IMG/VR virus record: IMGVR_UViG_3300035698_016128 | Span: 32,001-96,000 of that record | Reading direction: 5' to 3' (one strand) | From: a virus | DNA: 64,000 nt | Shown here: positions 1 through 64,000 of the stretch, piece after piece | Position numbering within the stretch: the stretch's first letter is position 1 | Layout: every line of letters starts with the position of its first letter | Translations under genes and position numbers: made by a program | Notes under the pieces: generated by a model | What the model was told of the DNA's origin: nothing | Databases searched by the model: none | What the model saw: only the letters and a program-made list of their open reading frames with translations

Positions 1-3000
1 GCAACGAGCGCTTCTGCCTTATATACTTTCTCCTGTGCTTTTTCGATTTTATCAAGATCAGCACCAGAATCAACAAGGTCATCATAGCTCTGCCGTGCGT
101 CCTTGACCTTATCCCGAAGATCAACCAGATTTTCAGTAAGCTTCTTTGTTTCCGCTGCAAACTTCAGGCCGGAAGAAACGCCAAGGTCGAACATACCGGC
201 AAGCCGCCTGACACTCTCAACGCCGTTGAGTTGTATATTTGTAAGTTCAAGATTCATCTCACGTAATGATTCCGTAACCGTATAAATCTCATTTGATACT
301 GATTGCAACTCCTGTGTTAATTTCTTCTGTGCTTCAAGCGCAGTCTCGCCAGAACGCTTCCACCACTCTTCGAATTCGGGTAGCGTTGTCTGATTCGCAT
401 GCGCGAGAAGTTCATTTAATACTTCAGTATAAGAAGCAAGATTCGACCAAGCCGTTCCAATCTCGGCAGTAGAAGCCGTGGCACTTGTTTTTAACTCCTC
501 ATGCTTTACTTTTGCACCAGCAACCATCATACCGTATTTTTCTATTGCAGCCTCATTTGCAAGCGCACCCTCATATACATTATTAAGCCCCTCGACAGCG
601 GCCTTAGTTGAATCTACAAGATTACGCCTCATGACATCATCAAGTCGCTCAGTGGCGGCGGCAGTGTTGCCAATTCCCGTTGCGAGTGCATTGTAAATTT
701 CTATGCCATAGCGGACATTGGCGACGTAACCAACAAAGGAAGAAGCGAGCTCAACATTCTCCTCCTGCTTATCAAGCAGGCGTTCATATGCGCCAAGCCA
801 TGCATCAACTGCGCCCTTAGCTTCTTTGAGAAGCTTATTAAGCTCCTTCTGTTTCTCTTCACCTAGATCTGCGTATTCAAGATTTTCAAACTGCGCAAGC
901 GCATTCTCCCTGTACTGCCGTAAGATATCAACATTGATCGCCCGCTCCCTACCTAGGATAGCTGTGCGTCCAATCAATGTTTCGTTAATATGCTGAGCAA
1001 TAATCTGCATCTCACCCATTGCGCCGACGTAGTCTTCTAAGCCGCCAAGCTTGGCACCAAAGAGTTGCTCGTTAGTCGCAATGAGTTCGCTTGCTATAAT
1101 ATGGTAGCCAATGAGATCGCCAGTAATATTCTCAACGCCTTTTTCTGTTTCATTCATCCCTGCTCGCATTTTAGCAAATGATTGGCGAGTATCATCGGTA
1201 GTAGCCGTAAGCCTCTTCCATATATAAATACCTCCAGCGACTATAGCCGCTAGCACGAGAAGCGCAGCACCGACCCAACCAAGCGACACGACAAGACCAG
1301 CCCAAACAACCTTGGCGACCCAAATGAGGACATTGGCAAAATTCTGCAACACAGTAATGAATCTGAGAAGGCTTGCGGATAAGCCTGTAAATAGACCAGT
1401 AAGACCCGCTGTCTCAAATAACTTTATAGCCGCCGCCGCTCTAATAACAGCGCCCTGTAAAATTTTAAAATGAAGAATGACCATGCCGATGACTTTTATT
1501 AACATATACATACCAGCAACAGCGGCAACGATTTGAAGTATATCCCCAAGCTTGCCAGTTGACCCAAGGGCGTTATTCAAACGCTCAAAGCCCTGTACAA
1601 GAAAGTTAACTCCCTTGACCAACTCAACTACAATATGAACAGGGATAGCAAACAGATTCTTTACAAGAAGGACTAGTGCCTGATTCGCTCTCGCAAACAC
1701 GGCGGCAGGAGCAGCAAGCATAATCTCTGCCATCTCACGAGCAGCACCTTCGGCGGAGTACTTAAGCCTATCCACATTTTTTACCAAAACATCGTAATTT
1801 ATAGCAAGCGCAATCATGGACTTAGAACCACGAAGACCCATTCTATCAAACACCACACCTAATTGTTCCACAGAGAGGTATCCGGATGGATCATTAAGCG
1901 CCTCGTTCAACTGCCGAAAGATATCTAAAATCTGTATAGGCTTTTCTGGATCAATATCTATATCAAAAGCTTCCGCAAATTTTCTAGGAGTTTTGGCTAT
2001 TCTGGAAATAAGACTCTGAAAAGAACGACCAGCAATACCAGCTTTTATCAAGTGATCGTTCAGGGTGGCGAGTATACCGACGAGTTCGGTAAAGGAAATA
2101 CCAACTGCCACGGATGTCGCCAAACTGTACTTAAGCCCATCAACCATCTCGTTCATTTCAATCTGGTGCCTGTCAAATGCTTTCACAAGCACATCGTTAA
2201 TGGCTACAAATTTTTCAGTCAAAGTTATATTATCAGTAAGAGCTCCAGATAATTTTGTGGATGCACCAACGAAAACAATCGTGCCATCTGAAGCTCTCTT
2301 GATAGAATCTTTCATGTTGTTGTAGACACCGGCAATAAGCTTCGTAACAGTCGTCACATCAGACTCAGTACCGACCATCACATCCATACTCGTTGTGAGA
2401 GCAGCGATTGCCTCCTCAGCACTCAAGCCAGCGCTACCCAACTGGTACAGAACCTCATTGACTTGCTTTGCAGTTTGCCCTGTCCTAACCATCTCACTGT
2501 TCACAGCGCCATAAGCCTGCTCTAGAGCTTCTGACAGCGCAATCACTTCAGGATACAAGACACGCACAGAACGTGCGAACTCGTTATCAACATTAACGGC
2601 CTGACCTATGAGGTCAACGAATTTATACATGGGGCCAAAGATAAGTCCAAAGCCAGCGACCCACGCCGCCTGACTGATCAGCATGGCTTTGAACCCTTGG
2701 GTAGTCGTACGGGCGGTAGCCTTTGCTACGTCGCCCATCTTCGCAATCGACTTGCTTCCCTTCTTTGCGGCAGCACTTGTCTTCGTCATGGCTCCGGTAA
2801 GCCCAGTGACAGAACCTTGGAGTTTAACAACCTTCTTATCGAGATTTGCGTGCGACGTGCCAAGTGTCTTTAAGGTAGTTGCGAGTTTCTTTGCTGCGGC
2901 GGCTTCAGCATTGGCGGCTTCAGCCGTTTTCTTCATGCCAGTTGCCGAGGTTGTAGAAGCCTTGTTGAGAATTTCAGCTTCCTTCACCAAGCCAGCGGCG

Positions 3001-3074
3001 GCATCTCGAACGGCGCGAATCTCTTTTACGGCATCCTGCACTGCCTTAATTTTTAGAAGTAATTCTTTTTCCAT
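1..3074 (-). CDS. Tail tape measure protein (TP901-like), 3' end runs off the window
   Basis: Read manually on the minus strand from ATG at 3074 (MEKELLLKIKAVQDAVKEIRAVRDAAAGLV...). It is Ala/Lys-rich and helical with a TP901-like core (QVNEVLYQLGSAGLSAEEAIAAL) and lies directly downstream of the tail chaperones. It is absent from the ORF track, presumably because it is open at the window edge. Confidence 0.9.
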   Translation of the reverse strand, partial: MEKELLLKIKAVQDAVKEIRAVRDAAAGLVKEAEILNKASTTSATGMKKTAEAANAEAAAAKKLATTLKTLGTSHANLDKKVVKLQGSVTGLTGAMTKTSAAAKKGSKSIAKMGDVAKATARTTTQGFKAMLISQAAWVAGFGLIFGPMYKFVDLIGQAVNVDNEFARSVRVLYPEVIALSEALEQAYGAVNSEMVRTGQTAKQVNEVLYQLGSAGLSAEEAIAALTTSMDVMVGTESDVTTVTKLIAGVYNNMKDSIKRASDGTIVFVGASTKLSGALTDNITLTEKFVAINDVLVKAFDRHQIEMNEMVDGLKYSLATSVAVGISFTELVGILATLNDHLIKAGIAGRSFQSLISRIAKTPRKFAEAFDIDIDPEKPIQILDIFRQLNEALNDPSGYLSVEQLGVVFDRMGLRGSKSMIALAINYDVLVKNVDRLKYSAEGAAREMAEIMLAAPAAVFARANQALVLLVKNLFAIPVHIVVELVKGVNFLVQGFERLNNALGSTGKLGDILQIVAAVAGMYMLIKVIGMVILHFKILQGAVIRAAAAIKLFETAGLTGLFTGLSASLLRFITVLQNFANVLIWVAKVVWAGLVVSLGWVGAALLVLAAIVAGGIYIWKRLTATTDDTRQSFAKMRAGMNETEKGVENITGDLIGYHIIASELIATNEQLFGAKLGGLEDYVGAMGEMQIIAQHINETLIGRTAILGRERAINVDILRQYRENALAQFENLEYADLGEEKQKELNKLLKEAKGAVDAWLGAYERLLDKQEENVELASSFVGYVANVRYGIEIYNALATGIGNTAAATERLDDVMRRNLVDSTKAAVEGLNNVYEGALANEAAIEKYGMMVAGAKVKHEELKTSATASTAEIGTAWSNLASYTEVLNELLAHANQTTLPEFEEWWKRSGETALEAQKKLTQELQSVSNEIYTVTESLREMNLELTNIQLNGVESVRRLAGMFDLGVSSGLKFAAETKKLTENLVDLRDKVKDARQSYDDLVDSGADLDKIEKAQEKVYKAEALV

Positions 3075-3098
3075 TCTTTCCCGCCCCGAATGCGTCTG

Positions 3099-3644
3099 TT
3101 ATCGCTTCGCTGTGTGCGGACGGGACTTGAACCCCTTCCCACCGGAAGGTTGACTATGAGAAATACTCTGTGGTCGCTTGTCTTCGTATTCTGATCTGAC
3201 TTGCTGTTGCTCCGTGACGACTAAACCTCTGACTTCAAAGTAATAGTTCGTCTCATCAAGCAACCCACCACCACACGGCGTACTGCCACTTTCCTCAGAC
3301 CAGTTTACAAGCTTTACAAGATAAACCGTGTTAGGGTCTATCCTTCTCATCGGGCAACGCCAAACACGATACTTCTTTCCGATTACAAGCTCAAAGATCG
3401 GCTTCAAGACCTTTTTGCATTCGGGGCATAGAGCCTTACCAGTTTCCTTACTTATTGCTTGATCACCGTACTTTACCTGTCCGTGCCTAGCGCACTCCCC
3501 AATGACTTCGCCACCACAATTCCTCGTCTTGTCAAGTCCCTTGCTCTTACACACTTCACAATCATACGAAGCACTGGATTTGTTGTGTTCCAAGAATGCG
3601 GCCCACCGAATTGCTAATCGGAGGTCCGCTTCTTCTCTTCCCCC
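3099..3644 (-). CDS. Tail assembly chaperone, frameshift extension (GT-like), Cys-rich
   Basis: The -1 frame relative to the upstream chaperone is open from the GGGGGAA site (EEADLRLAIRWAAFLEHNKSSASYDCEVC...) and has no good start of its own. It lies between chaperone and tape measure and carries several CxxC motifs. Confidence 0.7.
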   Translation of the reverse strand, partial: GGREEADLRLAIRWAAFLEHNKSSASYDCEVCKSKGLDKTRNCGGEVIGECARHGQVKYGDQAISKETGKALCPECKKVLKPIFELVIGKKYRVWRCPMRRIDPNTVYLVKLVNWSEESGSTPCGGGLLDETNYYFEVRGLVVTEQQQVRSEYEDKRPQSISHSQPSGGKGFKSRPHTAKR

Positions 3645-4039
3645 AACTTCGACTCTCCCCGGATATACTCTGCCAGCTCAATGCGGGCGCTCGGGGGGAT
3701 CTTGTCGATGTTTGTCAGCATGATACGGCGATGCTCATGGATGGTAGTGCCACCGGGTTCTTCGAATGCAACGACTTCACCGCCGTCGAAAACAAAGTTG
3801 TCCCAGCCCTGAAGACCGATGACGAGAGTTTCAAGCGCCTGCGAGCCGGTTACAATCCGTTCCTTACGCTCATCCCCTGTGCCGTCGATTTGGTACAGGT
3901 CATTCTGAATCTCCGCATACTCGATTGAGGAGAGAAAGCGAACCTTCCAGATAACCTGATCATCAGGTGCATCATCCTTCTGGCTCCTCAGAATGAACTC
4001 ATGCTTCTGCCCTGCTTTTACACCTAGAATCTTACCCAT
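3614..4039 (-). CDS. Tail assembly chaperone (G-like)
   Basis: Located between tail tube and tape measure. GGAGG RBS 9 nt before ATG 4039 (MGKILGVKAG...). The track start at 4255 is probably too far upstream. Confidence 0.75.
   Translation of the reverse strand: MGKILGVKAGQKHEFILRSQKDDAPDDQVIWKVRFLSSIEYAEIQNDLYQIDGTGDERKERIVTGSQALETLVIGLQGWDNFVFDGGEVVAFEEPGGTTIHEHRRIMLTNIDKIPPSARIELAEYIRGESKLGEEKKRTSD
3638..3644 (-). other. Programmed -1 frameshift slippery site GGGGGAA
   Basis: Minus strand AAG TTG GGG GAA GAG; a -1 shift enters the downstream open frame. This is the canonical position for the tail chaperone frameshift. Confidence 0.7.
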
Positions 4040-4270
4040 GGCTTCGAACCTCCGTTTGTCGAATGCGACTTCGCCAACCCATTTGACGAGCCATTTATAC
4101 ATTTTCCAGAAAAGCTTCCAGTACCACACGTGAAGCCTTCCCTTCCTAGTTCCAAGCATAGAATAACATAGTAGGCATCCAAAGATCAAGGATATACATA
4201 CTATGATAAAAGGCATATAAAATAAGATACGTATAGCTAATAGAACCCTATTCATTTCTTAGCCCCTGAC

Positions 4271-4302
4271 AAAAAGGTGGGGAGGCCCGTTAAGGCCTCC
4301 CC
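4271..4302 (-). terminator. Rho-independent terminator after tail tube gene
   Basis: GGGGAGGCC-CGTTAA-GGCCTCCCC 9-bp stem, followed on the minus strand by a T-tract. Confidence 0.75.
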
Positions 4303-4336
4303 GGATGAAGAAAGCGCGAGGGGGTGCGCGGTGTGC

Positions 4337-6340
4337 TTACAGGTACGACGTGTTGTTGACCAGCGTGATACGAAGCTCGGGAATGTCATTCGTATCATCA
4401 TACAGAGCAACGTAGGGCATATCGACCGTGATGATCCCCTCATCAGCGATGGTGGGGGTAGCGCCGTTAAACTCGATGTTCGGCTGGCGGATGGCCAGAC
4501 TGAACTGCGAGCTGCTGTTTCCGAGTGCGGCGTAATCATCGTTGTCGATATACTCGTCGCTTGTGAAGGTCATGACCAAGTTGCCAGACGTGCCATTGAC
4601 GAAGCGCCGGTACAGGTCCAGGTCATCAAACTCGATGGTAACCGTACCGTCGACCGTTCTGCGCTGTTCAGGCAGGCTCGCCCTGACCTTGCTCCCAAGG
4701 TGGTACTTGTCAGCGTACAGGTTGTTGTTCAAGGTGCCGTTCCACCCCATGATAGGCTGAGCATCACCATCGATGGTCAACGCCCCATCAAAGCCAGCGA
4801 ACGGGTCCAACGACGCATAGGTTGCACCGGATTCCTCTTCCTTGTAGGTATAGAGAACCCACTTGTCGCCGATGATCAAGGCGGCAGTATCGGGAAAGAA
4901 AATGGTGAAGCCGGTATCAACGTTTGCGGCAACACGTGCTTCTGTGGCAGTCGTTGCGCTGGTGGTATAAGTGTCCCCATACGTAGCGCCATCATCAACA
5001 CTGAACTTGATGGTCGCCGTGCCAGGAATGCCACCGAGAACGATTTCCGCCAGAACTTCCGTTGCCACACCAGAATCGGTACCGATGTAATCACCCCACG
5101 TAACCGGAGACGAAACCACATCATCCGTGTCAAACAGGAACAGCGTAGTCTCCGTGGTTGACTTGATGGAGGTTGGGCCTGCCGTAACGAGGTAACTTGA
5201 ATCGGCATCCATTTCCGTGTAGTCTGACATCGTGCAGACGATGTAACTCAGGTCATCCAGGAAATCCACAAGTCCACCAACCGTATGCACAGGATACACC
5301 CGACCATCATCAGGATCTTGCCACGGAATGCTGATGTCCAGCACGAGATCTTCAGTCGCAGTCGCGCTGTTGATAATAAGCTGGTGATTTGTGTTGTCAA
5401 TCTCCAACGTACAGGTTGCGCCCTCACCCGAATATCGGATTTCAAAGGCATCCTTCGCACATCCAGTGTTTGAAGAGTTCGGCGTAGCCCTCGACGCAGT
5501 GGTTCCACCGGAACCCATCAGGCCAAGAACACCGCCCAGGATTTCCCCGGTGTCAGCGGTCAACGCCAGCGTGTTCACCTTACAGCCATTGTAGGTGAAG
5601 GCCGCCACATCCCTGCCGAACTCCCAGGTCATACCGGGGGGCAGTGTGGGCGAGGCATCAATCTGATGCGAATACACACCCCAACCAAAGCAGATCAGAA
5701 TGTTTTTGGTCGCGGTACTCTGGATGAGTTCCACAGCCGCCACAGCCTCAAGCTGATTGGTGTTGTCGGCTGCGCTCGCATAGTCAGCCGCCTGAAGATC
5801 TTCGAGAACACCGCTTGCAGCGTAGCTGGAAGGACTGTAGGCCGCAAGCCCCGTACCGGCTTCGTTGATGGCATCCATGAGTTCCTGAATGGTGTCAGCG
5901 GTGGAATCACCAAGGGCAATGTCCACGCCAGCGCCAGTACCGCCAGTGATGACCACGGCGAAGTTGGTTGCCAATCCGGTAAGGCCAACCGTAACGGTAA
6001 GCTCTGCGCTGGTTGAAGCCGCATCCGTAACCAGAAGGGCAAACGCACTGTCCACCCGTGATGTCTCGACAGACCCAAGGGCATGCTTGAAGATCTGCCC
6101 GTAGCCATCTGCCGATACCTCGAAGTTGATATCTCCACCAGCCGATTCAACGCCACTGATCCGCTTGTGAACAGCACGGTCAGAGCGCATAGCCTCAGAG
6201 ATTAACGACCCGAGTTCACTCACCATCGTTTCTCCGGTGAACTCGATGAAAAACTTGGGCGTCGGTTGCTTCTTTCCCCAGATTCCTTCCTGAGAAAAAC
6301 CCAACTGCCCCCTTGCACCAGTTGCAGGCCCAGTTGACAT
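4337..6340 (-). CDS. Major tail (tube) protein with large internal insertions
   Basis: The N-terminus (ARGQLGFSQEGIWGK...GGDINFEVSADGYGQIFKHALG) and C-terminus (NNNLYADKYHLGS...RRTVDGTVTIEFDD...ITLVN) resemble the siphovirus Phage_tube_2-type family by motif recall. At 667 aa it is about twice the usual length. Confidence 0.75.
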   Translation of the reverse strand: MSTGPATGARGQLGFSQEGIWGKKQPTPKFFIEFTGETMVSELGSLISEAMRSDRAVHKRISGVESAGGDINFEVSADGYGQIFKHALGSVETSRVDSAFALLVTDAASTSAELTVTVGLTGLATNFAVVITGGTGAGVDIALGDSTADTIQELMDAINEAGTGLAAYSPSSYAASGVLEDLQAADYASAADNTNQLEAVAAVELIQSTATKNILICFGWGVYSHQIDASPTLPPGMTWEFGRDVAAFTYNGCKVNTLALTADTGEILGGVLGLMGSGGTTASRATPNSSNTGCAKDAFEIRYSGEGATCTLEIDNTNHQLIINSATATEDLVLDISIPWQDPDDGRVYPVHTVGGLVDFLDDLSYIVCTMSDYTEMDADSSYLVTAGPTSIKSTTETTLFLFDTDDVVSSPVTWGDYIGTDSGVATEVLAEIVLGGIPGTATIKFSVDDGATYGDTYTTSATTATEARVAANVDTGFTIFFPDTAALIIGDKWVLYTYKEEESGATYASLDPFAGFDGALTIDGDAQPIMGWNGTLNNNLYADKYHLGSKVRASLPEQRRTVDGTVTIEFDDLDLYRRFVNGTSGNLVMTFTSDEYIDNDDYAALGNSSSQFSLAIRQPNIEFNGATPTIADEGIITVDMPYVALYDDTNDIPELRITLVNNTSYL

Positions 6341-6374
6341 TGTTTATACCTCCTTCTATTTAAGGATTACCCCT

Positions 6375-6863
6375 TCAGTCAGCACTCACTACTTGGTGGA
6401 GTTTATGTAGCCTCACTCTTACAGTCCCAGCCGCGATTACTTTCTGCCCTATAACCTGCGGTGCGTATTCCGACGATAAAACTTCGCAACCAAGCTGGGG
6501 ACAGAAGCCATTGACAGTAACGTGTTGCATGAACATTTGGGCGATCCGCCAAACCACTCTCATAACATCACGCTTCCTCGTCCTCTCATTTTGTTCTTCA
6601 TGATAATAAACAAGGGCCACATCAATGTCAACCGTGTAACGTGTGCTTGTCCTACCACTCCACGCTCGGCTTATAGTAGTGAACCCCTCTATGTCAATCG
6701 CGACAGATTGATTCTTTGGCATGATGTTGGTGCTTTCTGCATAAATCTCTGTGAGACGCACCCCAAGCTCATCCTTCTGGTACAACCGCAAGAGCTCCGT
6801 AATATTCGCCCTTGCGTTGTCCATCAGATTCTCAAGGCTACCAAGATCTATGTCGCGAGCCAT
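6375..6863 (-). CDS. Tail terminator/completion protein (putative)
   Basis: 162 aa, immediately upstream of the tube gene in the neck/tail block; beta-rich pattern. Confidence 0.55.
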   Translation of the reverse strand: MARDIDLGSLENLMDNARANITELLRLYQKDELGVRLTEIYAESTNIMPKNQSVAIDIEGFTTISRAWSGRTSTRYTVDIDVALVYYHEEQNERTRKRDVMRVVWRIAQMFMQHVTVNGFCPQLGCEVLSSEYAPQVIGQKVIAAGTVRVRLHKLHQVVSAD

Positions 6864-6873
6864 CTCTTATTCC

Positions 6874-7380
6874 TTACTGCCCGATTGCTGCTGTGACACT
6901 TCTTATTACAGCGCCAAAAAAACTCTTTGCCATAAGGTCGCCCTGTTCCCTGTTGAAAGCAATCAACTCACGTCCGTATTTCTGCTTGAGCAACTTGGCA
7001 AAGTATATTGGGTAACGATTTTTAAAATAAGTCTCATCCACTCCGTAAAGCAAGGTCACTGCCTTTGGTGCTCTGATGATCTTGTTAATATTCCCTTCCG
7101 CGTTAGAACCAGAAGTAACCGCTTTTCTCAATGCGCCAGACTGCACCCCGAATGTGTAACCGCCCTTCCTCTTGTTCCAAGCAGAGTTACTTGGCAATCC
7201 GCTAAAAGACTGAAACCTATGTGCCATTACGGCAGGAATAACACTCTGGATAACCTGCATTTCAGCACTCAGATCTTGCAGAACCTTAAGCATTGAATCT
7301 AGCGCTCTGTCTAATTCAAGTCCTCCCTGTATTTCGAATGTAAATGAGATCACATTAGTTCCTTGTGTACCCTGTGTCAT
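6874..7380 (-). CDS. Neck/tail completion protein (HK97 gp10/Mu gpG-like, putative)
   Basis: Synteny plus the EIQGGLELDRALD and SGALRKAV motifs typical of this family. Confidence 0.5.
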   Translation of the reverse strand: MTQGTQGTNVISFTFEIQGGLELDRALDSMLKVLQDLSAEMQVIQSVIPAVMAHRFQSFSGLPSNSAWNKRKGGYTFGVQSGALRKAVTSGSNAEGNINKIIRAPKAVTLLYGVDETYFKNRYPIYFAKLLKQKYGRELIAFNREQGDLMAKSFFGAVIRSVTAAIGQ

Positions 7381-8119
7381 CCGTCACATCTTCATCCAAA
7401 TCTAACTTGCCCTCTTCAATCCCAGAAATACCAAGCTCGTTGAACAGGGTTGTTCTGCTTCTCCATGTTGGTGCACCAGCTATTGATTCCTTCACGTACC
7501 ACGCAAGGAAATCATCAACAGCCTGAATACCTTCTTCGTGCCATGCCACCTCTACAGGCGCTTGCTGATCAAAGATAGTACCAGCTAAGCAAGCGGTGTA
7601 GATATAATAAGCGGCGAGGCGTGTGGCCGCAAACTCTAAGCCTCCAGGAATATCAACCGCAAGATCGGCTTCCCACGGGATATTCGTAGAGTCCCCAAAT
7701 ACTGCACCAAGGCGATTGTTGATGTAATTTGACGCATCATCAATAAATGCGTTTGCGTCATCGACGCTGACATCGGAATCGCTTATAAAATGCACACTAT
7801 CCGTATCTTGGGGTATACCGGACCAGAAAGAGGGAGTAATTGTGAACTGAGTGCACGTGAACGCAACACCCGTACTCCCGGCCCCTAAATAGCCAACGTC
7901 CTCGCCGCTAACTTCGAAGTTGGTAGCGTCAGAAAAGGTTACCACGATTCGTTCATGACCTGAGTACGAATCAAGATAGCTCACATCGCTGAGCCTTGCG
8001 GTGCCAAGGTTCCCGGTATCATAACCGAGCTCCTGGTATGCCTCAGAAGTCTTGATCTTCTTATTGGCGGTTCTCAGAAGTCTTTTGACATTCTCAAGGG
8101 TGCAATAATCGCGAGCCAT
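7355..8119 (-). CDS. Head-tail adaptor (gp6/Mu gp36-like) with an inserted beta-rich segment
   Basis: N-terminal YCTLENVKRLL motif and DDASNYINNRLG...LEFAATRLAAYYIY core; follows the capsid genes. Confidence 0.65.
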   Translation of the reverse strand: MARDYCTLENVKRLLRTANKKIKTSEAYQELGYDTGNLGTARLSDVSYLDSYSGHERIVVTFSDATNFEVSGEDVGYLGAGSTGVAFTCTQFTITPSFWSGIPQDTDSVHFISDSDVSVDDANAFIDDASNYINNRLGAVFGDSTNIPWEADLAVDIPGGLEFAATRLAAYYIYTACLAGTIFDQQAPVEVAWHEEGIQAVDDFLAWYVKESIAGAPTWRSRTTLFNELGISGIEEGKLDLDEDVTDDTGYTRN

Positions 8120-8153
8120 ATTCTAGACCTCTCCTTCCAATCAGAAACGCGGG

Positions 8154-8399
8154 CTACTCGTCGTCATCCTCTTCCTCTTCCACAGCCCGTTTCTTCTTGG
8201 CCTTTTTCTTGCGCTTCTTTGCGGTCACCTCTTCCTGCTCTTCTTCGTCGTCAGCCCCCTCAAACTCCTCCACGTACCCGCCCTTGATTTCGGCCTCCGC
8301 GATTTCTTTCGGAAGATCAACAACATCTCCCATTTCCGGATAAAAATAGTCCTCACCGTTGTAGAGCTTGAGATCTTCTTTCGCAACGATTACCTTCAT
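8154..8399 (-). CDS. Small charged hypothetical protein after capsid
   Basis: RBS GAGGG before ATG 8399 (MKVIVAKEDL...); acidic and Lys-rich C-terminus. Confidence 0.6.
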   Translation of the reverse strand: MKVIVAKEDLKLYNGEDYFYPEMGDVVDLPKEIAEAEIKGGYVEEFEGADDEEEQEEVTAKKRKKKAKKKRAVEEEEDDDE

Positions 8400-8458
8400 G
8401 GTATTTCCCCTCGTACCTTCTATGGGTTTCCGCGCATACGCTATTCGCAAATCGCGAA

Positions 8459-8647
8459 TTAAGCCGTCTGGTCACCTACGACCACATACACCGTTCCGTC
8501 AGCCGAAAGCTGAAGCTTGCCATCGGAATCGAGGTACATACGCCCCTGAGTGACCGTGGGCGTGCTGGCCTGAACGTCCAAATCCAGATACTTGCGCACC
8601 CGGACTTTGTCCAACTTCGTTGTTCCCCAAAAGTAACGATCCGCCAT
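8459..8647 (-). CDS. Small virion protein (head fibre/decoration, putative)
   Basis: 62 aa, AGGAGG RBS, directly after the major capsid gene. Confidence 0.5.
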   Translation of the reverse strand: MADRYFWGTTKLDKVRVRKYLDLDVQASTPTVTQGRMYLDSDGKLQLSADGTVYVVVGDQTA

Positions 8648-8689
8648 GATGGTTCCTCCTTTGCAGGATTCCCGGTTAAGCCGGTATCA

Positions 8690-8709
8690 GGGGGGCCGTT
8701 AAGCCCCCC
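8690..8709 (-). terminator. GC-rich hairpin downstream of major capsid gene (terminator/stabiliser)
   Basis: GGGGGGC-CGTTAA-GCCCCCC; no clear T-tract. Confidence 0.45.
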
Positions 8710-8732
8710 CAATCCATAGCACCTCCACGCCG

Positions 8733-9659
8733 TTAGGCGCTCACACAGTTGGTGAAGATCCAGCCAGCAGAGAGCGTGGTGATCTTCGGTGAATAAACCT
8801 TGTTGACCTTGATGAACTCGCCTTCCCTGTCCTCATCCCGCCAGCGAGCAACCTTCTGCATTTTCGACACGAAGGTGCGCCCGAGGGTGAGGGGGTTGCG
8901 GGGATCGACGAAAGCCACGACCGCATTGTCGTTGATGACGTAGTCGTAACTCGCGTCAACGCCTTCATCGGCTTCGTTGACCAGCGCATCGGTGATAATG
9001 ACCTTCATGTTCCGCAGGGTGGGCGGAAGAGGGTCGCCGGTGATGGCCTGCGTGGTGTGGTACTTCAGAATTTCCATCATCTTGTCATCCTGCCCAACGG
9101 CTTCCGCGATCTGCGTGTTGAAGGAGATCAGATTCGGACGCTTCCCGATGGCCTTGGAAATGTTCAGGATGGAGGTGGAGAGATCACCCAGGATATCGGG
9201 GTTAGTTCCGTCCACCCACGCGGTCGTGGTGGTAAGCACGGTTCTGTACCCGGACTGGTTCAGGCCGGAGGAGCCGATGATCAGGAGCCACAGATCCAAT
9301 TCTTCCGAAAGCATGATCTTTTCGGTCAGGAACTCGGTGGCATCCATCTTCGGCTGTACCGGCGCATCCGCGTACTGCACGGCCCTGTCGGTCACGATGT
9401 CCTTGATGGCCCGCTCGTAACAGGAATACGTACCCTCGTCGTAACTGAGGGTCGCCTCTTCAGTCGACGCGCCATCCGCCTTCTTGGGCGCTCCCTTGAA
9501 GAAACCGTCCCGGTTGAAGATCCGGTATTTCCCGGTTTCTTTCGCAACCCGAAAATCGGGCAGGAAGTTCTTGGCGGTAAACTCGTTGTTGGTGTACTTG
9601 ATGGAAAGCTGAGTCAACACCTGATCGTTGTGAATGTATCCTTTTTGGACGTTAAACAT
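8733..9659 (-). CDS. Major capsid protein (HK97 fold, capsid-E-like)
   Basis: 308 aa with a DQVLTQLSIKYTN...FLPDFRVAKETGKY N-terminus and strong RBS; follows protease/scaffold and cement genes. Confidence 0.9.
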   Translation of the reverse strand: MFNVQKGYIHNDQVLTQLSIKYTNNEFTAKNFLPDFRVAKETGKYRIFNRDGFFKGAPKKADGASTEEATLSYDEGTYSCYERAIKDIVTDRAVQYADAPVQPKMDATEFLTEKIMLSEELDLWLLIIGSSGLNQSGYRTVLTTTTAWVDGTNPDILGDLSTSILNISKAIGKRPNLISFNTQIAEAVGQDDKMMEILKYHTTQAITGDPLPPTLRNMKVIITDALVNEADEGVDASYDYVINDNAVVAFVDPRNPLTLGRTFVSKMQKVARWRDEDREGEFIKVNKVYSPKITTLSAGWIFTNCVSA

Positions 9660-9738
9660 TGTTTTTTTTCCTCCTTCTCATTCCTTCAGGTTAAAGCAAC
9701 ACCAACGGAGATAGCGGGTCACCCCGCCCTATCATCCG

Positions 9739-10173
9739 TTACGCATTCGCCACAGCTCCCGGCCATCCGCACAGCACAGGCACCAGTTCGCCAGCCGCAT
9801 CCGCGGTCTCCAGGGCGATACCAATGACACCATACATGGTCCCACCATCCGCAAGCGCCTTGGACTGGCACGAACCCGCCGTGGTACCGGAGGCATACAC
9901 GGCTTCACCACGGGTAATGCCGTTGGAATCGCTGATGACCTTCTTGATCGGGCCGAAGCACATCACCGTCACCTCTTCGGTGATAGCCGCGTCTGCGAGG
10001 GCGATACCGATAACGGGCGTGGTAGTGGAGGTGGTGTGCTTGAGGACCTGGGGCCATGCGGTGCCGAGCTCAACGACCATGTTCTTCGAAATCGCGGCCT
10101 CGGCGTTGAAAGAGTGGATGAACCCATCCATCTGGTCACCCTTCGTGTATTTGTTGCTGGTCTGATCCGCCAT
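9739..10173 (-). CDS. Capsid cement/decoration protein (DUF2190-like)
   Basis: Ala/Gly-rich with two VIGIALxxA repeats; lies between scaffold and capsid genes. Confidence 0.75.
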   Translation of the reverse strand: MADQTSNKYTKGDQMDGFIHSFNAEAAISKNMVVELGTAWPQVLKHTTSTTTPVIGIALADAAITEEVTVMCFGPIKKVISDSNGITRGEAVYASGTTAGSCQSKALADGGTMYGVIGIALETADAAGELVPVLCGWPGAVANA

Positions 10174-10247
10174 TTTTTCTGTACCTCCTATTCCGTTTGA
10201 AATTCATTTAAGAACATTTGCCAGAGGGCCGGTGTTCCCGGTGGCCC

Positions 10248-10922
10248 TTAGACGGTGAGCTTCCCATCGTTGGACAACTTGATCATTGCCTCGCCGTAGG
10301 AGAGCTTGTTCTCAGCCGCATACTTCTCGATGTCCTCAACGGTCATCGAACCGTCAGAGCCGGTCTTCTTCACGTGCTGGCTCGTCTTTTCTTCCAGATC
10401 GATACGGCTTTCCTTGGGAATGCTTTCCAGAACGCGGGTGAGAATGTCCTGGAGGGAAAGCTTCGTTTCCTTGGGTTCCTTACCCTCAACGGGCTCGGAC
10501 AGGGTCACGGTCACATGGCCTTCGGACGGCGCGGCAAGCATAACCTGCTTGACGGTCTTGGTCAGGGCGGGCCACATGCCCTTCTCTTCCAGTTCCTTCA
10601 CGAAGGAATCGACGTCCTGCTCATACAGCCGTCGGGTATCACCCTCACGGCCCTTCAGCAGGGCGGTCACGGAATCGGTCAGGGTCTTGATCTCGCCGGA
10701 GAGCTTGGTGTTTTCCTCCTGCAAATTTTTGACGGTTTCATCGCCGGTACTCTTGGAAGCCTCAAGCTCTTTCGCCTTCTCTTCGAGAGTGACGATCTGC
10801 GCCTGAATGGCATCGGCGAATTTCTTGGCCTCGGGGTCGACCTTCTTATCGTCCTTCGGCTCGGTCAGCGTGGTAAGCTGGCCCTTCAGTTTGTTGAGTT
10901 CCTCGAGGATTTGATTCAGCAT
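10248..10922 (-). CDS. Nested in-frame scaffolding protein
   Basis: Internal AAGGAGG Shine-Dalgarno 11 nt before in-frame ATG 10922 (MLNQILEELNKLKGQ...), at the start of the coiled-coil region. Analogous to Mu gpZ and lambda Nu3. Confidence 0.65.
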   Translation of the reverse strand: MLNQILEELNKLKGQLTTLTEPKDDKKVDPEAKKFADAIQAQIVTLEEKAKELEASKSTGDETVKNLQEENTKLSGEIKTLTDSVTALLKGREGDTRRLYEQDVDSFVKELEEKGMWPALTKTVKQVMLAAPSEGHVTVTLSEPVEGKEPKETKLSLQDILTRVLESIPKESRIDLEEKTSQHVKKTGSDGSMTVEDIEKYAAENKLSYGEAMIKLSNDGKLTV

Positions 10923-12032
10923 TTCGTTTTTGTCCTCCTTTCCAGAGTTGTCTTCCTTCCCGCCATCGGTCTGTTCCGGTGACAGAATGATTTCACCTTC
11001 TTCACTGAGAATGGCGGGTGCCATGCCCTTGATAAAAGGCCGGTTTGTGAGGCCACCACCGAGAATCGTCGGTCCGAACTTCTTCCCAGTGGCGCGATCA
11101 GTGTAGTTGTCCACATACTCAGTACTGAAATACATGAACTCCTTGCTTTGCAGGCTGTCAAAGCCCCGCTTGGTAAGTTCCACGGTCGCCCAAAGCCCGT
11201 CTTCCTTCTCGTAAAGCTTCTTCAGCCACGAGGCCGCACCCCAGTCCGGGCGGTGCTTGAAGTCATAGGCGATGTGATCCTGCGGAACTCCTTCTTCGAA
11301 ATTCTTGATAAAGGTCTCGAACGTCTTAGGCGTGAACTCCAGAGTTCCATATTCGGGATGCTTGAACTTCCCGATTTTGAGAACCTGAATTTCGAACACC
11401 TTGGTTTCATCTGAGAACTCGATCTCTTCAGTCAGCGCTACCACACTGTCAGAAATGGTAAAGCCGATCTGGCTAGGGACGTCGAACTTCCGAGTAAACT
11501 CCTCGATGCTCTCCGCCTTGCGGTTCTTCGAAAGGCACGCTTCAAACTTCGGCTTGATTCTCGCCAGAACGTTCCCCGGCGCTCTCTTGCCCATGCGTGC
11601 ACCATTCGCCAACCGCCATGCCGCCATGACACCGTCGCCGTTGATGGAACCATCTTGGCACCGATAAGGAAAGCGTTTTTCCTCAGGCCAGAAATAGTGA
11701 CTGTCCGGAAGCTCGGCACGCTTCGAAGGCGGTGTCCAAACCGAAACCAGCGCCCCACCGTCATCCGACATCGACATGAGTTCGGCAAGCTCATGCTCAT
11801 CGTCATCGGTCATCGCTTCCATGTCCTCGATCGAAAGCGCCATGAACAGGCCGTCCATGACTTCCAACTTCCGTTTGAGGTCTTCGTCTTCCAGCTTCCC
11901 GCGCTTATCGGCTTCGACGAGGGGCATGCCATGCTTCTTCATGAAACTTTCCGTGCAAATGGCATAAGCAGAACCTTCGCTCTTCCCCTCCGCCTTCAAC
12001 GCAGTGACGCTTTCTTTCCATTCCGTCAGCAT
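10248..12032 (-). CDS. Prohead protease (Mu gpI-like) fused to scaffold
   Basis: IQVLKIGKFKHPEYG, IAYDFKH, AASWLKKL, YFSTEY and GGGLTNRPFIKGM motifs, followed by a coiled-coil C-terminal half. Confidence 0.85.
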   Translation of the reverse strand: MLTEWKESVTALKAEGKSEGSAYAICTESFMKKHGMPLVEADKRGKLEDEDLKRKLEVMDGLFMALSIEDMEAMTDDDEHELAELMSMSDDGGALVSVWTPPSKRAELPDSHYFWPEEKRFPYRCQDGSINGDGVMAAWRLANGARMGKRAPGNVLARIKPKFEACLSKNRKAESIEEFTRKFDVPSQIGFTISDSVVALTEEIEFSDETKVFEIQVLKIGKFKHPEYGTLEFTPKTFETFIKNFEEGVPQDHIAYDFKHRPDWGAASWLKKLYEKEDGLWATVELTKRGFDSLQSKEFMYFSTEYVDNYTDRATGKKFGPTILGGGLTNRPFIKGMAPAILSEEGEIILSPEQTDGGKEDNSGKEDKNEMLNQILEELNKLKGQLTTLTEPKDDKKVDPEAKKFADAIQAQIVTLEEKAKELEASKSTGDETVKNLQEENTKLSGEIKTLTDSVTALLKGREGDTRRLYEQDVDSFVKELEEKGMWPALTKTVKQVMLAAPSEGHVTVTLSEPVEGKEPKETKLSLQDILTRVLESIPKESRIDLEEKTSQHVKKTGSDGSMTVEDIEKYAAENKLSYGEAMIKLSNDGKLTV

Positions 12033-12092
12033 TTTTTACCTCCTTTGATTCTGGACACTTTTATATCCTAACGACTAATGGATATCACAACC

Positions 12093-12530
12093 CTATCCAG
12101 TTGTCAATAGGTTTTTAAAAGGGTCCACGAAAAAAGTTCCCCGTATGAGGCGTACTTTTACGTAAGCATTGTGAGCAATCGCATCAGAAATACTACGCAC
12201 CCTACTACCGCCACCGCTTGCTCCCATTGACTGCCACTTGTTCAAACATACCTCAACGTGCGTTGCCCTTCTGGCTTCGTTAAGCCCGAACACAAGACAA
12301 CCAGCATACGGCACCGGCACCGTCTCAGCATAGAACATGCGCATAATTGCATCAGCAGTAAGGTCGATCTTCCGTGAGACAAGCCCCACTGACTTCAGCC
12401 CCTCAAGCACATAGCCGCTGCAATCAAAAGAAGATGGATCATCGCCACCCCATGTGTAGAATGTGCCTATGAAGTGTCTGAGGTATGAAATAAACTCTCC
12501 CCTCAACTCTTCCACATCAAGAAGTGTCAT
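12093..12530 (-). CDS. NlpC/P60 peptidase (putative endolysin)
   Basis: YTWGG...FDCSGYV catalytic Cys motif and a downstream His (THVEV). Confidence 0.85.
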   Translation of the reverse strand: MTLLDVEELRGEFISYLRHFIGTFYTWGGDDPSSFDCSGYVLEGLKSVGLVSRKIDLTADAIMRMFYAETVPVPYAGCLVFGLNEARRATHVEVCLNKWQSMGASGGGSRVRSISDAIAHNAYVKVRLIRGTFFVDPFKNLLTTG

Positions 12531-12542
12531 GCCAGTATCTCC

Positions 12543-12917
12543 TTAAAATTCGCTATCATCTTGGTCTGACAATAGCGGTAGTCTGCGGGCCGTTGCTATC
12601 TGGTCTAGACGTTTCCGGACATAAGTTATATCCTTGGTTATCTGTAACATCTGTGGCCCCATGACATCCTTCCTCACAAAGACCTCATGGCTCAATTTCT
12701 TATGAGATTCCAAATCTGTCTTCACAGTATTGAGCTCCTTTTCAAACCTAACACAGTCCTCCCTTGATGTGACCGCGATCTCTGCCTTGAGAGCCTCGCT
12801 CTGTGTAAGGCAATACTTTGGCTTAATTACAAACCTGTTTGCTAAGAGCGTTAATACTCCAACCACAAACCCGCTAAGCGATGCCACAATCAGGGGGTGC
12901 GCCCAGTCCCAAGCCAT
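12543..12917 (-). CDS. Single-TM plus coiled-coil membrane protein (holin-like, putative)
   Basis: AGGGAG RBS before ATG 12917; N-terminal hydrophobic helix (HPLIVASLSGFVVGVLTLLANRF); adjacent to the NlpC/P60 gene. Confidence 0.5.
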   Translation of the reverse strand: MAWDWAHPLIVASLSGFVVGVLTLLANRFVIKPKYCLTQSEALKAEIAVTSREDCVRFEKELNTVKTDLESHKKLSHEVFVRKDVMGPQMLQITKDITYVRKRLDQIATARRLPLLSDQDDSEF

Positions 12918-12948
12918 TGAAATCTCCCTATATGAAAAAAAAACAGAT

Positions 12949-14274
12949 TTATTCTTTCTTGGTTCTCTCATCGTCTCGCGCCCAAACTGAGTGCGAACCA
13001 CGATACCCTGTTTTATCGTAACGCCACGCCTCAACAGATTTCATTGGCTCACCTATAAGCCCTTTTCTGAAATGCCAAGCATCGACATTACATAGACACG
13101 GATTCCTCCTTATTAAAACGCCATTGGTTGGCACAACACCTTCGTACATTTTTTCCCACCGCTGGTGTTTGTGGCCTACCTGTATTTCCCGATACGTGCT
13201 CTGGCTCCAGACCTCACGTGCCTCTGTGCTGAATGTGATTGCAAGCTGGTTCGGGTTCTTCTCAGCCCCATGGTCAAAGCCGAGCAGGGTGCCGCCATAC
13301 ATGCGGAACTTGCGTGGCATCATGCGAAGGTCGGACGTAACCCTAGGGTCTAGATGAAACCGTTGTTCCAAAGCGGCGATGAGCGAGAAAGAACTCGTTA
13401 TGTCATGATTCCCAGGGATGTATATGAGTTCGATATCATTACAAATCTCCAGCGCTCTCTCCACCATGTAAACAAGACATTTCAGAGCCGCCGTATAAAC
13501 CTTGGCGTAGCGAGTATCAACGTCAAGAAAGTGTTCACCCATGGCGGTCGTCATGCGGACAGAATCAAAATGCATGAAGTCATTACCGATAGGCATGAGC
13601 AGTTTCGTGATGGGATACAGGCGTAACTCTTCAATCATGTCATCAACGGAATTCTTGACGCGGTTGTATGCGATGTTCAAATCATAGTCAGCGCCGACCT
13701 CAGCATTCCACGCATACATTCCAATATGCGCATCCCAAAGCCCCCACGCCACCATATAGCCGTCTTTTTCAAGTTTAGGCACCTTGGTAAGCTTCGGCTT
13801 CGGCATGGGCCTAACGTGGTCCCTGACGAAACCAAGTATTGCGTGCTCCATCTCTTCCGTCATAATCCTCTTGAAGGAACACTTGCTCTGTATAAGCTGT
13901 ACCTTCTGATGACCTTCGCCATCCTTCAGCTTGTAAAAACCCTGCCACGTATTCGGTTTGTAGTACTGAGGAATCCATCTCTTCGGGTCAAGCTTGCAGA
14001 GATCCATCAGCTCTTCAACTGTTGCGGGCCTATCAAGCTTGAGAAGCTCGACGGTGCCGTCAATCTCCGTCCTGTCAATCACCCTTCCTACTCCGCGGTC
14101 AAGGGGCGGCTCGCCTTTAATACCGCCAGTGGGTTGATACTTCTGAATGTACCTTTGGGCCGTTGCAGAACCAATACCAAAGTGCCGTGCAATCTCCCGC
14201 ACAGAAGCTCCGTCGTTTCGCATCTCCACGATTCGCACAATCTGTTCGTCTGGCAGTTTTGGTTTAGGCGGCAT
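12949..14274 (-). CDS. HTH + calcineurin-like metallophosphoesterase
   Basis: N-terminal HTH (GASVREIARHFGIGSATAQRY). Phosphoesterase motifs DAHIG, GNDFMHFD, PGNHD, DHG and GHKH. Confidence 0.8.
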   Translation of the reverse strand: MPPKPKLPDEQIVRIVEMRNDGASVREIARHFGIGSATAQRYIQKYQPTGGIKGEPPLDRGVGRVIDRTEIDGTVELLKLDRPATVEELMDLCKLDPKRWIPQYYKPNTWQGFYKLKDGEGHQKVQLIQSKCSFKRIMTEEMEHAILGFVRDHVRPMPKPKLTKVPKLEKDGYMVAWGLWDAHIGMYAWNAEVGADYDLNIAYNRVKNSVDDMIEELRLYPITKLLMPIGNDFMHFDSVRMTTAMGEHFLDVDTRYAKVYTAALKCLVYMVERALEICNDIELIYIPGNHDITSSFSLIAALEQRFHLDPRVTSDLRMMPRKFRMYGGTLLGFDHGAEKNPNQLAITFSTEAREVWSQSTYREIQVGHKHQRWEKMYEGVVPTNGVLIRRNPCLCNVDAWHFRKGLIGEPMKSVEAWRYDKTGYRGSHSVWARDDERTKKE

Positions 14275-14347
14275 TTAAATCCCCTTCCACATTAAGATTA
14301 ACTCTTTAGGTAGAATACGTACAAGATCTACCTCACGCTACTGTCTA

Positions 14348-14749
14348 TCAATAAAGGCCAAAAATGAAAATCAAAAGCTCCTCAATGGCATCGAGAATTT
14401 CAGTATAATCACCGCCACCCCCGGTACCAGTAAAGAAGTCATCAGCAACGACCACATAACTTTCGCTTTTGCCCCAAAGAAAATACGTGACGTTCGTTAC
14501 TGATACAAGCCACGTGCCTAATGTGTCTGGTGTATATGTAACCTCATAATACCCTGAATCTACAAATTTCTCAATGATCCCGAAATTAATATCCGCAAGA
14601 CTAGTTGAGTCAGTACGCTCGACACCATTCGAATCATAAATGGCAACAACGAAATCACCCTGAGACAACCCGCCAACTAGCGCCCCAGTATCAGGATGAT
14701 TCACACTGAATTCATCTGAACATGTCTGATCAATTAAGGTGTAATTCAT
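14348..14749 (-). CDS. Hypothetical virion-associated protein (Ig-like beta-rich)
   Basis: 133 aa, YYEVTYTPDTLGTWLVSV pattern; within the structural block. Confidence 0.5.
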   Translation of the reverse strand: MNYTLIDQTCSDEFSVNHPDTGALVGGLSQGDFVVAIYDSNGVERTDSTSLADINFGIIEKFVDSGYYEVTYTPDTLGTWLVSVTNVTYFLWGKSESYVVVADDFFTGTGGGGDYTEILDAIEELLIFIFGLY

Positions 14750-14809
14750 TTTGCCACTCTCTTAACTGTCTTTCTCAAACATACAGGTTAAACAACTCCG
14801 CATCAAACC

Positions 14810-16420
14810 TTATTCATAGATAATAGTTGCATTTGAGTTCTGAACAGTTATCGCCAAGGTCAGCCCGTTACTAAAAGGTAAATTTTGGAAATCCAAAGAC
14901 TGCGGCTCTACTTTCTTTTCCAAAGTGCCGGATGACCAAATCTTTGTACCGCTTGCCGCCGTGTTGTCATAGAGAGTGATGATACTACCAGCCACTATCC
15001 CGCCTAATATCATCCCCCTTAAAATACCGGCCCCATTCTTCAACACCAACTCGGCAATGTCTCCTTCCTGGTATTTATACTTCGGAGTGGTCTCCAAATC
15101 ACCAAATCTGAATACCGAAGCCGCAAGTATCTCAAATTGATTATCAACAGCCGAAGTGGTATTTATGTTCTCCATTTTAATCGGTAATGAGTTTGTTGCC
15201 ACCAACGATTCAGTTGTAGATGATATTTTATGAAGTAGCTTTCCATTGACAAAGAACATCACTGCCCTTTCCCAATACCAGATTGTAAAATCTCCCATGG
15301 CAGTGGACATAGGCAGGGCTGATCCGTAATCACCGTTGAAGCTTCCAGAAGCAACGATGTTATCTACGGTAGCCTTCCTTGAGCCTACACCGAAGGTAGC
15401 TCCGCCTACTTGGAAGAAAAAACCATTGTCGTCATCATAAGCACCCATTCTTCGGATATTACCATCAACAGGAGCCGTGACCAATCGCCCAGTAAACTTC
15501 ATCTCGTTGGCGGTTCCAGCCACGTGCCTCGACCTATCTACTGTCTCATATGAGGCAGTACTATCTGTCGCAGCGCTTGTAGACAAAGTTATCTCACCAT
15601 TCTGTGTAACTGCTCCGCCACCCTCTGATGTCTCCCCCCAAAAGTTTGTGTCCTTGACTGTTCCACTGAAACTCGTTCCCAATGTTCTTACTGGATTCAC
15701 CACCTTCAGTTTCCCAAAAGGAGTTACCTTCGCCCTGATGCTACTTATGGGGTCATAAAGAGCAGAAGACGTTTTGGCTCTACCATCTTCTGTCAATTCA
15801 CTTGCCATTGGCACAGCAATCGGGCAAAGAACTCCCTGGAGTCTGAAATATGTAGTAGCCGATGGCCCTGCGTTGGTTACCCGTATTCTCCAGTAAGACT
15901 GCGTCGCCTGAATTGTTTCGCCCCTGCCACCCTTTGTAGCGATGTAATCAAACTCATAAGAGATATCCCAATTGGTAGCATCAGGACTTTGTTCGATATA
16001 AATTATACAGTTCTGATCTGTCTTAAGGCTCCATTGCAAGCCAACTACCCCAAGGGTTGACGAAGCCACGCCGGTAAAGGTCTCCGCACTATCAAGATTA
16101 ACGACACTCGAATTATTAGTATCCGCATAGACAGATTGAACAGCGGAAACACCAAGGTGATACCCACCATCTGCATCAAAGTGTGAATCAATAATGTTTC
16201 CATTCGAATCAACCAGACTGGTCTCCGTTACCCCTCCGCCGGTACCAACTAAGTTCACCGACATAGGGTTTTCTGAATCTATGAAGTTTCCGTTCTCATC
16301 GACTAGACTGGTCTCCGTTACCCCTCCGCCGGTACCAACTAAGTTCACCGACATAGGGTTTTCTGAATCTATGAAGTTTCCGTTCTCATCGACTAGCCGT
16401 ACCAACTTAGGATATGCCAT
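14810..16420 (-). CDS. Virion structural/fibre-associated protein with N-terminal 30-aa duplication
   Basis: 536 aa, Ser/Thr/Gly-rich beta-sandwich-like composition; the repeat VDENGNFIDSENPMSVNLVGTGGGVTETSL occurs twice. Confidence 0.65.
   Translation of the reverse strand: MAYPKLVRLVDENGNFIDSENPMSVNLVGTGGGVTETSLVDENGNFIDSENPMSVNLVGTGGGVTETSLVDSNGNIIDSHFDADGGYHLGVSAVQSVYADTNNSSVVNLDSAETFTGVASSTLGVVGLQWSLKTDQNCIIYIEQSPDATNWDISYEFDYIATKGGRGETIQATQSYWRIRVTNAGPSATTYFRLQGVLCPIAVPMASELTEDGRAKTSSALYDPISSIRAKVTPFGKLKVVNPVRTLGTSFSGTVKDTNFWGETSEGGGAVTQNGEITLSTSAATDSTASYETVDRSRHVAGTANEMKFTGRLVTAPVDGNIRRMGAYDDDNGFFFQVGGATFGVGSRKATVDNIVASGSFNGDYGSALPMSTAMGDFTIWYWERAVMFFVNGKLLHKISSTTESLVATNSLPIKMENINTTSAVDNQFEILAASVFRFGDLETTPKYKYQEGDIAELVLKNGAGILRGMILGGIVAGSIITLYDNTAASGTKIWSSGTLEKKVEPQSLDFQNLPFSNGLTLAITVQNSNATIIYE
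16215..16396. repeat. Perfect 90-bp tandem duplication
   Basis: AGACTGGTCTCCGTTACCCC...CATCGACT occurs at 16215 and 16305; period 90 nt, in frame. Confidence 0.95.
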
Positions 16421-16479
16421 TATATGTTTCCTCCCTCTAATGTTTGCGAATGATGATCAGCCCTCATGAACACCCCTAA

Positions 16480-16938
16480 TTAGTCGTACACCAAAAGCCC
16501 CAACTCCAAGTATACCGTTCCAGTTGCATTAACAGAGTCGTTATTGAGAATGTACAGATACAGCTTGTTGTCCTGGATGGTATCGAGATTACGGGCCAGC
16601 AGGAAACCAAAATCGCTATCTATTTCCTGCAAGTTGACATTGACGAGCGTAACAAGCTCGCCTATCGAATTGACCTTGGTGATGTCGTCCACGTTGAGGA
16701 TGGCGATATCGAAATCAGTGGAGTCACATTCGACATTCAAACTGCAAATTCTCACGACCGCTGCATCGCCAGCCAAATCGCCATCAGCATCCGATTGCAT
16801 ACCCGGGATTGGCAATGCAATAAGTTCCGTGCATGCCACGCCAGCGCCTACGCCTGTGGAATCCGAATACATGACCATGGTTGCTCTCGGGTAGTTCTTA
16901 CCTGCTATGACGTTGATTACGGTTGCGGTAACAGACAT
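16480..16938 (-). CDS. Hypothetical protein (structural block)
   Basis: 152 aa ORF with GGAG RBS, co-oriented with the block. Confidence 0.65.
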   Translation of the reverse strand: MSVTATVINVIAGKNYPRATMVMYSDSTGVGAGVACTELIALPIPGMQSDADGDLAGDAAVVRICSLNVECDSTDFDIAILNVDDITKVNSIGELVTLVNVNLQEIDSDFGFLLARNLDTIQDNKLYLYILNNDSVNATGTVYLELGLLVYD

Positions 16939-17008
16939 GGTTGATTCTCCTTTGAGTTAATGAAATTCCAATATAAACAACTTCAGCCTATTTAATTATC
17001 TACGCCCC

Positions 17009-17347
17009 TTATTGAGTAATCTCTGGGATATCCGCCAACCTGTCGTTCTTTTCCTGAATAACGATATCCACTCTATCCTGCGCAGTTAATCCTCCTTCTC
17101 GATACACATTTAGCAATTCCCGAATCAACTCCAAATCATGCAAAGATAAATTATTCTTTAGCTGTTGAACCCGTGTAATATCTGCGATAAGCAGATCACG
17201 TTTAGCGATTAAATCAGCCTTAGTCATTACAGTTGAAGATGACCACATCGTATAGGTCAACCCATCAACGCTTGGCTGATAATACATTCCCGCAAAACAC
17301 GGAGACACAAACGATAAAACTAACAAAATCGAAAATAAAGTTCTCAT
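17009..17347 (-). CDS. Hypothetical protein with Sec-type signal peptide
   Basis: MRTLFSILLVLSFVSPCFA|GMYY: basic, hydrophobic, then small-x-A pattern; directly downstream of the giant fibre gene. Confidence 0.6.
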   Translation of the reverse strand: MRTLFSILLVLSFVSPCFAGMYYQPSVDGLTYTMWSSSTVMTKADLIAKRDLLIADITRVQQLKNNLSLHDLELIRELLNVYREGGLTAQDRVDIVIQEKNDRLADIPEITQ

Positions 17348-17364
17348 CTTAACTTCTCCTTATT

Positions 17365-20300
17365 TTATGTATCAGATAAATATACAAGAGAGAGCACTCC
17401 ATATATTGCATATAGTGTGGAATTTGATGTGTAGTTCATCACCGCCGGTCTTATGGCAAAAGCATCAGTTGTTGCATCAATATACACTGGAATAGAAACA
17501 GACTCCCAACCAGATCCCTCATGGTTCGTGCATGATCTGCCCCCAAGTTGTGTGCCAGACACATTAATTATGCCAATGCAAATCATATCAGAATCGTCAC
17601 TATTATCATAAGTAAGCGTGAGCGTTCCTCTGTAAATTCCAGCCGTGGTGATTGTAAATACATCGCCGGTCTCAGTAACCCCATTAGCAGCATCAAGGGT
17701 CCATAAAGGTGGTGAAGAGGTTGTAATATGATACCAAACCTTTGAAGAGCTCAGGGTAATATTATTATTTGCACCATTCCCAAACGTTGCAAATGCATGG
17801 CCCTTCTCTGTAACCAATACTTGCCCTGTAATTTCGAGTTCGTCGTTCGTGTCATCCCATATTAAACCGGCATCCCCGCCAAAAGCAGACCCACCATTGT
17901 TGTACTGAATCTGTCCGTCAGTGCCCGCCACTCCGCCAGCGTTATCATCTACGTAACCCTGAGTTACAAACTTATCGTTATCTGCAACTCCAGCAGTAAC
18001 AGAAGCGATTCCATTAAGAAGCCCAAGTTCAGTAGTTGAAATTGTAGCAGACTCGATAATAGCACCAGCACTGGAGACCATCACAAGGTCATTGCCTAAT
18101 GCAGCGCTGGAGTTAGTTCCCCCTTCAGCAATAGCAATATCTGTACCGTTCCATGTTGAAGAAGTGATAGTGCCGAGTACGGCAGATCCGGCAGCAAGCG
18201 CACCCACAATAGTAAGGGCGTCGGTTGCCTTAACGTATGTTAATCCAGCATCACCACCGAAGGAACCAGAATCATTAAACTGTACCTGAGTATCCGCCCC
18301 GCCAGGAGAAGTGGAGCCGCCAGCACTATCGTCCACATATCCCTGGGTTACGAACTTATCGTTATCACCCGCCCCTGTTGAAACAGAAGCAATTCCATTG
18401 AGCAAGCCAAGCTCGGTGGTTGAAATCGTAGCAGACTCAATAATGGCACCAGCACTGGAAATCATCACAAGATCGTTTGCTAATGCTGCGCCCGAATTCG
18501 TACCGCCATCTGCAATAGGTACATCTGTTCCATCTGCACGATAAATGTATTTTGCTCCTATGGTTACTGCCGTAGGAAGATCGGTTCCAAATGCTGGAAC
18601 ACCAGCTCCTGTGGTGGCAAGAATCGAAGAGTTTCCGGTAGCCAGCCCTGCCACTACGTTGGCCCCATTGCTGTAAAGCAACTCAGAAGCACCGTAGGTA
18701 TCAGCAAAGGTTGCGGTAGACCAAGACATGGTACCATCCGCATCAGATTGAAGAACTTGGTTTGCAGTGCCGTTTGCGAGGCTAGTGCCTGTCCCACCAT
18801 CAAGTAGGGGAATGTCTGTTCCGTCTGCACGATAGAGATATTTTGTTCCGATAGTTACTGCTGTAGGGATGTCCGTTCCAATTGCAGGAATTCCGCCTGC
18901 GCCTGTCACTAGAACTCCACTGTTAGCTGTAGCAAGCCCACCTACAATGTTCGCCGTACCTGACCAAAGAATTTCATTTACCGTTGTTGTGGCAGGATAG
19001 GTGGCTGTTGACCACGCCGGAGCTGTGCTTGATCCAGACTGAAGCATTTGCAGGGCTGTTGCGGTAGCCGCAAGCACTTCCATTGAATCAGCATCAGTAT
19101 ATACGATTCCACCGTCACTTGCGGTTAAGTTTTTTGCCGACCCACCGTAGGTAAGACCAACCACATCCCCAGTCCAGGTTGAGGAAGTGACAGTACCGAG
19201 TACAGCGGACCCCGCAGAGAGTGCGCCGACTAAAGTAAGAGCATCGGTCGCCTTGACATATGTTAATCCAGCATCTCCGCCAAAGGACCCACCATCATTA
19301 AACTGCACTTGGGTATCCGCCCCACCGGGAGAAGTAGAACCAGCATTATCATCTACATACCCTTGAGTTACAAACTTGTCATTATCACCTGCCCCGGTAG
19401 AAACAGAAGCTATACCGTTGAGTAGGCCAAGCTCGGTTGTTGAAATTGTAGCGGATTCAATAACGGCACCGGCACTGGAAACCATTACAAGGTCGTTTGC
19501 CAATGCTGCACTCGAATTCGTTCCACCATCTGCAACAGGTACATCTGTACCATCTGCACGATAAAGATATTTAGTTCCTATGGTCACGGCTGTCGGAATA
19601 TCTGTTTCAATAGAAGGAATGTTCCCGGCTGAGGTAACAAGTACACCTGATGCACCAGCAGCGATACCGCCTACAACATTAGCAGACGAACCGAACAGGA
19701 TCTCATTCACACCAACAGCCGTAGGGTATGTAGCCGTTGACCATGTAGGAGCAGTGCTTGAACCTGACCTAAGTATTTGCCCTGCCGTTGCAGTTGCGGC
19801 GAGTACTTCCAATGAATCAGCATCCGAATATATTATTCCACCATCACTTGCGGTCAAGCCCTTATTCGTTCCACCATCAGCCAGCGGTACATCTGTTCCA
19901 CCCGCACGGTAAATATAACCGGCCCCAATGGTCACTGCCGTAGGAAGGTCCGTTCCCAATGAGGGAACACCGCTTCCATCCGTTGCCAGAATCGAAGAAT
20001 TTCCAGTAGCCAGTCCCGCTACTATATTGGCACCGTTACTGTAGAGAAGTTCACTTGCGCCGTAAGTATCAGCAAAGGTAGAAGTGGACCAAGACATGGT
20101 ACCATCTGCATCGGACTGAAGAACTTGATTTGCAGTACCATTTGCAAGAGATGTTCCCGTACCACCATCTAACATTGGAATATCTGTCCCCCCTGTACGG
20201 TAAATATAACCAGTTCCGATGGTTACCCCCGTGGGGATGTCGGTCGCTATTGAGGGAACTCCCGCAGCACTCGTTATCAGAATCCCACTGTTAGCCGTAG

Positions 20301-23300
20301 TAAGGCCAGCCACAATGTTCGCCGTACCTGACCAAAGAATTTCATTTACCGTAGTGGTGGCAGGATACGTTGCGGTAGACCATGCAGGTGCGGTACTTGA
20401 CCCCGACCGTAATATTTGTCCCGCTGTTGCGGTCGCCGCCAATACCTCCATTGAATCAGCATCAGTATATACGATTCCACCGTCACTTGCAGTCAAATTC
20501 TTTGCTGATCCGCCGTAGGTAAGACCAACTACATCCCCAGTCCATGTCGAGGAAGTGACAGTACCGAGTACAGCAGAGCCAGCAGAAAACGCACCGACTA
20601 AAGTAAGGGCATCGGTAGCCTTGACGTATGTTAATCCGGCATCTCCACCGAAGGATCCACCATCATTAAACTGAACTTGAGTATCGGCACCACCAGGAGG
20701 TGTAGCCGTAACGCTATCATCTACGTAACCCTGAGTTACAAACTTATCGTTATCTGCTACTCCTGCGGTAACAGAGGCGATTCCATTAAGGAGTCCAAGT
20801 TCAGTCGTTGTGATTGTAGCAGACTCGATAATAGCACCGGCACTAGAAATCATTGCAAAATCATTTGTTAATGCAGCGCTTGAGTTTGTACCACCATCAG
20901 CCACAGGAACATCCGTTCCGCCTGCTCGGTATAGGTACGCCGCGCCAATGGTGACCGCCGTAGGAAGGTCAGTTCCCCACGCTGGAACACCAGCTCCTGT
21001 GGTAGCAAGAATCGAAGAGTTTCCGGTAGTAAGGCCAGCCACTACGTTCGCACCATTGCTATAGAGAAGTTCGCTCGCCCCGTAGGTATCAGCAAAGGTT
21101 GCGGTAGACCAGGACGCAGTGCCATCAGCATCAGAGTTGAGAACCTGATTTGCTGTACCGTTTGCAAGAGATGTTCCCGTACCGCCGTCCAACAACGGAA
21201 TGTCAGTGCCGTCTGTACGATAGATGTATTTGGCTCCTATGGTAACTGCTGTAGGGATGTCCGTTGCTATGGAAGGCACTCCGGCGGCACTCGTTATTAA
21301 AACCCCACTGTTAGCTGTAGCAAGACCAGCCACGATGTTTGCTGTACTAGACCATAAGATTTGATTCACCGTAGTGGTAGCCGGGTAAGTGGCTGTTGAC
21401 CATGCAGGTGCGGTACTTGTGCCAGACTGAAGCATTTGCAGGGCTGTTGCTGTTCCTGCCAGCACCTCCATTGAATCAGCATCAGTATATACGATTCCAC
21501 CGTCACTTGCGGTTAAGTTTTTTGCCGACCCACCGTAGGTAAGACCAACCACATCCCCAGTCCAGGTTGAGGAAGTGACAGTGCCAAGAACAGCGCCCGT
21601 AGAAGTAAATGGACCTGCGATGGTAAGGGCATCGGTTGCCTTGATGAAGGTCATCCCGGCATCACCAGCAAAAGACCCGGCATCGTTGAACTGTACCTGA
21701 GTGGTCGCACCACCAGGAGGCGTAGCCGTAGCGCTATCATCAACGTATCCCTGGGTTACAAGCGCCGCGTTGTCTCCGGCACCCGTGGAAACAGAGGTCA
21801 TGCCGTTAAGAAGCCCAAGTTCAGTCGTTGAAATTGTAGCAGACTCGATAATAGCACCGGCACTAGAAACCATAACAAGGGAGTTCGACAGGGCCGCACT
21901 GGAGTTTGTCCCACCATCTGCGACAGGTACATCGGTTCCGCTGGCACGATAAAGATACGCAGAGCCAATGGTCACCGCAGTCGGAAGATCGGTTCCCCAG
22001 GCCGGAATACCAGCCCCCGTGGTTGCCAGAATTGAGGAGTTCCCGGTAGTCAGCCCTGCTACTGCGTTGGCCCCATTGCTGTAAAGCAACTCACTTGCCC
22101 CGTAGGTATCGGCAAAAGTTGATGTAGACCAAGAGGGAGCCGCGCTCGTTCCTGACCTAAGCATTTGACCAGCGGTTGCTGTACCTGCCAGCACTTCCAT
22201 GGAATCAGCATCAGTATATACGATTCCGCCATCACTTGCAGTTAAGCTCTTGGCTGTACCGCCCTTTGTCAAAGCCAAGGGGTCTACAAGACCGATAGTG
22301 ATTGTGCCATCCCCATCATCGGCAATATCAATCTCAGAAGCAGTACCCGTTACCCAAGAGTTAAGATCAGTAGAAGTTACATCGCTCGAACCATTCGAAG
22401 CCATTAACCTAGAGGCTGTAAGCACAGAAAGAGTAAGAACATCAGTAGCTTTATCGTACACCATACCAGCATCGCCACCGAAGATTCCACCATCATTAAA
22501 CTGTACCTGCGTATCAGCCCCGCCAGGAGAAGTAGGGCCAACATTATCATCTACATATCCTTGAGTTACAAATTTATCGTTATCAGCCGCCCCAGTTGTA
22601 ACAGAAGCTATACCGTTGAGTAAGCCAAGTTCAGTCGTTGTGATTGTAGCGGATTCAACAATTGCCCCGCCACTAGAAATCATTGCAAAATTATTGTTTA
22701 ACGCCGTGCTTGAATTAGTACCGCCATCAGCAACGGGAATGTCTGTGCCGCCTGCGCGGTAGAGGTACGCCGTGCCTATAGTGACTGCCGTGGGAAGATC
22801 AGTACCCCATGAGGGGACTCCACTTCCGTTCGTCGCCAGAATCGAAGAGTTACCTGTAGCCAACCCCTCCACAGTATTCGCGGTATTGCTATAAAGCAAT
22901 TCACTTGCACCGTAGGTATCAGCATGGGTCGCCGTGCTCCATGCTCCTGCTACCGCACCGTCAGAGCGCCACATTTCCCCTGCGGAACCTGCGGAAGATA
23001 TGAAATATTGACTTACATCAGTTCCAGCGAGCAGAAGTGCGCCAACAGAAATATTGAAATTCTGTGGGGAAACAAGGTTGCCGGTACCAGTAGCAATCAC
23101 ACCATCCGTCTTATTATGGGTAAATGACAACCACTGATCGGTAGCAACATCGTCCGCGGTGGCCGAGTGCAGGAATATAGTAGTATCTGGCGACAACGTA
23201 TCGTGCCCATACTTCTCATCGTACGCTTGCCCATCAACGAAGATAATATTCCTATTTCCCTTTCCATCTGAATAGCCTGGATAAATATAGGCTCCCTCAT

Positions 23301-23679
23301 CCTCAACCACCTTTATCGAAAGATAATTATAGTTCCCATCCCAAAGACGGAAAAGGGTTCGTTGGTAAAACCCCCCATTGCTCCATTGGGCGTTCGACGT
23401 CCCATCAATATAAAGTTCTGTTCCATATGTTCCAGCGGCGAAGAGTATTACTCCGCTACTATTGTATAAAGTATCGGGATATGCCCAAGATACCGTACCT
23501 GCTCCATTTGTTTCCAGAGTTTGGTTAGCGCTCCCATGTGTTCCGTCTATATAGAGATCGCCCTCAAGATAAGTATCGCCCTTAATGATATGCTTATCAT
23601 CATAGTCTGTACCGGCGTAGGCAATGCCCGTTATCAGCAAAGCAATCATTACGATTACTAATTTTGTATTGAGCCTCAT
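17365..23679 (-). CDS. Giant repetitive fibre/adhesin-like protein (2104 aa)
   Basis: Gly/Ala/Thr/Ser-rich mosaic of modules, including six TELGLLNG...VTQGYVDD and six GGxxxQ(V/I)Q(F/Y)N...GDAG units. Signal-peptide-like N-terminus MRLNTKLVIVMIALLITGIAYA. Confidence 0.8.
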   Translation of the reverse strand: MRLNTKLVIVMIALLITGIAYAGTDYDDKHIIKGDTYLEGDLYIDGTHGSANQTLETNGAGTVSWAYPDTLYNSSGVILFAAGTYGTELYIDGTSNAQWSNGGFYQRTLFRLWDGNYNYLSIKVVEDEGAYIYPGYSDGKGNRNIIFVDGQAYDEKYGHDTLSPDTTIFLHSATADDVATDQWLSFTHNKTDGVIATGTGNLVSPQNFNISVGALLLAGTDVSQYFISSAGSAGEMWRSDGAVAGAWSTATHADTYGASELLYSNTANTVEGLATGNSSILATNGSGVPSWGTDLPTAVTIGTAYLYRAGGTDIPVADGGTNSSTALNNNFAMISSGGAIVESATITTTELGLLNGIASVTTGAADNDKFVTQGYVDDNVGPTSPGGADTQVQFNDGGIFGGDAGMVYDKATDVLTLSVLTASRLMASNGSSDVTSTDLNSWVTGTASEIDIADDGDGTITIGLVDPLALTKGGTAKSLTASDGGIVYTDADSMEVLAGTATAGQMLRSGTSAAPSWSTSTFADTYGASELLYSNGANAVAGLTTGNSSILATTGAGIPAWGTDLPTAVTIGSAYLYRASGTDVPVADGGTNSSAALSNSLVMVSSAGAIIESATISTTELGLLNGMTSVSTGAGDNAALVTQGYVDDSATATPPGGATTQVQFNDAGSFAGDAGMTFIKATDALTIAGPFTSTGAVLGTVTSSTWTGDVVGLTYGGSAKNLTASDGGIVYTDADSMEVLAGTATALQMLQSGTSTAPAWSTATYPATTTVNQILWSSTANIVAGLATANSGVLITSAAGVPSIATDIPTAVTIGAKYIYRTDGTDIPLLDGGTGTSLANGTANQVLNSDADGTASWSTATFADTYGASELLYSNGANVVAGLTTGNSSILATTGAGVPAWGTDLPTAVTIGAAYLYRAGGTDVPVADGGTNSSAALTNDFAMISSAGAIIESATITTTELGLLNGIASVTAGVADNDKFVTQGYVDDSVTATPPGGADTQVQFNDGGSFGGDAGLTYVKATDALTLVGAFSAGSAVLGTVTSSTWTGDVVGLTYGGSAKNLTASDGGIVYTDADSMEVLAATATAGQILRSGSSTAPAWSTATYPATTTVNEILWSGTANIVAGLTTANSGILITSAAGVPSIATDIPTGVTIGTGYIYRTGGTDIPMLDGGTGTSLANGTANQVLQSDADGTMSWSTSTFADTYGASELLYSNGANIVAGLATGNSSILATDGSGVPSLGTDLPTAVTIGAGYIYRAGGTDVPLADGGTNKGLTASDGGIIYSDADSLEVLAATATAGQILRSGSSTAPTWSTATYPTAVGVNEILFGSSANVVGGIAAGASGVLVTSAGNIPSIETDIPTAVTIGTKYLYRADGTDVPVADGGTNSSAALANDLVMVSSAGAVIESATISTTELGLLNGIASVSTGAGDNDKFVTQGYVDDNAGSTSPGGADTQVQFNDGGSFGGDAGLTYVKATDALTLVGALSAGSAVLGTVTSSTWTGDVVGLTYGGSAKNLTASDGGIVYTDADSMEVLAATATALQMLQSGSSTAPAWSTATYPATTTVNEILWSGTANIVGGLATANSGVLVTGAGGIPAIGTDIPTAVTIGTKYLYRADGTDIPLLDGGTGTSLANGTANQVLQSDADGTMSWSTATFADTYGASELLYSNGANVVAGLATGNSSILATTGAGVPAFGTDLPTAVTIGAKYIYRADGTDVPIADGGTNSGAALANDLVMISSAGAIIESATISTTELGLLNGIASVSTGAGDNDKFVTQGYVDDSAGGSTSPGGADTQVQFNDSGSFGGDAGLTYVKATDALTIVGALAAGSAVLGTITSSTWNGTDIAIAEGGTNSSAALGNDLVMVSSAGAIIESATISTTELGLLNGIASVTAGVADNDKFVTQGYVDDNAGGVAGTDGQIQYNNGGSAFGGDAGLIWDDTNDELEITGQVLVTEKGHAFATFGNGANNNITLSSSKVWYHITTSSPPLWTLDAANGVTETGDVFTITTAGIYRGTLTLTYDNSDDSDMICIGIINVSGTQLGGRSCTNHEGSGWESVSIPVYIDATTDAFAIRPAVMNYTSNSTLYAIYGVLSLVYLSDT

Positions 23680-24005
23680 AACAATTTCCTCGTAAAAGTT
23701 ATTGTCCAGGAATTCGAAGTAGTTGACTGAAGAATGACATTGCCACCGGAAATTACCACGGCAAATGCTAAGTCAGAGGTATCATTCAAGTCATTGGTTG
23801 CACGTTCCGATTTTGCAACCTCGTCAGAACTGTTCCAATTCGCATGGACATAGCCAGTCCTCATATTGTCGCCATTCTGCGCAACGTAATCCCAATGACA
23901 TGCCGTAGCCAACAGCTTCGAGAAACTATCGACAGTCTGCGCCGAACCAGAAACCGTCACTGATGTTTTCGCAGGGTATGTCGTCGTGATGTTATCGCGT
24001 AGCAT
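23676..24005 (-). CDS. Small virion structural protein
   Basis: VDSFS...DLAFAVVISGGNVILQ pattern recalls terminal domains of environmental phage fibres; 4-bp overlap with the fibre start. Confidence 0.5.
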   Translation of the reverse strand: MLRDNITTTYPAKTSVTVSGSAQTVDSFSKLLATACHWDYVAQNGDNMRTGYVHANWNSSDEVAKSERATNDLNDTSDLAFAVVISGGNVILQSTTSNSWTITFTRKLL

Positions 24006-24013
24006 AACAGCGC

Positions 24014-24271
24014 CTACAGCCTTAAGATTGAAGTTGTGAACCCGCCAAGCGTAGTGCCGTCATAAATCATTGTGAGAATCTTACTCAGAAACCCATCGCT
24101 TATTGTTACCGTATTAATCTTGCCATCAAGCACACCACCGGAATGCCGAACGATAGCCACAGCATTCTTTGTAACTATATTGGTTACAGGCTGATAGGAA
24201 TAAAGAGTCTTCTTGGGGTCCTCATTATCTATCGGCCTTCTTGTGAGTGAGCTATTCCCGCCTCCAGGCAT
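24014..24271 (-). CDS. Hypothetical protein
   Basis: 85 aa, GGAG RBS, between portal and fibre genes. Confidence 0.55.
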   Translation of the reverse strand: MPGGGNSSLTRRPIDNEDPKKTLYSYQPVTNIVTKNAVAIVRHSGGVLDGKINTVTISDGFLSKILTMIYDGTTLGGFTTSILRL

Positions 24272-24274
24272 GAT

Positions 24275-26377
24275 TTACTCCTTCGCTTTCTTCGCTGGCT
24301 TTCTGCCAGTCTTCTTTGATGCGTCCAGCATACTGCGTAGCTTCTTGCCTTCCGGTTCAGAAAGCTTCTTTGTGATAGCCTCATTTAGAATTTCCAAATG
24401 AAAGTCCATCATGTACCGAAGGGCTCGGACGATTTCTTCCGGCCCCATGAGTTCGAAGTTGGGGATGTACTCAAGACCACTTGACCAGATCTTTAACCGC
24501 ATCAGGCCAGCCTTAACCGCCATAAGCCCATCAGGACTCTCAGTAGCTATGCGCATAAGCCCCATACGAATATGGTCAACCTCGCGAATCTTTCCATCCT
24601 CATCGGGTTCCGGTCTGTATATATCAAGATATGAAAAGTCTTGCCCCTCTGTTGGGAAAACACCGATATCAGCCTCAGCAAGCTTTGCCTTCAGACTCTC
24701 CGCACGGTCACCGCCGGGGCGCAACACTTTCCGATCAGCCTCACGCGTCCCAGGGAAGCTTTTACGTGTTGCACGCCTAGTGGGGTTCCCCTTCACCGGA
24801 ACACGCTCAGAACCGGGTTTCTGTGCGTCTAAGGGGGGTGTTTGCGCCCCATCACCTTCTTCAGAAGCATTCGGGGGCGCAACTTCCGTCATTACTTCAT
24901 CAAATTGCTGAACCGGCACGTTAAGAACAGTTGCCAACTCCTCAAGCGACGGAATGACATTCGGGCGAAGACCACCCTGAACCATGTTGTCCATGTTGCG
25001 AATCATTTCGATGAAAATTTCCTTCAGGGCAATCTTCCTGTTCCAATCGAGACTGTCGAGCATCAACCTTGCCGGTGCACGCTCTTCAGGCGGGAAGTTC
25101 CCCTGAATCAAAATCGGTAGCAACTGCTCGTCAACCGTTGCCTCAATGTCGTTGACCAGCCCGAGCTCTGACTGTAGAAACAGATCAGCGTGCAGGCTTG
25201 CCATGCTATAACCACCGCCACCGCTTGTCTCATTCGTCACGGCTTTTTCGGGAATCCAAAGAGCGCGAAGGATGCCGACGTCCATGTGGTTAATGGCCTG
25301 AATAAACATTTCCCCGCGCTTGTCATCGGAGAGGTATTCAACCTTCCACATATTCTCCTTGCCGCTTTTTGATTCCTCATACGGCAGAACACCAATGGTG
25401 TTTGAAAGCAGGGACGAGCCAAGGTCCAGAGCCAACTGCATATTGTTTATGCGCTGACCACTTTCTGTCTGGGAATCGCCCGGAGGTGCCGTAGTAAGAA
25501 TGGGCGGAGAGCCACGACGCTCGAAATACATGAGCATGAACTGATACAGGACTTCCTTCCAGTACCAGAACTTATATGCGGCCACGAGTCGGCTATTCCC
25601 AAACGGGTTACCGAACTCTTCATCATGGGTAAAGAAGAAACACTTATCCTTGTTCAGCCGGACTTCCTTACCATAGGCGCTTTGAATGATACCATTGAAG
25701 TTCTCTTTATCGTCAAGCAGTACTTCTATACTGCTAGGGTGATGCGCCTTGAATTTCTTGTAGACAAGAGCCTTTCCGTCGTAGTACACCTTCTTGTCTT
25801 TGGCCTTTGATTTCTTCTCGACCTTTACATCCTCAATCATAAAAACTTTCTCATGAGAAGCAAAGCCGTATTCGACCGCCGTAAGCGTCGACTTGATCAG
25901 CCTGCGCCAAACCTTCCGCAGTGCATTCTCAAGAAAGAACTTGACCTTATCGTCATCACACTCGATACGCCACGGCAGGGCAATGATTGGCAATTTGATA
26001 AATGCCAAACCAGCACTGACCATGGAATCATTCTTCATGAGATCGAATGTGTCAACGGTAATTGTCTCGGGATTGTACACCCCGTGCGACCCCTCGACGT
26101 TTGCTATGGCAGGGTTGTCATAGCGCGAAATCTCCTTCAAATCAATCTTGGCAGGAGACTTCTTCTTCTGGCGCTTGCTACCACTGACCTTTACGTCCCC
26201 GGTCTTGAGGTAAGTTGTAAAATCATCTTGCAACTTACGGTCAAAGAAGGCTTTCGTAAAATCAGCAATCTCCCTCGCACCCTCCCTGTTTAACGGGGTC
26301 TTCCCTGTGGGCGGAGCCAACCGAATGCCGCTCGTTCTTGTTTTCTTTGGTATTCTTTTTTTATCAGCCATTCTCAC
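24275..26377 (-). CDS. Portal protein (DUF935/Mu gp29-like) with C-terminal extension
   Basis: Follows terL. Motifs DSMVSAGLAFIKLPIIALPWRIE, YGFASHEKV, NPFGNSRL...YKFWYWK and FERRGSPP. Confidence 0.85.
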   Translation of the reverse strand: MRMADKKRIPKKTRTSGIRLAPPTGKTPLNREGAREIADFTKAFFDRKLQDDFTTYLKTGDVKVSGSKRQKKKSPAKIDLKEISRYDNPAIANVEGSHGVYNPETITVDTFDLMKNDSMVSAGLAFIKLPIIALPWRIECDDDKVKFFLENALRKVWRRLIKSTLTAVEYGFASHEKVFMIEDVKVEKKSKAKDKKVYYDGKALVYKKFKAHHPSSIEVLLDDKENFNGIIQSAYGKEVRLNKDKCFFFTHDEEFGNPFGNSRLVAAYKFWYWKEVLYQFMLMYFERRGSPPILTTAPPGDSQTESGQRINNMQLALDLGSSLLSNTIGVLPYEESKSGKENMWKVEYLSDDKRGEMFIQAINHMDVGILRALWIPEKAVTNETSGGGGYSMASLHADLFLQSELGLVNDIEATVDEQLLPILIQGNFPPEERAPARLMLDSLDWNRKIALKEIFIEMIRNMDNMVQGGLRPNVIPSLEELATVLNVPVQQFDEVMTEVAPPNASEEGDGAQTPPLDAQKPGSERVPVKGNPTRRATRKSFPGTREADRKVLRPGGDRAESLKAKLAEADIGVFPTEGQDFSYLDIYRPEPDEDGKIREVDHIRMGLMRIATESPDGLMAVKAGLMRLKIWSSGLEYIPNFELMGPEEIVRALRYMMDFHLEILNEAITKKLSEPEGKKLRSMLDASKKTGRKPAKKAKE

Positions 26378-28211
26378 GTCTCGAAGTTGGGTTAGGAAAC
26401 TTTAGCCCAAAGCTAATCATTCGTGAACCGTCAAGTGGCTGAACCATCCCACCACGTGACGGCACGAACAATCTCTTATCAGGGCGGACAATTGAAATTG
26501 GCACCGTACCCCTATCTTCTTGAGTCTCATCACGAAAATTCACTGGGTAACAAGTCCTGGGCTTACTCCTGATATACATGCCCATCATGGCTACTGCCCA
26601 AAAGATGTCTCCGTGATGATCCTTATTTTTTTCAGCATCAACACGTATATTACCGTGGTCTGTCACTGAGCGTTTAATCGAATGAAACTGGTTCTTGAAA
26701 TCACGCTGATCAGGAAATGCCAAACATTGGTTCTCCATCAGCATGCGAACCGTTGATGCGCTTTCGTCCTTCCAAGTGCCGGTAAAATTAACCGCATCGA
26801 CAACACTTGGGTACCTTGAAAACAAATTCTCACAAAGGTGCATGCCCATGCCTGTCTCATCAATGCCAAGCTTTCTCACATTACCTTTGCGTATGGCGTA
26901 ATCTATTTCAGCTTCCATCTCTCTGAAAGGTTCATTCCTGAATGAGCGCCTGAACCGTATTATCGCCATATCATCGTTTATTTCCTCGGCCAGAATAAAC
27001 TCAGCCGTATGATGCCTACGCCCAACATCGAACCCGCCAATCAACCGCCCCTTGATATGCCCAAAGCGTACTGCATCCAACACACCCTCAATATTATCAT
27101 AAAACCGAAATGAAATGCCAGGATACTTTTCCTCAATCGGCAACTTCCTCAAATCAAGTGCATTTTCGTCATCTTCATTGAATATGTCGTCAGTGACATG
27201 ACGATACACGCATTGATTGATGAGACTCATTGGAATGTAGGCAACGCTCTCATCTATGTGGTGGCATTCGTATTCCTGACAGAATGATTCGATGTCCATA
27301 CCAATAAAGATATGGCGAAGCTTCTGACCACCATAAGTCTTCACCCTCTCTATTGTCTTCATTAACGGCGCTTTAACCTGAGCCTCTTCAAACAATCCTT
27401 CGCCAACGAACTCAGGGCAATCCCACCAGAACACTCGGTAGAAGCTGTACAAGCTTCGGAACTCTTCGTTGTTCATCACTTCCCAGTGAATGCCGTTCTT
27501 ACCAAGCGGGGTACTTCCAATTGTAATGCCCCCATGCCCACGGGAGATAATAGGCATAGCGGCTACATAAATTTTATCACCATATGTGTAATGTGCGGCC
27601 TCATCCAAAATGATCTTGGTGTTACCACCCTTACCACGTGGCTCCCGCTGTGCATGCGATATGATGCGGGTTCGTCCACGCCTATGGCCCGTTGTTGATT
27701 CGAATTCAAGGCTCTTTTTATTATCAACGATTAACCGCTTCTGAAACCCAAGTGGCATTGACTCAAAAAGTTCGCGTGCATAGACAATCTTCTCGTTGGC
27801 TTCTTCCTGATTGATAGAAATGAATATTTCAGTGTGCCTGTCCATCAGGTGTGCCTCGGCCACACCCTCTGTGGCAAACACATACGAGAACCCTGTCTGC
27901 CGGGACTTATCAATATGCTTGAATGGGTTTGGGTCAATGAGATAATCAATCTGGTATTGATACAGGGACGTTGGCGCACCGTTGGTCTCGGTAAGCCCCT
28001 CAACGAACCCCGGCTTTGTGGCAAGCCATTTGCCAAGGTCTTCCCTTGTAGGTTCTTTTTTAACAATAATCAAGGGGCTCTTCATAGGAATGCGCTTTAC
28101 CTTTACAGATAGCGCGGCCTTCTTCTTTACTGGCTTGCGCACAGGCTTCTTCTCGGCCTCGTCCATGAACTCACCAAGCGAAACCGTCTTCTTCTTAGTC
28201 GCCACGTACAT
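26364..28211 (-). CDS. terL: Terminase large subunit (Mu gp28-like)
   Basis: ATPase motifs DKSRQTGFS, IILDEAAH and GSTPLG; RNase H-like nuclease motifs GFDVGR, GIDETGMG and HGDIFWA. Confidence 0.93.
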   Translation of the reverse strand: MYVATKKKTVSLGEFMDEAEKKPVRKPVKKKAALSVKVKRIPMKSPLIIVKKEPTREDLGKWLATKPGFVEGLTETNGAPTSLYQYQIDYLIDPNPFKHIDKSRQTGFSYVFATEGVAEAHLMDRHTEIFISINQEEANEKIVYARELFESMPLGFQKRLIVDNKKSLEFESTTGHRRGRTRIISHAQREPRGKGGNTKIILDEAAHYTYGDKIYVAAMPIISRGHGGITIGSTPLGKNGIHWEVMNNEEFRSLYSFYRVFWWDCPEFVGEGLFEEAQVKAPLMKTIERVKTYGGQKLRHIFIGMDIESFCQEYECHHIDESVAYIPMSLINQCVYRHVTDDIFNEDDENALDLRKLPIEEKYPGISFRFYDNIEGVLDAVRFGHIKGRLIGGFDVGRRHHTAEFILAEEINDDMAIIRFRRSFRNEPFREMEAEIDYAIRKGNVRKLGIDETGMGMHLCENLFSRYPSVVDAVNFTGTWKDESASTVRMLMENQCLAFPDQRDFKNQFHSIKRSVTDHGNIRVDAEKNKDHHGDIFWAVAMMGMYIRSKPRTCYPVNFRDETQEDRGTVPISIVRPDKRLFVPSRGGMVQPLDGSRMISFGLKFPNPTSRRENG

Positions 28212-28701
28212 CCCCCATATTAACTACCTTATCGCCCTTTGTAGGCTTGAGCTTCTTCTTCTTGTGCAGACTACCGGAGAGACTATCCTGATACCTGTCG
28301 GAAATGGTATCAAGCGAACCAGTTGCGGTCTTGGAAGTAACATCCCCAGGAGTATCGAGCCGTTGCTCGTGCTGGAGCTTTGCCACGATGTCCACAAGCT
28401 TCTTCGTGGACACCTCTTCCAAATCACCCTCGACAGCACGAACCTGTAACTCCTCATACAGCGTAGGCAACAGCCTTGCCACCTGTATGCGACGGAAGTC
28501 CTGGTCGACACCTTCGATCTGATTAATTGCCGAATCAATAGCCTCAATAAAATCAGGACGCCGGGTCCACTTGCCAACGGCATTCTGCGAAACGCCAAGG
28601 CGTTCGGCTATCTCAGCCTTTGAAAGATTAGTTTGTGCAAGGTATTTCACAGCTTTCTTCTGCTTTGCACTTAGCGAAGTAGGGAATTCAATCTCGGGCA
28701 T
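28195..28701 (-). CDS. terS: Terminase small subunit (HTH)
   Basis: AGGAGG RBS before ATG 28701 (MPEIEF...). N-terminal HTH (LSKAEIAERLGVSQNAVGKW); immediately upstream of terL. Confidence 0.75.
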   Translation of the reverse strand: MPEIEFPTSLSAKQKKAVKYLAQTNLSKAEIAERLGVSQNAVGKWTRRPDFIEAIDSAINQIEGVDQDFRRIQVARLLPTLYEELQVRAVEGDLEEVSTKKLVDIVAKLQHEQRLDTPGDVTSKTATGSLDTISDRYQDSLSGSLHKKKKLKPTKGDKVVNMGDVRGD

Positions 28702-28771
28702 GGTATTCCTCCTTATGAGACAAAAATACAATAGTTTGGTATACAAAGTCAACATGTCACAAACATGTCAC

Positions 28772-28796
28772 AAAAAAAAACGGGCCAAAAGGCCCG
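28772..28796 (-). terminator. Rho-independent terminator after exonuclease gene
   Basis: CGGGCC-AAAA-GGCCCG stem with a T9 tract on the minus strand. Confidence 0.8.
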
Positions 28797-28841
28797 TCTC
28801 AAGTGCGTTCTATTATTGGTAATCATTTTTCTCTTGTAATA

Positions 28842-29813
28842 CTACCGCCCTTTCTTCTGCGGTACCCGCCTCGCCCCCACGCCATACACTGATCCGCTAT
28901 TGCCAAGGAATTTCATTGGCCTCATGCTGGCAATCGAAACCCGTTCGACATTGCGAAGAAAACTGATCATCTTGTATTTGCGCACCACAGCTCTTAACTT
29001 GCTACGCTTATGTGTGAAATGAAACATGCTTCCGATAACGCCTTCACCAGTACGCAACTTAACAAGCTTGCGGTTACGCATATAATCTTCGTACTTATCA
29101 TCCGCTAACTCGCCCAAGGTACCACCACGTATCATAGCCGTCGCTGTCTTGGGGCCAATGCCTTTGACACCTGGGATGTTATCAACCTTGTCACCATCAA
29201 GAGCCAAGTAATCAATATGCTCATTTGGCTCAAACCCGAAACGCTTTCTAAACCGTGCTCTGTTCATGACTACATCACCACGGCAATGCATCTGCACCGT
29301 ACACTTGGCTGTAGCCTCAATGAGTTGAAAGAAGTCCTTATCCTCGGAAACAATCACCACCTTATCATCTGGCCCCTTGCACCGCTTCTTGCATAGCTTG
29401 ACGGCACGGGCCACAACATCATCAGCCTCCCATGCAAGACTGCTGTATATAACCGTAATGCTCATATTGGAAAGGAACTCCATCAGCATCAGGAATCCGT
29501 CACCAACCTCATCGTCTAAGGTTCGCCCTTCCTTGTAGGTAGGCAACAGCTTGGCCCGTTCAGAAATCACCGGCGGGAGCCCCCTAGACGGCGCTACGCC
29601 CCTTTTCATGCTTGCATATAGGTGAGCGCTAGGGTCAAAGGCAATGACCGTGTGACAGGGCTGATACATGGCATTGATGCGAATGATGGTTCTCATTACA
29701 CCGTAGGCAATACCGGTCTTAACGGGTTCGCCATCAATGACCATGGAAAGCTTCGAATGCACGTGCTTACTTTTGTGCAGAGCCAGATTCCCATCTATTA
29801 CCACGAAGTTCAT
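28842..29813 (-). CDS. 5'-3' exonuclease/flap endonuclease (Pol I N-terminal/T5 D15-like)
   Basis: Motifs VIDG, EADD, SEDKDFFQL and the H3TH DGDKVDNIPGVKGIGPKTA. Confidence 0.92.
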   Translation of the reverse strand: MNFVVIDGNLALHKSKHVHSKLSMVIDGEPVKTGIAYGVMRTIIRINAMYQPCHTVIAFDPSAHLYASMKRGVAPSRGLPPVISERAKLLPTYKEGRTLDDEVGDGFLMLMEFLSNMSITVIYSSLAWEADDVVARAVKLCKKRCKGPDDKVVIVSEDKDFFQLIEATAKCTVQMHCRGDVVMNRARFRKRFGFEPNEHIDYLALDGDKVDNIPGVKGIGPKTATAMIRGGTLGELADDKYEDYMRNRKLVKLRTGEGVIGSMFHFTHKRSKLRAVVRKYKMISFLRNVERVSIASMRPMKFLGNSGSVYGVGARRVPQKKGR

Positions 29814-29821
29814 ACCGCCTC

Positions 29822-32263
29822 CTACAGACGAGTTGATTTCAACGTTACATTCTTGAACCCATGCATCGCCATGATTGCAAGATGAGACATTCCTATCGAC
29901 CGAGCCTTCAGTCCACCAAGCTCACGCCTTGCAGTGGCGAGAGCAGTCGTTTTTGTTTTGTCATAATAAAAGCACAGTTCCTTCCTGACCTGTGTGCTAC
30001 CGTCGACTTCCTGCGCCATTATCAAACTCTTCTTGGCAATGCGTACACAGTCACATACCTTCAACTTGCCTTCCGGTGTAAGGACTACGAATTGCGCCAT
30101 TACATTCCTCCATTTCGTATGTTGATATCTGCTTGCAACGCCTTCCTCATGAAACTTACCCTACCAGCGTAACCTATCTCTGGTCGTACCTTGGTACCGC
30201 CTGACCTATTGCATAAATCCTCGTCATAATTCGAACACTTTCCAGTTATGCAACGACAACTCATAAAATCTGTTCTCACGAACCGGCAACGCATAGGCTT
30301 GCGTTTCATATAGTCGTCTCCGCTAGTAACTACCCATTCACCGCAATCGGCTTCTCACAGCGCTCCTCGCTACAGCCATCAGTCCCATAATATACCAGAG
30401 GGGTATCCATTGCTTCTTCATATGCGTCAGCCGCATCGTGTTCTTTCCGTTCAGTGTCTCCGGTCTTATAAATTAAAATGAGCGCACGGCAATGACCACA
30501 TACAAATGCGCCATCGTCGGCACTCATGAAGCTCGCATCATAGAAAAGTCCAAACCCACAATCAGGGCATATTGGGTTCTTCATACGCTTCTTCTCAAAA
30601 GCTTCATTTTGTTTTTTCTTTTTGAAAGGCCACATGCTAACCTCCCCGCCTCTTCAGCTTCTCGCGTATTGCTTCCAACGAACCAACCACAACCGACCCA
30701 AGTGACTCCTCAGCACATACCTCCTCCAACGTCACCTTTGGTCCAGTGTAAACGCTATTAAAAGATTTACCAATTGCCGTCATAGCCTCACTGAATTCAT
30801 TTACTGAAAAGGTGGTATTCGCCATGGCTTCAGAGAATGCCTCCAGGTTGATACTTAAGCCCTCTGGTAGCAGTGCCATTCTTGCGCCCCTTACGGTATG
30901 CGTTAAACTCATGCAGTGGCATTGCGCCACAGTCTAGCCTAAGCATCTTACTTTGCTTTTCACGCTTCAGAATATTGTCCCAATTCATATAGCGCCAGAT
31001 CAACTCTCTTATGTTCGGTATTTCTTTTGATTCAGGGTAGTGCTTCCGCATGCTCCTATCAAACGCCCTTCCCTTGATCGGGCCACGCAACGGAACGCCA
31101 TAGTGCTTCAGGAATGCCTTGTTAAACCGCGTAGAGTACCTCTCAACACTCTTGTGGACTTTGATTGCATCATGGACTAGCCCGAAACCGTATGCCATCT
31201 CAACACGGAGTCTAAACACATATCGCTTAGCCATTCCCTCAAGTGTCTTTCCGCCCATGAAGCCCTCCTAGTATCACCCCCAAACTCATACAATCAATTC
31301 ATCCAGTTCACAGTATACAACAAGGATTACCTTATTACAAACTAATGCAGAGGGTCACCCGGTTGCCATAACACTCGCCTGCTCATGACTTCCCTTATTT
31401 TTTGGCTACGCAGGAACTTCTGAAGCAAATCCATGATGAGGCCAACAGCCAGATCCTTATTCGTGCAATTGTGGTCCCAACCAAAGGTCTCGGTATCGGT
31501 ATTGAAGCCAATATCAACTTCGTAAAGCTCCTTGTACTTTGCGGCCCGAATGTCCTTGCCTCTATCAAGCTGAGTTTCAAGGAAGGCACTCAGGAACTTT
31601 ATAGCGGCCTCTTCGTCGGCAAGGTTTGTGTAGAAGCAGGTATCGCGGAACTCTTCATCAACCACAGCCACATCAATCAGCATCCAAATATTCATATCCA
31701 CATCATCAGGACTACCAGTGTCCGTTTCCATATTTCTCCCCCTACGGCAAATTGTTGATTGCGTCCTGGGCTTCCATAAGGACTAAATCTCTGTCGAGTG
31801 GCACTTCTGAGAACCACGATATCGACGCGTCCTTCTTATCACCGGCATTGCACATGACATAATACCACACGTACCCCGGAGGCGCATACTCAAGCAGGGT
31901 CCACATGCCGTCAGCGGTTCTGAACCCAAAGGAGGAATCGCCTTCGCGTATGATCGTATTGATTGGCACGTATGGCGAAAGCTCTGCCTCCGTAAACATC
32001 TTCCAAGGCTCGTTGGTCCTCCCGGTGTACTTCCATGTTTTCTGAAAGAAGGCCCACATGCAGTTATCAACCTCCCACGGCGCAGTATCATCGTCGGTAA
32101 CGACCAAGTCGCCAATCGTGTACTTGGCTATGGGCCTATCCGGGGCGGTGATAGCAACGGCAGGAAAGATTATGAAGTAGGCCAGGATGATTGCCAACGA
32201 TAACAATAGATAATTTCTGCTTGTCACTTGCTTCCCCCTCTCTACCTGTTGCCTATCTCCCAC
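29822..32263 (-). other. Cluster of small hypothetical CDSs (29822-30100, 30100-30309, 30330-30635, 30637-30930, 30830-31258, 31342-31731, 31742-32263)
   Basis: Tightly packed, co-oriented ORFs, several with RBS-like sites. Some have CxxC pairs (30330) or an N-terminal TM helix (31742). Confidence 0.6.
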
Positions 32264-32769
32264 AGGATCTGTCGGGATTCAACTACCGTAAGCCCACGGC
32301 TCTCCAGCATTGACGGCAATTCGATTACGGGCTGGCCTTTCCTCGGGTACTCGGTAATCTCCTTGTACACACCTGCGGGTATGCTTCCGTCGAAGTGCGC
32401 ACGGAAGGCGATAACGTCACATGACTGTACCATATCACGGAACATTTCCATACCAGTACCACCGGCGTCCTTCTCGGCAATACACGCGGCCTGTGTCTCG
32501 GGGGTATTCGGGTTCAGCACGGTAAACCCAAGGGCTTCGAGAAGAGCCACATCGCGCCTCTCCTGCTTGGTTCCGTACAGGTGCAGGGAATGCGCATAAT
32601 ATACAGACTTCACACCATCAGGCTTTCCGAGTGCATAAGAATCTTTTCCCGCCATACTCGCACCAGCCTTTCTCAGAGCTTCCTCATCGCTCATGAATTT
32701 GGGAAAAAGGATTTCAATATTAACGTCTTCATCATGTGGCCTACATGGGCCTTTAAATCGTTTGCTCAT
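32242..32769 (-). CDS. Nucleoside 2-deoxyribosyltransferase-like protein
   Basis: VYYAH...LEALGFTVLNP...DMVQSCDVIAF...AGVYKEI matches the NDT flavodoxin-like motif order. Confidence 0.65.
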   Translation of the reverse strand: MSKRFKGPCRPHDEDVNIEILFPKFMSDEEALRKAGASMAGKDSYALGKPDGVKSVYYAHSLHLYGTKQERRDVALLEALGFTVLNPNTPETQAACIAEKDAGGTGMEMFRDMVQSCDVIAFRAHFDGSIPAGVYKEITEYPRKGQPVIELPSMLESRGLTVVESRQILWEIGNR

Positions 32770-32945
32770 AATGTTTTATCTCTCCTTTGTGTCTAAACCA
32801 TGAAGATAATGCGGGTCTTTCTTCTTATCAAATATTTTAAACGTGGGTCGTAGCTTATACGAGCCAATGGTCAACAGATTATGGTCAACCCATCGCCATG
32901 TACGTTTGACCTTCTTGATAGAACTCCTCACTCGCCGTTTGAATT

Positions 32946-34405
32946 TCATTCGTCATCCATTTGCATCAGCTCTTGATTATTTATTTTGAGATTGAATTGC
33001 AACTCCCGGTACTCTTGCAAATCATTCCGGTTCCAATCGCCCTCCTGTTCTCCAGTATCCCTATACCTATCTTCAATCATCCATATCCTCTTCTTCATTG
33101 ACATCGAATCGTCTGATTTAATCTTTCTATCAAGACGGTTGGCGACTTGTTGTAAATCAGAAGAGTGGGCGAAATACTCCAGGGCTCCGGCGACCATAGC
33201 AACCAGAGTAAATAGCGTAACGAGCAGTGTAGCAAATTTCTTATTCATCTTTCTTCTCCTTCAATACGGCGTTAGCCATCACTCCACTATCTCGTTCCAG
33301 AATCGCCAGCGAGTAGTCATGCTCCCATAGCTCGTCGTGGGTCTCCTTTCGTCCTAAGTCTTCGCAGTGATCGCGGTACCATCCCAGAGCTTCTCGTAAT
33401 TTCTTCACCTCAGTGAGTAGTTGCCAGATATAAGCTTCGTGAATCGGTACAGTCGTACCTGCTGATAACTCCGACTGAGTTCGTTGGGGCAGGTAGGCTT
33501 GAATCGCTTTCAGGTCAATCATAACTCCTCCTTTTCGGGCCATAGGCACGAGTTACGGACACTTACAATCGCACTTCGTTAGGTGCTCTATAAATACTTT
33601 GACGGATGCCTCTATATCCTTTCCCTCCCAACGAAAATTCGGCTCTCCGTCGTTATCAGTATCGTCCCAGAGAATACTACCGACTTCTCCTTCAACTCCA
33701 CCGCCAAACGTCACAGCCGTGTAGGGGGCATACATCGTAGCGGCATACAGAGCAGAATCATCAAACGATTTAACAGAGAATGCCTCAAGGATTACATCGT
33801 CATTGACATAAATCTCTCCTGTTGAAGGAAGCTCCACAATGTCTATATCGCCAGCGGCACTCTCACGGTCCCCAATCGACATTACCGCCAAGGCGATTAG
33901 CACAAAGCCGATTAGTATAACCAAAGTTATTGATTCTCTCATAACTCATAACTCCTCCCATTACGTTTTGATTTAATTAATCTACATGACGAATCATTGC
34001 ATTAAGCCTGTATTCTAATGATTCATTTTCTTTCTTTAATCGCTCGTTCTCGGCCTGGAGTTCTCTTCGATCCGGCATCATGCACAACGGGCAAACCGGC
34101 AACTCTGTGTCGAAAGGCTCGCTGTTCTCTTTCTTCAACCGATCCACCTCCTCCAGCAGGGTGTCCCGATGCTCCCTGATTGTTTTGTGATAGAGGCACT
34201 CCGTCACAGGTTCATTTACGGCATAATCGAACCGGCACGAACAGATGCCTTCGTTTTCCTCTGCCTCATCAACAGCCTCTTGTTCCAGCAGACCAATTCT
34301 GTCCAGCAGGGTGCGGATGTCTGTTGCGGTAAACTCCACAATGCAGAATGGTGGGTTGTATCGTTCGTACTTATCACGAATCTCTTGCAGGTCATCCATA
34401 CCCAC
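32946..34405 (-). other. Cluster of hypothetical CDSs (32946-33248 TM, 33241-33549, 33553-33942 TM, 33977-34405)
   Basis: Co-oriented ORFs with GGAG/GGAGG RBSs. Confidence 0.6.
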
Positions 34406-34426
34406 CTCCCATTACGTTTTGATTTA

Positions 34427-35400
34427 GTTTATCTATTTGTTGTTTATCTATTTGTTGTTTATCTGATCGCTGTGCTGTTTATGGTTGGTTATTGGGCTTT
34501 CCTTATTATGTACCACTTATGCCCTGAAAAGCCAAGGGGATGGGGAAATAATTCATTTGTTTGATTTTGAGGGGCTGAACAGGCTGGCAGGCTAGAAAGG
34601 GGCTAATGGGGTATATGAGGGCTTTGTGGGTATATATAATGATATGCGTGTGAGTGGGTGTTGAGTAAGTGTTGAATGAGTGGGAATGAGTGTGAGTGAG
34701 TGTGAATTGGTGTGAGTGAGTGTGAGTGGGGGTTGATGCGGGTATGAGGGTGTGCGGGGATTCGTCCCAAGTGACGGTTAAATGGGACAAATAGGTATGA
34801 ACCCGCCATGTTTGCCGAATTGAACTCGCATAGTGTTTATTATTCGTCCGATATGGCTACAGGTGGGGATAAATGGGGTATCTACTCGTATATACGTAAA
34901 AATGGGATGGGGTTTTTTTGGGAGGGGCAGGTTTTGTTTCAATGTGAGACCTTCGAGTGGTCTATAGGAGTTTCGTAGCGGGTTCGAGTGGTTTCGTAGC
35001 GGGTTCGAGTGGGGCAGTACAACAAGTTGTGTTTTGGTAGATCGTATACAACTTATTGTACAGAGTTACAAAACTCGGGGACGTAGGAAAATGGGGACCC
35101 CCGACACGTGGTTACGTTTTTGTAACATATGCGTATATATTTGTAACAAGTTTTCGGCAGTATTCGCACGCGGTTTTCGCATGCAAGAATTGCAATACGA
35201 AATATGTACCCACGTGCGAAAAACGTAATACGAAACCGTACCAGTACGAAAACGTAACAACATGACAGAAACGTAATCACATTACGAAAGCGTAACAACG
35301 TGACGAAAACGTAACAAGGCAGGCAGGGTGACAGCAGGCAGGCAGGGTGACAGCAGGCAGGCAGGGTGACAGCAGGCAGGCAGGGTGACAGCAGGCAGGC
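34427..35400. repeat. Non-coding low-complexity/tandem-repeat region at strand switch
   Basis: 15-bp unit x2.5 (34427-34464), GAGTGT-like run (~34645-34730), 21-bp unit x2 (34970-35011), degenerate ACGAAAACGTAAC run (~35216-35316) and 19-bp AGGCAGGCAGGGTGACAGC x4.4 (35317-35400). Confidence 0.9.
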
Positions 35401-35567
35401 AAAAAAACCCAAGTGACGAAAAACGGCGTTTCGGTGACGTATTACGTCACTTTCTTGCCTATTTTCAGGGTGCCATATTGACAGAAAAAAAGCTTGAAAA
35501 AAAACTTTCGCCTACAAGTTATTGTATTCATTACATAAAAAAAAACTTTGTACAATTTCTTGTATGT

Positions 35568-35583
35568 TGGCACACGGCATGCA
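35568..35583 (+). promoter_or_regulatory. sigma54-type -24/-12 promoter
   Basis: TGGCACACGGCATGCA: GG-N10-GC spacing; upstream of the island operon. Confidence 0.65.
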
Positions 35584-35798
35584 ATGCATAGGGTTGATTC
35601 GAACACAGCGTCACGCCAGCCCCAACTAAGTAAATGGCGAAACACAAGGCACCCGAAAGTCAAGGGTGAAAGGCAAGAAGAAAGCCTGCCGAAATAGGAA
35701 ACCGCCCTTAAGGGTGCCACTTAAAATGCGTTTCCAAAAAATTCTAGTTTTTGGCTTTGCAAGCCGTTTCCGTTTTCCTTCAGAAAGGTAGGTGCCAT

Positions 35799-36254
35799 AT
35801 GGCGAAAGCCAAAAAGCGCTTCCTGTCAATGAAGGAAATGATGTATTTTCATTTCCTTGCTATTGCAACGGCAGGGGAAAGCACCCTGAAAGCTGGGGCG
35901 CTTCTGAAGGCCTATCACGGGGGGAAAGAAACTTCCCGTGAGGTTGGCAATGTGACCGGCGAATTGTTCGCACCTGCTATCATGCTTCGGCACCTTGAAA
36001 GCTTCGGCACAGTTTCAAGCGCAGAAGCGAATGACGGCACAATCATTCGCCTGTTTGACGGCTTCGGCAAAGAAAGCTTCCGGGTTTTCTTTTCCAAGCG
36101 GGGAAAATGGGCGGGCCGCTATGGTGTTTCTGGCGCAGTGAAAAGCGCTATGGAAAACGCCCTGCCTGATTGTTCCTTTGACTGGGAACAGCAGGGCACA
36201 AAAAATTACTTCTTCTCAGGGAACAATGAAGCGCTTCTGCGCTTCGCACCCTGA
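35799..36254 (+). CDS. Hypothetical protein, paralog of 38053-38559
   Basis: AAGGTAGG RBS before ATG 35799; shares the AYHGGK, NDGT, SKRGKW and KNY(F/Y)FSGN motifs with its paralog. Confidence 0.85.
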   Translation: MAKAKKRFLSMKEMMYFHFLAIATAGESTLKAGALLKAYHGGKETSREVGNVTGELFAPAIMLRHLESFGTVSSAEANDGTIIRLFDGFGKESFRVFFSKRGKWAGRYGVSGAVKSAMENALPDCSFDWEQQGTKNYFFSGNNEALLRFAP

Positions 36255-36323
36255 CAGGCAGTAATCAACCGGGAAACGGAAACGGCTTGCAAAACCCAAA
36301 ACTAGAACAAGAAAGGGGAAACC

Positions 36324-37461
36324 ATGGAAATTTTTCTTTTTGGCTGTTTTTGGTTTAGCCTGTTTTGCAGTTTCGTCATTCTTTGCATCATGCTCAGCAA
36401 CAAGTGGTAGTAGGGGGAAACCATGTTAGAAAGCTTGCACCTTCAGTTTTTCACATTGTTCGTTGATGCTGAAGCGCTTCTGTTTTGGAAAAGGGCGTTT
36501 CAGGCTTCGGAAAGCATAACCGGGGAAAACTGGTTTGTTTTCTGAGAAAACCGGGGGGAAGGAAACTTCCCCCCCTACAATTTCTTGTAAAGGGGAAACC
36601 ATGATTTTAGGCTTCTACTTGATTGCCAACAGGCCGGTTTTCTTGATGCTCACAAACGTGGGGGAAGTTGATCAACTGTTCCAGAAAACAATATGGCTTC
36701 AGTTTGTTTGAAGCCGTCAACCGGGGGGAAGGAAACTTCCCCCCCCAGAAAGGGGAAAAAATGGAATACGAACACCCAAAAATGAGGAACAAGTTTTTTA
36801 AGTTTCTTGGTGACAGCGTGCTTGAACCACTTTTCTACAAGCTTGGCTTGTGGTACGGCTGTGATGACTGTGATGACTGCGTGAACCACTGGGTTTACAA
36901 GGTTTCCGGTTGCAAGGTGTGCACGCAAAGGAAGTGTGGCAAAATTCTTGACGCAGTGATTTGGAAGTAGGTCAACCGGGGGGAAGGAAACTTCCCCCCA
37001 AGCTTTTACAACTTCTTGCAGAAAGGAAACTGATATGACACTTGGCAAGGCAAAAAAGCCGAACGGGAAAATGTGTGCAAGGGTAGTTTCGAACGGCTTG
37101 GGTGTTGAAATAGAAGTTGGCTTGCAGAAGGCAGAAAGTGACACACTCATGGCAGTTGGCACCATTCGCCCCAAGTACAAGAATGAAGAAGCGGGCGCGT
37201 TTTTCATGACCATGCTGAAAGAATACGCTGAGGCGCACGGCATTGAATTTGATGTACAGCAATGGGAAGAATAGTCAACCGTCAACCGGGGGGAAGGAAA
37301 CTTCCCCCCAGAAAGGGGAAAGTATGAGAAAGCCTTTCAGCGCAGTACACATTTGTAACAGGTGCAAGCGCAAAGTAGTAATCATCAAACGGCACAAAGC
37401 GCTTCCGCTTCCTTACTGCTACATGTGTGGCAAGTGTTTCAAGAAGGAATACGGCACGTGA
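36324..37461 (+). other. Micro-gene array: 36324-36410 (28 aa, hydrophobic), 36423-36545 (40 aa), 36601-36711 (36 aa), 36761-36970 (69 aa, Cys-rich), 37035-37274 (79 aa), 37324-37461 (45 aa, CxxC...CxxC)
   Basis: Each is preceded by a purine-rich RBS (mostly AGGGGAAA; AAAGGAAA at 37035) and all are co-oriented; translated manually. Confidence 0.7.
36549..37309 (+). repeat. Four copies of an intergenic hairpin (GTC)AACC-GGGGGGAAG-GAAA-CTTCCCCCC
   Basis: Copies at 36549-36574, 36716-36744, 36971-36999 and 37281-37309; perfect 9-bp stem with a GAAA loop. Confidence 0.95.
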
Positions 37462-37551
37462 ACGGCTTTGAAGGGGGAAGGCGGGTGCAAGCCTGCTTTC
37501 CCCTTTTAACACGCTCAAACAGGCGCACAGGCGCACGCACGTGGAAGGAAC

Positions 37552-37594
37552 GGGGAAGGGGAAGCCAAGCGCTTTCCTTTCCCCCCTTTTTTTT
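37552..37594 (+). terminator. Rho-independent terminator closing the island operon
   Basis: GGGGAAGGGGAAGC...GCTTTCCTTTCCCC stem followed by T8. Confidence 0.8.
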
Positions 37595-38052
37595 GTGCCA
37601 AGCAGGGCGTGCGTGACCGCCATACGACCCCGATATCTGTTTAAGCGCCGGTGGATCCTTTGATTTGTGGATCACTACGTGACGACCCCTCGTAGGTTAA
37701 GCGCTGGTGGATCCTTTGAAGTACCAAAGCACTCTCAATCAATCGCTGAGGAATAGACCTATACCTGTGCCTATACGTAGACGTGGAAGAACCGGAAGGG
37801 TCGGGAAATATAAGCGAGTAGGAGGCGAGCGAGTTGATCGTACTCCCCACAGAGTCGAACCCCTTCGCCTACCCGATATCCCTGGAACCCTATCGGTTAC
37901 GAAAAGAGTTACTAACCCCCGAGCAGGGAGAAGACCTCCACCCCTCCCCGGTCCACGAGCGGTGGATCCTTTGGCCTTTCCAAAAGGAACCCCCTATCCA
38001 ACCATAAGCCGGAGTAGGGGGTTCGTACTACACGATATTCGGTACTACCGGA

Positions 38053-38559
38053 CTACGCGCCTAAGTAGCGCATGAGAGCTGCGGTATTCCCGGAGAAGTA
38101 GTAGTTCTTACTTTCGGACTGACGTACCCAACCGAACTCATCGTTGGTATTGACCGCTTCAATCTGCGTGCGTGCCTTACCCGACACACCGAACTGCCCC
38201 GACCATTTGCCCCTTTTCGACAGGAAGAACCGGAATGCTTCGGACCCGCAGTTATCAAAGACGCGAACCACCGTACCATCGTTGCATTCCGCTTCCGTGA
38301 ACCTGAGATCAGCAGCGCTCATGACCGACGCCACAATGGCGCTTCCGAGGAGTTTGCCAGTAGGACCGTCAACTGCCCTTTCGGTATCCTTCCCACCGTG
38401 GTACGCGGAGTTGAACATTCTGGCGGTCACATCCTCCGGGGTCATTTCCGGGATGACCGGCGCTTCGGGTTCAACGATGGGTTCCACCGGGGCGATGATG
38501 ACTTCTTCCGCCTTCGGGGATACTGCCTTCTTCCGCCTGATCGTTTTCTTGGTTCCCAT
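38053..38559 (-). CDS. Hypothetical protein, paralog of 35799-36254
   Basis: GGAG RBS before ATG 38559 (MGTKKTIRRKK...); aligned by eye with 35799-36254. Confidence 0.85.
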   Translation of the reverse strand: MGTKKTIRRKKAVSPKAEEVIIAPVEPIVEPEAPVIPEMTPEDVTARMFNSAYHGGKDTERAVDGPTGKLLGSAIVASVMSAADLRFTEAECNDGTVVRVFDNCGSEAFRFFLSKRGKWSGQFGVSGKARTQIEAVNTNDEFGWVRQSESKNYYFSGNTAALMRYLGA

Positions 38560-38622
38560 TTTGAATCTCCTTTCAGAAGGGTTTTGAGTCCCACCACACC
38601 ACGTGGTGGTACCCGTATATAC

Positions 38623-38638
38623 TGCAAGTCGCGTGCCT
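38623..38638 (-). promoter_or_regulatory. sigma54-type promoter
   Basis: AGGCACGCGACTTGCA, ~65 nt upstream of ATG 38559. Confidence 0.7.
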
Positions 38639-39026
38639 AACAAGGGCATCGGAAATAAAAAAAAAAGGTGGTCGTTTCAGGTACTTACAACTCCGCCCAA
38701 AACCGTCGTTCAACGAGTGGGTAAAATAGTGCCGTTTTTGGGCTCTTTGGTGACAATTTGCGCCGGAGTACCAAGAGTTACGATATCGTACTCGTATAGT
38801 TACAAGAGTGTAACTGGTTACATTATCGTACTCGGCAGTTACAGGAGCGTAACAGGATATCCCAGTTACAAAAACGTAACTAGAGTTACATAATCGTAAC
38901 AGGATGTCCCCCGAGGCAGGTTGCTCCTGGTGGATCCTTTGGATATCGGGACGACGAAGATATCCCCAAGGTGGGAATATAGCTGTGGATCAGTTAAGAT
39001 CTACCGACTCACACAATCATCTTATC

Positions 39027-40101
39027 TTATTTGACGGCCTTCAAGCCGGTTCTTCTCTTCTCCTTGTATTCAATCACCAGCTCGCGTTCAACATCCTCCA
39101 TCACATGACGCATACGCTCGGCGGCGCGAGTCAACACTTTGTCGACCTCATAGGCTACAGAGCGATCGCCGTGCACGAAGGCTTTCTCGGAAGCCACATA
39201 CTCCAGGTCGTGGCCCAACTGCTTAACGAGCGCGTTAATGAAAGCTTTCATCGTATCTCCTTCCTACAGGCTCAGCCAACGATGCATCAGGTTAAGATGC
39301 AGTACGCCGAAGAACGACACTTCGCTTGCCATGTTAAGAGTTGCGGGCGGAAGAGTCTGCCCATCATAGAAGTTCCCAAGGGATAACAAATCGTACATGT
39401 GAAGGTAGAACATAGGATTTAGTTCCTTCCCCTAAGGATGTTTCTGATTTCCTCACGATTCTCAATGCCAAGAGTTTCATCACTCAACAGCTGGATGCGC
39501 AGTTCCTTCAGCGACACCCACAGCGCTTCGAGAACGTCAGGCTCAACGATTGACCTGTACCCCAGAGGCTCATCACCAACTTCGTCGATCAGCGGGGCCA
39601 AGACAGTTTGCAGTGACTCAGCGAGTTGACCAACCAGCCGATACTTGTCAAGCTTGTTGAGCGAGTTGATGTGAGGAAGATCAATTTTCAGCTTTTTCAT
39701 TACGACTCCTCCCTACTGGGTTACCAGCGTCATGCCGACGTTGTCACATTCCATGCAAAAGAGGTTGCATGCATCAGCGATAGGAATGTCATACGATACA
39801 AGGTGAACCTCACCGCAGACATTACACTTGAACCGACGCGCACCCTTCCTCAGCAGATAACCAAGCAACTTAGACATGATTCCCCCTACTGGCCGATGCA
39901 AACGTTAAGATTGACGTAGCCCGCTTCCCGCAGATTGATCAGGGCCGTGTTCAACGACCCATCAGTGCGATAGTCACGTGCCTTCACAGCCGATGCAGCC
40001 CACGATGTGGTGATTTCCGATAAGCCTGTTCGCCTGACTGACCAGACGAACCCGTGTAAAGGATGCTGAATGGTTCTGCGATACATGCGCTTCTTTCCCA
40101 T
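39027..40101 (-). other. Small hypothetical CDSs (39027-39251, 39419-39700, 39713-39901 Zn-ribbon, 39886-40101)
   Basis: Co-oriented, with RBS-like sites, downstream of the promoter at 40159. Confidence 0.65.
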
Positions 40102-40158
40102 GGCGATTCCTTTCCTTTCTGGTTGACGATAGTTGCCTTTGCCTTCACCCTATATATA

Positions 40159-40174
40159 TGCAAGTCGCATGCCT
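40159..40174 (-). promoter_or_regulatory. sigma54-type promoter
   Basis: AGGCATGCGACTTGCA upstream of ATG 40101. Confidence 0.7.
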
Positions 40175-40737
40175 AGAAATAGGCGTCGTACGACATCGTA
40201 TGGACATCGCTAGACAACGAGTTGGAAAACAATTACTATCCATGGGCAATAATTGTCACTCATGTGACTCTTTACGCATATCGGTCATTAATCGCATATA
40301 TATAAGGATATCCACACGATGATCTACATAAGAGTAGAGTATCTGTATATAAGGGCGTCTTCGAGTATAAAAGTGCAAGTATCTGTATAAAGAGTGGGAG
40401 TTGGCAAACAATGAAGTGATGTCCTTTAAGAGCGTTTATATACGAGTTATAGAGTTAAGATATACGAGTTATAGAGTTAAGAGAAGGGAGTTATACAACA
40501 TTTGGTAACGATCTCAGTTTCTTGTAAAACTCACGATCTATATATAATATCTATGATATTAGCTTGGATAAAAGCATCGCCCATATAACATCCCCCTGAG
40601 AGTAAACAAGTAAGGAGCTTATCCATACATCGTAAGGAGAACGATATCCCCCAGTCAGAATATAGCTGTGGATCAGTTGATAACAAGCTCTCTATAATAA
40701 TATATATATAAGAGAGTCTAAATGTATCTTACCGTAA

Positions 40738-43700
40738 CTACTTAGGCAGATACGCCTTACAGTCGTTGTGCTTATTACGATCAAGGAAGGTTCTTGTCTG
40801 TATCCATACCCTTTCCTCCCTGACCGGGGTGCGTACCAGCTCCCAGTAACCGCAGTGCTTATCGAGCACACACTCCTGATGTAACCCCCTGAAGAGGGTT
40901 CTGAACCTACTACACTCTGAACAAAAGACCTTATCAGGCATAGTGTATCCCCTTCTACTAGCGTTAATACATCTCCCCCTATATGGCTACTTCCAACACC
41001 GACGGAAAAGGAAGGGATGGGATATTATTATATATATAGTATATAGAGGGACGAGTAGAGTTTAGAGTTTAGAGTTTACATATCGAATGGGAAAGGCGAC
41101 CCCTTACCCTTACTCTTACTCTCCATCTTCGGGGTAGCCTTCTTCCTTCTCGCCTTCTTCGCCAGCGGCCTCGGGGGGGTAGTAGCGATATATTCCTTCT
41201 TCTTCGGCTTCGGGGGCGGAGTAACGATATATGCTAGCTCTACCGCTACGTCCTCGAGAGTAAGAAGAATCTCTATATCGCTCTCGCTGATAAGGAAGAT
41301 ATTACCGTCGAGCGTTCTTATAATAACCTCCCGCTCGGTACCGCCAAGAAGAAACGGCGTTTCGACTTCGAACATCTGGTTCGTATATTCCTCGGGGAAG
41401 TAATTCGGTAACCCTCCCATAAGGCTCCACTTGATAGTCGTAACTCGGGGAAGGTTAAACCCCGCGTCGTTACGTATACATCCCTTTAACATACCGTAGG
41501 TCTTACGAGCGTTATGCAAATCCATAACTTCTCCTCTTTCTGTGAAAGGTGTACCGAATCTATCGTCCTTACTTAACTCCGCGATAAGGTTCTTTCTTTC
41601 TCTACCTCGGAAGACCGGGTTAGTATCGCCCTCCTTTAATTGATTTATGAACCTAGAGCTTGCCCCTCTCACACCGCACCTCCTTCCAGCGGCATCTCGG
41701 TAAGACTCGCCAGTACCCGTTCCTTGGCGTTCGGGAACTCCATGGCGTAAGCCGGATTGGTAGTACCCAGTTCATAGATCGAGCCTGAGAAGGTGACGAC
41801 CATACCATCACGCTTACCGATGATCTTGGAAGAGCGTACTTCAAGACCGTTAAGGTTAGCACGTGGGTGATCAACGGGGACACCGAGAAGATGTGAGGAA
41901 ATGAGTTCGGGGGCCATATACGGACTCGTCTGCCCGACTATGATTGCCCAGTTGTTGATCGTAATCGGTTTAACTTTATCTGCCATTACGCACCTCCTTC
42001 TAGACTTTGACCAGCCCGAGCCGACCCGGCTCAACCATTGTCATCTTGTTGAGTTCAGCCATTGCCTCTTCCAAAGAAGTAAAGACACGAGCCGCCTCAA
42101 TATGTTCGACCCAGCGACGAATACCGTCACGAGTCTCAAAGTACCACAGGGTACCGACCGGCGATGACATACTAATGTGATGCTCCACCTCACACCTCCT
42201 TAGAAAGGACAATCGCCCTTACAGGGCTGATCATCACAGTCCTTGTCTTCGTTCTCGTAATCGTACGGTTCAAGCCCACAACCTTCGCGAGCCCGATTAC
42301 ATTCAGCCATTGCCTCTGTTTCCTGACCAGCGATGAATGTCTCCCACCGCATACCTCCCATACTGCACCTCCCTTCTTACGAGCGGTTATCGGAACGACT
42401 CAAGTTACGGCTTGCGTAAAGGTTATCCATAAGCTGATCGCAAACATCCATCGGCGCGGACTTGTACAATTCGGAAACCCGCTGGCTGAGGATGCTTGTG
42501 TACTCCGCATCTATACCGTGATGCTTGATGCAGACACAGCCACGCTTGACGATAATGTAGTGCTGGCGCTCGCTGACCTTCCACTCTGCCTTGCACACGA
42601 AACAAACGACAGGTTTACCCATCTTTAATCTCCTTCTTGGCCTTGTACCACTCGTTGTATTCCTCCCGTTGAGGACACCAGCGCATGTGGGGGTTGCTTT
42701 CAGGTCGCCCGTTCATAGTCCAAGCATACCCTCCGCAAGTACAGTAATGCTTAAAGCTCTTTAATGCCTCCGCCTCTGCCCTTGTCACCCTAGTCATCCT
42801 CCACTGTGCTGACCTTGATCTGGTTAACAGCCTTCATGTTGGTCTGAAGGTTCTTGATCACATCCCTATGGTGCTCGAAGACCAGATTCTTGGCGGCTCC
42901 AAGAGTCTTCTGTGCGTTGTGATACTCCGGGTTACCTTCCTTAACCCTGAAGATCCAACTACATGAGCCATCAACGAGGGCGAGATACCTTGCTACTGCC
43001 ATCACTTCACCTCCTTGGCCAATCGCAGAAGAGCAGTTTAACATAGGAGGACATGATGTACACCGACTCAGGTATCCACGTTACACCATCAGCGCAGAGT
43101 ACAAGAAAGTATGGTGCGACGTACAATCCCTTGACGATCACGCCCCCATTGTCCTCATAGTAATGAGTTGGAGTCAACATTCCCTTCTCCTTATCTTACT
43201 TCTTGTGCGGTTGCAAGACTGTACTCACTGAAGTAGAGGATGAAGCACCCATGTTTGGTGTTCATATCTTCCAGGATGTCATCCGTAACTTCCGTCTGTC
43301 CAACGTTGAAGTCATAACAGCAGGAGTTCAGCCACCAATCGTAGAATGTAAGCCAGAACATAATTGCCTCCGTCTAAAGTAGTTTTCCACAAAGAGCCAT
43401 TAACCGCTGAGCAATATCGAGATGTTCGGCTTGCTGTGCCTCTGTGAACGGAGTGCCATTGATTTCAGCCAACCGAATAATCTCACTGGCGGAACCAAGA
43501 AATGATTTCTCCCAAAAGGCCATTTCTTCTTTGATCGGTACAGGCTCGTCTGCCTGTTTGACCATAGCCCTGATCGCATCTTTAGTAGGCATGGTATAGA
43601 ATGGAGCACCCAAGTTGATACACTCCCCATCGCTGTTCTCAACATCATAGTAGTCGATGATACCTTCAGGTGTCTCCGAGTCCCAACACCCATAGACGTA

Positions 43701-43755
43701 ATACGTCATATTGTCAATGAAATAGACAGTGGTTATCTCGCTTCCCGTTTTCATT
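40738..43755 (-). other. Operon of small hypothetical CDSs (40738-40941, 41076-41672, 41669-41986, 42000-42180, 42377-42622, 42615-42797, 42790-43002, 43191-43361, 43374-43755)
   Basis: Packed minus-strand ORFs, several with AAGGAGGTG RBSs; several Cys-rich. Some start coordinates are approximate. Confidence 0.65.
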
Positions 43756-43794
43756 TTCCTATCTCCTTTTCTGGTTGGTGTTACCCTTATTAGT

Positions 43795-43810
43795 TGCAAG
43801 TCGTATGCCA
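43795..43810 (-). promoter_or_regulatory. sigma54-type promoter
   Basis: TGGCATACGACTTGCA. Confidence 0.8.
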
Positions 43811-44114
43811 AGCAAAAACCCGTCTATAGACTATGCGATAGGTGTCTGCTTCTCGGTCCATAGGTAATTGTTTTCTTCTTTTGGGTAATCCCTTACCCAC
43901 TCGTTTTACCATACGACAACATAGCCTTCCCTATCGGCTATCTCCACCAATGTATCCCAGTTATCTTCGACCCACTTGGTGTGCTTATCGCACGAGTCCT
44001 TTTCAAACTTCCTGATGCGCTCTGCAACACGCCCACCTGCCTCATCCATATCTATTACATTTGACTCGTCCATAATGTGGCTCTCCTTTCAAGTGTTGGT
44101 TCACCATTATATGA

Positions 44115-44130
44115 TGCAAGTCGTATGCCA
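44115..44130 (-). promoter_or_regulatory. sigma54-type promoter
   Basis: TGGCATACGACTTGCA, identical to the one at 43795. Confidence 0.8.
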
Positions 44131-44479
44131 ACACTTGGCGACGGTCTTAGATATATATGAGTAATCCACGGAGCTCTATGGTGACGAAATACGGCACCCG
44201 ATGACGCAAATTGTCACCGGGGCCGTCAGACAGTCTAAGGTAGGATGTTATGTAAGAGCCCTGACTCTACGCCTTCTTGACCTTGCCGGTTCCCGGGACA
44301 GAGGCCGCCGCACGAGCACGCTTCATGCCACGCGGAGCATTGGGGTTCTTCTGTCCGGTGTTGCGGTTCTTCGAGCAGTTGCTCCGTGCGCCACACGCAT
44401 CGTAACACGCCTTAACCCTGAATCCTGTACAAGCCATCTCATCTTCTCCTTCGTACCTTCTTGGGTTTAATCCGGTTGG

Positions 44480-44839
44480 CTACAGCGCTTTGTCATCCAC
44501 CTCCAACGAAGGGTGCTTGCCTTTGGCCGACCGCAACGTGAAGTTGAACTCGCTTGCCATGATACCGACCTGCTTCGCCGTGAGGGTGAAGATTCTTCCG
44601 TCATCCAACGTGCCACGAATGGTCTCGACAGTCTTGGCATTGTGAACAACGAAGATGTTGACGATTTTGCCACCGCCAACAACTTCCGGCAGAGGCGGAG
44701 CGGGTTCGGGTACCTTCTCAACGAGTATGCCGGTCCACTGCTTGCCACACTCAGGGCAAGTATGGACCGCCGAAATCTCACCACCACAGCGGTAGCAAGT
44801 CTGCTCGTCGGCCTTCTTGTGGCAGTATGGACATTCCAT
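44480..44839 (-). CDS. Zinc-ribbon hypothetical protein
   Basis: Three CxxC pairs at the N-terminus; GAGGAGG RBS. Confidence 0.7.
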   Translation of the reverse strand: MECPYCHKKADEQTCYRCGGEISAVHTCPECGKQWTGILVEKVPEPAPPLPEVVGGGKIVNIFVVHNAKTVETIRGTLDDGRIFTLTAKQVGIMASEFNFTLRSAKGKHPSLEVDDKAL

Positions 44840-44903
44840 ACGCTTTCCTCCTCATGTTGTGCTACGTTCACGATTTGTAACCCTGCCTTCAGCAGTTAGT
44901 ATA

Positions 44904-44919
44904 TGCGAATCGCATGCCA
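44904..44919 (-). promoter_or_regulatory. sigma54-type promoter
   Basis: TGGCATGCGATTCGCA. Confidence 0.7.
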
Positions 44920-45414
44920 AGCTAAATAGACTACGTAGACACGTCTTTGTATACCAAGGGATATCGGTACGATAAATTATATAGGAACCTCCTTACCCAA
45001 TATGTGAAACTCTTTTCCCACTCGTTCGCCGACCAATAGATATCGTACCATATATATCTTTATACAAGCAAGATCCCAATACGATATCCCCCAGTCAGGT
45101 TTATACTGTGGATCAGTTAATACCTAACGATAAAGAAAGATAATCTAATTAGATAACGATATCCCCAGGTCAGTTTATTGCTGTGGATTATTAGATATCG
45201 CTTGATAGAATAAAAAAGGAGACTTCAACCGCCACAGGGTCATAATAAGAGTCAGAAAGGATAACACCCTCTTACTATGAAGCGAAAACGTGTCGGCTAA
45301 AGTCCCCTATACAACTCACATGCACCGGCGACGCGCTAGAACTTTGCATAAAGTCCCGGCAGCATGAGGATGCTCACCTATGAACGAAGCCACCCACCTC
45401 CTTGATTGTTTATC

Positions 45415-45651
45415 CTACAACATCCACCCCTTGGGGGTCAAGTTCTTCTGAAGGACAACCTCATATGATACCCTGTTGATGAACAAGGACAGAACAGTCC
45501 ACCTGGGCCTTGATTGATACGCCACCGACACCCCATGCTTGAAGTCACGGTGGATTGTAACCTGCTTCCTGTTGCTGGTCAGGTGGACAGTGATATGATT
45601 CCTACCGCTCGAACCCAAGCGGTATCTTCTTATATGCAAATTCAATTCCAT
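45415..45651 (-). CDS. Hypothetical protein
   Basis: 78 aa, GGAG RBS, just downstream of the promoter at 45684. Confidence 0.6.
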   Translation of the reverse strand: MELNLHIRRYRLGSSGRNHITVHLTSNRKQVTIHRDFKHGVSVAYQSRPRWTVLSLFINRVSYEVVLQKNLTPKGWML

Positions 45652-45683
45652 CTCCTTTTCGCTGTGCTGTTACAGGTTAGTAC

Positions 45684-45699
45684 TGCAAACGGTATGCCA
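45684..45699 (-). promoter_or_regulatory. sigma54-type promoter (divergent pair, leftward)
   Basis: TGGCATACCGTTTGCA. Confidence 0.75.
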
Positions 45700-46087
45700 A
45701 CCTAACAAAGTCGCACCCGACCCTATATATATATCGTATTACATCCATAGACATCGTTTATCGCACCCTTTTGCTCAGTTATATGTACTCTAGGAAAACT
45801 TTTACCCACCTCTATACCATCGTAGTTGCATCTACCTAGTCTATTCAGGTACTTACGCCACTTAACGAGTGGGTAAAGAGTTTCACATAATAAGTAATAC
45901 CTTACCCAATACGACATCGCAATAGTATCTTTCAACACCACTTAGAGTATTTACCTATGCTAACGACTCACCTTTCAACACCCTTTTTAATCTTTTAATA
46001 CAATTTATTGTCTAAAAATACATATTCTTGTATCCAACTAATCTTTTTTACACTCTACAAGTCTTTGTAATTGTCTTTCCTTAACGA

Positions 46088-46103
46088 TGGCACATGTTTT
46101 GCA
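46088..46103 (+). promoter_or_regulatory. sigma54-type promoter (divergent pair, rightward)
   Basis: TGGCACATGTTTTGCA. Confidence 0.75.
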
Positions 46104-46159
46104 CCTACTACCTTATAACAACACACACGTACAAGGCGAGTTCAGAAAGGAAAGATGAT

Positions 46160-47416
46160 ATGCCTGAGAAAGATTTGGTAGTTGACCTTGTTGTCGTATA
46201 CCACATAAACTCTGTGTTCAATGAGGACGGAGAAGAAGGGTTATCGAGGGTAGCTGAATGGATTGGCAAAACCAAGCTTAACCCGAAGACAATGTTCAGC
46301 ATCTCATCCAGCATGTTCAGCAAGCACACAGCTCAGCTCTCCATACGGGGTACAATCAAAGAGTCTAAGTTGCAACGCTTCACCGATATAATTCTCAATG
46401 CTCGGTGCTTCGGCACTACCACTGACGCTCGTTGGCGGTATGCCAACACATCCGAATGGAATGACCTGTAAAGGAGCCGATATGCCAAAGCTTGAGTTCA
46501 ATCTTGATGAGGTAGGCACAATCATATCGTTGGTGAGCAGGAATCTGTATGGCATTGACGATAGTAATGTCCGTGAGAAGCAACGGAGTGAAGATATTCT
46601 TCGCAAGATAAGCAAAGTAATCAGCAAACCCATAAAGAAAGGATGTGAACCATGCCAATCATCACCGAAGTAACCGACGCAATCATGAAGATGAGCATTG
46701 AAGATCTCATGGCTGTGCGCAAATGCGTGACGCACAGACACGAAGCTCTCTCGAACGAGAAACGTTATTCCTTCCGAAGCGGTACACGTGTCGAATGGGT
46801 TGGCCCGAAGTCCGGTTACAACAAAGGCACCATCAAGAGGCGCAACCCCAAGACCGCTACCATCGACGCTGACGGAAACGGCGAATGGCGTGTCCCCTAC
46901 CACATGCTCACCGCTATCGGCGCAGAGGCGTAATCATGGGTGACGGATAGCAAGGAAATTCATGTGAAAAAATGGATGCGCAAGGGCATCAACGCCCTAC
47001 AAGCAAGCTCTTGCCGTGTATGGGAATTCGACATTGGTGAGGTCCCCATAAAGCGGTACGCTACACCGGACTCGTTCACTACGAAGGAAGCACGGCTAGA
47101 TTTGTGGATGGGCAACATGATGTGGCAACTCAAAGATCACCACGGCACGAAGATCAACGGAGAACAAGCACGACAGATCATGTTTGAGTATATGTCGTCA
47201 GAATTTTACGAGAAAGTTAATGCCAAGTTCCATCGTAAGAAGGTGGTACCCAAGGAGAAACCGAGGCTGACCTCTAAGGATGTTGGCTGGCTTGCGGAGA
47301 CAGCACCACCTCCACCCGAAGATAAAACCACACCACTACGTAGACCAGTACATAAACCAAATCGCAAACCTGTTCGTAAGCCTACAAGAGTACCAATGAG
47401 GAAGGCCATCGAATGA
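46160..47416 (+). other. Small hypothetical CDSs (~46160-46471, 46480-46673, 46652-46933, 46940-47416)
   Basis: Co-oriented ORFs with RBS-like sites; 46652 has an SH3/KOW-like pattern. Confidence 0.65.
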
Positions 47417-47521
47417 CGAGTGAGAAAACTTTTACTATCTACTGGAAACAATGTACCGCTTATGGTATGCAGGTTGCCCATCTAACGGGCCTTAGACGCC
47501 ATCTAAGGCGTCTGAACGTAT

Positions 47522-47537
47522 TGGCATGGGCATTGCA
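47522..47537 (+). promoter_or_regulatory. sigma54-type promoter
   Basis: TGGCATGGGCATTGCA, 40 nt before ATG 47578. Confidence 0.75.
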
Positions 47538-47577
47538 CTAAATACTAATAAAAAGGGCGCACACAGGGGGAAACGAT

Positions 47578-47778
47578 ATGTTTTGGGTTAATTTTTACGA
47601 CTGGTTCCTTATCTCATTCGGCACAGAAGTTTACGGTGTCGGTAATGACACCACTCTTTACTTCCTTGACAGCATCGATGAAGAATGTCTCGGTGAATTT
47701 GCCGACCTGTATATGACATACACCGGATATAGCGCTGAAGAATGTGTAGACGAATTCATTGGAGTGCAAAATGGCTAA
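47578..47778 (+). CDS. Small acidic aromatic protein (MFWxxFYDW family)
   Basis: Paralog of 43191-43361. Confidence 0.7.
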   Translation: MFWVNFYDWFLISFGTEVYGVGNDTTLYFLDSIDEECLGEFADLYMTYTGYSAEECVDEFIGVQNG

Positions 47779-48499
47779 GGGAAGCGACAGGGTATTTCTT
47801 CGTGCCGAAGCACTTGATATCTTCGATGAAGTGCATGGCGCATTAACCGCAGACGGCATGGTCGTTAAGGCTACGGCTTGTGGTTCGATCAGGCGTGGCA
47901 AGATGATGGTCAACGACCTTGATGTGGTTGTGGTATCGTGCTATGATAATGCCACACCCATCTGGGAGACGATAGCCACAAACCTGTGGGAACCTACCGA
48001 ACGGCTTACCTGTGGCCCAGTCGAATTCAAGTTCAAATACAAGGGACTTCAAATTGATCTGAGAAATTTCCTTCCCGAACAAGAAGGAGCCGGACTACTG
48101 TTCAGTACAGGCAATGCCATGTTCAACATCTCAATGCGCAGTAGGGCTAAGGTGGTCGGCGACAAGAGGGGCGAAACCTTCAAGCTTAACAGGTACGGCG
48201 TCCAATTAATCAAAGGTGGCATTGACGAGAACGTCACCTTTGGCTTCAGCGAGTCAGGTATATTCGGCTTCCTCGGTATGCCATTCGTTGAACCTGCCGA
48301 CAGAAGCTTGGCTGAATACGAAATGCACAGAGCCGACTCACACTCCATACCAATTGAAAACAGCAAAGGAACTGGAGTCTACAATGTGGTGCTGTCTGGG
48401 GGCAAGCTCTCCTGTCCGTGTAAAGGCTTCACATTCCGAGGTAAGTGCCGTCATGTAACCGAGGCACGTGCAATGGTCGATAACATACCCGAAGGGTGA
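47771..48499 (+). CDS. Minimal family X DNA polymerase (palm+thumb) fused to SWIM-type Zn finger
   Basis: PolX motifs CGSIRRGK, NDLDVVV, QIDL, LLFSTGN.MFN.SMR, KLNRYG and ESGIFGFLGMPFVEPADR; C-terminal SCPCKGFTFRGKCRH. Confidence 0.85.
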   Translation: MAKGSDRVFLRAEALDIFDEVHGALTADGMVVKATACGSIRRGKMMVNDLDVVVVSCYDNATPIWETIATNLWEPTERLTCGPVEFKFKYKGLQIDLRNFLPEQEGAGLLFSTGNAMFNISMRSRAKVVGDKRGETFKLNRYGVQLIKGGIDENVTFGFSESGIFGFLGMPFVEPADRSLAEYEMHRADSHSIPIENSKGTGVYNVVLSGGKLSCPCKGFTFRGKCRHVTEARAMVDNIPEG

Positions 48500-48502
48500 G
48501 AC

Positions 48503-49198
48503 ATGGACGATAGGAAAGAAAAGATATTAGATAGAATGAAGAAGCAGGGCAAGCCACAAGATGATACGCTTGTGTCGAAGGAAGACCTTGTGATGTGGTA
48601 CTCAACAGCAATCGAACATGTGCTACGGTCTAACCAAGATATGTTGGCAAGCATAGCAGAAAGACTTGCCAAGCAGTACCCTAATATCTTCTGCGAACTG
48701 GCTGAGTATGACGATGAGGAAGAGAGCGAGAACAACGAAGTATTTAATCTAACTGATGCGGTCAGCCAAGAAGTTGCATCTCATCTTAGACGTGGCGAAA
48801 GTGAAAATGTAATAACTATCCTCATGAGGTTAGGTCGCACGAGAGATGAAGCAATAAAATTTATGGAGAAATATACAGGCAGAATGTTAAGAGGATATGT
48901 TGGCCCAAAGAAAACAAAGGAAGATGAAAACATTCCATTTTAAGGAGATGATATGCCTACCAAGGCGAAGCAAAGAGATTACATAGAAGATGAGGCAGTG
49001 CCATGTATAGTGATCGGGTATGACTTCGCATGCCGAGAGGAGAGAACCTTTCCCGAATGGTACGACAGCACTCAGCCCGACATGCTTGATGCCTTCTTCT
49101 TCAACACAATCTTGATCGACCCAAATGATAACTCGAAGTATTACATCGTACAGTCAATTGACATGGAGTTTAAAACCACCAACGAACAAGGAGAATGA
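48503..49198 (+). other. Hypothetical CDSs (48503-48943, 48953-49198)
   Basis: Co-oriented with RBS-like sites. Confidence 0.65.
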
Positions 49199-49201
49199 AT
49201 C

Positions 49202-49474
49202 ATGGGACAAGGTTATGATCCGAAGCAGAACAAAGTGTTGAAGGAAGTCGAAGCAGGTGAAAGCCTCTTCATCACCGTGAACTCCTACAAGGATGGCGAA
49301 CCCAAGATCCAGATCGCCCGCACCTACCTCAAGAAGGATGAGACACGCGGGTACGGCAAAACAGGTCGGCTCACCGTCACGGAATACGAAGACCTGTGCG
49401 GGGCCATGGAGGAAGTGCTTGACGGGATCGAACGCACCCCGGCTCCCAAGAAAAAGAAGAAGAAGGGCAAGTGA
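49202..49474 (+). CDS. PC4/YdbC-like ssDNA-binding protein
   Basis: ITVNSYKDGEPKIQIAR...GKTGRLTVTEYEDL matches the PC4 fold pattern. Confidence 0.7.
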   Translation: MGQGYDPKQNKVLKEVEAGESLFITVNSYKDGEPKIQIARTYLKKDETRGYGKTGRLTVTEYEDLCGAMEEVLDGIERTPAPKKKKKKGK

Positions 49475-49579
49475 TGTACTCGGTGCTAGATAGGGAAAAA
49501 TGCTTCCACTCTATGGTAAGTAATTGCCCTATCAAAGCGCCGAAGATGTACAATACAGCATCTATAGACGGTTTCCGAG

Positions 49580-49595
49580 TGGCATGCTGTTTGCA
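49580..49595 (+). promoter_or_regulatory. sigma54-type promoter
   Basis: TGGCATGCTGTTTGCA, 41 nt before ATG 49637. Confidence 0.75.
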
Positions 49596-49636
49596 TTACT
49601 TAATGGTACACGCACAGCACCAGAAAGGATAAGCAA

Positions 49637-51367
49637 ATGAATTGTGATAGAAGCGGGGCCACTCCGGTAACGAACCCGGCGCTCCTAGGAATATGGGAAC
49701 AAATCCAGAATGAAGATGAACAAAGAACCAAGGAAGAGAAAACGGAAACTGACATACTCAAACCAATCTTCATGGAATACATCTTAGCAATACAAATCAG
49801 CGAAGATCGCACATGTGTTTCGCTTGCCTTTGCTACATTAATCGGGGCCATGCGCAGTCTAATCGCACCACCATTACGTAATAGGGTAGCGAGCGTCGTA
49901 ACAAGCGATAGAGCATATCAGGCTATGGTAGCCACACTCGACAACACCCAATGCAAGGAGAACAGAGATGGCGAGCAAGAAGAAGGGTAAGAAGAACTCA
50001 GTCTCCGGTACCAAGAAGGAGCTGAAGAAGAAGCTGTCGAAGCCCCAGGACATCAGCCTCAAGAAGAGCGCACCCGAAACGAAGCCGGAGAAGGCTCCGA
50101 AGGGCGAGCCGGGAACCAAGCGGATTCCACTCAGGAAGGTGAAGGCCAGCGATACGGCTTCCTTCCGCGACCGTGCCTACAACGGACCCAACGTGGTCAG
50201 GCGCACCGTTGGCTCCACCCTCGAAGGCAAGGCCCGCGAGAAGTTGGAAAACACGGTGTTCATGGAGGAACTGCGCAATCGTTTCGCCGACGCAAAGCGG
50301 TGCATCATGACCTGTGCCGACAATGCGAACGGCCTGATCTGGCGCTTCTTCCTCGTGGGAACTGACAAGAACATCCGGTTCTGCACCGACGCCACCTTCT
50401 CCAAGGGCATTGGCATGGGCAACCCGACGTGGACCGGCAAGAAGAAGACCACTGGTGGCTTCGGCTGTGTCGACTACGTTTCGGGCGACGGCGTGATTCC
50501 CCAGAGGAACAAGCCGGAGAGCTACCGTTACATCCCGTCAACGGAAGCGAACCTCGAAGGCGTGACGGAATTCATGGAGGCAATGGGGTTCGAGCGCATT
50601 GTGGCCGACTGACAACCCAAACACCCAACATACACGGAGGGCAAGGTAATGGCAGGAGAAAAGAGATTCGTCCCCATTGATTTGATCGAAGAAGAATGGG
50701 AAACCGTGAACATCGGCATGACCAAGCACATGGGTTGTATCACGACCCCCACCATTTTCTGGACGAAAAGCAAGAGAAACAGGTACAGCCTCACGCTCAT
50801 GGGCGACCTTCCGTTCCAGACGGGCGAAATGGTCACCTTCAGGGTGAAGAGAGCCCCGGCTGACGGCAAGGCTGTCGCCATTATGATCACACCGGGAGAC
50901 GGTGTACACGAGAAACGGCTGACGCTCAACACAACCGACCGCAATTCGCGGACCCGCAAGCACAGAATCTCGTGCAAGGAATTGTGGGAGGCGACCCGAC
51001 CCCCCGCTGGCCTTCGCATTGAAGGAGTTTCTGGCCTGACCGGGGAAAACCCCACCATCATCTTCATGTTGTAAGCATCTGTGGGTATTCTCACGAATAC
51101 CCACGGACCTTAACACATGAGGAGGGAAGAATGTCTAAGCCAAAATTTACGATGAGAAAATACATGGGTGATGATAAACTCTCATGGGCTGTGTTCAAGG
51201 ACGGCAGAGCATACATAACAGGGCTGTCAAGGAACATGGCCTCTTACTACAAGAAGCAAGAGGAAGCAAAGTACGACGCGCCCATACAGAGGAAGCCACA
51301 CGCAAGGGCTACCGAAATCCATAAGGATAAAACAAAATATGACCGCAAGAGAAAAGATCGTAGTTAG
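49637..51367 (+). other. Hypothetical CDSs (49637-49990, 49968-50612, 50649-51074, 51131-51367)
   Basis: Co-oriented with RBS-like sites. Confidence 0.65.
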
Positions 51368-52091
51368 TGATCTCTCTATTGAGGTAACTCGCCGATGTAA
51401 CCTACACTGCGAGCACTGCCTTCGTGGACCGGCTCAGTACAGAAGCATATCTGACGATATACTGCGCAAGCTGTTCAAACAACTGGACAGTGTCATATCG
51501 CTAACAATCACCGGAGGCGAACCAAGCCTCGTGCCCTCCCGCATAGCAAAGGTACTCCACTTCGCCAAACTCTACAAGGTAACCATAGAGAACTTCTTCA
51601 TATCCACAAACGGAGTAGAAACAAAGCAGACTCCCAAGTTTATAACAGAGGTAATGAATCTCTGGCAGTACTGTGACGACAACGAGTACAGCGGTATACA
51701 AATAAGCGACACAGAGTTTCACAAGTGGGAACATGATGAAGAAATAGACTTCAGTAGACACCCGTTAAACATCTTCAAAAACACCACGCTACGTGGTGAG
51801 TACGGAAACCTTAACGACAGCAGGTACCCCGTCCTCATTGATCAGGGACGTGCTTCGGAAAGCTCATGGCCCACACGTAAGAACAGTGTTGCAGAGCTTG
51901 AGTTAGAAGAGTATGCCGACACTGTCAATGTAGCTGGCGACAGCCTGTACATCAACGTCAAGGGACAACTAATAGAGGGATGTGATTGGTCGTATGAAAG
52001 CCAGAACAAGAGAGCATTCGGCACTCTACATGACGGTCTTATAATCGAACAACTCTTAAAAATAATTAAAGAAAGAGAAGTGAAAGACTAA
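51339..52091 (+). CDS. Radical SAM protein
   Basis: EVTRRCNLHCEHC (CxxxCxxC), ITGGEP and STNG motifs. Confidence 0.9.
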   Translation: MTAREKIVVSDLSIEVTRRCNLHCEHCLRGPAQYRSISDDILRKLFKQLDSVISLTITGGEPSLVPSRIAKVLHFAKLYKVTIENFFISTNGVETKQTPKFITEVMNLWQYCDDNEYSGIQISDTEFHKWEHDEEIDFSRHPLNIFKNTTLRGEYGNLNDSRYPVLIDQGRASESSWPTRKNSVAELELEEYADTVNVAGDSLYINVKGQLIEGCDWSYESQNKRAFGTLHDGLIIEQLLKIIKEREVKD

Positions 52092-52099
52092 GAAAATGC

Positions 52100-52128
52100 T
52101 TGACCACGATTTGACCCCCTTGTATCAT
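52100..52128 (+). promoter_or_regulatory. sigma70-type promoter
   Basis: TTGACC-17 nt-TATCAT. Confidence 0.6.
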
Positions 52129-52165
52129 ATAAGTATGGGAAAAACCACACTGAAAGGAGTTGAGA

Positions 52166-55140
52166 TGAAAGGCGCAGGTCAGGCACTTAAGAAGATTCTA
52201 CAGGAAGAAGAACATTTATCTCAGTTCGTTGCAAGAAGGAAGGAGAACGAAGCCAGAGTCAAGGCTCGCCAAGCCAGGGAGATTGCTAAAAGGGCAGCAG
52301 ATCCCGTGAAAACCATGTGGTCCATATTCGTGATCGCCGCAAGAAGGTCGGCAATCGAAATGAAGGCGCATGATGAATTCTGGCAGAAAGATGAACACTA
52401 TGATTTGATCAAGGAGATTCATGATGCCGACCGTAAGTGAGTGGCGACAAAAACTGAAGAAGCCAGCACCGGCTCCGGCCCCCACTGAAGACGATGAAGA
52501 TGGTGGGTACAATGCGCTTGATCCCCCGCCGGATGAAGTTGTATTCGATCACACCGCCAACATAGTGCCTCTGATCAAGCGTGACCCCAGTAAGATCCGT
52601 GATAAAATCATCGGCAAGTTCTCACTCAAGACAGCACACAAAGCAACACCTCCACCGCCAGCCTTACCGGAAGACACCGAAGAACATCACGCAGGGTTCA
52701 GTCCAACCCAGACAGAAGCGTATGCCTACGTAACAAGGCGAGTAGTTGATTATGCCGACCGCAACGCCTTCTTCGGGTCAATCCATGAGAAGTACCGCAA
52801 GTATGGTCGGTTCACGCCAAGGCAACTAGAGGCCGTTGCTAAGGCAATGCTCCGTGAGCCGATAGCAACCATCGGGCCACGGCTATTACTCGTCAAAAGC
52901 TTTAACGAGATACTTAAATATCTCAATGATGAAGTACACCCCAACATCGGTACCAACAGCAAGAAACGACAGCATATGAATGAACTGGTCGGTGTCATTA
53001 AGAACAGCGAAGACTACAACGGAAGTGTAACAGAGAAACAATTCCACTATGCAGTATACAGACTATATAAAATAGCACCACATTTCCTCAAGGGGATTGA
53101 TACATCCAGGACAAGAGGTATACCTGTTGGCTGGAAGGCGTGAGACTATGGATAAGAAAGAATTTATGGCTATCGTTGATACTATTTATTGGGCAGTCTA
53201 TGGCAGTGGTTTTATCTACACAGTCGTTATAGGTTTTAATATTTAAAGGAGCCATGATGGAATCGGCCAAGCAAACAATTTTGCAACGCATGGAGCGCAA
53301 CAGCACATACGGGTTGCAAAAAGAGTCCGAAGGTTTGCGTAAGGAAATGGCAATCAAACAGATTAACATCAACACCCTCAAAGATCTTAACGAAGTACAA
53401 AAAGTTAAGATGAAAGAACAAGAACGTAAAATAATCTCACTCGCATCACAGCTTGAGTCAATAGCCGAACACAGTCGCGCCAAAGATAATGTCAATGTTT
53501 ATTTGCAGACAGTAAGCATTGAAGCTGAAACGCAGGAGCAACACATTCTAGATAAACTACTCATGCCATTGGGTCTGACCCACAGAACAAAGGCGCTCGC
53601 GATATTCTTCAGGCATAAAGGAAAGATCCCTCAACATATCCACAAGGTTCAATATCACCGTGACTCTCGCACAAACGCTTGGGTAAAGAGCCCTATACTT
53701 CACAACCTTGCATTCATCTACAATTTGGCTGACGAGATGGGGGAAAGAAATCAATTGGCCTTTGCCCTGATGATCTACAATAGGATGCTGAATGGCTCGC
53801 CAATGTCAGGTGCATATATAGACTTTACTTTAAGACCTGAAACAACAGAACAAAGGGAAAAGATTATAAAGATGTGGGATGCTATACGCCCTCCTACATT
53901 TAAGAAATGGCGCACAGCAGGGAATATCATCGTGAAGCACTTCGAAGACATAGAGAAGAGGAAGGCAAAAAAGAAAGCTAAAGGGATGATGAAATAATGA
54001 CAACGAAGGATAAAATCTTAAATAGAATGAATGACCAAGGAGTTACCAAACTCCAAAAGGAAATAAGTGATACTAGGTCCCAGCTTAATAGTGAATTGAA
54101 TGATCTTAGGTACCATCTTATAACTGTTAAAGATAGTAGAACTGCTATGCGAAAAGATCTTGACAACCAAACGTCCCGTATAGGTAGTCTATCTACATTG
54201 GTGACTGATCTTCAATTCAGGCTTGTAGAAGAAGAGAGTACAGTGCGCTCGCTCACAAAAGAGAATGAAGAATTGAAGCACGACCTTAAAGAATTGAGAG
54301 GTTAAGCAAATGAATTCATACAAATCTAGAACAGACTTTGAGGAAGAAGCCAAGGCTCTCAAGGAAGCAAACGAAAAGCTATCGTATGAGAATGGACAGC
54401 TTACTGAGAAGGTAGGCCGACTCGAAGATGAAATTGAAGGCGGTATATCTGAACATGAACTCACTGATGAACTCGCAACACACCACAGGACCTTGCTCAA
54501 GCTTCAGCGGTTCGTCGAGAAACTACCAATGAGACGACGTGACCAGCGCACAACGTTTGATCTATTCAGAGAGGTTTTAGGAGACTTCGAACAGGCTATA
54601 GAACTAGGCAATGTCGAAGAAGAAAGGGTGTACCGTATACTCAACGGAGAGAGGTGGGGAGATGGCTACAAACAGGTGTGGTAAGAGCGACAACGCCCAT
54701 CATAAGAGGCCTTCGCTATTGAGCGAGAAGGCAGGAACATCGCCATTCTTCCACCTTGAAGACTGGTGCACATATCACAGTGGCTCCTGCCAGGACAACT
54801 GCGGAACCAACATGCCACACATGCGCCCTTGCATCCAGGCAGTCATGATCCACAAACGCAAGACAGAAATAGAAGAAAAGATAAGCTTCGATCAGTGGGT
54901 CGAAGAGTACGCCAGCGGCAATAGGAGCTTGATATGAGATTTATCTTTGGCTTCAATGGTGATCATATTAATCTAAGACCATTTGATTCTCCAGGATCAA
55001 CTTCATTTGAGAAGGCAAAGAAAGAAGCACTTGAATATCTCTCTTGCCATATCAAAACAATTGCCGACAAGACAAAACAGTTAAGAGAATTAACAGAAAA
55101 AGACTTTGTAGAAGGAAAGGTGAAGGTATTCAAGCTATGA
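52166..55140 (+). other. Hypothetical CDSs (~52166-52440, 52421-53143, 53254-53997, 53997-54305, 54310-54684, 54611-54937, 54934-55140), several coiled-coil
   Basis: Continuous co-oriented ORFs with overlapping stop/start codons. Confidence 0.65.
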
Positions 55141-55865
55141 ATCCATTTCGCGACAGTGAGGTATTTAAAGCTATCGGCGCTCATGGCATAGAGCCATACG
55201 AAAAAGGCAACATGAAGATTGTCAAGCGCAAGCTGTTTGGCACAGTAGACGACTACCTGACAAAGCAAATCCATTTCGGGGAACATGACATCCCCATTCT
55301 AATCATAGACGGTGTGCTTTGGATGAGCCTTACCCCAATGGAGATTCAAAGCATGTGGGTACCGCTCGAGGAGGCCACAGGAACGGTCGCTACGGCAGGG
55401 CTTGGGCTTGGGTGGTTCGCACTCAGGGCCGCTCGTAAGACTAACGTGAAGCGTGTCATTGTGGCAGAACGTGATCGGCGTGTGATTGACTGGTTCACCA
55501 AAACATTCAAGGGTCGAAAAGGTTTCAATAAGATCGAAATAATTGAAGGTGACGCACGAACCATCTTCAACAAAGGCACCTACGATTTTATGTTTATGGA
55601 CATTTATAGTTCCTTGTGCGGTGATGTCGCCATTACCGACTCAGCATTGTTCATGCGCAATAACGAGATAGAAAATTATAGATTTTGGGGGCTTGAAAGA
55701 GTTATCATATCAGCCCACATAGAACATCGCATGCGCCCAACCATTAACGAATCGGAAAGGGAATTCGCCCGCATGTTCTTAAGGTCCAGGAAGGCACAAC
55801 TATACGACCCTTTCTGGAATAAAGACTTTGTAGGTGACGTACTCAAGGAGCTTGGAAGAATATGA
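55137..55865 (+). CDS. Class I SAM-dependent methyltransferase/spermidine-synthase-like protein
   Basis: WMSLTPME, AGLGLG (GxG), VIVAERD, IIEGDA and YDFMFMDIY motifs. Confidence 0.8.
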   Translation: MNPFRDSEVFKAIGAHGIEPYEKGNMKIVKRKLFGTVDDYLTKQIHFGEHDIPILIIDGVLWMSLTPMEIQSMWVPLEEATGTVATAGLGLGWFALRAARKTNVKRVIVAERDRRVIDWFTKTFKGRKGFNKIEIIEGDARTIFNKGTYDFMFMDIYSSLCGDVAITDSALFMRNNEIENYRFWGLERVIISAHIEHRMRPTINESEREFARMFLRSRKAQLYDPFWNKDFVGDVLKELGRI

Positions 55866-57564
55866 CTACAGCAAAACAAAAACTCCTCAAGCAATTAGCC
55901 GACAAGGATGCTAAGCGCAAGAGGGAAGAATCTAAAAAACTAAAGAGAAAACCTATCAAGAAGATTGACCATACCAAAGATACATTCCGTAATGATGATG
56001 AAGAACCTGAAGAAGATGAAGAAATAGATGAAGAGGATGAAGAAATAGATGACGAAGATGATGAATATGAAGAACCTGATTGCCACGGAGAATATAAAGA
56101 TCCAAAAGAATGTTTTGAAATGGGTTGTGAAGACGCCATGAGGCGAGATTGTGCAGGTAGACGTTACATCAAAGAGAACAAGGAGGAGTTCAATGACTGG
56201 TTCGAAAGAAAAGAAAAGACTGCCGAAGGGAAGCGAAAGCGAAAGCGAAAGAAAGTCGTCAGCGGTCGCGTCTGGTGAGGCAGGGGTCCCGGTGCAGGTG
56301 CAAATCATGCCCGACCAGTTCAGCGTGATCACGGCAAGCCAATCCAGCACGGAAATCAAGCGTGATGCCAAGGGTGTCGTGGGATTTACCGTCAAGGCTT
56401 ACGCCAACTCGGTAGAGGAAGCCGCATCGGACGCCATGAAGACCTTCAACAGTGTCGTCGCAGAATTCGAAACGGGGGAAGAGTAACAATGAAAGCAATC
56501 CTGGTCCTGGCTACTTGGGTGCTCGCGTTCGTTCCAGTCTATACTTGCCTATGGCTTTGGAATGTTCTCGACCCGACTTCCTTCCTAGAGAAGTTGGCAA
56601 CGATCGCCCTGTTCTGCATTGGCGGAGGCACAGTACAATTACTTCTCTTGTGCGTGGCTGTTATCTTAACGGATGTCATACTCGAAGAAGAATGAAAGGT
56701 AGGGCAACATGATAAAGAGACGAGTGAAACCTATCAAGGTAGGTAAGTCTGGCGGCTCCCTCGCGGACATGATAGCGAAGAGTGTTGAAAGAGCACGTAA
56801 GGCCGCAGAGTATGTTGAAAAAACCGGCCTCTGCAGTGCTTGCAAGAAGCATCCCGCCATGATCAATAGCCTTATCTGCACGGTGTGTAACGATGAAAAG
56901 GAAGAGGCGCTCAAGCAACTTCGCGGACCCGGCTTCATGGAGTTAAGTATCCCTATAACCCGAAAGTAAGGCGAGGGTAAATTAAATGAAAATCATAACG
57001 ACTATACGTGGCTATGCCCCTGTCAACTATGGACTCAACGGCCCGGTCCAGAGCGCAATCCTACACAGGAGGAACTGTACGAAGGCAGAGCTCAAAAAGG
57101 AAATGAAGGACTTTTGGCAAAGGTATGCTCCCGGAAAAAAGCTGAGGAAGAGCGACCTCAGAGGAAAGATAGACCTGTTTCACAACATGTGGGAGGGCAG
57201 ATACGAAATAGAACGCGGGCTAAGGAAGATCCGCATAACAAACACAATAACTGTTAAGGCAGTCGAAGAGCCACTGCTTGACTACGTTGTGAAGATGACT
57301 TGCACCGGGTACATCCCAGCCAAGGCACCGCTGAAGACATTAGTTGCAATGGCAATCGCCGATGAAGCATGGCATGCCATTGACTTGGACAATGACTTGC
57401 CTAACATTACCGAAATAGGGAAGTTCATCGAACTCTCCTTCAACGAGAGCATGCCGAAGCGTTTAAAGGATGCCAACGAATGCTTCGAGTCCATTCCCAA
57501 CAAAGACAGATTCATGATGCTCATTGGCTTAACCTCTTGTGTTGAAATTGAAGAATCGAAATAA
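55862..57564 (+). other. Hypothetical CDSs (55862-56278 acidic/Cys, ~56300-56486, 56489-56695 2-TM, 56709-56969 Zn finger, 56986-57564)
   Basis: Co-oriented ORFs; composition as noted. Confidence 0.6.
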
Positions 57565-57805
57565 CTTGGGGAAAGGGGGTAGGGGGATAGGGGTATAAGG
57601 TAAAGTGATTCATTATATGATCTATATCTTAACATATCTTAGTATAGTGATTTATTTGATAGTATAATCCTTTACCTTTCCTTTCCTTAAGATAGTCATC
57701 TTGTTAATATACGAACGAAGTGAGTTTCCGAGCGTAAGCGAGGAAGTATATAGATCATAGTGTATTACGCCGGAAACTACGAGTAGAAAAAAGTATTAGC
57801 ATCAC

Positions 57806-57834
57806 TTGACCCCGATAAGGCGAAATGTTATGCT
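57806..57834 (+). promoter_or_regulatory. sigma70-type promoter with extended -10
   Basis: TTGACC-17 nt-TATGCT, with TGn before the -10. Confidence 0.6.
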
Positions 57835-57914
57835 GTTTCAAGGTAGGAAATACGGCGTTGTAAAACTCCATTGTAGGATATCACTTAACTCCAACGGAGA
57901 TAAGGTAACCCTAC

Positions 57915-58307
57915 ATGGAGAAGAAACGAACCGACTACCTTATCAAGCGAATCTACAAGCTACTCATGAACGACACCGGAGACCTGATAATTCGCCTGAA
58001 GAAAATACACGACCCAAGCGTATACGGAATGTGCTGGTCATGGCTTGGGGTTATCCACATCGACCCAAGAAAGGAATTACTGCCAACGCTTATCCATGAA
58101 GCCCTTCACATGCTCTACCCAGAGTGGTGTGAAACAATTGTGTTAAGATCAGAGAAATCAATATGCTACAAAATGAGCGACAGGCAATACGCAAACCTCT
58201 TAGTAAGATTCGCAGACTACCTTGTGCGTATTGGCTTAGCTGATCGTAAGGAAACAAATGGCAACCATAATCGTAAACGGAAAGAAGTACCACAGGTCCG
58301 GTCATGA
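57915..58307 (+). CDS. Zincin-like metallopeptidase domain protein
   Basis: TLIHEALH (HExxH) preceded by a YGMC strand. Confidence 0.65.
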   Translation: MEKKRTDYLIKRIYKLLMNDTGDLIIRLKKIHDPSVYGMCWSWLGVIHIDPRKELLPTLIHEALHMLYPEWCETIVLRSEKSICYKMSDRQYANLLVRFADYLVRIGLADRKETNGNHNRKRKEVPQVRS

Positions 58308-59419
58308 TTTGATCGAATGCAAAGCTCCTAAGGATTCTGAAGATTGCCCAGTCTGTAACGTAGAAAAAGAAAAGGAGATTAAAGCGTGGCTTGCCATGTG
58401 CAAGACGGCATGCCTATTGTGTCATGAGAAACCTCCTTGTTTTATCTGCATGAAGGCGCAATGCAAAGACTGGCACGCTGATAAGAAATATCTTGAAGAG
58501 GTTGGCTCTCATCATGGCTGTCGTAAGCTGAGCCTGAGTAGTTATTGCACAGAGTTTTTTTGCAGATACGGTTTAAGGGGATGGTGGAAGAAAAACTGGA
58601 GGGGAATTAACAAGCCCCTCGTTTTAAAGATAAAAGCAAAAATGCACAAGCGAAAGATTGCTGAGTTGTCTACAGCAAAAAGTAAGGAGAAGCGCCGTGC
58701 GAATAAAGAAACAAAAAAACCGACTAACCGTAAGGCTCTGGTCAAGAAACACTCTGTGGCGAAGGTTGTTCGAAGACCTACCCGTAATAAATCATCCGTG
58801 GAAAGCCGACATAGAAACGTACATCCAAGAGTTCGTATTCCCCAGAGTAGAAAATCACATCCGTAGTGTATCCATTACGGACATTGATATCGAAGTTCGA
58901 TGGCTGTGGGAACACCCTTGGGAAATATACGCATCGTCTGAAAGCACAATAACTATCTCCGAAGTCAGGCATAGTGATCCACAAAAATTCCACGGAGGCA
59001 TGGGCTTCTGGTCGCTCAACCTGAACAACCAACTCATAGACCCTGAGCAATTTGTCTTAGCTACTGCGTGGAGTGATAAACACAGATTCTTTAAAAGTAA
59101 CCTCACATCTGAGAAGTTCACCGAATTGCTGACAGCCACCATTATCAAAACCCCCCTAGATAGCCTGAGGATGGCCCCTGTTGCGTCTGAAGCTGGTTTT
59201 GATGTCAACACCCATAGGAAGGAACGGGAAGGCAAGGAAGACGTGTTTACAGTACTTCATAAAGACCTTGTGAGCGCCTGTAAATCGCTTGGGTACAACC
59301 AGAACGAGATAGACCCATCATTACTTGATAACATCGTCCATGAATCCATGAAGGATGGTGCGGGTACAATTGAAGACTGTGTTAGTATCTTCCTGAAGAG
59401 AAGAAGAGAATATTTGTAG
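58258..59419 (+). other. Hypothetical CDSs (58258-58866 Cys-rich; 58658-59419, overlapping, starts uncertain)
   Basis: ORF track; the ~200-nt overlap suggests one start is misplaced. Confidence 0.5.
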
Positions 59420-59485
59420 GGGTTTAAGAATCTTCTTCAGATAAAAATAAAAATAAAAAAGATTATTAGTAGATAACAAAAGTGC

Positions 59486-59514
59486 TTGACCGGGATTTTT
59501 GGGCCTTGTAATAT
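59486..59514 (+). promoter_or_regulatory. sigma70-type promoter
   Basis: TTGACC-17 nt-TAATAT, upstream of the AAA+ gene. Confidence 0.7.
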
Positions 59515-59566
59515 GTAGGTATGGCAAAAAACGGCAACAGTAAACCACAGAGAAGGAGACAGTAAG

Positions 59567-60646
59567 ATGACAGAGAAGAAACACAAAAAGAAGAAGAAGG
59601 CTCCTGAAGAAGGGGAAGAGTATTTCTTCGGTAATGCGCGTCTGGTAAAGCGTGACCGGAAGAATTACGGCTCGTGTGCCTGGAAGGGTGCCTGCAAGGT
59701 TGATCCGAAGTGTGACGGCAAAGATGAGGAATGCGAAGACTTCGAAAGCATTCAGCCGTTCATTCCCCCGATCGATGAACACTATAACCTTAACCTTGAG
59801 ATCGGCGAAACCATTGCCTTTGCTCTTGCTGACGAAAACAGGCACAACATCCTGCTGGTTGGCCCTCCTGGGTGCGGTAAGTCTTCGCTGGTCATGATGA
59901 TCGGGGCAATCACTGATTGGGAAGTCATGCGCTTCTCTTGCTCTGAGGAAACACGGCAGTCACAGGTTATCGGCCAATGGATTGTGGTGGGTGACAAGAT
60001 GCGGTGGGTTGACGGCTACGTCACCGATGCGCTTCGGCAGGGCAAAATCCTTCTTGAGGATGAAGCTGACTTCATGCGTCCTGAACTGCGTGGCGCTCTC
60101 CACCCACTGCTTGAGAAGGATGGTACCATCACCCTTCAGGGGTACCATCCGAAAACAGGGGAACCTTTCCTCGAAGTGGTTGACCGTCATCCGAATTTCC
60201 GGTGGGTCTCCACAGCCAACACCACAGGGCTTGGCGATGATTCCTTCATGTATCACGGGACTCAGTTCATGAATGCCGCCGCTCGCGACCGTTATGCGGT
60301 GATCATCCCCATGAATTACCTGAGCGTCGAGGAAGAAACTGAGATTCTGGTCAACAAGACCAAAACGGAAACTTCAATAGCTGAGTCGATGAGCAAAACG
60401 GCACACGCAATCCGCGAAGTGTTCGAACAGCAGAAGGTCCAGTACCAGTTCAGTATGCGCCGTCTGCTTGCGTGGGCTGACTACCACAACTTCTACAAAG
60501 ACCGCAAGCCCTCGGAGGCCGTGAGGCTTGCCATTCTGTCGTTCGCCCGGGATGATGACATTCAGCAACTCGTTGATCTGATTCGGCTCAACATGGGCGC
60601 TGACTTCATCGAAGGTATCAACCGGTCGGCCAAGGGGGTGAGATAA
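59567..60646 (+). CDS. MoxR/CbbQ/CobS-type AAA+ ATPase
   Basis: Walker A GPPGCGKS, Walker B LLEDEAD, and HPNFRWVSTANT...NAAARDRY. Confidence 0.92.
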   Translation: MTEKKHKKKKKAPEEGEEYFFGNARLVKRDRKNYGSCAWKGACKVDPKCDGKDEECEDFESIQPFIPPIDEHYNLNLEIGETIAFALADENRHNILLVGPPGCGKSSLVMMIGAITDWEVMRFSCSEETRQSQVIGQWIVVGDKMRWVDGYVTDALRQGKILLEDEADFMRPELRGALHPLLEKDGTITLQGYHPKTGEPFLEVVDRHPNFRWVSTANTTGLGDDSFMYHGTQFMNAAARDRYAVIIPMNYLSVEEETEILVNKTKTETSIAESMSKTAHAIREVFEQQKVQYQFSMRRLLAWADYHNFYKDRKPSEAVRLAILSFARDDDIQQLVDLIRLNMGADFIEGINRSAKGVR

Positions 60647-63072
60647 TGGCAGGTAAACGTAGTCCTCTAACAGCAAGGAAGGTCGACGCACTGACCACCC
60701 TTGTCCAGTTTCAAACTGGTCACTATGGCGATGTGCGAATTATCCACAGCGCAGAAGCACACCTGAAAACCGATGGCAAGAATGTCTTCGTGCCGTGGAT
60801 ACCTGATGATGTGTTTGATGAATACTCCGACCTGATGTTCAGCGGGGTGGTCCACGAGGGTGCGCACATCAAGCGTTCCTCCTTCACTGCACTCAGGCTC
60901 TTCAGGGGGCAACGCCTTGCGCAGATGTTTGGCAATGCCATTGAAGACTCACGCATTGAACACTTCGAACAGATTGAATACCGGTCGCTTGAAAGGGAAT
61001 TCAGGGCATTCTCTGATTATTTCCAAAGAGACTACCTGAAGGAAAAGAAGGAAAACGAAGATAAGGCAATCAAAGACCCCGGCTACATGCTGTTCCTTGT
61101 GGGATGTGTCATGAACCTGTATCTGAGTGGGTATGAGTACGATTACTTTCCTTACCATGTAATCGAACTCGCCATGTCATGCAAGGATATTCTTGATGAT
61201 TTTAAAGAGAATTGGCCCAGTGATAAGACTGGCTCAAGTAAGGCTCTTGAGGCCGGGGCCAAGATTGTTGAGCGTTTCGAAAAGCTCTTCAAGACAATGC
61301 CGAAGATCAAACCCCCCAAAGGTGCCGGTGCATGGGGCGATGATGGTGATGATGAAGGAGAGGGCGAAGAAAAGGAGAGCGACAGCAAAAAAGGCAAACC
61401 AAAACCGGGTTCATCGGAAGAAGGTGATGAAGATGAAGACGACGATGGAAGAAGAGATGAGGATGATGAGGGAAGCGGTGAAGGAGATGGGATGGGCGGC
61501 GGCGGAGATGAGGAGGATGAAGAGGACGGGGAAAGTGGAAGCGGAGACAGTGACAGTGAAGAGGACGATGACGGCAGTGACGAAGGAGACAGTGAAGGTA
61601 GTTCCGCTGGCGGGGAAGCAGGGGACGGTGACGATGAGGAACGTGATGACGAGGAAGATGACAACCCCCTGGACAGTGGCATTGGAACGAACGAAGACGG
61701 CCCTGACGCTGATAAGAAGAAGAATAGCAAAAACGATGGCGATGACGGTGGCGAAAGCGCTGAAGGACTTGGTGACGAAAGTGACGCGGACGGCGGTGAA
61801 GAAGAAGGCGAGGCAGAAGGCGAAAGAGACACAATCACCGACGAAGAATACGGAAAAAAGAAAGACGGCTCAGAAGTAGAAGTAGAATCGGAATTTGAAG
61901 GCATGATTCATGAAGATGATATGCCAAAGGAAGACCCTGCAATGAAAAGGGCAGGTAAGAAAATCGCCAATGCCTTGGAGAACGCCATGGCGGAGGCCGC
62001 TGATGCCGATGGCAACCTTGACATTACAAAGATTGATGATCACATTGACAGTGGTGGTCCTGGTGGTATTCCTGCATGGAAGATGCTTGAAAAGGCAAAG
62101 GACGCCGGAGTTAAAACCATCAGGGAACATATCTATGATAAGGCACGTGGCGAGATCATTGCCAAGTCTTCCACAGGTAAGCAACACATGGCACATCCTG
62201 ATGCGATGAAGCATGACAAGGAAGTCACCCCCAGTCTCGATGCAACGCCTATGGAGAAAGCACATTACACCAACATAGTCAATGCTCTCGGGCCTGAAAT
62301 AGGCCGACTTTCAACTCAAATGCTCAGCCTCATTATGTCTCAGAAGCGAGTGCACTTCGCACCTGACTCTGAGGAAGGCGAAATTGACACCGCCGCTCTT
62401 TGGTCCTTGAAGCACGGCAACAAGCGCATCTTTAACCGACATACTTGGGGGCGTAAGCTGAACACAGCAATTGAGATTCTTGTTGATTGCTCAGGCTCCA
62501 TGGGTAGCAGTGGAAAGGTCGAAGGGGCGATGAAAGCAGCAATCGCCTTCGGGGAAGTGTTGACAAGAATCGGCGGTGTGCCTTTCGAGGTTACCGGCTT
62601 CACCACACACGGATATGGTGCCCTTTACGGTAAGGAATCGGCAATGTACAACCGCTTTGAATCTTTACTGCACTATGTCTACAAAACGTTTGAAGAGAAC
62701 TACCACACAGTGAAGTATCGGCTTCTTGCGATTAAGGCCGGTGGCAATAACTGTGACGGTGAGTCTGTCATGTGGGCAGGGAAACGTCTCATGGCAAGGC
62801 CCGAAAAGAGAAAAATGATGTTCGTTTTCTCTGACGGTATGCCAGCATGTTACGATGGCGGTCACCCCGGACTGCTTGACCAAGATCTTAAAGAAACAGT
62901 CATAAGGCTTGAGAAGCTTAAGGTCGAAGTCTATGGCATAGGCATTTACACAGATGCCCCTGCTGAATTTTACAAGGACCATGCAATCATCAACCGCAGA
63001 GAAGATGATATTGCCCGAGCACTGTTTGGGTGCCTCAAGAAGAGATTCATGGGTGGTATGAACGGAATGTGA
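60646..63072 (+). CDS. CobT-like VWA-domain partner of the AAA+ ATPase
   Basis: N-terminal HEGAH...NAIEDSRIE, a ~180-aa Asp/Glu/Gly linker, and MIDAS motifs LVDCSGSM, GNNCDG and FSDG. Confidence 0.9.
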   Translation: MAGKRSPLTARKVDALTTLVQFQTGHYGDVRIIHSAEAHLKTDGKNVFVPWIPDDVFDEYSDLMFSGVVHEGAHIKRSSFTALRLFRGQRLAQMFGNAIEDSRIEHFEQIEYRSLEREFRAFSDYFQRDYLKEKKENEDKAIKDPGYMLFLVGCVMNLYLSGYEYDYFPYHVIELAMSCKDILDDFKENWPSDKTGSSKALEAGAKIVERFEKLFKTMPKIKPPKGAGAWGDDGDDEGEGEEKESDSKKGKPKPGSSEEGDEDEDDDGRRDEDDEGSGEGDGMGGGGDEEDEEDGESGSGDSDSEEDDDGSDEGDSEGSSAGGEAGDGDDEERDDEEDDNPLDSGIGTNEDGPDADKKKNSKNDGDDGGESAEGLGDESDADGGEEEGEAEGERDTITDEEYGKKKDGSEVEVESEFEGMIHEDDMPKEDPAMKRAGKKIANALENAMAEAADADGNLDITKIDDHIDSGGPGGIPAWKMLEKAKDAGVKTIREHIYDKARGEIIAKSSTGKQHMAHPDAMKHDKEVTPSLDATPMEKAHYTNIVNALGPEIGRLSTQMLSLIMSQKRVHFAPDSEEGEIDTAALWSLKHGNKRIFNRHTWGRKLNTAIEILVDCSGSMGSSGKVEGAMKAAIAFGEVLTRIGGVPFEVTGFTTHGYGALYGKESAMYNRFESLLHYVYKTFEENYHTVKYRLLAIKAGGNNCDGESVMWAGKRLMARPEKRKMMFVFSDGMPACYDGGHPGLLDQDLKETVIRLEKLKVEVYGIGIYTDAPAEFYKDHAIINRREDDIARALFGCLKKRFMGGMNGM

Positions 63073-63182
63073 TTAAAAATCCGCCGGGGGGTAACCTTGT
63101 GGAGTTGCCGCCACATCGGGGGCAAAAGTCTCCTACCCCCCACCGCCCTCCGGCGGATTCCTTTTCCCAAAAGGGGAATTAG

Positions 63183-63824
63183 ATGAAAAAGTATGAAGAC
63201 TTCATTGCCTTAGCAACACCGATAATAAGACAAGAGGCAAGGCGGTTCAGCAAACGAATTCAAAGTCATGATGTTGAAGATCTTGAGCAAGAAATAAAGT
63301 TTAAGATTTGGCGAAGTTTTGACACCATTGATTTGGATAAATATCCCCCAAAGGCTGTTGCGAGAAATATCGCTGTGCAGACGTGCTTGCGAATATACGG
63401 ACGTAAGCCGAAGGAAATTGGCAGTATCAAATTGGAAGAGAACTTTTGGGGGACAAGTGGTTTTGCCAGCATCGAAGTAAGACACTTATCAGATAAACCA
63501 CATGCGGATGCCGTCATACGGGAAGAGGACTTTACCTGCACGGCAGGTACAGCGGAAGTCGAAGTCTGTGACCTACTGGCTACGCTGTCACCACAACTAA
63601 GCGATGTAGCGCATACCGTTCTACGCATCCGGCTTGATCCCCCGCAGGGTTTGATTTCAAAGGCATGCCGTGGTATGCTTGAAACTAAGAAGACCAGCAG
63701 GGACAGGTCTACCTTTCGCATAACAAATAAAATGTTCAGCGACTACCTTGGCCTAACAAGGTACCGCTATGCTGTTGCTCTTGAAGAGATAAGAGAAAAG
63801 CTTGGGGCGCTAGGAGAATTGTGA
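63183..63824 (+). CDS. Sigma70 region-2-like protein (phage sigma factor/regulator)
   Basis: PIIRQEARRF...DVEDLEQEIKFKIWRSF resembles ECF sigma region 2. Confidence 0.6.
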   Translation: MKKYEDFIALATPIIRQEARRFSKRIQSHDVEDLEQEIKFKIWRSFDTIDLDKYPPKAVARNIAVQTCLRIYGRKPKEIGSIKLEENFWGTSGFASIEVRHLSDKPHADAVIREEDFTCTAGTAEVEVCDLLATLSPQLSDVAHTVLRIRLDPPQGLISKACRGMLETKKTSRDRSTFRITNKMFSDYLGLTRYRYAVALEEIREKLGALGEL

Positions 63825-64000
63825 AGACCATACCTATTAAAATATCTGGCAACAAGGCCAGAATTCTTTGCAAATTACCATCTGCTTTGGATGACGTTCT
63901 AACCCGAAAGCTTGGATATTACACCACAGTCATGGCTATACAGAAAAACTCCACCGGGGGTGTTATCTTCCAAGGTGGTAGGCCTCTGTTCAGACCATCA
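63821..64000 (+). CDS. Partial CDS (5' end), product unknown
   Basis: GTGA overlap with the previous stop, GGAG RBS, open to the window end (VKTIPIKISGNKARIL...). Confidence 0.55.
   Translation, partial: MKTIPIKISGNKARILCKLPSALDDVLTRKLGYYTTVMAIQKNSTGGVIFQGGRPLFRPS

What the first reader, a model, noticed from the sequence alone, without database searches (positions are those of the whole stretch)
35106..37624. A 2.5-kb island free of VGAB/VTCB 4-mers (GA only as GAA or TGA), with sharp edges
Seen: scanning every line by eye, every GA is followed by A or preceded by T, and every TC is preceded by T or followed by A. So GGAT, GGAG, GGAC, CGAT, CGAC, CGAG, AGAT, AGAG, AGAC and their complements are absent. 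These 18 of 256 4-mers would give roughly 175 hits at uniform composition; I found none. The last violation is CGAC at 35102 and the next is CGAC at 37625, followed immediately by GATATC and GGATCC. The rule covers coding and non-coding DNA and spans one promoter-to-terminator unit. Other palindromes (GGCC, CCGG, AGCT, GCGC) remain, so it is not generic palindrome loss. Known: many R-M and methylation-sensing sites contain GA, and T5/T7-type phages protect first-entering DNA. Inference: this is a 'stealth' first-entry segment purged of a broad class of host defence target motifs, expressing anti-defence proteins before the rest of the genome enters or is modified. I do not know a described phage with such a rule.
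Basis: partly seen in the sequence, partly recalled or inferred. Interest (0 to 1): 0.92.

Follow-up and report, generated by a model that had tools for sequence, protein, structure and literature searches.

The report
Phage early operon banning one tetranucleotide
One self-contained 2.5-kb operon of an uncultured salt-lake phage, and the matching operon in at least six related phages, contains no copy of the four-letter DNA word VGAB on either strand; natural selection maintains the ban, so some still unidentified factor must read that word on DNA.

Summary
Window 35103-37627 has no VGAB or VTCB on either strand, where about 138 are expected. The next-longest gap in the 124-kb contig is 225 nt. 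Synonymous recoding of the seven ORFs gives 64±7 sites, never fewer than 42.

The island is one promoter-to-terminator unit, and independent metagenome assemblies bridge its right edge. The same ban holds in the syntenic operon of at least six other, highly diverged phage contigs. A more distant complete phage has a 0.9-kb island nearly free of all GA/TC.

Close variants show continuing selection: of 50 substitutions, one created a site, against about 10 expected. Both strands are purged, TGAB and VGAA are spared, and the usual GGAG ribosome-binding site is replaced by GGGGAAA. This points to one factor reading double-stranded DNA, not a mix of restriction sites and not an mRNA effect.

My best guess (0.4) is that VTCB is the context in which this 5-hmdU-type lineage hypermodifies thymidine, so the operon stays unmodified. 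Neither first entry nor an anti-defence role is shown.

This scan has already noted similar dinucleotide-banned early operons in other phages, including the GA/TC one re-tested here.

The parts
35103..37627 (.). VGAB/VTCB-free island (bounded by CGAC at 35102 and CGAC at 37625)
35201..35316 (+). 19-nt-spaced CGAAAACGTAAC-type repeats (iteron- or operator-like), inside the island
   Evidence: families D4, D7; sequence
35317..35411 (+). Tandem 19-nt repeat AGGCAGGCAGGGTGACAGC, 4-5 copies. It is a candidate enhancer (UAS) for the sigma54-type promoter; L047 has a similar CAGGG repeat array
35513..35564 (+). Two TACAAnTTnTTGTA inverted-repeat boxes just upstream of the promoter. Further copies lie at 35047, 36576 and 37007, and the box is conserved in L047
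   Evidence: (D6)
35568..35583 (+). Sigma54-type -24/-12 element TGGCACACGGCATGCA. The same element heads all but one of the related islands checked (none found in the contig-truncated L048)
35799..36254 (+). Gene 1, 151 aa: the island copy of a small phage-only family. It is modelled well (pLDDT 84), with a weak MotA-CTD/YjbR/YgaC-like 'double-wing' resemblance
36324..36410 (+). 28-aa hydrophobic micro-ORF with a GGGGAAACC ribosome-binding site
36423..36545 (+). 40-aa ORF, conserved in L047 and L049
36601..36711 (+). 36-aa ORF
36761..36970 (+). 69-aa Cys-rich ORF
37035..37274 (+). 79-aa ORF, conserved in L047 (1340-1549)
37324..37461 (+). 45-aa ORF with two CxxC pairs (zinc-ribbon-like)
36553..37309 (+). 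Four copies of the intercistronic hairpin GGGGGGAAG-GAAA-CTTCCCCCC (36553-36574, 36723-36744, 36978-36999, 37288-37309), each about -20 kcal/mol and followed by the ribosome-binding site AGAAAGGGGAAA
   Evidence: (D2)
37464..37594 (+). Two strong terminal hairpins; the second (37552-37584) is followed by a T run and is the operon terminator
37629..37973 (+). Flank just outside the island: three GGTGGATCCTTTG repeats plus GATATC boxes, rich in the banned word. The same kind of flank is seen in L047 and L049
   Evidence: (D5)
38053..38559 (-). Out-of-island paralog of gene 1 (38% identity). The 597-nt ORF 38053-38649 that contains it carries 29 VGAB/VTCB sites

Best explanation
Shown. The island is a self-contained operon: enhancer-like repeats, a sigma54-type promoter, seven small genes separated by hairpins, and a terminator. 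Purifying selection keeps it free of the word 5'-[not T]-G-A-[not A]-3' on both strands. The ban overrides codon choice, amino-acid composition and even the Shine-Dalgarno sequence, and it is inherited across a lineage of salt-lake phages. Both strands are cleaned equally, and the exemption is a T at the 5' flank of either strand, which is dyad-symmetric. The word is therefore most likely read on double-stranded DNA by a single factor with a 4-bp footprint. Inferred. That factor is most likely the lineage's own DNA hypermodification machinery. These phages carry a uracil-type thymidylate-synthase homologue whose nearest cultured relatives are in 5-hmdU phages, next to glycosyltransferases, methyltransferases and a sugar isomerase. 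In 5-hmdU phages the base is further modified after replication only in particular sequence contexts. On this reading, VTCB is the context that gets the bulky adduct, and the operon is an adduct-free cassette in an otherwise modified genome. Such a cassette could be bound and transcribed by unaltered host machinery at the start of infection, and would be invisible to modification-dependent host nucleases or glycosylases. The duplicate of gene 1 just outside the island would then serve once modified DNA is usable.
For: Reality, sharpness and controls. Conservation of the identical rule: islands of 576 to 1387 nt (2.3 kb with a few tolerated sites in L047) lie next to or around homologues of gene 1 in L044/45/61, L047/59, L048, L049/50, L051 and L052/53, although the proteins differ by 0.6-2.3 substitutions per site. 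A TerL relative (37% identity), G002, has a 911-nt island with 5 GA/TC where about 110 are expected. Ongoing selection: 50 substitutions between close variants; about 20% of random changes would create a site, and one did. DNA level, not mRNA level: the sense strand has 0 VTCB against 28.6±4.8 expected. The ribosome-binding site is rewritten to GGGGAAA, while 47% of other genes use GGAG/GAGG/AGGA. Modification capacity: a 396-aa TS homologue is present in G000, G001 and G002; it has Asn at the base-specificity position; its nearest cultured relatives are SPO1-, ViI- and M6-type phages; GT9, GT1-like, SAM-methyltransferase and GmhA-like genes sit in the replication module. Precedents: 5-hmdU is converted 'in sequence-specific contexts' (PMC8989533); phage T-dioxygenase 5mYOX97 prefers NTC (PMC13229309); the DpdA of phage iggy targets GA (PMC10484667). 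Genome-wide, 2 of 32 palindromic 6-mers with GA/TC are strongly avoided against 26 of 96 without (Fisher p=0.009). This fits protection of T-bearing sites. One identical degenerate rule across phages of 40-48% G+C from several samples fits an inherited phage enzyme better than strain-variable host R-M.
Against: No modification has been observed; only assembled contigs were available. No DpdA/TGT or TET/JBP homologue was found in G000-G004, and no enzyme can be tied to VGAB. Model phages with known context-specific modification (CAjan, M6, ViI-like allotria) have no dinucleotide-free island, so such islands are not a general consequence of these pathways. By an earlier first-reader note that I did not re-check outside the islands (e1-5949619), nine other operons of the same phage are headed by sigma54-type elements; the DNA there carries VGAB at normal density, so the mark cannot simply block that polymerase. 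The palindrome signal is confounded with G+C content and is not specific to VGAB: GAATTC, TTCGAA and TGATCA are not avoided either. L047/L059 tolerate a 59-aa ORF with 7 sites inside the island.
Confidence: 0.4

Rival explanations
1. Stealth against a host (or competitor) DNA-targeting defence. A host nuclease, nickase, glycosylase or DNA-modifying toxin recognises VGAB on incoming DNA. The island is the first DNA exposed or expressed, so it must carry no site. Its products then neutralise the threat or switch on the rest of the programme.
For: The ban is strictly local and stops at the terminator. The unit is autonomous. It lies next to the start of the packaging/structural module (TerL at 26364-28211), where genome ends often lie. 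It is flanked by conserved repeat arrays that could be a pac site or an injection-stop signal. The precedent is T5 first-step-transfer DNA, which lacks EcoRI sites (from my own knowledge of the T5 literature). A second copy of gene 1 outside the island fits 'needed before the rest is safe'.
Against: A host enzyme cutting every ~19 bp would need matching self-protection, and none with this specificity is known to me. Host R-M varies by strain, yet the same degenerate word is kept in at least seven diverged phages. Terminal position and first entry are untested, and the island is mid-contig in G000 and in the complete G002. The flank right next to the island is unusually rich in the banned word. 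No island protein resembles a known anti-restriction protein.
Confidence: 0.3
2. Escape from an enzyme that reads GA on single-stranded nucleic acid, such as a CmdT-like ADP-ribosyltransferase (mRNA) or a DarT-like one (ssDNA).
For: CmdT modifies adenine in GA dinucleotides of ssRNA, and weakly of ssDNA, and GA sits in Shine-Dalgarno sequences (PMC11618068). The island has replaced GGAG by GGGGAAA.
Against: The sense strand also has no VTCB (28.6±4.8 expected), which an mRNA reader cannot explain. It keeps 144 GA dinucleotides as GAA or TGA. The 1.15 kb of non-coding DNA, most of it upstream of the promoter and so probably untranscribed, obeys the rule too.
Confidence: 0.08
3. A mutational origin rather than selection: repeated enzymatic hypermutation of this segment at the motif (for example a TC-specific deaminase), or recent import of a cassette from a donor whose whole genome lacks the word.
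For: AA and TT are enriched 1.4-fold and TTT/AAA more than 2-fold, as C-to-T changes at TC would give. In composition the island stands apart from its neighbours.
Against: The edges coincide with a functional unit in every phage examined. The proteins stay intact and conserved. Asn is not enriched, as Asp-to-Asn changes would predict. Close variants show a deficit of site-creating changes in place. No donor with a genome-wide ban was seen among relatives.
Confidence: 0.06
4. Assembly chimera or synthetic/contaminant DNA.
For: BamHI and EcoRV sites sit just beyond the right edge, which could suggest a cloning artefact.
Against: Four independent salt-lake runs from 2017-2018 hold the sequence, and contigs bridge the right edge. 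Homologous islands with the same flanking repeats occur in unrelated samples.
Confidence: 0.01

Closest known systems
Pre-early / first-step-transfer (FST) DNA of phage T5, which is free of EcoRI sites
   Same: A short, self-contained, first-expressed block of small genes of unknown fold. Locally it lacks a DNA word that the rest of the genome carries freely, and it is bounded by repeat arrays.
   Different: In T5 the missing word is one 6-bp restriction site, and the block lies in the terminal repeat and is known to enter first. Here 18 tetranucleotides (one degenerate 4-bp word) are absent over 2.5 kb, protein composition and ribosome-binding sites are reshaped, and neither terminal position nor two-step entry is known.
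Context-specific thymidine hypermodification in 5-hmdU phages (M6, ViI, PhiW-14, SP10; PMC8989533) and TC-preferring phage T-dioxygenases (PMC13229309)
   Same: A TS-fold uracil-type hydroxymethylase homologue plus tailoring enzymes. The precedents modify T only in short sequence contexts, including NTC, which is the core of the banned word.
   Different: No modification has been measured here. No 5-hmdU DNA kinase or TET/JBP enzyme was found. The model phages tested (M6, ViI-like allotria) have no motif-free island.
DpdA 7-deazaguanine modification at GA (CAjan, iggy; PMC10484667)
   Same: A phage enzyme that marks nearly every GA, the same dinucleotide core.
   Different: No TGT/DpdA or preQ0 genes in G000-G004. 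CAjan has no GA-free region.
CmdTAC defence (CmdT ADP-ribosylates GA in mRNA; PMC11618068)
   Same: A known antiphage factor with GA specificity that would hit Shine-Dalgarno sequences.
   Different: It acts on single-stranded RNA. The island's ban is equally strict for the complementary word on the sense strand and in non-coding DNA, most of it upstream of the promoter, and GAA/TGA remain.
Genome-wide restriction-site (palindrome) avoidance in phages
   Same: Selection against short DNA words. This genome also shows classical avoidance (GGCGCC 1 against 28 expected, GCCGGC 0 against 19).
   Different: That avoidance is genome-wide, statistical, and concerns palindromes. The island's ban is local, absolute, and concerns a non-palindromic degenerate word.

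Membership tests
T5-type first-step-transfer region | Lies at the physical genome end, inside the terminal repeat | not testable with these tools
   Only contigs were available. The island is mid-contig in G000 and in G002, whose 'DTR' may only reflect a circular assembly.
T5-type first-step-transfer region | Enters the cell first, with a pause before the rest of the genome | not testable with these tools
   Needs infection experiments.
T5-type first-step-transfer region | Locally lacks a host-targeted DNA word that is present elsewhere in the genome | tested here: met
   0 against about 138 expected. Whether the word is targeted by the host is unknown.
5-hmdU-based context-specific thymidine hypermodification | dUMP hydroxymethylase (TS fold, uracil-type specificity residue) | tested here: met
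   A 396-aa TS homologue. Best solved relative is MilA, with Asn where cytosine-specific enzymes have Asp. Nearest cultured relatives are in SPO1-, ViI- and M6-type phages. Activity was not assayed.
5-hmdU-based context-specific thymidine hypermodification | 5-hmdU DNA kinase / pyrophosphorylase or another polymer-level tailoring enzyme | tested here: inconclusive
   GT9, GT1-like, SAM-methyltransferase, GmhA-like and radical-SAM genes were found. No kinase was recognised, and the contig is only 75% complete.
5-hmdU-based context-specific thymidine hypermodification | Modified base present in virion DNA at a defined context (here VTCB) | not testable with these tools
   No raw long reads or chemistry were available.
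DpdA 7-deazaguanine (GA motif) systems | DpdA (TGT-family) transglycosylase | tested here: not met
   PF01702 found nothing in G000-G004, while all 14 control genomes matched.
TET/JBP (5mYOX) post-replicative T or 5mC oxidation | Tet_JBP dioxygenase | tested here: inconclusive
   PF12851 found nothing in G000-G004, but the controls matched only weakly, and phage 5mYOXs are divergent.
Escape from a GA-specific mRNA ADP-ribosyltransferase (CmdT-like) | Depletion confined to GA on the transcribed (sense) strand | tested here: not met
   Sense-strand VTCB is also 0 (28.6±4.8 expected), and 144 GA remain as GAA or TGA.
Sigma54-dependent promoter | GG at -24 and GC at -12 with exact spacing, upstream of the first gene | tested here: met
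   TGGCAC-N5-ATGCA at 35568; equivalent elements in all but one of the related islands checked (none found in L048). Pattern match only: no activator protein was identified and no transcript data exist.
MotA-CTD / YjbR 'double-wing' DNA-binding fold (gene 1) | Structural match over the whole domain, well above background | tested here: inconclusive
   YgaC Z 6.6, T4 MotA CTD Z 5.8 and 5.5. Foldseek ranks MotA CTD 50th, TMt 0.49. A YjbR cluster scores TM 0.40/0.60. All are below the level that the tool calls trustworthy.

The most novel reading that the evidence does not exclude
Phages of several unrelated lineages keep one small, autonomous, first-class operon free of a specific 2-4-bp DNA word (here VGAB; GA/TC, CA/TG, CC/GG and GT/AC in other cases noted by this scan). 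Each ban mirrors the specificity of an undescribed, very frequent DNA-marking or DNA-cutting activity that operates in the infected cell. If so, the islands are a sequence-only read-out of the specificity of unknown phage hypermodification enzymes or unknown host defences, and a new regulatory principle: an 'unmarked' expression cassette inside a marked genome.
Probability: 0.35. Interest if true: 0.93.

Novelty: new variant of a known kind. Interest (0 to 1): 0.85.

Why it matters
Very few phage DNA modifications or defence specificities can be inferred from sequence alone. This island is a clean natural footprint. It gives the exact word (not-T, G, A, not-A). It shows that the word is read on duplex DNA. 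The footprint names a motif to look for in native long-read data, a set of candidate enzymes (TS homologue, GT9, GT1-like, methyltransferases), and candidate immediate-early regulators. Because the same kind of island recurs with other words in other phages, it may be a general way to find unknown modification or defence systems in metagenomes.

Tried and rejected
- Nucleotide search of the island region against 50,697 phage records found no match.
- Pfam and PHROGs on all island proteins and their neighbours found nothing informative.
- Rfam gave only sub-threshold chance hits.
- Single-protein scans of viral contigs with gene 1 or its paralog found nothing, and neither did the alignment scan.
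- The search for homologous proteins returned only the protein itself.
- Foldseek against the PDB gave no hit with E<=0.001.
- The ESM Atlas gave no usable feature hit.
- No RNA holder was listed among the sequencing runs.
- The contigs laid showed no variants, no joints and no molecule ends, so they give no information on termini or modification.
- The tree of island and non-island copies was unresolved, so an ancient single duplication could be neither shown nor excluded.
- G001 has only partial depletion, and one of its long gaps is a trivial TGATTTCAC tandem repeat. G003 and G004 are too incomplete to count as negatives.
- The test 'do known context-modifying phages have such islands?' was negative for CAjan, M6 and allotria.
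- I rejected the idea that a union of many restriction sites explains the pattern, because TGAB and VGAA are untouched while all 18 VGAB/VTCB words are absent.
Full report
**1. The observation**

A direct count finds no VGAB or VTCB tetranucleotide between CGAC at 35102 and CGAC at 37625, a gap of 2523 nt.
- The window is bases 32001-96000 of a 124,119-bp IMG/VR virus contig, estimated 75% complete.
- Over the whole contig there are 6646 such words (0.0535 per base), and the next-largest gap is 225 nt.
- Word frequencies in the rest of the genome predict about 138 sites (both strands) in the island; none is present.
- The permitted contexts are about normal or enriched: TGAB 63 against 72 expected, VGAA 141 against 84.
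- Only three further 4-mers are missing, all consequences of the rarity of GAG.

The depletion is not a by-product of protein sequence or composition.
- Recoding the seven ORFs synonymously with the genome's own codon usage gives 63.9±6.8 sites, minimum 42 in 2000 trials.
- On the sense strand alone the recoded values are VGAB 35.8±5.2 and VTCB 28.6±4.8, against 0 and 0 observed.
- The 1154 non-coding bases are equally clean.
- Protein composition is bent by the rule: Asp and Ile are halved; Phe, Cys, Met, Trp and Lys are raised.
- Six of the seven ribosome-binding sites read AAAGGGGAAA. In contrast, 47% of the other long genes have GGAG, GAGG or AGGA, which the rule forbids.

The island is not an assembly artefact. 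Four salt-lake metagenome runs from 2017-2018 hold the stretch at 100% identity, and their contigs bridge the right edge. The left edge is spanned only by the IMG/VR contig and marginally by one short contig.

**2. Anatomy**

The island is one expression unit.
- From 35106 there are spaced CGAAAACGTAAC-type repeats, then a 19-nt tandem array (35317-35411), then two TACAAnTTnTTGTA boxes.
- Seven small plus-strand ORFs follow (151, 28, 40, 36, 69, 79 and 45 aa).
- The later ones are separated by four copies of a 9-bp-stem GAAA-loop hairpin, each about -20 kcal/mol.
- The unit ends in two strong hairpins, the last with a T run.

Immediately outside the right edge lie three GGTGGATCCTTTG repeats and GATATC boxes, rich in the banned word.

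Gene 1 has a paralog (38% identity) 1.8 kb away on the other strand, outside the island. The 597-nt ORF that contains it carries 29 sites.

No island protein matches a Pfam or PHROG family. Gene 1 belongs to a family with only ten representatives among 1.8 billion cluster representatives. Its model is confident (pLDDT 84). Residues 54-151 resemble YgaC (Z 6.6), the T4 MotA C-terminal DNA-binding domain (Z 5.8 and 5.5) and YjbR. These scores are below what the tool calls reliable, so a 'double-wing' DNA-binding regulator is a lead, not a finding.

**3. The phage**

It is a large tailed phage with these features:
- a Mu-like portal, a T4-type large terminase and a tail tube protein;
- DnaB, primase, Pol III alpha and ribonucleotide reductase;
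- a candidate sigma factor (weak, sub-threshold sigma-70 region 2 match);
- many tailoring enzymes: a 396-aa thymidylate-synthase homologue, GT9 and GT1-like glycosyltransferases, SAM methyltransferases and a GmhA-like isomerase in the replication module;
- a further radical-SAM/glycosyltransferase cluster in the late operon.

The TS homologue matches the hydroxymethylase MilA best among solved structures and has Asn at the base-specificity position, which is the uracil type. Its nearest cultured relatives are in SPO1-, ViI- and M6-type phages, all 5-hmdU phages. No DpdA/TGT and no TET/JBP homologue was found.

**4. Relatives**

Contigs carrying homologues of gene 1 were fetched. All three that carry the out-of-island type and extend far enough have a VGAB-free island beside the gene, and every contig that carries the island type is VGAB-free around it:
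- L044/45/61: 1253 nt;
- L047/59: about 2.3 kb;
- L048: at least 576 nt, to the contig end;
- L049/50: 1387 nt;
- L051: the whole 1382 nt;
- L052/53: about 1305 nt.

TGAB and VGAA are present in the three islands tabulated (L044, L047, L048), so the rule is the same. All but the truncated L048 island have the sigma54-type element. L047 and L049 have the GATATC/GTGGATC flank. The proteins differ by 0.6-2.3 substitutions per site, so the DNA has turned over many times under the ban.

Among large terminase relatives, the complete 140-kb contig G002 (37% TerL identity) has a 911-nt island with 5 GA/TC where about 110 are expected. It encodes a 204-aa protein almost without acidic residues. An earlier agent of this scan had already described that island. 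G000, G001 and G002 all share the 396-aa TS homologue.

Between close variants of four islands there are 50 substitutions. About 20% of random substitutions would create a site, but only one did. By my binomial calculation that is P of roughly 2e-4. Selection is therefore still acting.

The ban is strong but not absolute. L047 and L059 tolerate a 59-aa ORF with seven sites inside the island.

**5. What kind of reader**

Three points bear on this.
- Both the word and its complement are absent from the sense strand, and the non-coding DNA, most of it upstream of the promoter, obeys the rule. An mRNA-level cause is therefore excluded as the sole explanation, including a CmdT-like GA-specific ADP-ribosyltransferase (PMC11618068).
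- All 18 words vanish while the T-flanked and A-followed forms stay. A mixture of restriction sites is therefore unlikely; one degenerate 4-bp specificity fits.
- The exemption, a T at the 5' flank on either strand, is symmetric about the centre of the site. That is the expected pattern if a thymine substituent in the major groove blocks access. This last point is inference.

**6. Best explanation and rivals**

For it:
- the inherited, identical rule across phages with different G+C content from different samples;
- the 5-hmdU-type enzyme set;
- published precedents for context-limited conversion of 5-hmdU (PMC8989533), for an NTC-preferring phage T-dioxygenase (PMC13229309) and for GA-specific DpdA (PMC10484667);
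- weaker avoidance of GA/TC-bearing palindromes than of others genome-wide: 2 of 32 against 26 of 96 strongly avoided, p=0.009.

Against it:
- nothing shows that the DNA is modified;
- no enzyme is tied to the word;
- CAjan, M6 and a ViI-like phage show no such island;
- the palindrome signal is confounded by G+C content.

The main rival (0.3) is a host or competitor DNA-targeting activity, with the island as stealth first-expressed DNA, analogous to T5 first-step-transfer DNA.
- For it: the island is autonomous, it sits beside the packaging module, and it has conserved flanking repeats.
- Against it: no first-entry evidence exists, the host would need to protect itself at a word occurring every ~19 bp, and the rule is constant across phages.

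A mutational origin (0.06), a single-strand reader (0.08) and an artefact (0.01) are much less likely.

**7. Novelty**

Local absence of a restriction site in first-entering DNA is known from T5, and genome-wide palindrome avoidance is classical. I found no published description of an absolute, lineage-conserved ban on a degenerate tetranucleotide confined to one operon and strong enough to rewrite proteins and ribosome-binding sites.

This scan has independently noted comparable islands with other banned words in unrelated phages. I did not verify those notes, except the G002 case. I therefore file this as a new variant of motif avoidance. There is a substantial chance that it marks an undescribed class of DNA-marking or DNA-cutting activity.

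Noticed in passing
window 41076-41672 (minus strand): A 198-aa gene with CA/TG depleted 3.5-fold (24 against 83 expected) while GA/TC is above average. It is a second, softer compositional oddity with a different dinucleotide, and it has no family match.
   Followed up: partly
L029:2453-3363 (G002 82453-83363): A 911-nt island almost free of all GA/TC in a complete 140-kb relative. It encodes a 25-aa membrane peptide and a 204-aa basic protein with almost no Asp or Glu, and an HD-domain gene follows. Already noted by this scan as e1-5687819.
   Followed up: partly
L047:979-1158 (also L059:945-1124): A 59-aa ORF carrying 7 VGAB/VTCB sites sits inside an otherwise clean island. It is either a recent insertion or evidence that the ban is dose-dependent rather than absolute.
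   Followed up: partly
window 37629-37973; L047:2500-2600; L049:2600-2900: Conserved arrays of GGTGGATC(C)TTT and GATATC boxes directly downstream of each island, unusually rich in the banned word. They are a candidate protein-binding, pac or boundary element.
   Followed up: partly
L006:2666-3145, 5813-7561, 9843-10832, 11431-12753, 15495-16685: A GmhA-like phosphoheptose isomerase, a GT9 (heptosyltransferase-family) protein, a SAM methyltransferase, a GT1-like protein and the TS homologue all sit in the replication module. This hints at a sugar (possibly heptose-type) adduct on hydroxymethyl-pyrimidine DNA.
   Followed up: partly
L004:5882-17352: An 11-kb cluster of three radical-SAM enzymes (one B12-binding), GT1 and GT2 glycosyltransferases and FkbM-type methyltransferases on the structural-gene strand. 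The target (virion protein or DNA) is unknown.
   Followed up: partly
whole contig G000: Classical restriction-site avoidance of G+C-only or G+C-core palindromes: GGCGCC 1 against 28 expected, GCCGGC 0 against 19, GGGCCC 0 against 15, ACCGGT 5 against 31, TGGCCA 3 against 25. GATC is also low (O/E 0.66).
   Followed up: partly
L006:8766-9189 (G000 104766-105189): A 423-nt stretch without any TA dinucleotide (about 159 nt is the expected maximum gap), inside an unannotated 376-aa gene.
   Followed up: no
window 34420-34760 and 34970-35011: The divergent control region left of the island holds several repeat arrays: GTTTATCTATTTGTT x3, a GTGAGTG-type 10-nt array, and GTTTCGTAGCGGGTTCGAGTG x2. 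A related TTTCGTAAC repeat lies downstream of the island in L047.
   Followed up: no
window 17365-23679 (minus strand): A 2104-aa protein next to the portal gene with no Pfam match.
   Followed up: no
window 63183-63824: A 213-aa protein with a weak sigma-70 region 2 match, a candidate phage sigma factor for late genes.
   Followed up: no

Follow-up and report, generated by a model that had tools for sequence, protein, structure and literature searches.

What drives transcription of a block of small genes in an uncultured, tailed phage, and who controls it, is the question raised by the locus examined here. In textbook accounts, phages run their programmes from sigma-70 promoters or with sigma factors or polymerases of their own, while sigma-54 transcription stays silent until it is fired by an ATPase activator. 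The experimental record of sigma-54 use by phages is confined to very few of them, for example a few promoters of phage YuA. An initial annotation had placed ten sigma-54-type (-24/-12) promoters in front of the small-gene operons within the window, a stretch of 64,000 nucleotides corresponding to bases 32001-96000 of a viral contig of 124,119 bp that is 75% complete, with about 25% of the phage genome missing.

Clustered -24/-12 sites head the small-gene units

The pattern WGGCA-N6-WYGCA was searched in the window, and the chance level was taken from 100 dinucleotide shuffles of the same sequence. It occurs 12 times compared with 1.39 ± 1.21 in the shuffles (largest 6; 12 reached in 0 of 100). 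Ten of the 12 matches coincide exactly, in coordinates and strand, with the sites of the initial annotation, while the remaining two (2847, minus strand, and 18775, minus strand) lie inside late structural genes and carry the weak -12 halves CACGCA and CTCGCA, so that its remark that structural genes contain none is slightly off. The genome-wide scan with an RpoN matrix that it had suggested was carried out over the entire contig with consensus weights; 14 sites score at least 14 of 15, the ten cluster sites among them. Only 9.4% of the contig is intergenic, yet ten of the 14 highest-scoring sites, those of the cluster, fall there.

The GG and GC dinucleotides are exactly 10 nt apart in all ten sites, and each site is followed in the same orientation by a Shine-Dalgarno sequence and a start codon at 32-64 nt (215 nt for 35568), which bears out the earlier description of all ten as intergenic, correctly oriented and close to a ribosome-binding site and start. 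The sites are confined to a 14-kb region of roughly 45 small ORFan genes, where every unit, of 1-10 such genes, is headed by one of them.

The plus-strand site at 35568-35583 (TGGCAC..ATGCA), with its long leader of 215 nt, heads 35799-36254 and a series of micro-genes to about 37274, and the minus-strand site at 38623-38638 (AGGCACG-N4-TTGCA) heads 38053-38559, a paralog of 35799-36254. Five further sites lie on the minus strand: 40159-40174 heads five genes (40101 down to 39027); 43795-43810 (TGGCATACGACTTGCA) heads ten genes (43754 down to 41076); 44115-44130, with a core equal to that of 43795, heads 43906-44073; 44904-44919, with the -12 half TTCGCA, heads 44480-44839 and 44267-44437; and 45684-45699 heads ORF 45415-45651. 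The divergent partner of the latter, at 46088-46103 on the plus strand (TGGCAC-N5-TTGCA), precedes four genes (46160-47416) and is followed on the same strand by 47522-47537, heading five genes (47578-49474, one a PolX-like nucleotidyltransferase), and by 49580-49595, heading 49637 onward through a radical SAM gene ending at 52091.

Conservation within the sites follows sigma-54 contacts

The positions conserved in the ten sites are the sigma-54 contacts only (T-TGGCAY-R-N4-TTGCA), together with a G-G-T in the start region, while spacers and flanks are variable. Agreement with the RpoN consensus, and with the earlier assignment of the sites to the sigma-54 type, extends to positions that the search pattern did not use: Y at -21 and R at -20 are present in ten of ten sites, as is the A after the GC (-11), and a T precedes TGGCA in eight of ten. 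The published sigma-54 consensus is TGGCAC(G)-N4/5-TTGCW, as quoted in PMC12316311, and the ten sites agree with the extended form (T)TGGCAC(G)-N4-TTGCW. Downstream, the stretch from -10 to -1 is AT-rich and unusually conserved, and a TA followed by G-G-T is conserved 10-12 nt past TTGCA, where sigma-54 transcripts begin.

Candidate enhancer elements upstream of the promoters

Two kinds of repeated element lie upstream of the sites. The palindrome TTAC-N6-GTAA occurs seven times compared with 0.64 expected, and six of the seven copies belong to two tandem arrays, each preceding one of the promoters. At 38777-38900, the palindrome GTTAC-N6-GTA(A)C is repeated six times in tandem, about every 20 nt; this array, 139-262 nt upstream of 38623(-), is a candidate enhancer (activator-binding array). 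The other, at 35111-35315, consists of about six GTTAC-N6-GTAAC palindromes that recur every 19 nt, 253-457 nt upstream of 35568(+), within a 1.1-kb repeat-rich non-coding hub, and may be an enhancer or a set of iterons; in such repeat-rich DNA, both arrays could equally be iterons. In one candidate host phylum, a search of 401 genomes gave no tandem GTTAC palindromes.

The second element is the box AACGAGTGGGWAAA, with 23 occurrences compared with 9 expected. Among the eight copies with at most two mismatches, six lie upstream of six to seven promoters, at 42-107 nt (one at 165/211 nt), and two lie in coding sequence. On the plus strand, AACGAGTGGGTAAA at 38712-38725 is 74 nt upstream of 38623(-), AACGAGTTGGAAAA at 40216-40229 is 42 nt upstream of 40159(-), GACGAGTGAGAAAA at 47415-47428 is 94 nt upstream of 47522(+), and a further AACGAGTGGGTAAA copy at 45864-45877 lies between the divergent sites 45684(-) and 46088(+), 165 nt from the first and 211 nt from the second. 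On the minus strand, AACGAGTGGGTAAG at 43892-43905 is 82 nt upstream of 43795(-) and overlaps a perfect GGGTAA-N4-TTACCC palindrome, and AACGAGTGGGAAAA at 45013-45026 is 94 nt upstream of 44904(-). The AACGAGTGGGWAAA box is non-palindromic, and the upstream boxes at most promoters are not classical palindromes of the kind bound by bacterial enhancer-binding proteins (bEBPs). Closer to the promoters, the short palindrome GTCTATAGAC (43822-43831) ends 11 nt upstream of TGGCA; similar ones are found at 40185-40194 (GTCGTACGAC) and 49560-49569 (ATCTATAGAC), and also before 44904 and 35568. These promoter-proximal palindromes may serve as an operator that a dimeric regulator binds. An IHF consensus is absent.

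Other promoter classes and transcription genes of the contig

None of the ten sites contains a sigma-70-type -35/-10 promoter, and across 34000-51000 such matches number 25 compared with 20.6 expected, with no enrichment and no strong match; alternative promoter candidates for the ten units were not found. Three canonical sigma-70-type promoters (TTGACC-N17-TAnnnT) are located in the adjacent replication arm. Since sigma-70 promoters are present elsewhere in the phage and absent from the ten sites, the phage has two distinct promoter classes.

Neither RpoN, an enhancer-binding protein, a GAFTGA loop nor a phage RNA polymerase was found in the whole 124-kb contig. The observation that the window lacks a GAFTGA-type activator thus holds for the entire contig, where the search for bEBP or RpoN genes elsewhere in the genome, also suggested earlier, found neither in the 124,119 bp in hand (75% complete); no frame of the 124 kb contains a PF00158 match or a GAFTGA, ESGTGKE or WPGNVREL peptide. 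PF00940 (T7-like RNA polymerase) had no match in the contig, the control genomes being themselves unable to give a match for this profile, and the large ORFs are annotated as tape measure, fibre, portal and similar proteins. The only sizeable AAA+ protein of the contig is a CobS/MoxR-type ATPase (59567-60646, plus strand), which lacks GAFTGA, is not bEBP-like and matches midasin, CobS, CbbQ and NorQ. An ECF-like sigma-70-family factor is encoded at 63183-63824 (plus strand); it does not belong with the sigma-54 sites and is likely to act on a different class of promoter. NrdJ and this ECF sigma factor are weak hints on the host.

Probable use of host sigma-54 and competing explanations

Taken from their sequence, the ten sites are probably genuine sigma-54 promoters, used via the host's RpoN holoenzyme together with an AAA+ activator acting in trans. 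Host RNA polymerase with host sigma-54 would bind the sites as a closed complex, which an AAA+ enhancer-binding ATPase would remodel; only then would transcription start, about 11-12 nt past the GC, at the G-G-T. The activation would most likely be supplied by one or more host bEBPs, no such gene being present in the 124 kb in hand. The arrays of GTTAC-N6-GTAAC and the AACGAGTGGGWAAA box could recruit some of these bEBPs; others might work from solution, on promoters that are near-consensus and bind strongly. In that case a regulon of roughly 45 ORFan genes, gated by the physiological state of the host, would stand apart from the sigma-70-driven replication arm. Early expression of these genes and a sigma-54-rich host, both proposed in the initial annotation, are possible. 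Because no activator is encoded, the small-gene blocks probably fire only while a host (or unseen phage) ATPase activator is active. Placing ORFan (host take-over/accessory) genes behind sigma-54 promoters would make their expression depend on a signal in the host, for example its nutrient state, stress at the envelope or damage to RNA, and would make them immune to a shut-off of sigma-70 transcription. Being short and close to consensus, the promoters lend themselves to direct tests with standard rpoN and bEBP reporters.

A phage-encoded activator, be it a minimal bEBP encoded in the part of the genome (about 25%) that is missing or an unconventional protein lacking GAFTGA (an ORFan or the CobS/MoxR-type ATPase), would make the programme self-timed and not gated by host state, and we consider it unlikely. 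It would be compatible with a contig just 75% complete, with the presence of an AAA_5 MoxR-type ATPase both in the source phage and in the unrelated phage G007, and with the AAA+ protein Htm of a T4-like phage, bEBP-like without GAFTGA, for which a preprint (10.64898/2026.10.06.757011) proposes an action on E-sigma54. The bEBP signatures are nonetheless absent from all frames of the contig, the resemblance of the CobS-like ATPase is to proteins other than bEBPs, and five further array-bearing viral contigs have no bEBP. CobS/CobT pairs are, moreover, common in large phages without sigma-54 sites. A bolder reading is likewise unlikely: the phage may run a regulon of about 45 accessory/early genes via host E-sigma54 in an enhancer grammar of its own, with the arrays of GTTAC-N6-GTAAC, the AACGAGTGGGWAAA box and the promoter-proximal palindromes as its elements and, as its reader, an as yet unrecognised phage-encoded (co-)activator outside the GAFTGA bEBP family. 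Such an activator would be a viral means of opening sigma-54 closed complexes.

Two other explanations dispense with sigma-54. The motif could belong to a phage-specific system and merely resemble the RpoN consensus, its reader being the ECF-like sigma factor of the phage, a phage-modified host polymerase or an unrecognised phage RNA polymerase. The sigma-70-family factor at 63183-63824 fits this idea, as does ATACGACT, which is found in several minus-strand sites, there leading into AT-rich sequence and GGG/GGT, and also in the T7 promoter. A further parallel is provided by nine conserved promoters of YuA that are thought to need phage factors (PMC10914365). ECF and sigma-70-family factors, however, read -35/-10 elements 16-18 bp apart and not boxes 11 bp apart, each strongly conserved core position is a sigma-54 consensus position, and unrelated phages have the core alone in common; given also the lack of a PF00940 match and the structural nature of the large ORFs, a system of this kind is improbable. 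TGGCA and TTGCA form a near-direct repeat 11 bp apart, with TKGCA half-sites one helical turn apart, in a region rich in other repeat families and short palindromes, as would suit an operator or repeat devoid of a promoter role (the site of a phage repressor or partition-type protein, or a boundary where shuffling gene cassettes recombine). A promoter fits better with the strictly shared orientation of sites and genes and with the narrow range of distances, 32-64 nt, to the start codon; the ten units have no other promoter candidate, and the match reaches sigma-54-specific flanking positions, which leaves this explanation very improbable; a role as cassette boundary would in any case be compatible with promoter function.

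Similar arrays in other phages

No close relatives of the source phage were found, and its distant terminase relatives lack such arrays. Similar arrays are carried by other IMG/VR contigs, namely G007 and its relatives L024, L053 and L059, as well as L056 and L022; one unrelated array phage (51 kb, GC 0.62) has four to five sites, each ahead of a ribosome-binding site and ATG. These contigs share with the source phage the clustering of near-consensus -24/-12 sites just before the ribosome-binding site and ATG of small genes, and the lack of a bEBP, but differ in GC content, in the region downstream of the core and in the upstream elements. A tblastx comparison of the source phage with the unrelated array phages returned no similarity; their arrays have only the sigma-54 core in common. 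The source phage and the unrelated arrays suggest a widespread, undescribed strategy among uncultured phages. The initial annotation was fair in calling sigma-54-driven phage programmes rarely described: YuA is an experimental precedent, and our literature search found no paper on a phage array of the ten-site kind, the IMG/VR arrays being likewise unpublished.

Comparison with known sigma-54 systems

Like the classical sigma-54 promoters (glnAp2/NtrC, nifH/NifA, pspA/PspF), the phage sites combine GG-N10-GC and TGGCAC(G)-N4-TTGCW with the absence of -35/-10 elements, and two of them have tandem palindromes, candidate activator sites, 140-460 nt upstream. In enhancer-dependent promoters, co-regulated members share repeated activator sites, mostly palindromic, some 80-300+ bp upstream. 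Unlike the classical promoters, the phage sites are viral, have no adjacent cognate bEBP gene and no IHF consensus, mostly carry a non-palindromic 14-nt box in place of paired palindromes, and show, from -10 to -1, AT-rich sequence of unusual conservation and, at the start, G-G-T. Natural bEBPs without a DNA-binding domain include Helicobacter FlgR and Chlamydia CtcC. In Salmonella, the bEBP AAA+ core DctD250, devoid of its DNA-binding domain, activates diverse sigma-54 promoters enhancer-free, activation from solution being about 10-fold weaker than that by an enhancer-bound protein (PMC3844500). Activation of this type would offer a route for the many phage promoters without a common classical upstream activating sequence, whichever activator is active, and near-consensus promoters give stable closed complexes.

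For Pseudomonas aeruginosa phage YuA, rpoN dependence was reportedly tested genetically. Its sigma-54-dependent promoters are reported in Ceyssens et al. 2008 (J Bacteriol 190:1429). The YuA GenBank record (NC_010116) annotates three promoter-trap fragments with '-24/-12 consensus', and the phage depends on sigma-70 as well as sigma-54 (PMC10914365). YuA resembles the source phage in having neither its own RNA polymerase nor RpoN, in encoding no activator and in using, as the source phage probably does, host sigma-54 for some promoters. It differs in that its three sites lie in the virion and lysis region and match the consensus loosely, whereas the source phage has ten near-consensus sites in a 14-kb ORFan region, with repeated upstream elements.

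A predicted sigma-54 promoter array in the small-gene region

The pattern WGGCA-N6-WYGCA, of the -24/-12 type recognized by sigma-54 (RpoN), occurs 12 times in the window against 1.39 ± 1.21 expected, a count that none of 100 shuffled sequences attained. Ten of these matches reproduce exactly the coordinates that the initial annotation had assigned to sigma-54-type sites between 35568 and 49595 (hereafter the cluster); the other two (2847 and 18775, both minus strand) lie within late genes, a small correction to its remark that none had been noticed in the structural genes, though their -12 halves are poor. Across the whole 124,119-bp contig, a consensus-weighted scan returned 14 sites with scores of 14 or more out of 15, including all ten cluster sites. 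Intergenic sequence makes up 9.4% of the contig by our gene calls, and every one of the ten sites lies between genes and faces a Shine-Dalgarno sequence and start codon 32-64 nt downstream, the longer leader noted for 35568 measuring 215 nt; the placement and orientation originally described are thereby borne out. The array is real and statistically solid, and it is very probably a sigma-54 promoter array.

On the plus strand, the site at 35568 heads a unit running from 35799 to about 37274, that at 46088 a unit at 46160-47416, that at 47522 a unit at 47578-49474, and that at 49580 a unit from 49637 onward. On the minus strand, 38623 precedes 38053-38559, 40159 a five-gene unit from 40101 down to 39027, 43795 a ten-gene unit from 43754 down to 41076, 44115 a unit at 43906-44073, 44904 a unit from 44839 down to 44267, and 45684 a unit at 45415-45651. 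The first gene of each of the ten units was unmatched in Pfam and PHROG, and the "early" timing of the cluster genes is an assumption. Outside the window, a perfect TGGCACGCTTTTTGCA lies at contig positions 30195-30210 (minus strand), 1805 nt ahead of the window start, in sense orientation within a 383-aa tail gene immediately downstream of the tape measure; this copy could be either a sigma-54 promoter internal to the gene or a coincidental match (about 0.06 expected by chance).

Promoter anatomy and coexisting promoter classes

One form of the sigma-54 consensus is TGGCACG-N4-TTGCW. When the ten sites are aligned on the motif, information is centred on T-TGGCAY-R-N4-TTGCA, and the positions left free by the search pattern agree with the RpoN consensus, published as TGGCAC-N5-7-TTGCT (PMC12316311). 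TGGCA is followed by a pyrimidine and then a purine in all ten sites and preceded by T in eight, and an A follows the GC throughout. Spacer and flank bases vary from site to site, so conservation of the motif does not merely reflect recent duplication. Downstream of TTGCA, a TA at +6/+7 and G-G-T at +10 to +12 are conserved, placing purines 11-12 nt past the C of the GC, the usual sigma-54 start position, and the segment that would be melted is rich in A and T. Sigma-70-type -35/-10 elements were found at none of the ten sites, and 25 weak matches were counted in the 17-kb region, where 20.6 would be expected.

Canonical, mutually similar TTGACC-N17-TAnnnT promoters (gcTTGACCnnGAT...TGTAtnAT) occur on the plus strand at 52100-52128, 57806-57834 and 59486-59514, preceding the genes at 52165, 57915 and 59567 (the last CobS-like), with others on the minus strand at 45412, which has only a very short ORF behind it, and 28723. 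The three plus-strand promoters make up a second class, located in the replication arm; two promoter classes therefore coexist in the same phage, and the sigma-70 consensus of the host is of the ordinary kind. The phage also encodes a divergent, ECF-like sigma factor of the sigma-70 family (63183-63824, plus strand; TIGR02937 E-value 8e-6, under the family cut-off), matched by the ECF superfamily model across regions 2-4. Being ECF-like, it should read -35/-10 elements rather than two boxes 11 bp apart, and presumably drives a third class.

Elements upstream of the promoters

TTAC-N6-GTAA palindromes are enriched (7 against 0.64 expected; 24 against 4 in relaxed form), and nearly all fall in two tandem arrays with a period of 19-20 nt, located at 38777-38900 (139-262 nt upstream of the minus-strand site 38623) and 35111-35315 (253-457 nt upstream of the plus-strand site 35568). 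The two promoters with these arrays precede mutually paralogous genes. By their layout, which resembles that of activator-binding enhancers, the arrays are candidates for this role; that at 35111-35315 could also belong to an origin, because it lies within a 1.1-kb, iteron-rich non-coding hub. This hub (34400-35560), which separates the 35568 promoter from the beginning of the late minus-strand operon, looks like a replication origin or regulatory hub and is dense in tandem repeats. These comprise a 10-nt unit (34673-34742), a 21-nt unit (34953-35025), 19-nt palindromes of the GTTAC type (35201-35318), a 19-nt AGGCAGGCAGGGTGACAGC unit present five times (35317-35411) and, near 35437, a palindrome GTGACGTA-T-TACGTCAC.

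A 14-nt box, AACGAGTGGGWAAA, has 23 matches at up to three mismatches against 9 expected. At up to two mismatches it has eight, two of them coding (42643, minus; 53674, plus) and six intergenic within the cluster, the latter in both orientations; boxes lie 42-107 nt upstream of sites 38623, 40159, 43795, 44904 and 47522, and 165 and 211 nt from the divergent pair 45684/46088. Short palindromes (GTCTATAGAC, GTCGTACGAC, ATCTATAGAC, CTACGTAG, TTGTACAA) end 10-14 nt upstream of TGGCA at no fewer than five promoters. The IHF consensus matched once in the window and nowhere in the cluster, and GGGTA-N6-TACCC, with one perfect copy, was not enriched (25 against 18.6 expected).

Other repeats were observed in the same region. 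A 46-nt element (..ACGATATCCCCCAGTCAG..CTGTGGATCAGTT..) occurs on the plus strand at 38954-38999, 40637-40682, 45077-45122 and 45152-45197; all four copies sit 160-460 nt upstream of minus-strand sigma-54 sites, within long gaps devoid of coding sequence, and a related GGTGGATCCTTTG family lies at 37629, 37685, 37940 and 38908. Inverted repeats of 37 nt (35742-35778 and 36271-36307, 92% complementary) lie on both sides of a 151-aa gene at 35799-36254, one member of the paralogous pair mentioned above, an arrangement that could represent a mini-element able to invert or move. Downstream of the 35568 promoter, micro-genes are separated by a GGGGGGAAGGAAACTTCCCCCC hairpin present in four to five copies (36544-37309). 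Two unusually long, AT-rich stretches of about 900 and 500 nt (40175-41075 and 44920-45415) hold no convincing ORF and may be a source of non-coding RNAs; an Rfam search returned nothing relevant.

Gene content and host

The contig, 75% complete according to CheckV and lacking about 40 kb of the genome, derives from a tailed phage with annotated major head protein, portal, large terminase and 1415-aa tape measure. Its plus-strand arm encodes a PolX-like nucleotidyltransferase, a radical SAM enzyme, a CobS/CobT-like pair and the ECF-like sigma factor and, past the window, DnaB, primase, a thymidylate-synthase-like enzyme, NrdJ and a DnaE-type polymerase. No close relatives were found among cultured phages, against which megablast of the cluster region was empty; two early-region proteins had zero relatives in IMG/VR, and the 49968-50612 protein gave a single 110-nt mosaic match in metagenomes. 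The nearest terminase relatives share only 37-53% identity, and sigma-54 sites are not in excess in their records.

A terminase profile found no prophage among 185k genomes. For NrdJ, homologues at about 50% identity come from delta-proteobacterial and Thermodesulfobacteriota MAGs, equally from archaea and Chloroflexi, and also from Spirochaetota, and the phage sigma factor is weakly similar to a Rhodopirellula/Verrucomicrobium subfamily. Tandem GTTAC palindrome arrays turned up in none of 401 genomes of one candidate host phylum, and a combined upstream-element and promoter pattern, applied to five genomes, yielded nothing useful. A Bacteroidota host is disfavored by the strong Shine-Dalgarno sites and by the sigma-70 promoters, which resemble those of E. 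coli.

Proposed activation of the array

The initial annotation had reported no GAFTGA-type activator in the window and proposed searching the rest of the genome for an enhancer-binding protein (bEBP) or RpoN. The former holds for the whole contig and the latter search found neither across its 124 kb: Sigma54_activat (PF00158), Sigma54_DBD (PF04552) and T7-type RNA polymerase gave no match, and GAFTGA, ESGTGKE, WPGNVREL and RpoN-box peptides are absent from every frame. The sole sizeable AAA+ protein, CobS/MoxR-like, was rejected as a bEBP, its PDB matches being midasin, CobS, CbbQ and NorQ.

We favor, as a likely reading, that host RNA polymerase with sigma-54 would bind the near-consensus sites as closed complexes, which would fire only upon ATP hydrolysis by an AAA+ activator. 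Since none is encoded in 124 kb, the activator is probably a host bEBP, which might be recruited via the upstream elements or act from solution. A bEBP core without its DNA-binding domain can activate diverse sigma-54 promoters enhancer-free, about ten-fold more weakly than the cognate enhancer-bound activator (PMC3844500). On this reading, the ORFan region would form a separate, conditionally expressed regulon alongside the sigma-70-driven replication arm and the presumed ECF-sigma class.

An activator encoded by the phage itself, in the missing quarter of its genome or of an unconventional type, is unlikely given the negative profile and peptide searches; a bEBP-like AAA+ protein of a T4-like phage that lacks GAFTGA has been proposed to act on the sigma-54 holoenzyme (preprint 10.64898/2026.10.06.757011). 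It is quite improbable that a phage-specific transcription system mimics the consensus: the phage does carry its own sigma factor, of a type expected to read other elements, and the contig has no match to a T7-type polymerase. Marginally less probable still is an operator or cassette boundary devoid of promoter function; the uniform orientation of the sites towards genes and their narrow range of distances to start codons suit a promoter.

Arrays in other viral contigs and precedent in phages

One 16-mer scan of IMG/VR yielded 53 contigs, several with relaxed-motif arrays inside a few kb. One array-bearing family, of GC 0.62-0.63, has among its members a 51-kb phage (G007) that is 90% complete and encodes a head protein, primase and helicases, whose four to five minus-strand sites (46087-48185) each lie immediately ahead of an RBS and ATG. 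The array-bearing contigs share no protein similarity with the source phage, only the sigma-54 core; its upstream boxes are not found beside their sites, and none of those examined encodes a bEBP. Such core-only sharing among unrelated contigs without a bEBP is what a common host factor predicts. The G007 array (6087-8185 in L095, a stretch of that phage) directly adjoins, in divergent orientation, the gene of an AAA_5 MoxR-type ATPase (L095:8659-9600) with a 424-aa partner; a CobS/CobT-like pair also occurs in the source phage, and the association is probably coincidental. In L008, an unrelated IMG/VR contig (122,738 bp, GC 0.41), a consensus site at 5204-5219 (plus strand) is followed by an AT-rich stretch and a gene whose product has a sigma-70 region-2-like motif, an arrangement that would put a sigma-54 promoter ahead of a phage sigma factor gene.

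A full-text literature search found no description of a phage region driven by a sigma-54 promoter array. Precedent for sigma-54 use by a phage is provided by Pseudomonas aeruginosa phage YuA, which is described as dependent on sigma-70 and sigma-54 (PMC10914365). In its GenBank record, three fragments from a promoter trap, located in the virion and lysis region, carry the label "high activity, -24/-12 consensus". These YuA sites are loose matches to the consensus, whereas the ten sites of the source phage are near-consensus.

Follow-up and report, generated by a model that had tools for sequence, protein, structure and literature searches.

Six very small genes follow one another on the plus strand of an uncultured phage genome, and at four of the junctions between them the same hairpin recurs letter for letter. 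What is such a repeated element for, and does it act in RNA or in DNA? Repeated junctions between ORFan micro-genes are a rare visible handle on how early host-takeover genes are built, expressed and exchanged. An initial annotation of the locus had offered three answers: the hairpins could be elements that process or stabilise mRNA, signals in single-stranded DNA, or joints at which micro-genes are swapped by recombination.

The window analyzed here, 64,000 nucleotides in all, covers bases 32001-96000 of a 124-kb IMG/VR record whose completeness is 75% according to CheckV. Genes for the portal, large terminase, major head protein, head protease and tail occupy the minus strand from position 1 to about 34400, and the phage also encodes recombination-type exonucleases. 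It has no close cultured relative, its best terminase matches being 27-33% identical; its DNA is contained in salt-lake metagenome runs from 2017-2018. Relatives found by terminase in our searches (37-53% identical) have no repeated hairpins. The only relatives of the locus were three ENA contigs, 99.0-99.8% identical, in which all four hairpins and all cassettes are the same; in four of the salt-lake runs, contigs matched it exactly. No alternative joints were seen in the run contigs, which break at repeats, as assemblers make them do, and in which ends and rare variants are invisible.

The features of the locus, in order of position, are as follows.

35568..35583, plus strand: sigma54-type promoter, TGGCAC-N5-ATGCA, heading the operon (pattern match)
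35742..35778, plus strand: 5' arm of a 37-nt inverted repeat around the first gene (arms 92% complementary)
35799..36254, plus strand: first gene, 151 aa, of no recognised family, with a paralogue at 38053-38649 on the minus strand
35916..35940, plus strand: in-gene hairpin variant CACGGGGGG-AAAGAAA-CUUCCCGUG, encoding HGGKETSR
36271..36307, plus strand: 3' arm of the 37-nt inverted repeat, with TCAACC (36265) just before it
36324..36410, plus strand: hydrophobic micro-ORF of 28 aa; RBS AAAGGGGAAACC then ATG; positive in-frame codon score
36423..36545, plus strand: micro-ORF of 40 aa; codon score; called as a gene on the near-identical ENA contigs
36549..36574, plus strand: junction hairpin 1 (AACC, 9-bp stem, GAAA loop), 7 nt past a stop codon
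36576..36589, plus strand: palindrome TACAATTTCTTGTA, identical to the copy at 35551 that abuts the promoter
36601..36711, plus strand: micro-ORF of 36 aa; codon score, RBS, presence on the ENA contigs
36716..36744, plus strand: junction hairpin 2 (GTCAACC and hairpin), 11 nt past a stop codon, RBS 2 nt further on
36761..36970, plus strand: Cys-rich micro-ORF of 69 aa; codon score; no homologue beyond itself
36971..36999, plus strand: junction hairpin 3 (GTCAACC and hairpin), 7 nt past a stop codon
37007..37020, plus strand: variant palindrome TACAACTTCTTGCA of junction 3
37035..37274, plus strand: micro-ORF of 79 aa; top codon score of the set; on the three near-identical ENA contigs
37274..37309, plus strand: junction hairpin 4 (GTCAACC twice, then hairpin), RBS directly next
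37324..37461, plus strand: micro-ORF of 45 aa with CxxC...CxxC zinc-ribbon-like motifs; in the ORF list; sub-threshold zinc-ribbon matches
37468..37594, plus strand: two canonical intrinsic terminators with T-tracts at the operon end (fold -76 kcal/mol, z = -5.8)

All six ORFs of the first description are present (28, 40, 36, 69, 79 and 45 aa). Under a codon model trained on 45 long ORFs, every one of them scored positive in frame, ahead of both other sense frames; against the antisense strand, the two shortest-scoring ORFs were ambiguous. An antisense ORF of 211 aa (36650-37285) was set aside on its weak codon score and TTG start. All six ATG codons lie 2-5 nt past a G-rich RBS, and the signal is largely private to the locus: the RBS word AAAGGGGAAA has five copies in the genome, four of them before these ORFs, AAGGAG being the word used elsewhere, and four of the five genomic copies of the motif AGAAAGGGGAAA fall within this one cluster. 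The products gave no significant Pfam or PHROG match (zinc-ribbon-type matches were sub-threshold only), those of 79 and 69 aa had no homologue beyond themselves among 5.8 billion clusters, and no paralogy was detected among the six peptides. One strain carries an in-frame deletion of 9 nt at 36859-36867, inside the 69-aa ORF. These are probably real ORFan micro-genes, and we infer their translation from codon usage and RBS placement. As they are mutually unrelated, copying or conservation acted on the junctions and not on entire cassettes.

Each junction carries AACC followed by GGGGGGAAG-GAAA-CTTCCCCCC, in four exact copies (36549-36574, 36719-36744, 36974-36999 and 37284-37309), the 22-nt core GGGGGGAAG-GAAA-CTTCCCCCC starting on the plus strand at 36553, 36723, 36978 and 37288. 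The window holds no further copy of the core at up to three mismatches, none being expected from 100 shuffles, and the rest of the 124-kb record holds no copy of it. The hairpins lie 7, 11, 7 and 13 nt past the stop codons of the 40-, 36-, 69- and 79-aa ORFs, respectively; 0-26 nt further on come AGAAAGGGGAAA (AGAAAGGAAA at junction 3) and an ATG. With four exact copies, all past stop codons and before an RBS, the four junction hairpins of the initial annotation are real. Of its prefix (GTC)AACC, the AACC precedes all four cores and the full GTCAACC three of them; junction 1 has just AAACC. The duplicated GTCAACC that it reported at junction 4 is there, as a tandem repeat at 37274-37288. By contrast, the partial TCAACCGGG that it listed at 36265 is no decayed hairpin: it opens the 3' arm of the 37-nt inverted repeat. 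A partial AACCGGGG occurs at 36518.

The junctions are of two subtypes, which alternate along the operon (long, short, long, short). In the short ones, 2 and 4, the stem ends at most 2 nt before the RBS, and the two have 45 nt in common (43 identical, one gap); in junctions 1 and 3 a TACAA-N4-TTGYA palindrome stands between hairpin and RBS. The predicted RNA fold of the hairpin is a 9-bp stem with a GAAA tetraloop, at -18.8 to about -20 kcal/mol, and the hairpins are retained in both the minimum free energy and the centroid structures of the whole 1.3-kb operon RNA. When the 5' arm is removed, the 3' arm is predicted to pair with the downstream RBS at junctions 1, 2 and 4 (-8 to -12 kcal/mol); no such pairing was obtained at junction 3. 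An Rfam search returned two sub-threshold chance matches only.

The earlier statement that the hairpins lack T-tracts is correct for junctions 2 and 4, where no T run follows the stem; junctions 1 and 3 do have short T-rich stretches, set off from the stem by a few nt. At the operon end, by contrast, four to eight T directly adjoin the stems of the terminal terminators. A terminator scan lists the second terminal hairpin and, on the plus strand, omits the four junction hairpins, so we reject intrinsic terminators as their identity. As T-tract terminators close the operon, the host polymerase relies on the canonical kind, and the T-less stems inside the operon are a device of another sort.

The array is framed as a single transcription unit. 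For the pattern TGGCA-N6-7-TGCA, 1.5 matches are expected in the window and eight occur; seven of them are intergenic, between 35.5 and 49.6 kb, where they head small-gene operons. This pattern occurs in none of the junctions, and a sigma70-type scan gave four sites (3.6 expected), none at any junction; no sigma54 activator was found in the 124 kb. Around the first gene, the 37-bp stem of the inverted repeat is present in the minimum free energy and centroid folds of 35700-36340 (z = -10.4). This stalk has RNase III-like dimensions, exceeding the roughly 20 bp that the enzyme requires, and makes RNA processing in the operon plausible. The junction stems, with 9 bp and no conserved extension, fall below that length and are too short for classical RNase III sites.

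How, then, would the hairpins work? The reading that we favor, with a little less than even confidence, is that they are intercistronic elements of the RNA, acting as barriers to 3' decay and as insulators, and that they were copied locally as micro-genes joined the operon. A single polycistronic early transcript would run from the sigma54-type promoter at 35568 to the terminators at 37468-37594. Within it, the G-run/C-run stem of 9 bp would block 3'-to-5' exonucleases, so that an upstream micro-cistron kept a protected 3' end after a cut downstream. The hairpin would also hold its C-rich 3' arm paired, leaving the next G-rich RBS unsequestered, and each tiny ORF could then be translated independently. 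One junction module, made of AACC, the hairpin, an optional palindrome, AGAAAGGGGAAA and ATG, would have been copied locally, by duplication or homologous recombination, while unrelated micro-genes were added; this proposal would explain why the copies are identical.

Processing or stabilisation of RNA is thus the best supported of the three options of the initial annotation. The support is indirect, and comes from sense-strand hairpins past stop codons, parallels in other phages, T-less hairpins after capsid and tail genes, the terminators and the stalk; an RNA-level role is suggested by position and analogy. Most likely, the hairpins protect or delimit mRNA and are a local variant of a known phage design, not a new type of system. 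As the copies are identical, covariation cannot exist among them. Identity over 26 of 26 nt, including the single-stranded (GTC)AACC, goes beyond the need of a plain barrier, which points to specific recognition or to very recent spread. The RNA reading also leaves over the in-gene copy, AACCGGGG, the 45 nt shared by two junctions and the palindromes, and these keep binding-site, linker and attenuator explanations alive.

The parallels in other phages are close. A 20-nt core occurs once each in 31 IMG/VR contigs, amounting to 14 distinct contexts in unrelated phages. In 12 of these 14, a sense-strand ORF of 57-497 aa has its stop codon 6-28 nt before the core; downstream there is mostly an AGGAG RBS and an ATG, and a T-tract follows in only about three. 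The same geometry in unrelated contigs, with the GAAA loop on the sense strand, indicates that the hairpin arose repeatedly as a post-stop element. In metagenomes the 22-mer gave 11 matches, each single-copy on unrelated contigs. The full 26-mer was found in no other record of the viral, metagenome or genome contig collections, and has no exact match in 185,579 species genomes. Within the phage itself, T-less G-run/C-run hairpins lie past the major capsid gene (8690-8710, minus strand) and past a minor tail gene (4279-4302).

Among known systems, REP elements (E. coli malE-malF) and the puf hairpins are stable T-less stem-loops that follow a cistron, block 3' exonucleases and set segmental mRNA stability, and the RNase III sites of the T7 early operon are repeated intercistronic stem-loops that leave protective 3' hairpins along a polycistronic transcript of small genes. 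By analogy, these stabiliser hairpins and T7 early sites are the nearest in function to the junctions. The differences are clear: REPs form host-wide families of hundreds of copies with a RAYT transposase, whereas here there are four copies and no Y1 transposase was found in the 124 kb, and T7 stems are irregular and about 20 bp or longer, whereas ours have 9 bp.

In architecture, the closest relatives of the junction modules are the PeSLs of T4-type phages (Arbiol et al. 2010, PMC2839356; Comeau et al. 2014, PMC4122927), in which a GGGG...CCCC stem-loop and an RBS stand between small ORFans in an early plastic region, with identity between copies sufficient for homologous recombination (PMC2839356, PMC4122927); these stem-loops mediate ORFan shuffling and the formation of mini-circles (PMC2839356). 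Our junctions likewise combine stop codon, G-run/C-run stem-loop, RBS and ATG beside ORFans, but have no early promoter inside the motif. PeSLs contain a strong sigma70-type early promoter and number about 50 per genome; here the junctions have no promoter and the copies are just four, all at one locus. Among relatives that are all at least 99% identical and known from contigs only, neither recombination products nor differing cassettes were seen. The SAS/ESAS elements of Cluster K mycobacteriophages (Pope et al. 2011, PMC3203893) are similar in being phage-specific, RBS-containing motifs placed 3-7 nt before the ATG of non-structural genes, often after an inverted repeat; their function is not established, a role in translation being suspected (PMC3203893). 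They differ in that 11-19 copies are spread over half a genome, with imperfect 17-bp repeats and little support for an RNA hairpin, whereas the hairpin studied here is local, with a perfect 9-bp stem and a tetraloop. The 13-bp GGGATAGGAGCCC-type motif of SAS/ESAS is absent, its place being taken by AGAAAGGGGAAA, so that the likeness is architectural only.

As a compact example whose junctions lack promoters, the locus begins with a sigma54-type promoter and an RNase III-like stalk, continues with the four identical hairpins and their private RBS, and closes with two terminators. Its transfer to a reporter system would allow the effects of such hairpins on mRNA life and on translation to be measured.

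Several other classes of repeat were considered, and most were rejected. CRISPR spacers are regular, non-coding and 25-40 nt long, whereas the core-to-core segments measure 148, 233 and 288 nt and each contains an RBS-led ORF. An integron attC array, whose imperfect sites measure 57-141 nt and have an RYYYAAC...GTTRRRY core, would not fit, with no inverse core site past the hairpins and no tyrosine recombinase in the 124 kb of a record that is 75% complete. REP/RAYT or IS200/IS605 elements were discarded, as the 124 kb have no PF01797 match, the repeat occupies a single locus and the 26-mer is absent from the genome collection. N4-type hairpin promoters, which serve a phage-encoded single-subunit RNA polymerase, seem unlikely: there is no PF00940 match in the 124 kb, a result to be read with the 75% completeness of the record and with a control that matched no genome. 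Stimulators of recoding or read-through were dismissed, because the ORFs that follow are read in different frames and a ribosome passing the stop codon would gain no more than 14-20 residues.

Three explanations compete with the RNA barrier at similar, low probability. According to the first, which we hold to be unlikely, the hairpins are T-less attenuators, each stopping some polymerases, so that expression falls stepwise from the first gene to the last micro-gene, an effect possibly relieved by a phage antiterminator. The stems are of terminator grade (9 bp, GC-rich, GNRA loop), and the T-rich stretches of junctions 1 and 3 lie only a few nt beyond them. Moreover, in reporter assays the GGGG...CCCC stem-loops of T4-type PeSLs cut expression like strong terminators (PMC2839356), so attenuation could be the real effect here. 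Against this, no T follows stems 2 and 4, compared with the four to eight adjoining T of true terminators, and as there are no internal promoters, four terminators in series would nearly silence the last genes.

The second would make the junctions promoterless, PeSL-like recombination linkers, whose 26-45 nt of identity let micro-gene cassettes be excised, inserted or swapped, for example through mini-circles. Identical junctions beside unrelated ORFans fit this reading, and the alternating subtypes with 45 nt common to junctions 2 and 4, the tandem GTCAACC, the partial copies at 36518 and within the first gene, the exonucleases of the phage and the documented PeSL precedent all agree with it. 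Yet cassette content is constant in the three ENA contigs and four runs, with no alternative joint (weak evidence, given that contigs hide rare variants); the element is in no other record of the collections searched; and neither a tyrosine recombinase nor a Y1 transposase was found in the 124 kb. The recombination joints proposed by the initial annotation are therefore compatible with the shared identity and the 7-nt duplication, and are left without alternative joints or a site-specific recombinase; we rate them improbable.

The third, to which we give an equally small chance, regards the hairpins as binding sites for a phage or host protein: either an RNA operator before each RBS, by which translation of the early micro-genes would be shut off, or a set of DNA roadblocks or operators (stoperator-like). 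Perfect identity over 26 nt, single-stranded AACC included, exceeds what structure needs, a near-copy lies inside the first gene, and in junctions 2 and 4 the stem is within 2 nt of the RBS. The palindromes add to this. TACAA-N4-TTGTA occurs five times in the 124 kb (35047, 35513, 35551, 36576 and 46056), where 0.2 would be expected; one of these copies is directly next to the promoter at 35568, and one is about 30 nt before a promoter at 46088. As the copy at 35551 precedes the start of transcription, DNA must be the level at which it acts. That the palindrome of junctions 1 and 3 also stands at two promoters, outside the transcribed DNA, implies some control at the level of DNA, and a DNA-binding regulator acting within the operon is suggested. 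On the other side, we found no candidate binding protein, the first-gene product having no recognisable fold or family; the sites are just four, all in one 760-nt stretch; and the same core is a generic post-stop hairpin in unrelated phages.

A property of the surrounding DNA is more surprising than the hairpin array itself. From 35102 to 37625 (2523 nt), the nine strand-symmetric tetramer classes [ACG]GA[CGT] (VGAB/VTCB) do not occur once, where about 135 occurrences are expected; the second-largest gap free of them in the 124 kb is 225 nt. No other tetramer is at zero in this island, which extends from the promoter region and the first gene through the whole array and includes the terminators. 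In the terminase relatives, gaps free of the motif consist of low-complexity or AT-rich sequence and bear no comparison with this island. As GGAG is banned in the island, a canonical AGGAG RBS is impossible there, and the ban accounts for both the GGGG-type RBS and the GAA/TTC-only hairpin arms; it is no explanation for the identity of the four hairpins. The larger value of the array thus lies in its context, a statistically extreme tetramer-free island that forces a non-canonical RBS, and such an island suggests a need, for this DNA or for its transcripts, to evade a nuclease or a modification enzyme. A more speculative reading, less probable than the three above, combines these elements: the hairpin-RBS module would be a promoterless recombination and recognition linker that swaps the first-expressed micro-genes within a VGAB/VTCB-purged early island of 2.5 kb (leading or protected DNA, by a logic like that of the site-free first-step-transfer DNA of T5), its stems serving also as timing sites for a phage factor.

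Least probable of all are functionless left-overs of serial local duplication, or of gene conversion from the GGKETS segment of the first gene, tolerated in spacers: the in-gene segment 35919-35937, which encodes GGKETS, does match the core in 18 of 19 nt, and the copies are confined to one locus, but post-stop position, orientation and pairing with an RBS module are regular at all four junctions, and direct repeats 170-310 nt apart should be deleted unless selected, whereas every sampled strain keeps four. The persistence of these repeats in all samples argues mildly that the cassettes are selected.

The first gene itself deserves a brief description. Its product is 46% identical over 114 aa to that of its paralogue, and is without a significant match in Pfam or PHROG; in IMG/VR and INPHARED, neither the 151-aa nor the 198-aa protein has a relative. 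An AlphaFold2 model of the 151-aa protein (pLDDT 78) retrieved nothing from the PDB with Foldseek at E<=0.001, and an Atlas structure search gave weak YjbR-like hints only. With HMMER, ten representative proteins were found at E<=0.001, one of them the phage's own paralogue, and the GGKET motif is conserved across this family. At the equivalent site the paralogue DNA has no hairpin, and the paralogue, which lies outside the island, breaks the tetramer ban.

A 2523-nt segment of the phage genome (35102-37625), which comprises the promoter region, the first gene of the micro-gene operon, the array of GAAA-tetraloop hairpins and the terminators, is entirely devoid of [ACG]GA[CGT] and [ACG]TC[CGT] tetramers on both strands, whereas about 135 would be expected. 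The edges of this island are sharp, every other tetramer occurs within it, and in the 124-kb phage record the second-longest gap free of the same words measures only 225 nt. One idea is that a motif targeted by a nuclease or a DNA modification is avoided in what would be a segment expressed first. Just beyond the right edge of the island, GGTGGATCCTTTG is present as two repeats (37650-37720) that abound in the words absent from it.

A search for a TGT/DpdA gene found none. A further gene lies beyond the window, within a 398-aa open frame:

G000:C1:111576-112292, thymidylate-synthase-fold gene (locus L067; PF00303, E = 1.6e-19)

The first gene has a convergent paralogue, and the two belong to an uncharacterised family of small proteins:

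35799-36254, + strand, first gene of the operon
38053-38649, - strand, paralogue

The family motif is AYHGGKET...SKRGKW...KNYxFS. Among 1.8 billion proteins, HMMER retrieved only ten representatives (E<=0.001), one of which is the phage's own paralogue, and the family gave neither a Pfam match nor a clear fold match. The 151-aa first gene, together with its RBS, is enclosed by an inverted repeat:

35742-35778 and 36271-36307, arms of a 37-nt inverted repeat, 92% complementary

The enclosed RNA has a fold z of -10.4, and the arms are predicted to pair into a long stalk of the size of an RNase III substrate.

Operons of small genes, including that of the array, start with promoters of the sigma54 type, and the pattern is found eight times in the window (1.5 matches expected):

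35568, 43795, 44115, 45684, 46088, 47522 and 49580, sigma54-type promoters, TGGCAY-N5-TTGCA

Two TTGGCATACTTTGTGCA sites occur in L040, a distant relative. No gene for a sigma54 activator was found in the 124-kb record. One open reading frame may encode a phage sigma factor, its match to sigma70 region 2 being slightly below the Pfam cut-off (22.6 bits versus 24):

63183-63824, + strand, 213-aa ORF, candidate sigma factor

A palindrome adjoins or stands ahead of two of the sigma54-type promoters and is also contained in junctions 1 and 3 of the hairpin array:

35047, 35513, 35551, 36576 and 46056, TACAA-N4-TTGTA, five copies (0.2 expected)
37007 and 45999, variants of TACAA-N4-TTGTA

This palindrome is probably an operator for some regulator.

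Hairpins that resemble those of the array in style are also found closely 3' of two structural genes:

8690-8710, - strand, T-less G-run/C-run hairpin, after the major capsid gene
4279-4302, T-less G-run/C-run hairpin, after the minor tail gene

The large divergent intergenic region at 34427-35401 is crowded with tandem repeats, whose units are 15, 10, 21 and 19 nt long; the 19-nt unit, AGGCAGGCAGGGTGACAGC, is present there in 4.5 copies, two of which are missing in one strain. A shorter repeat lies in the 69-aa ORF:

36859-36867, 9-nt tandem unit CTGTGATGA, 2.3 copies

It codes for the CDD repeat of the protein; in one ENA strain a single unit is missing, a deletion that keeps the reading frame.
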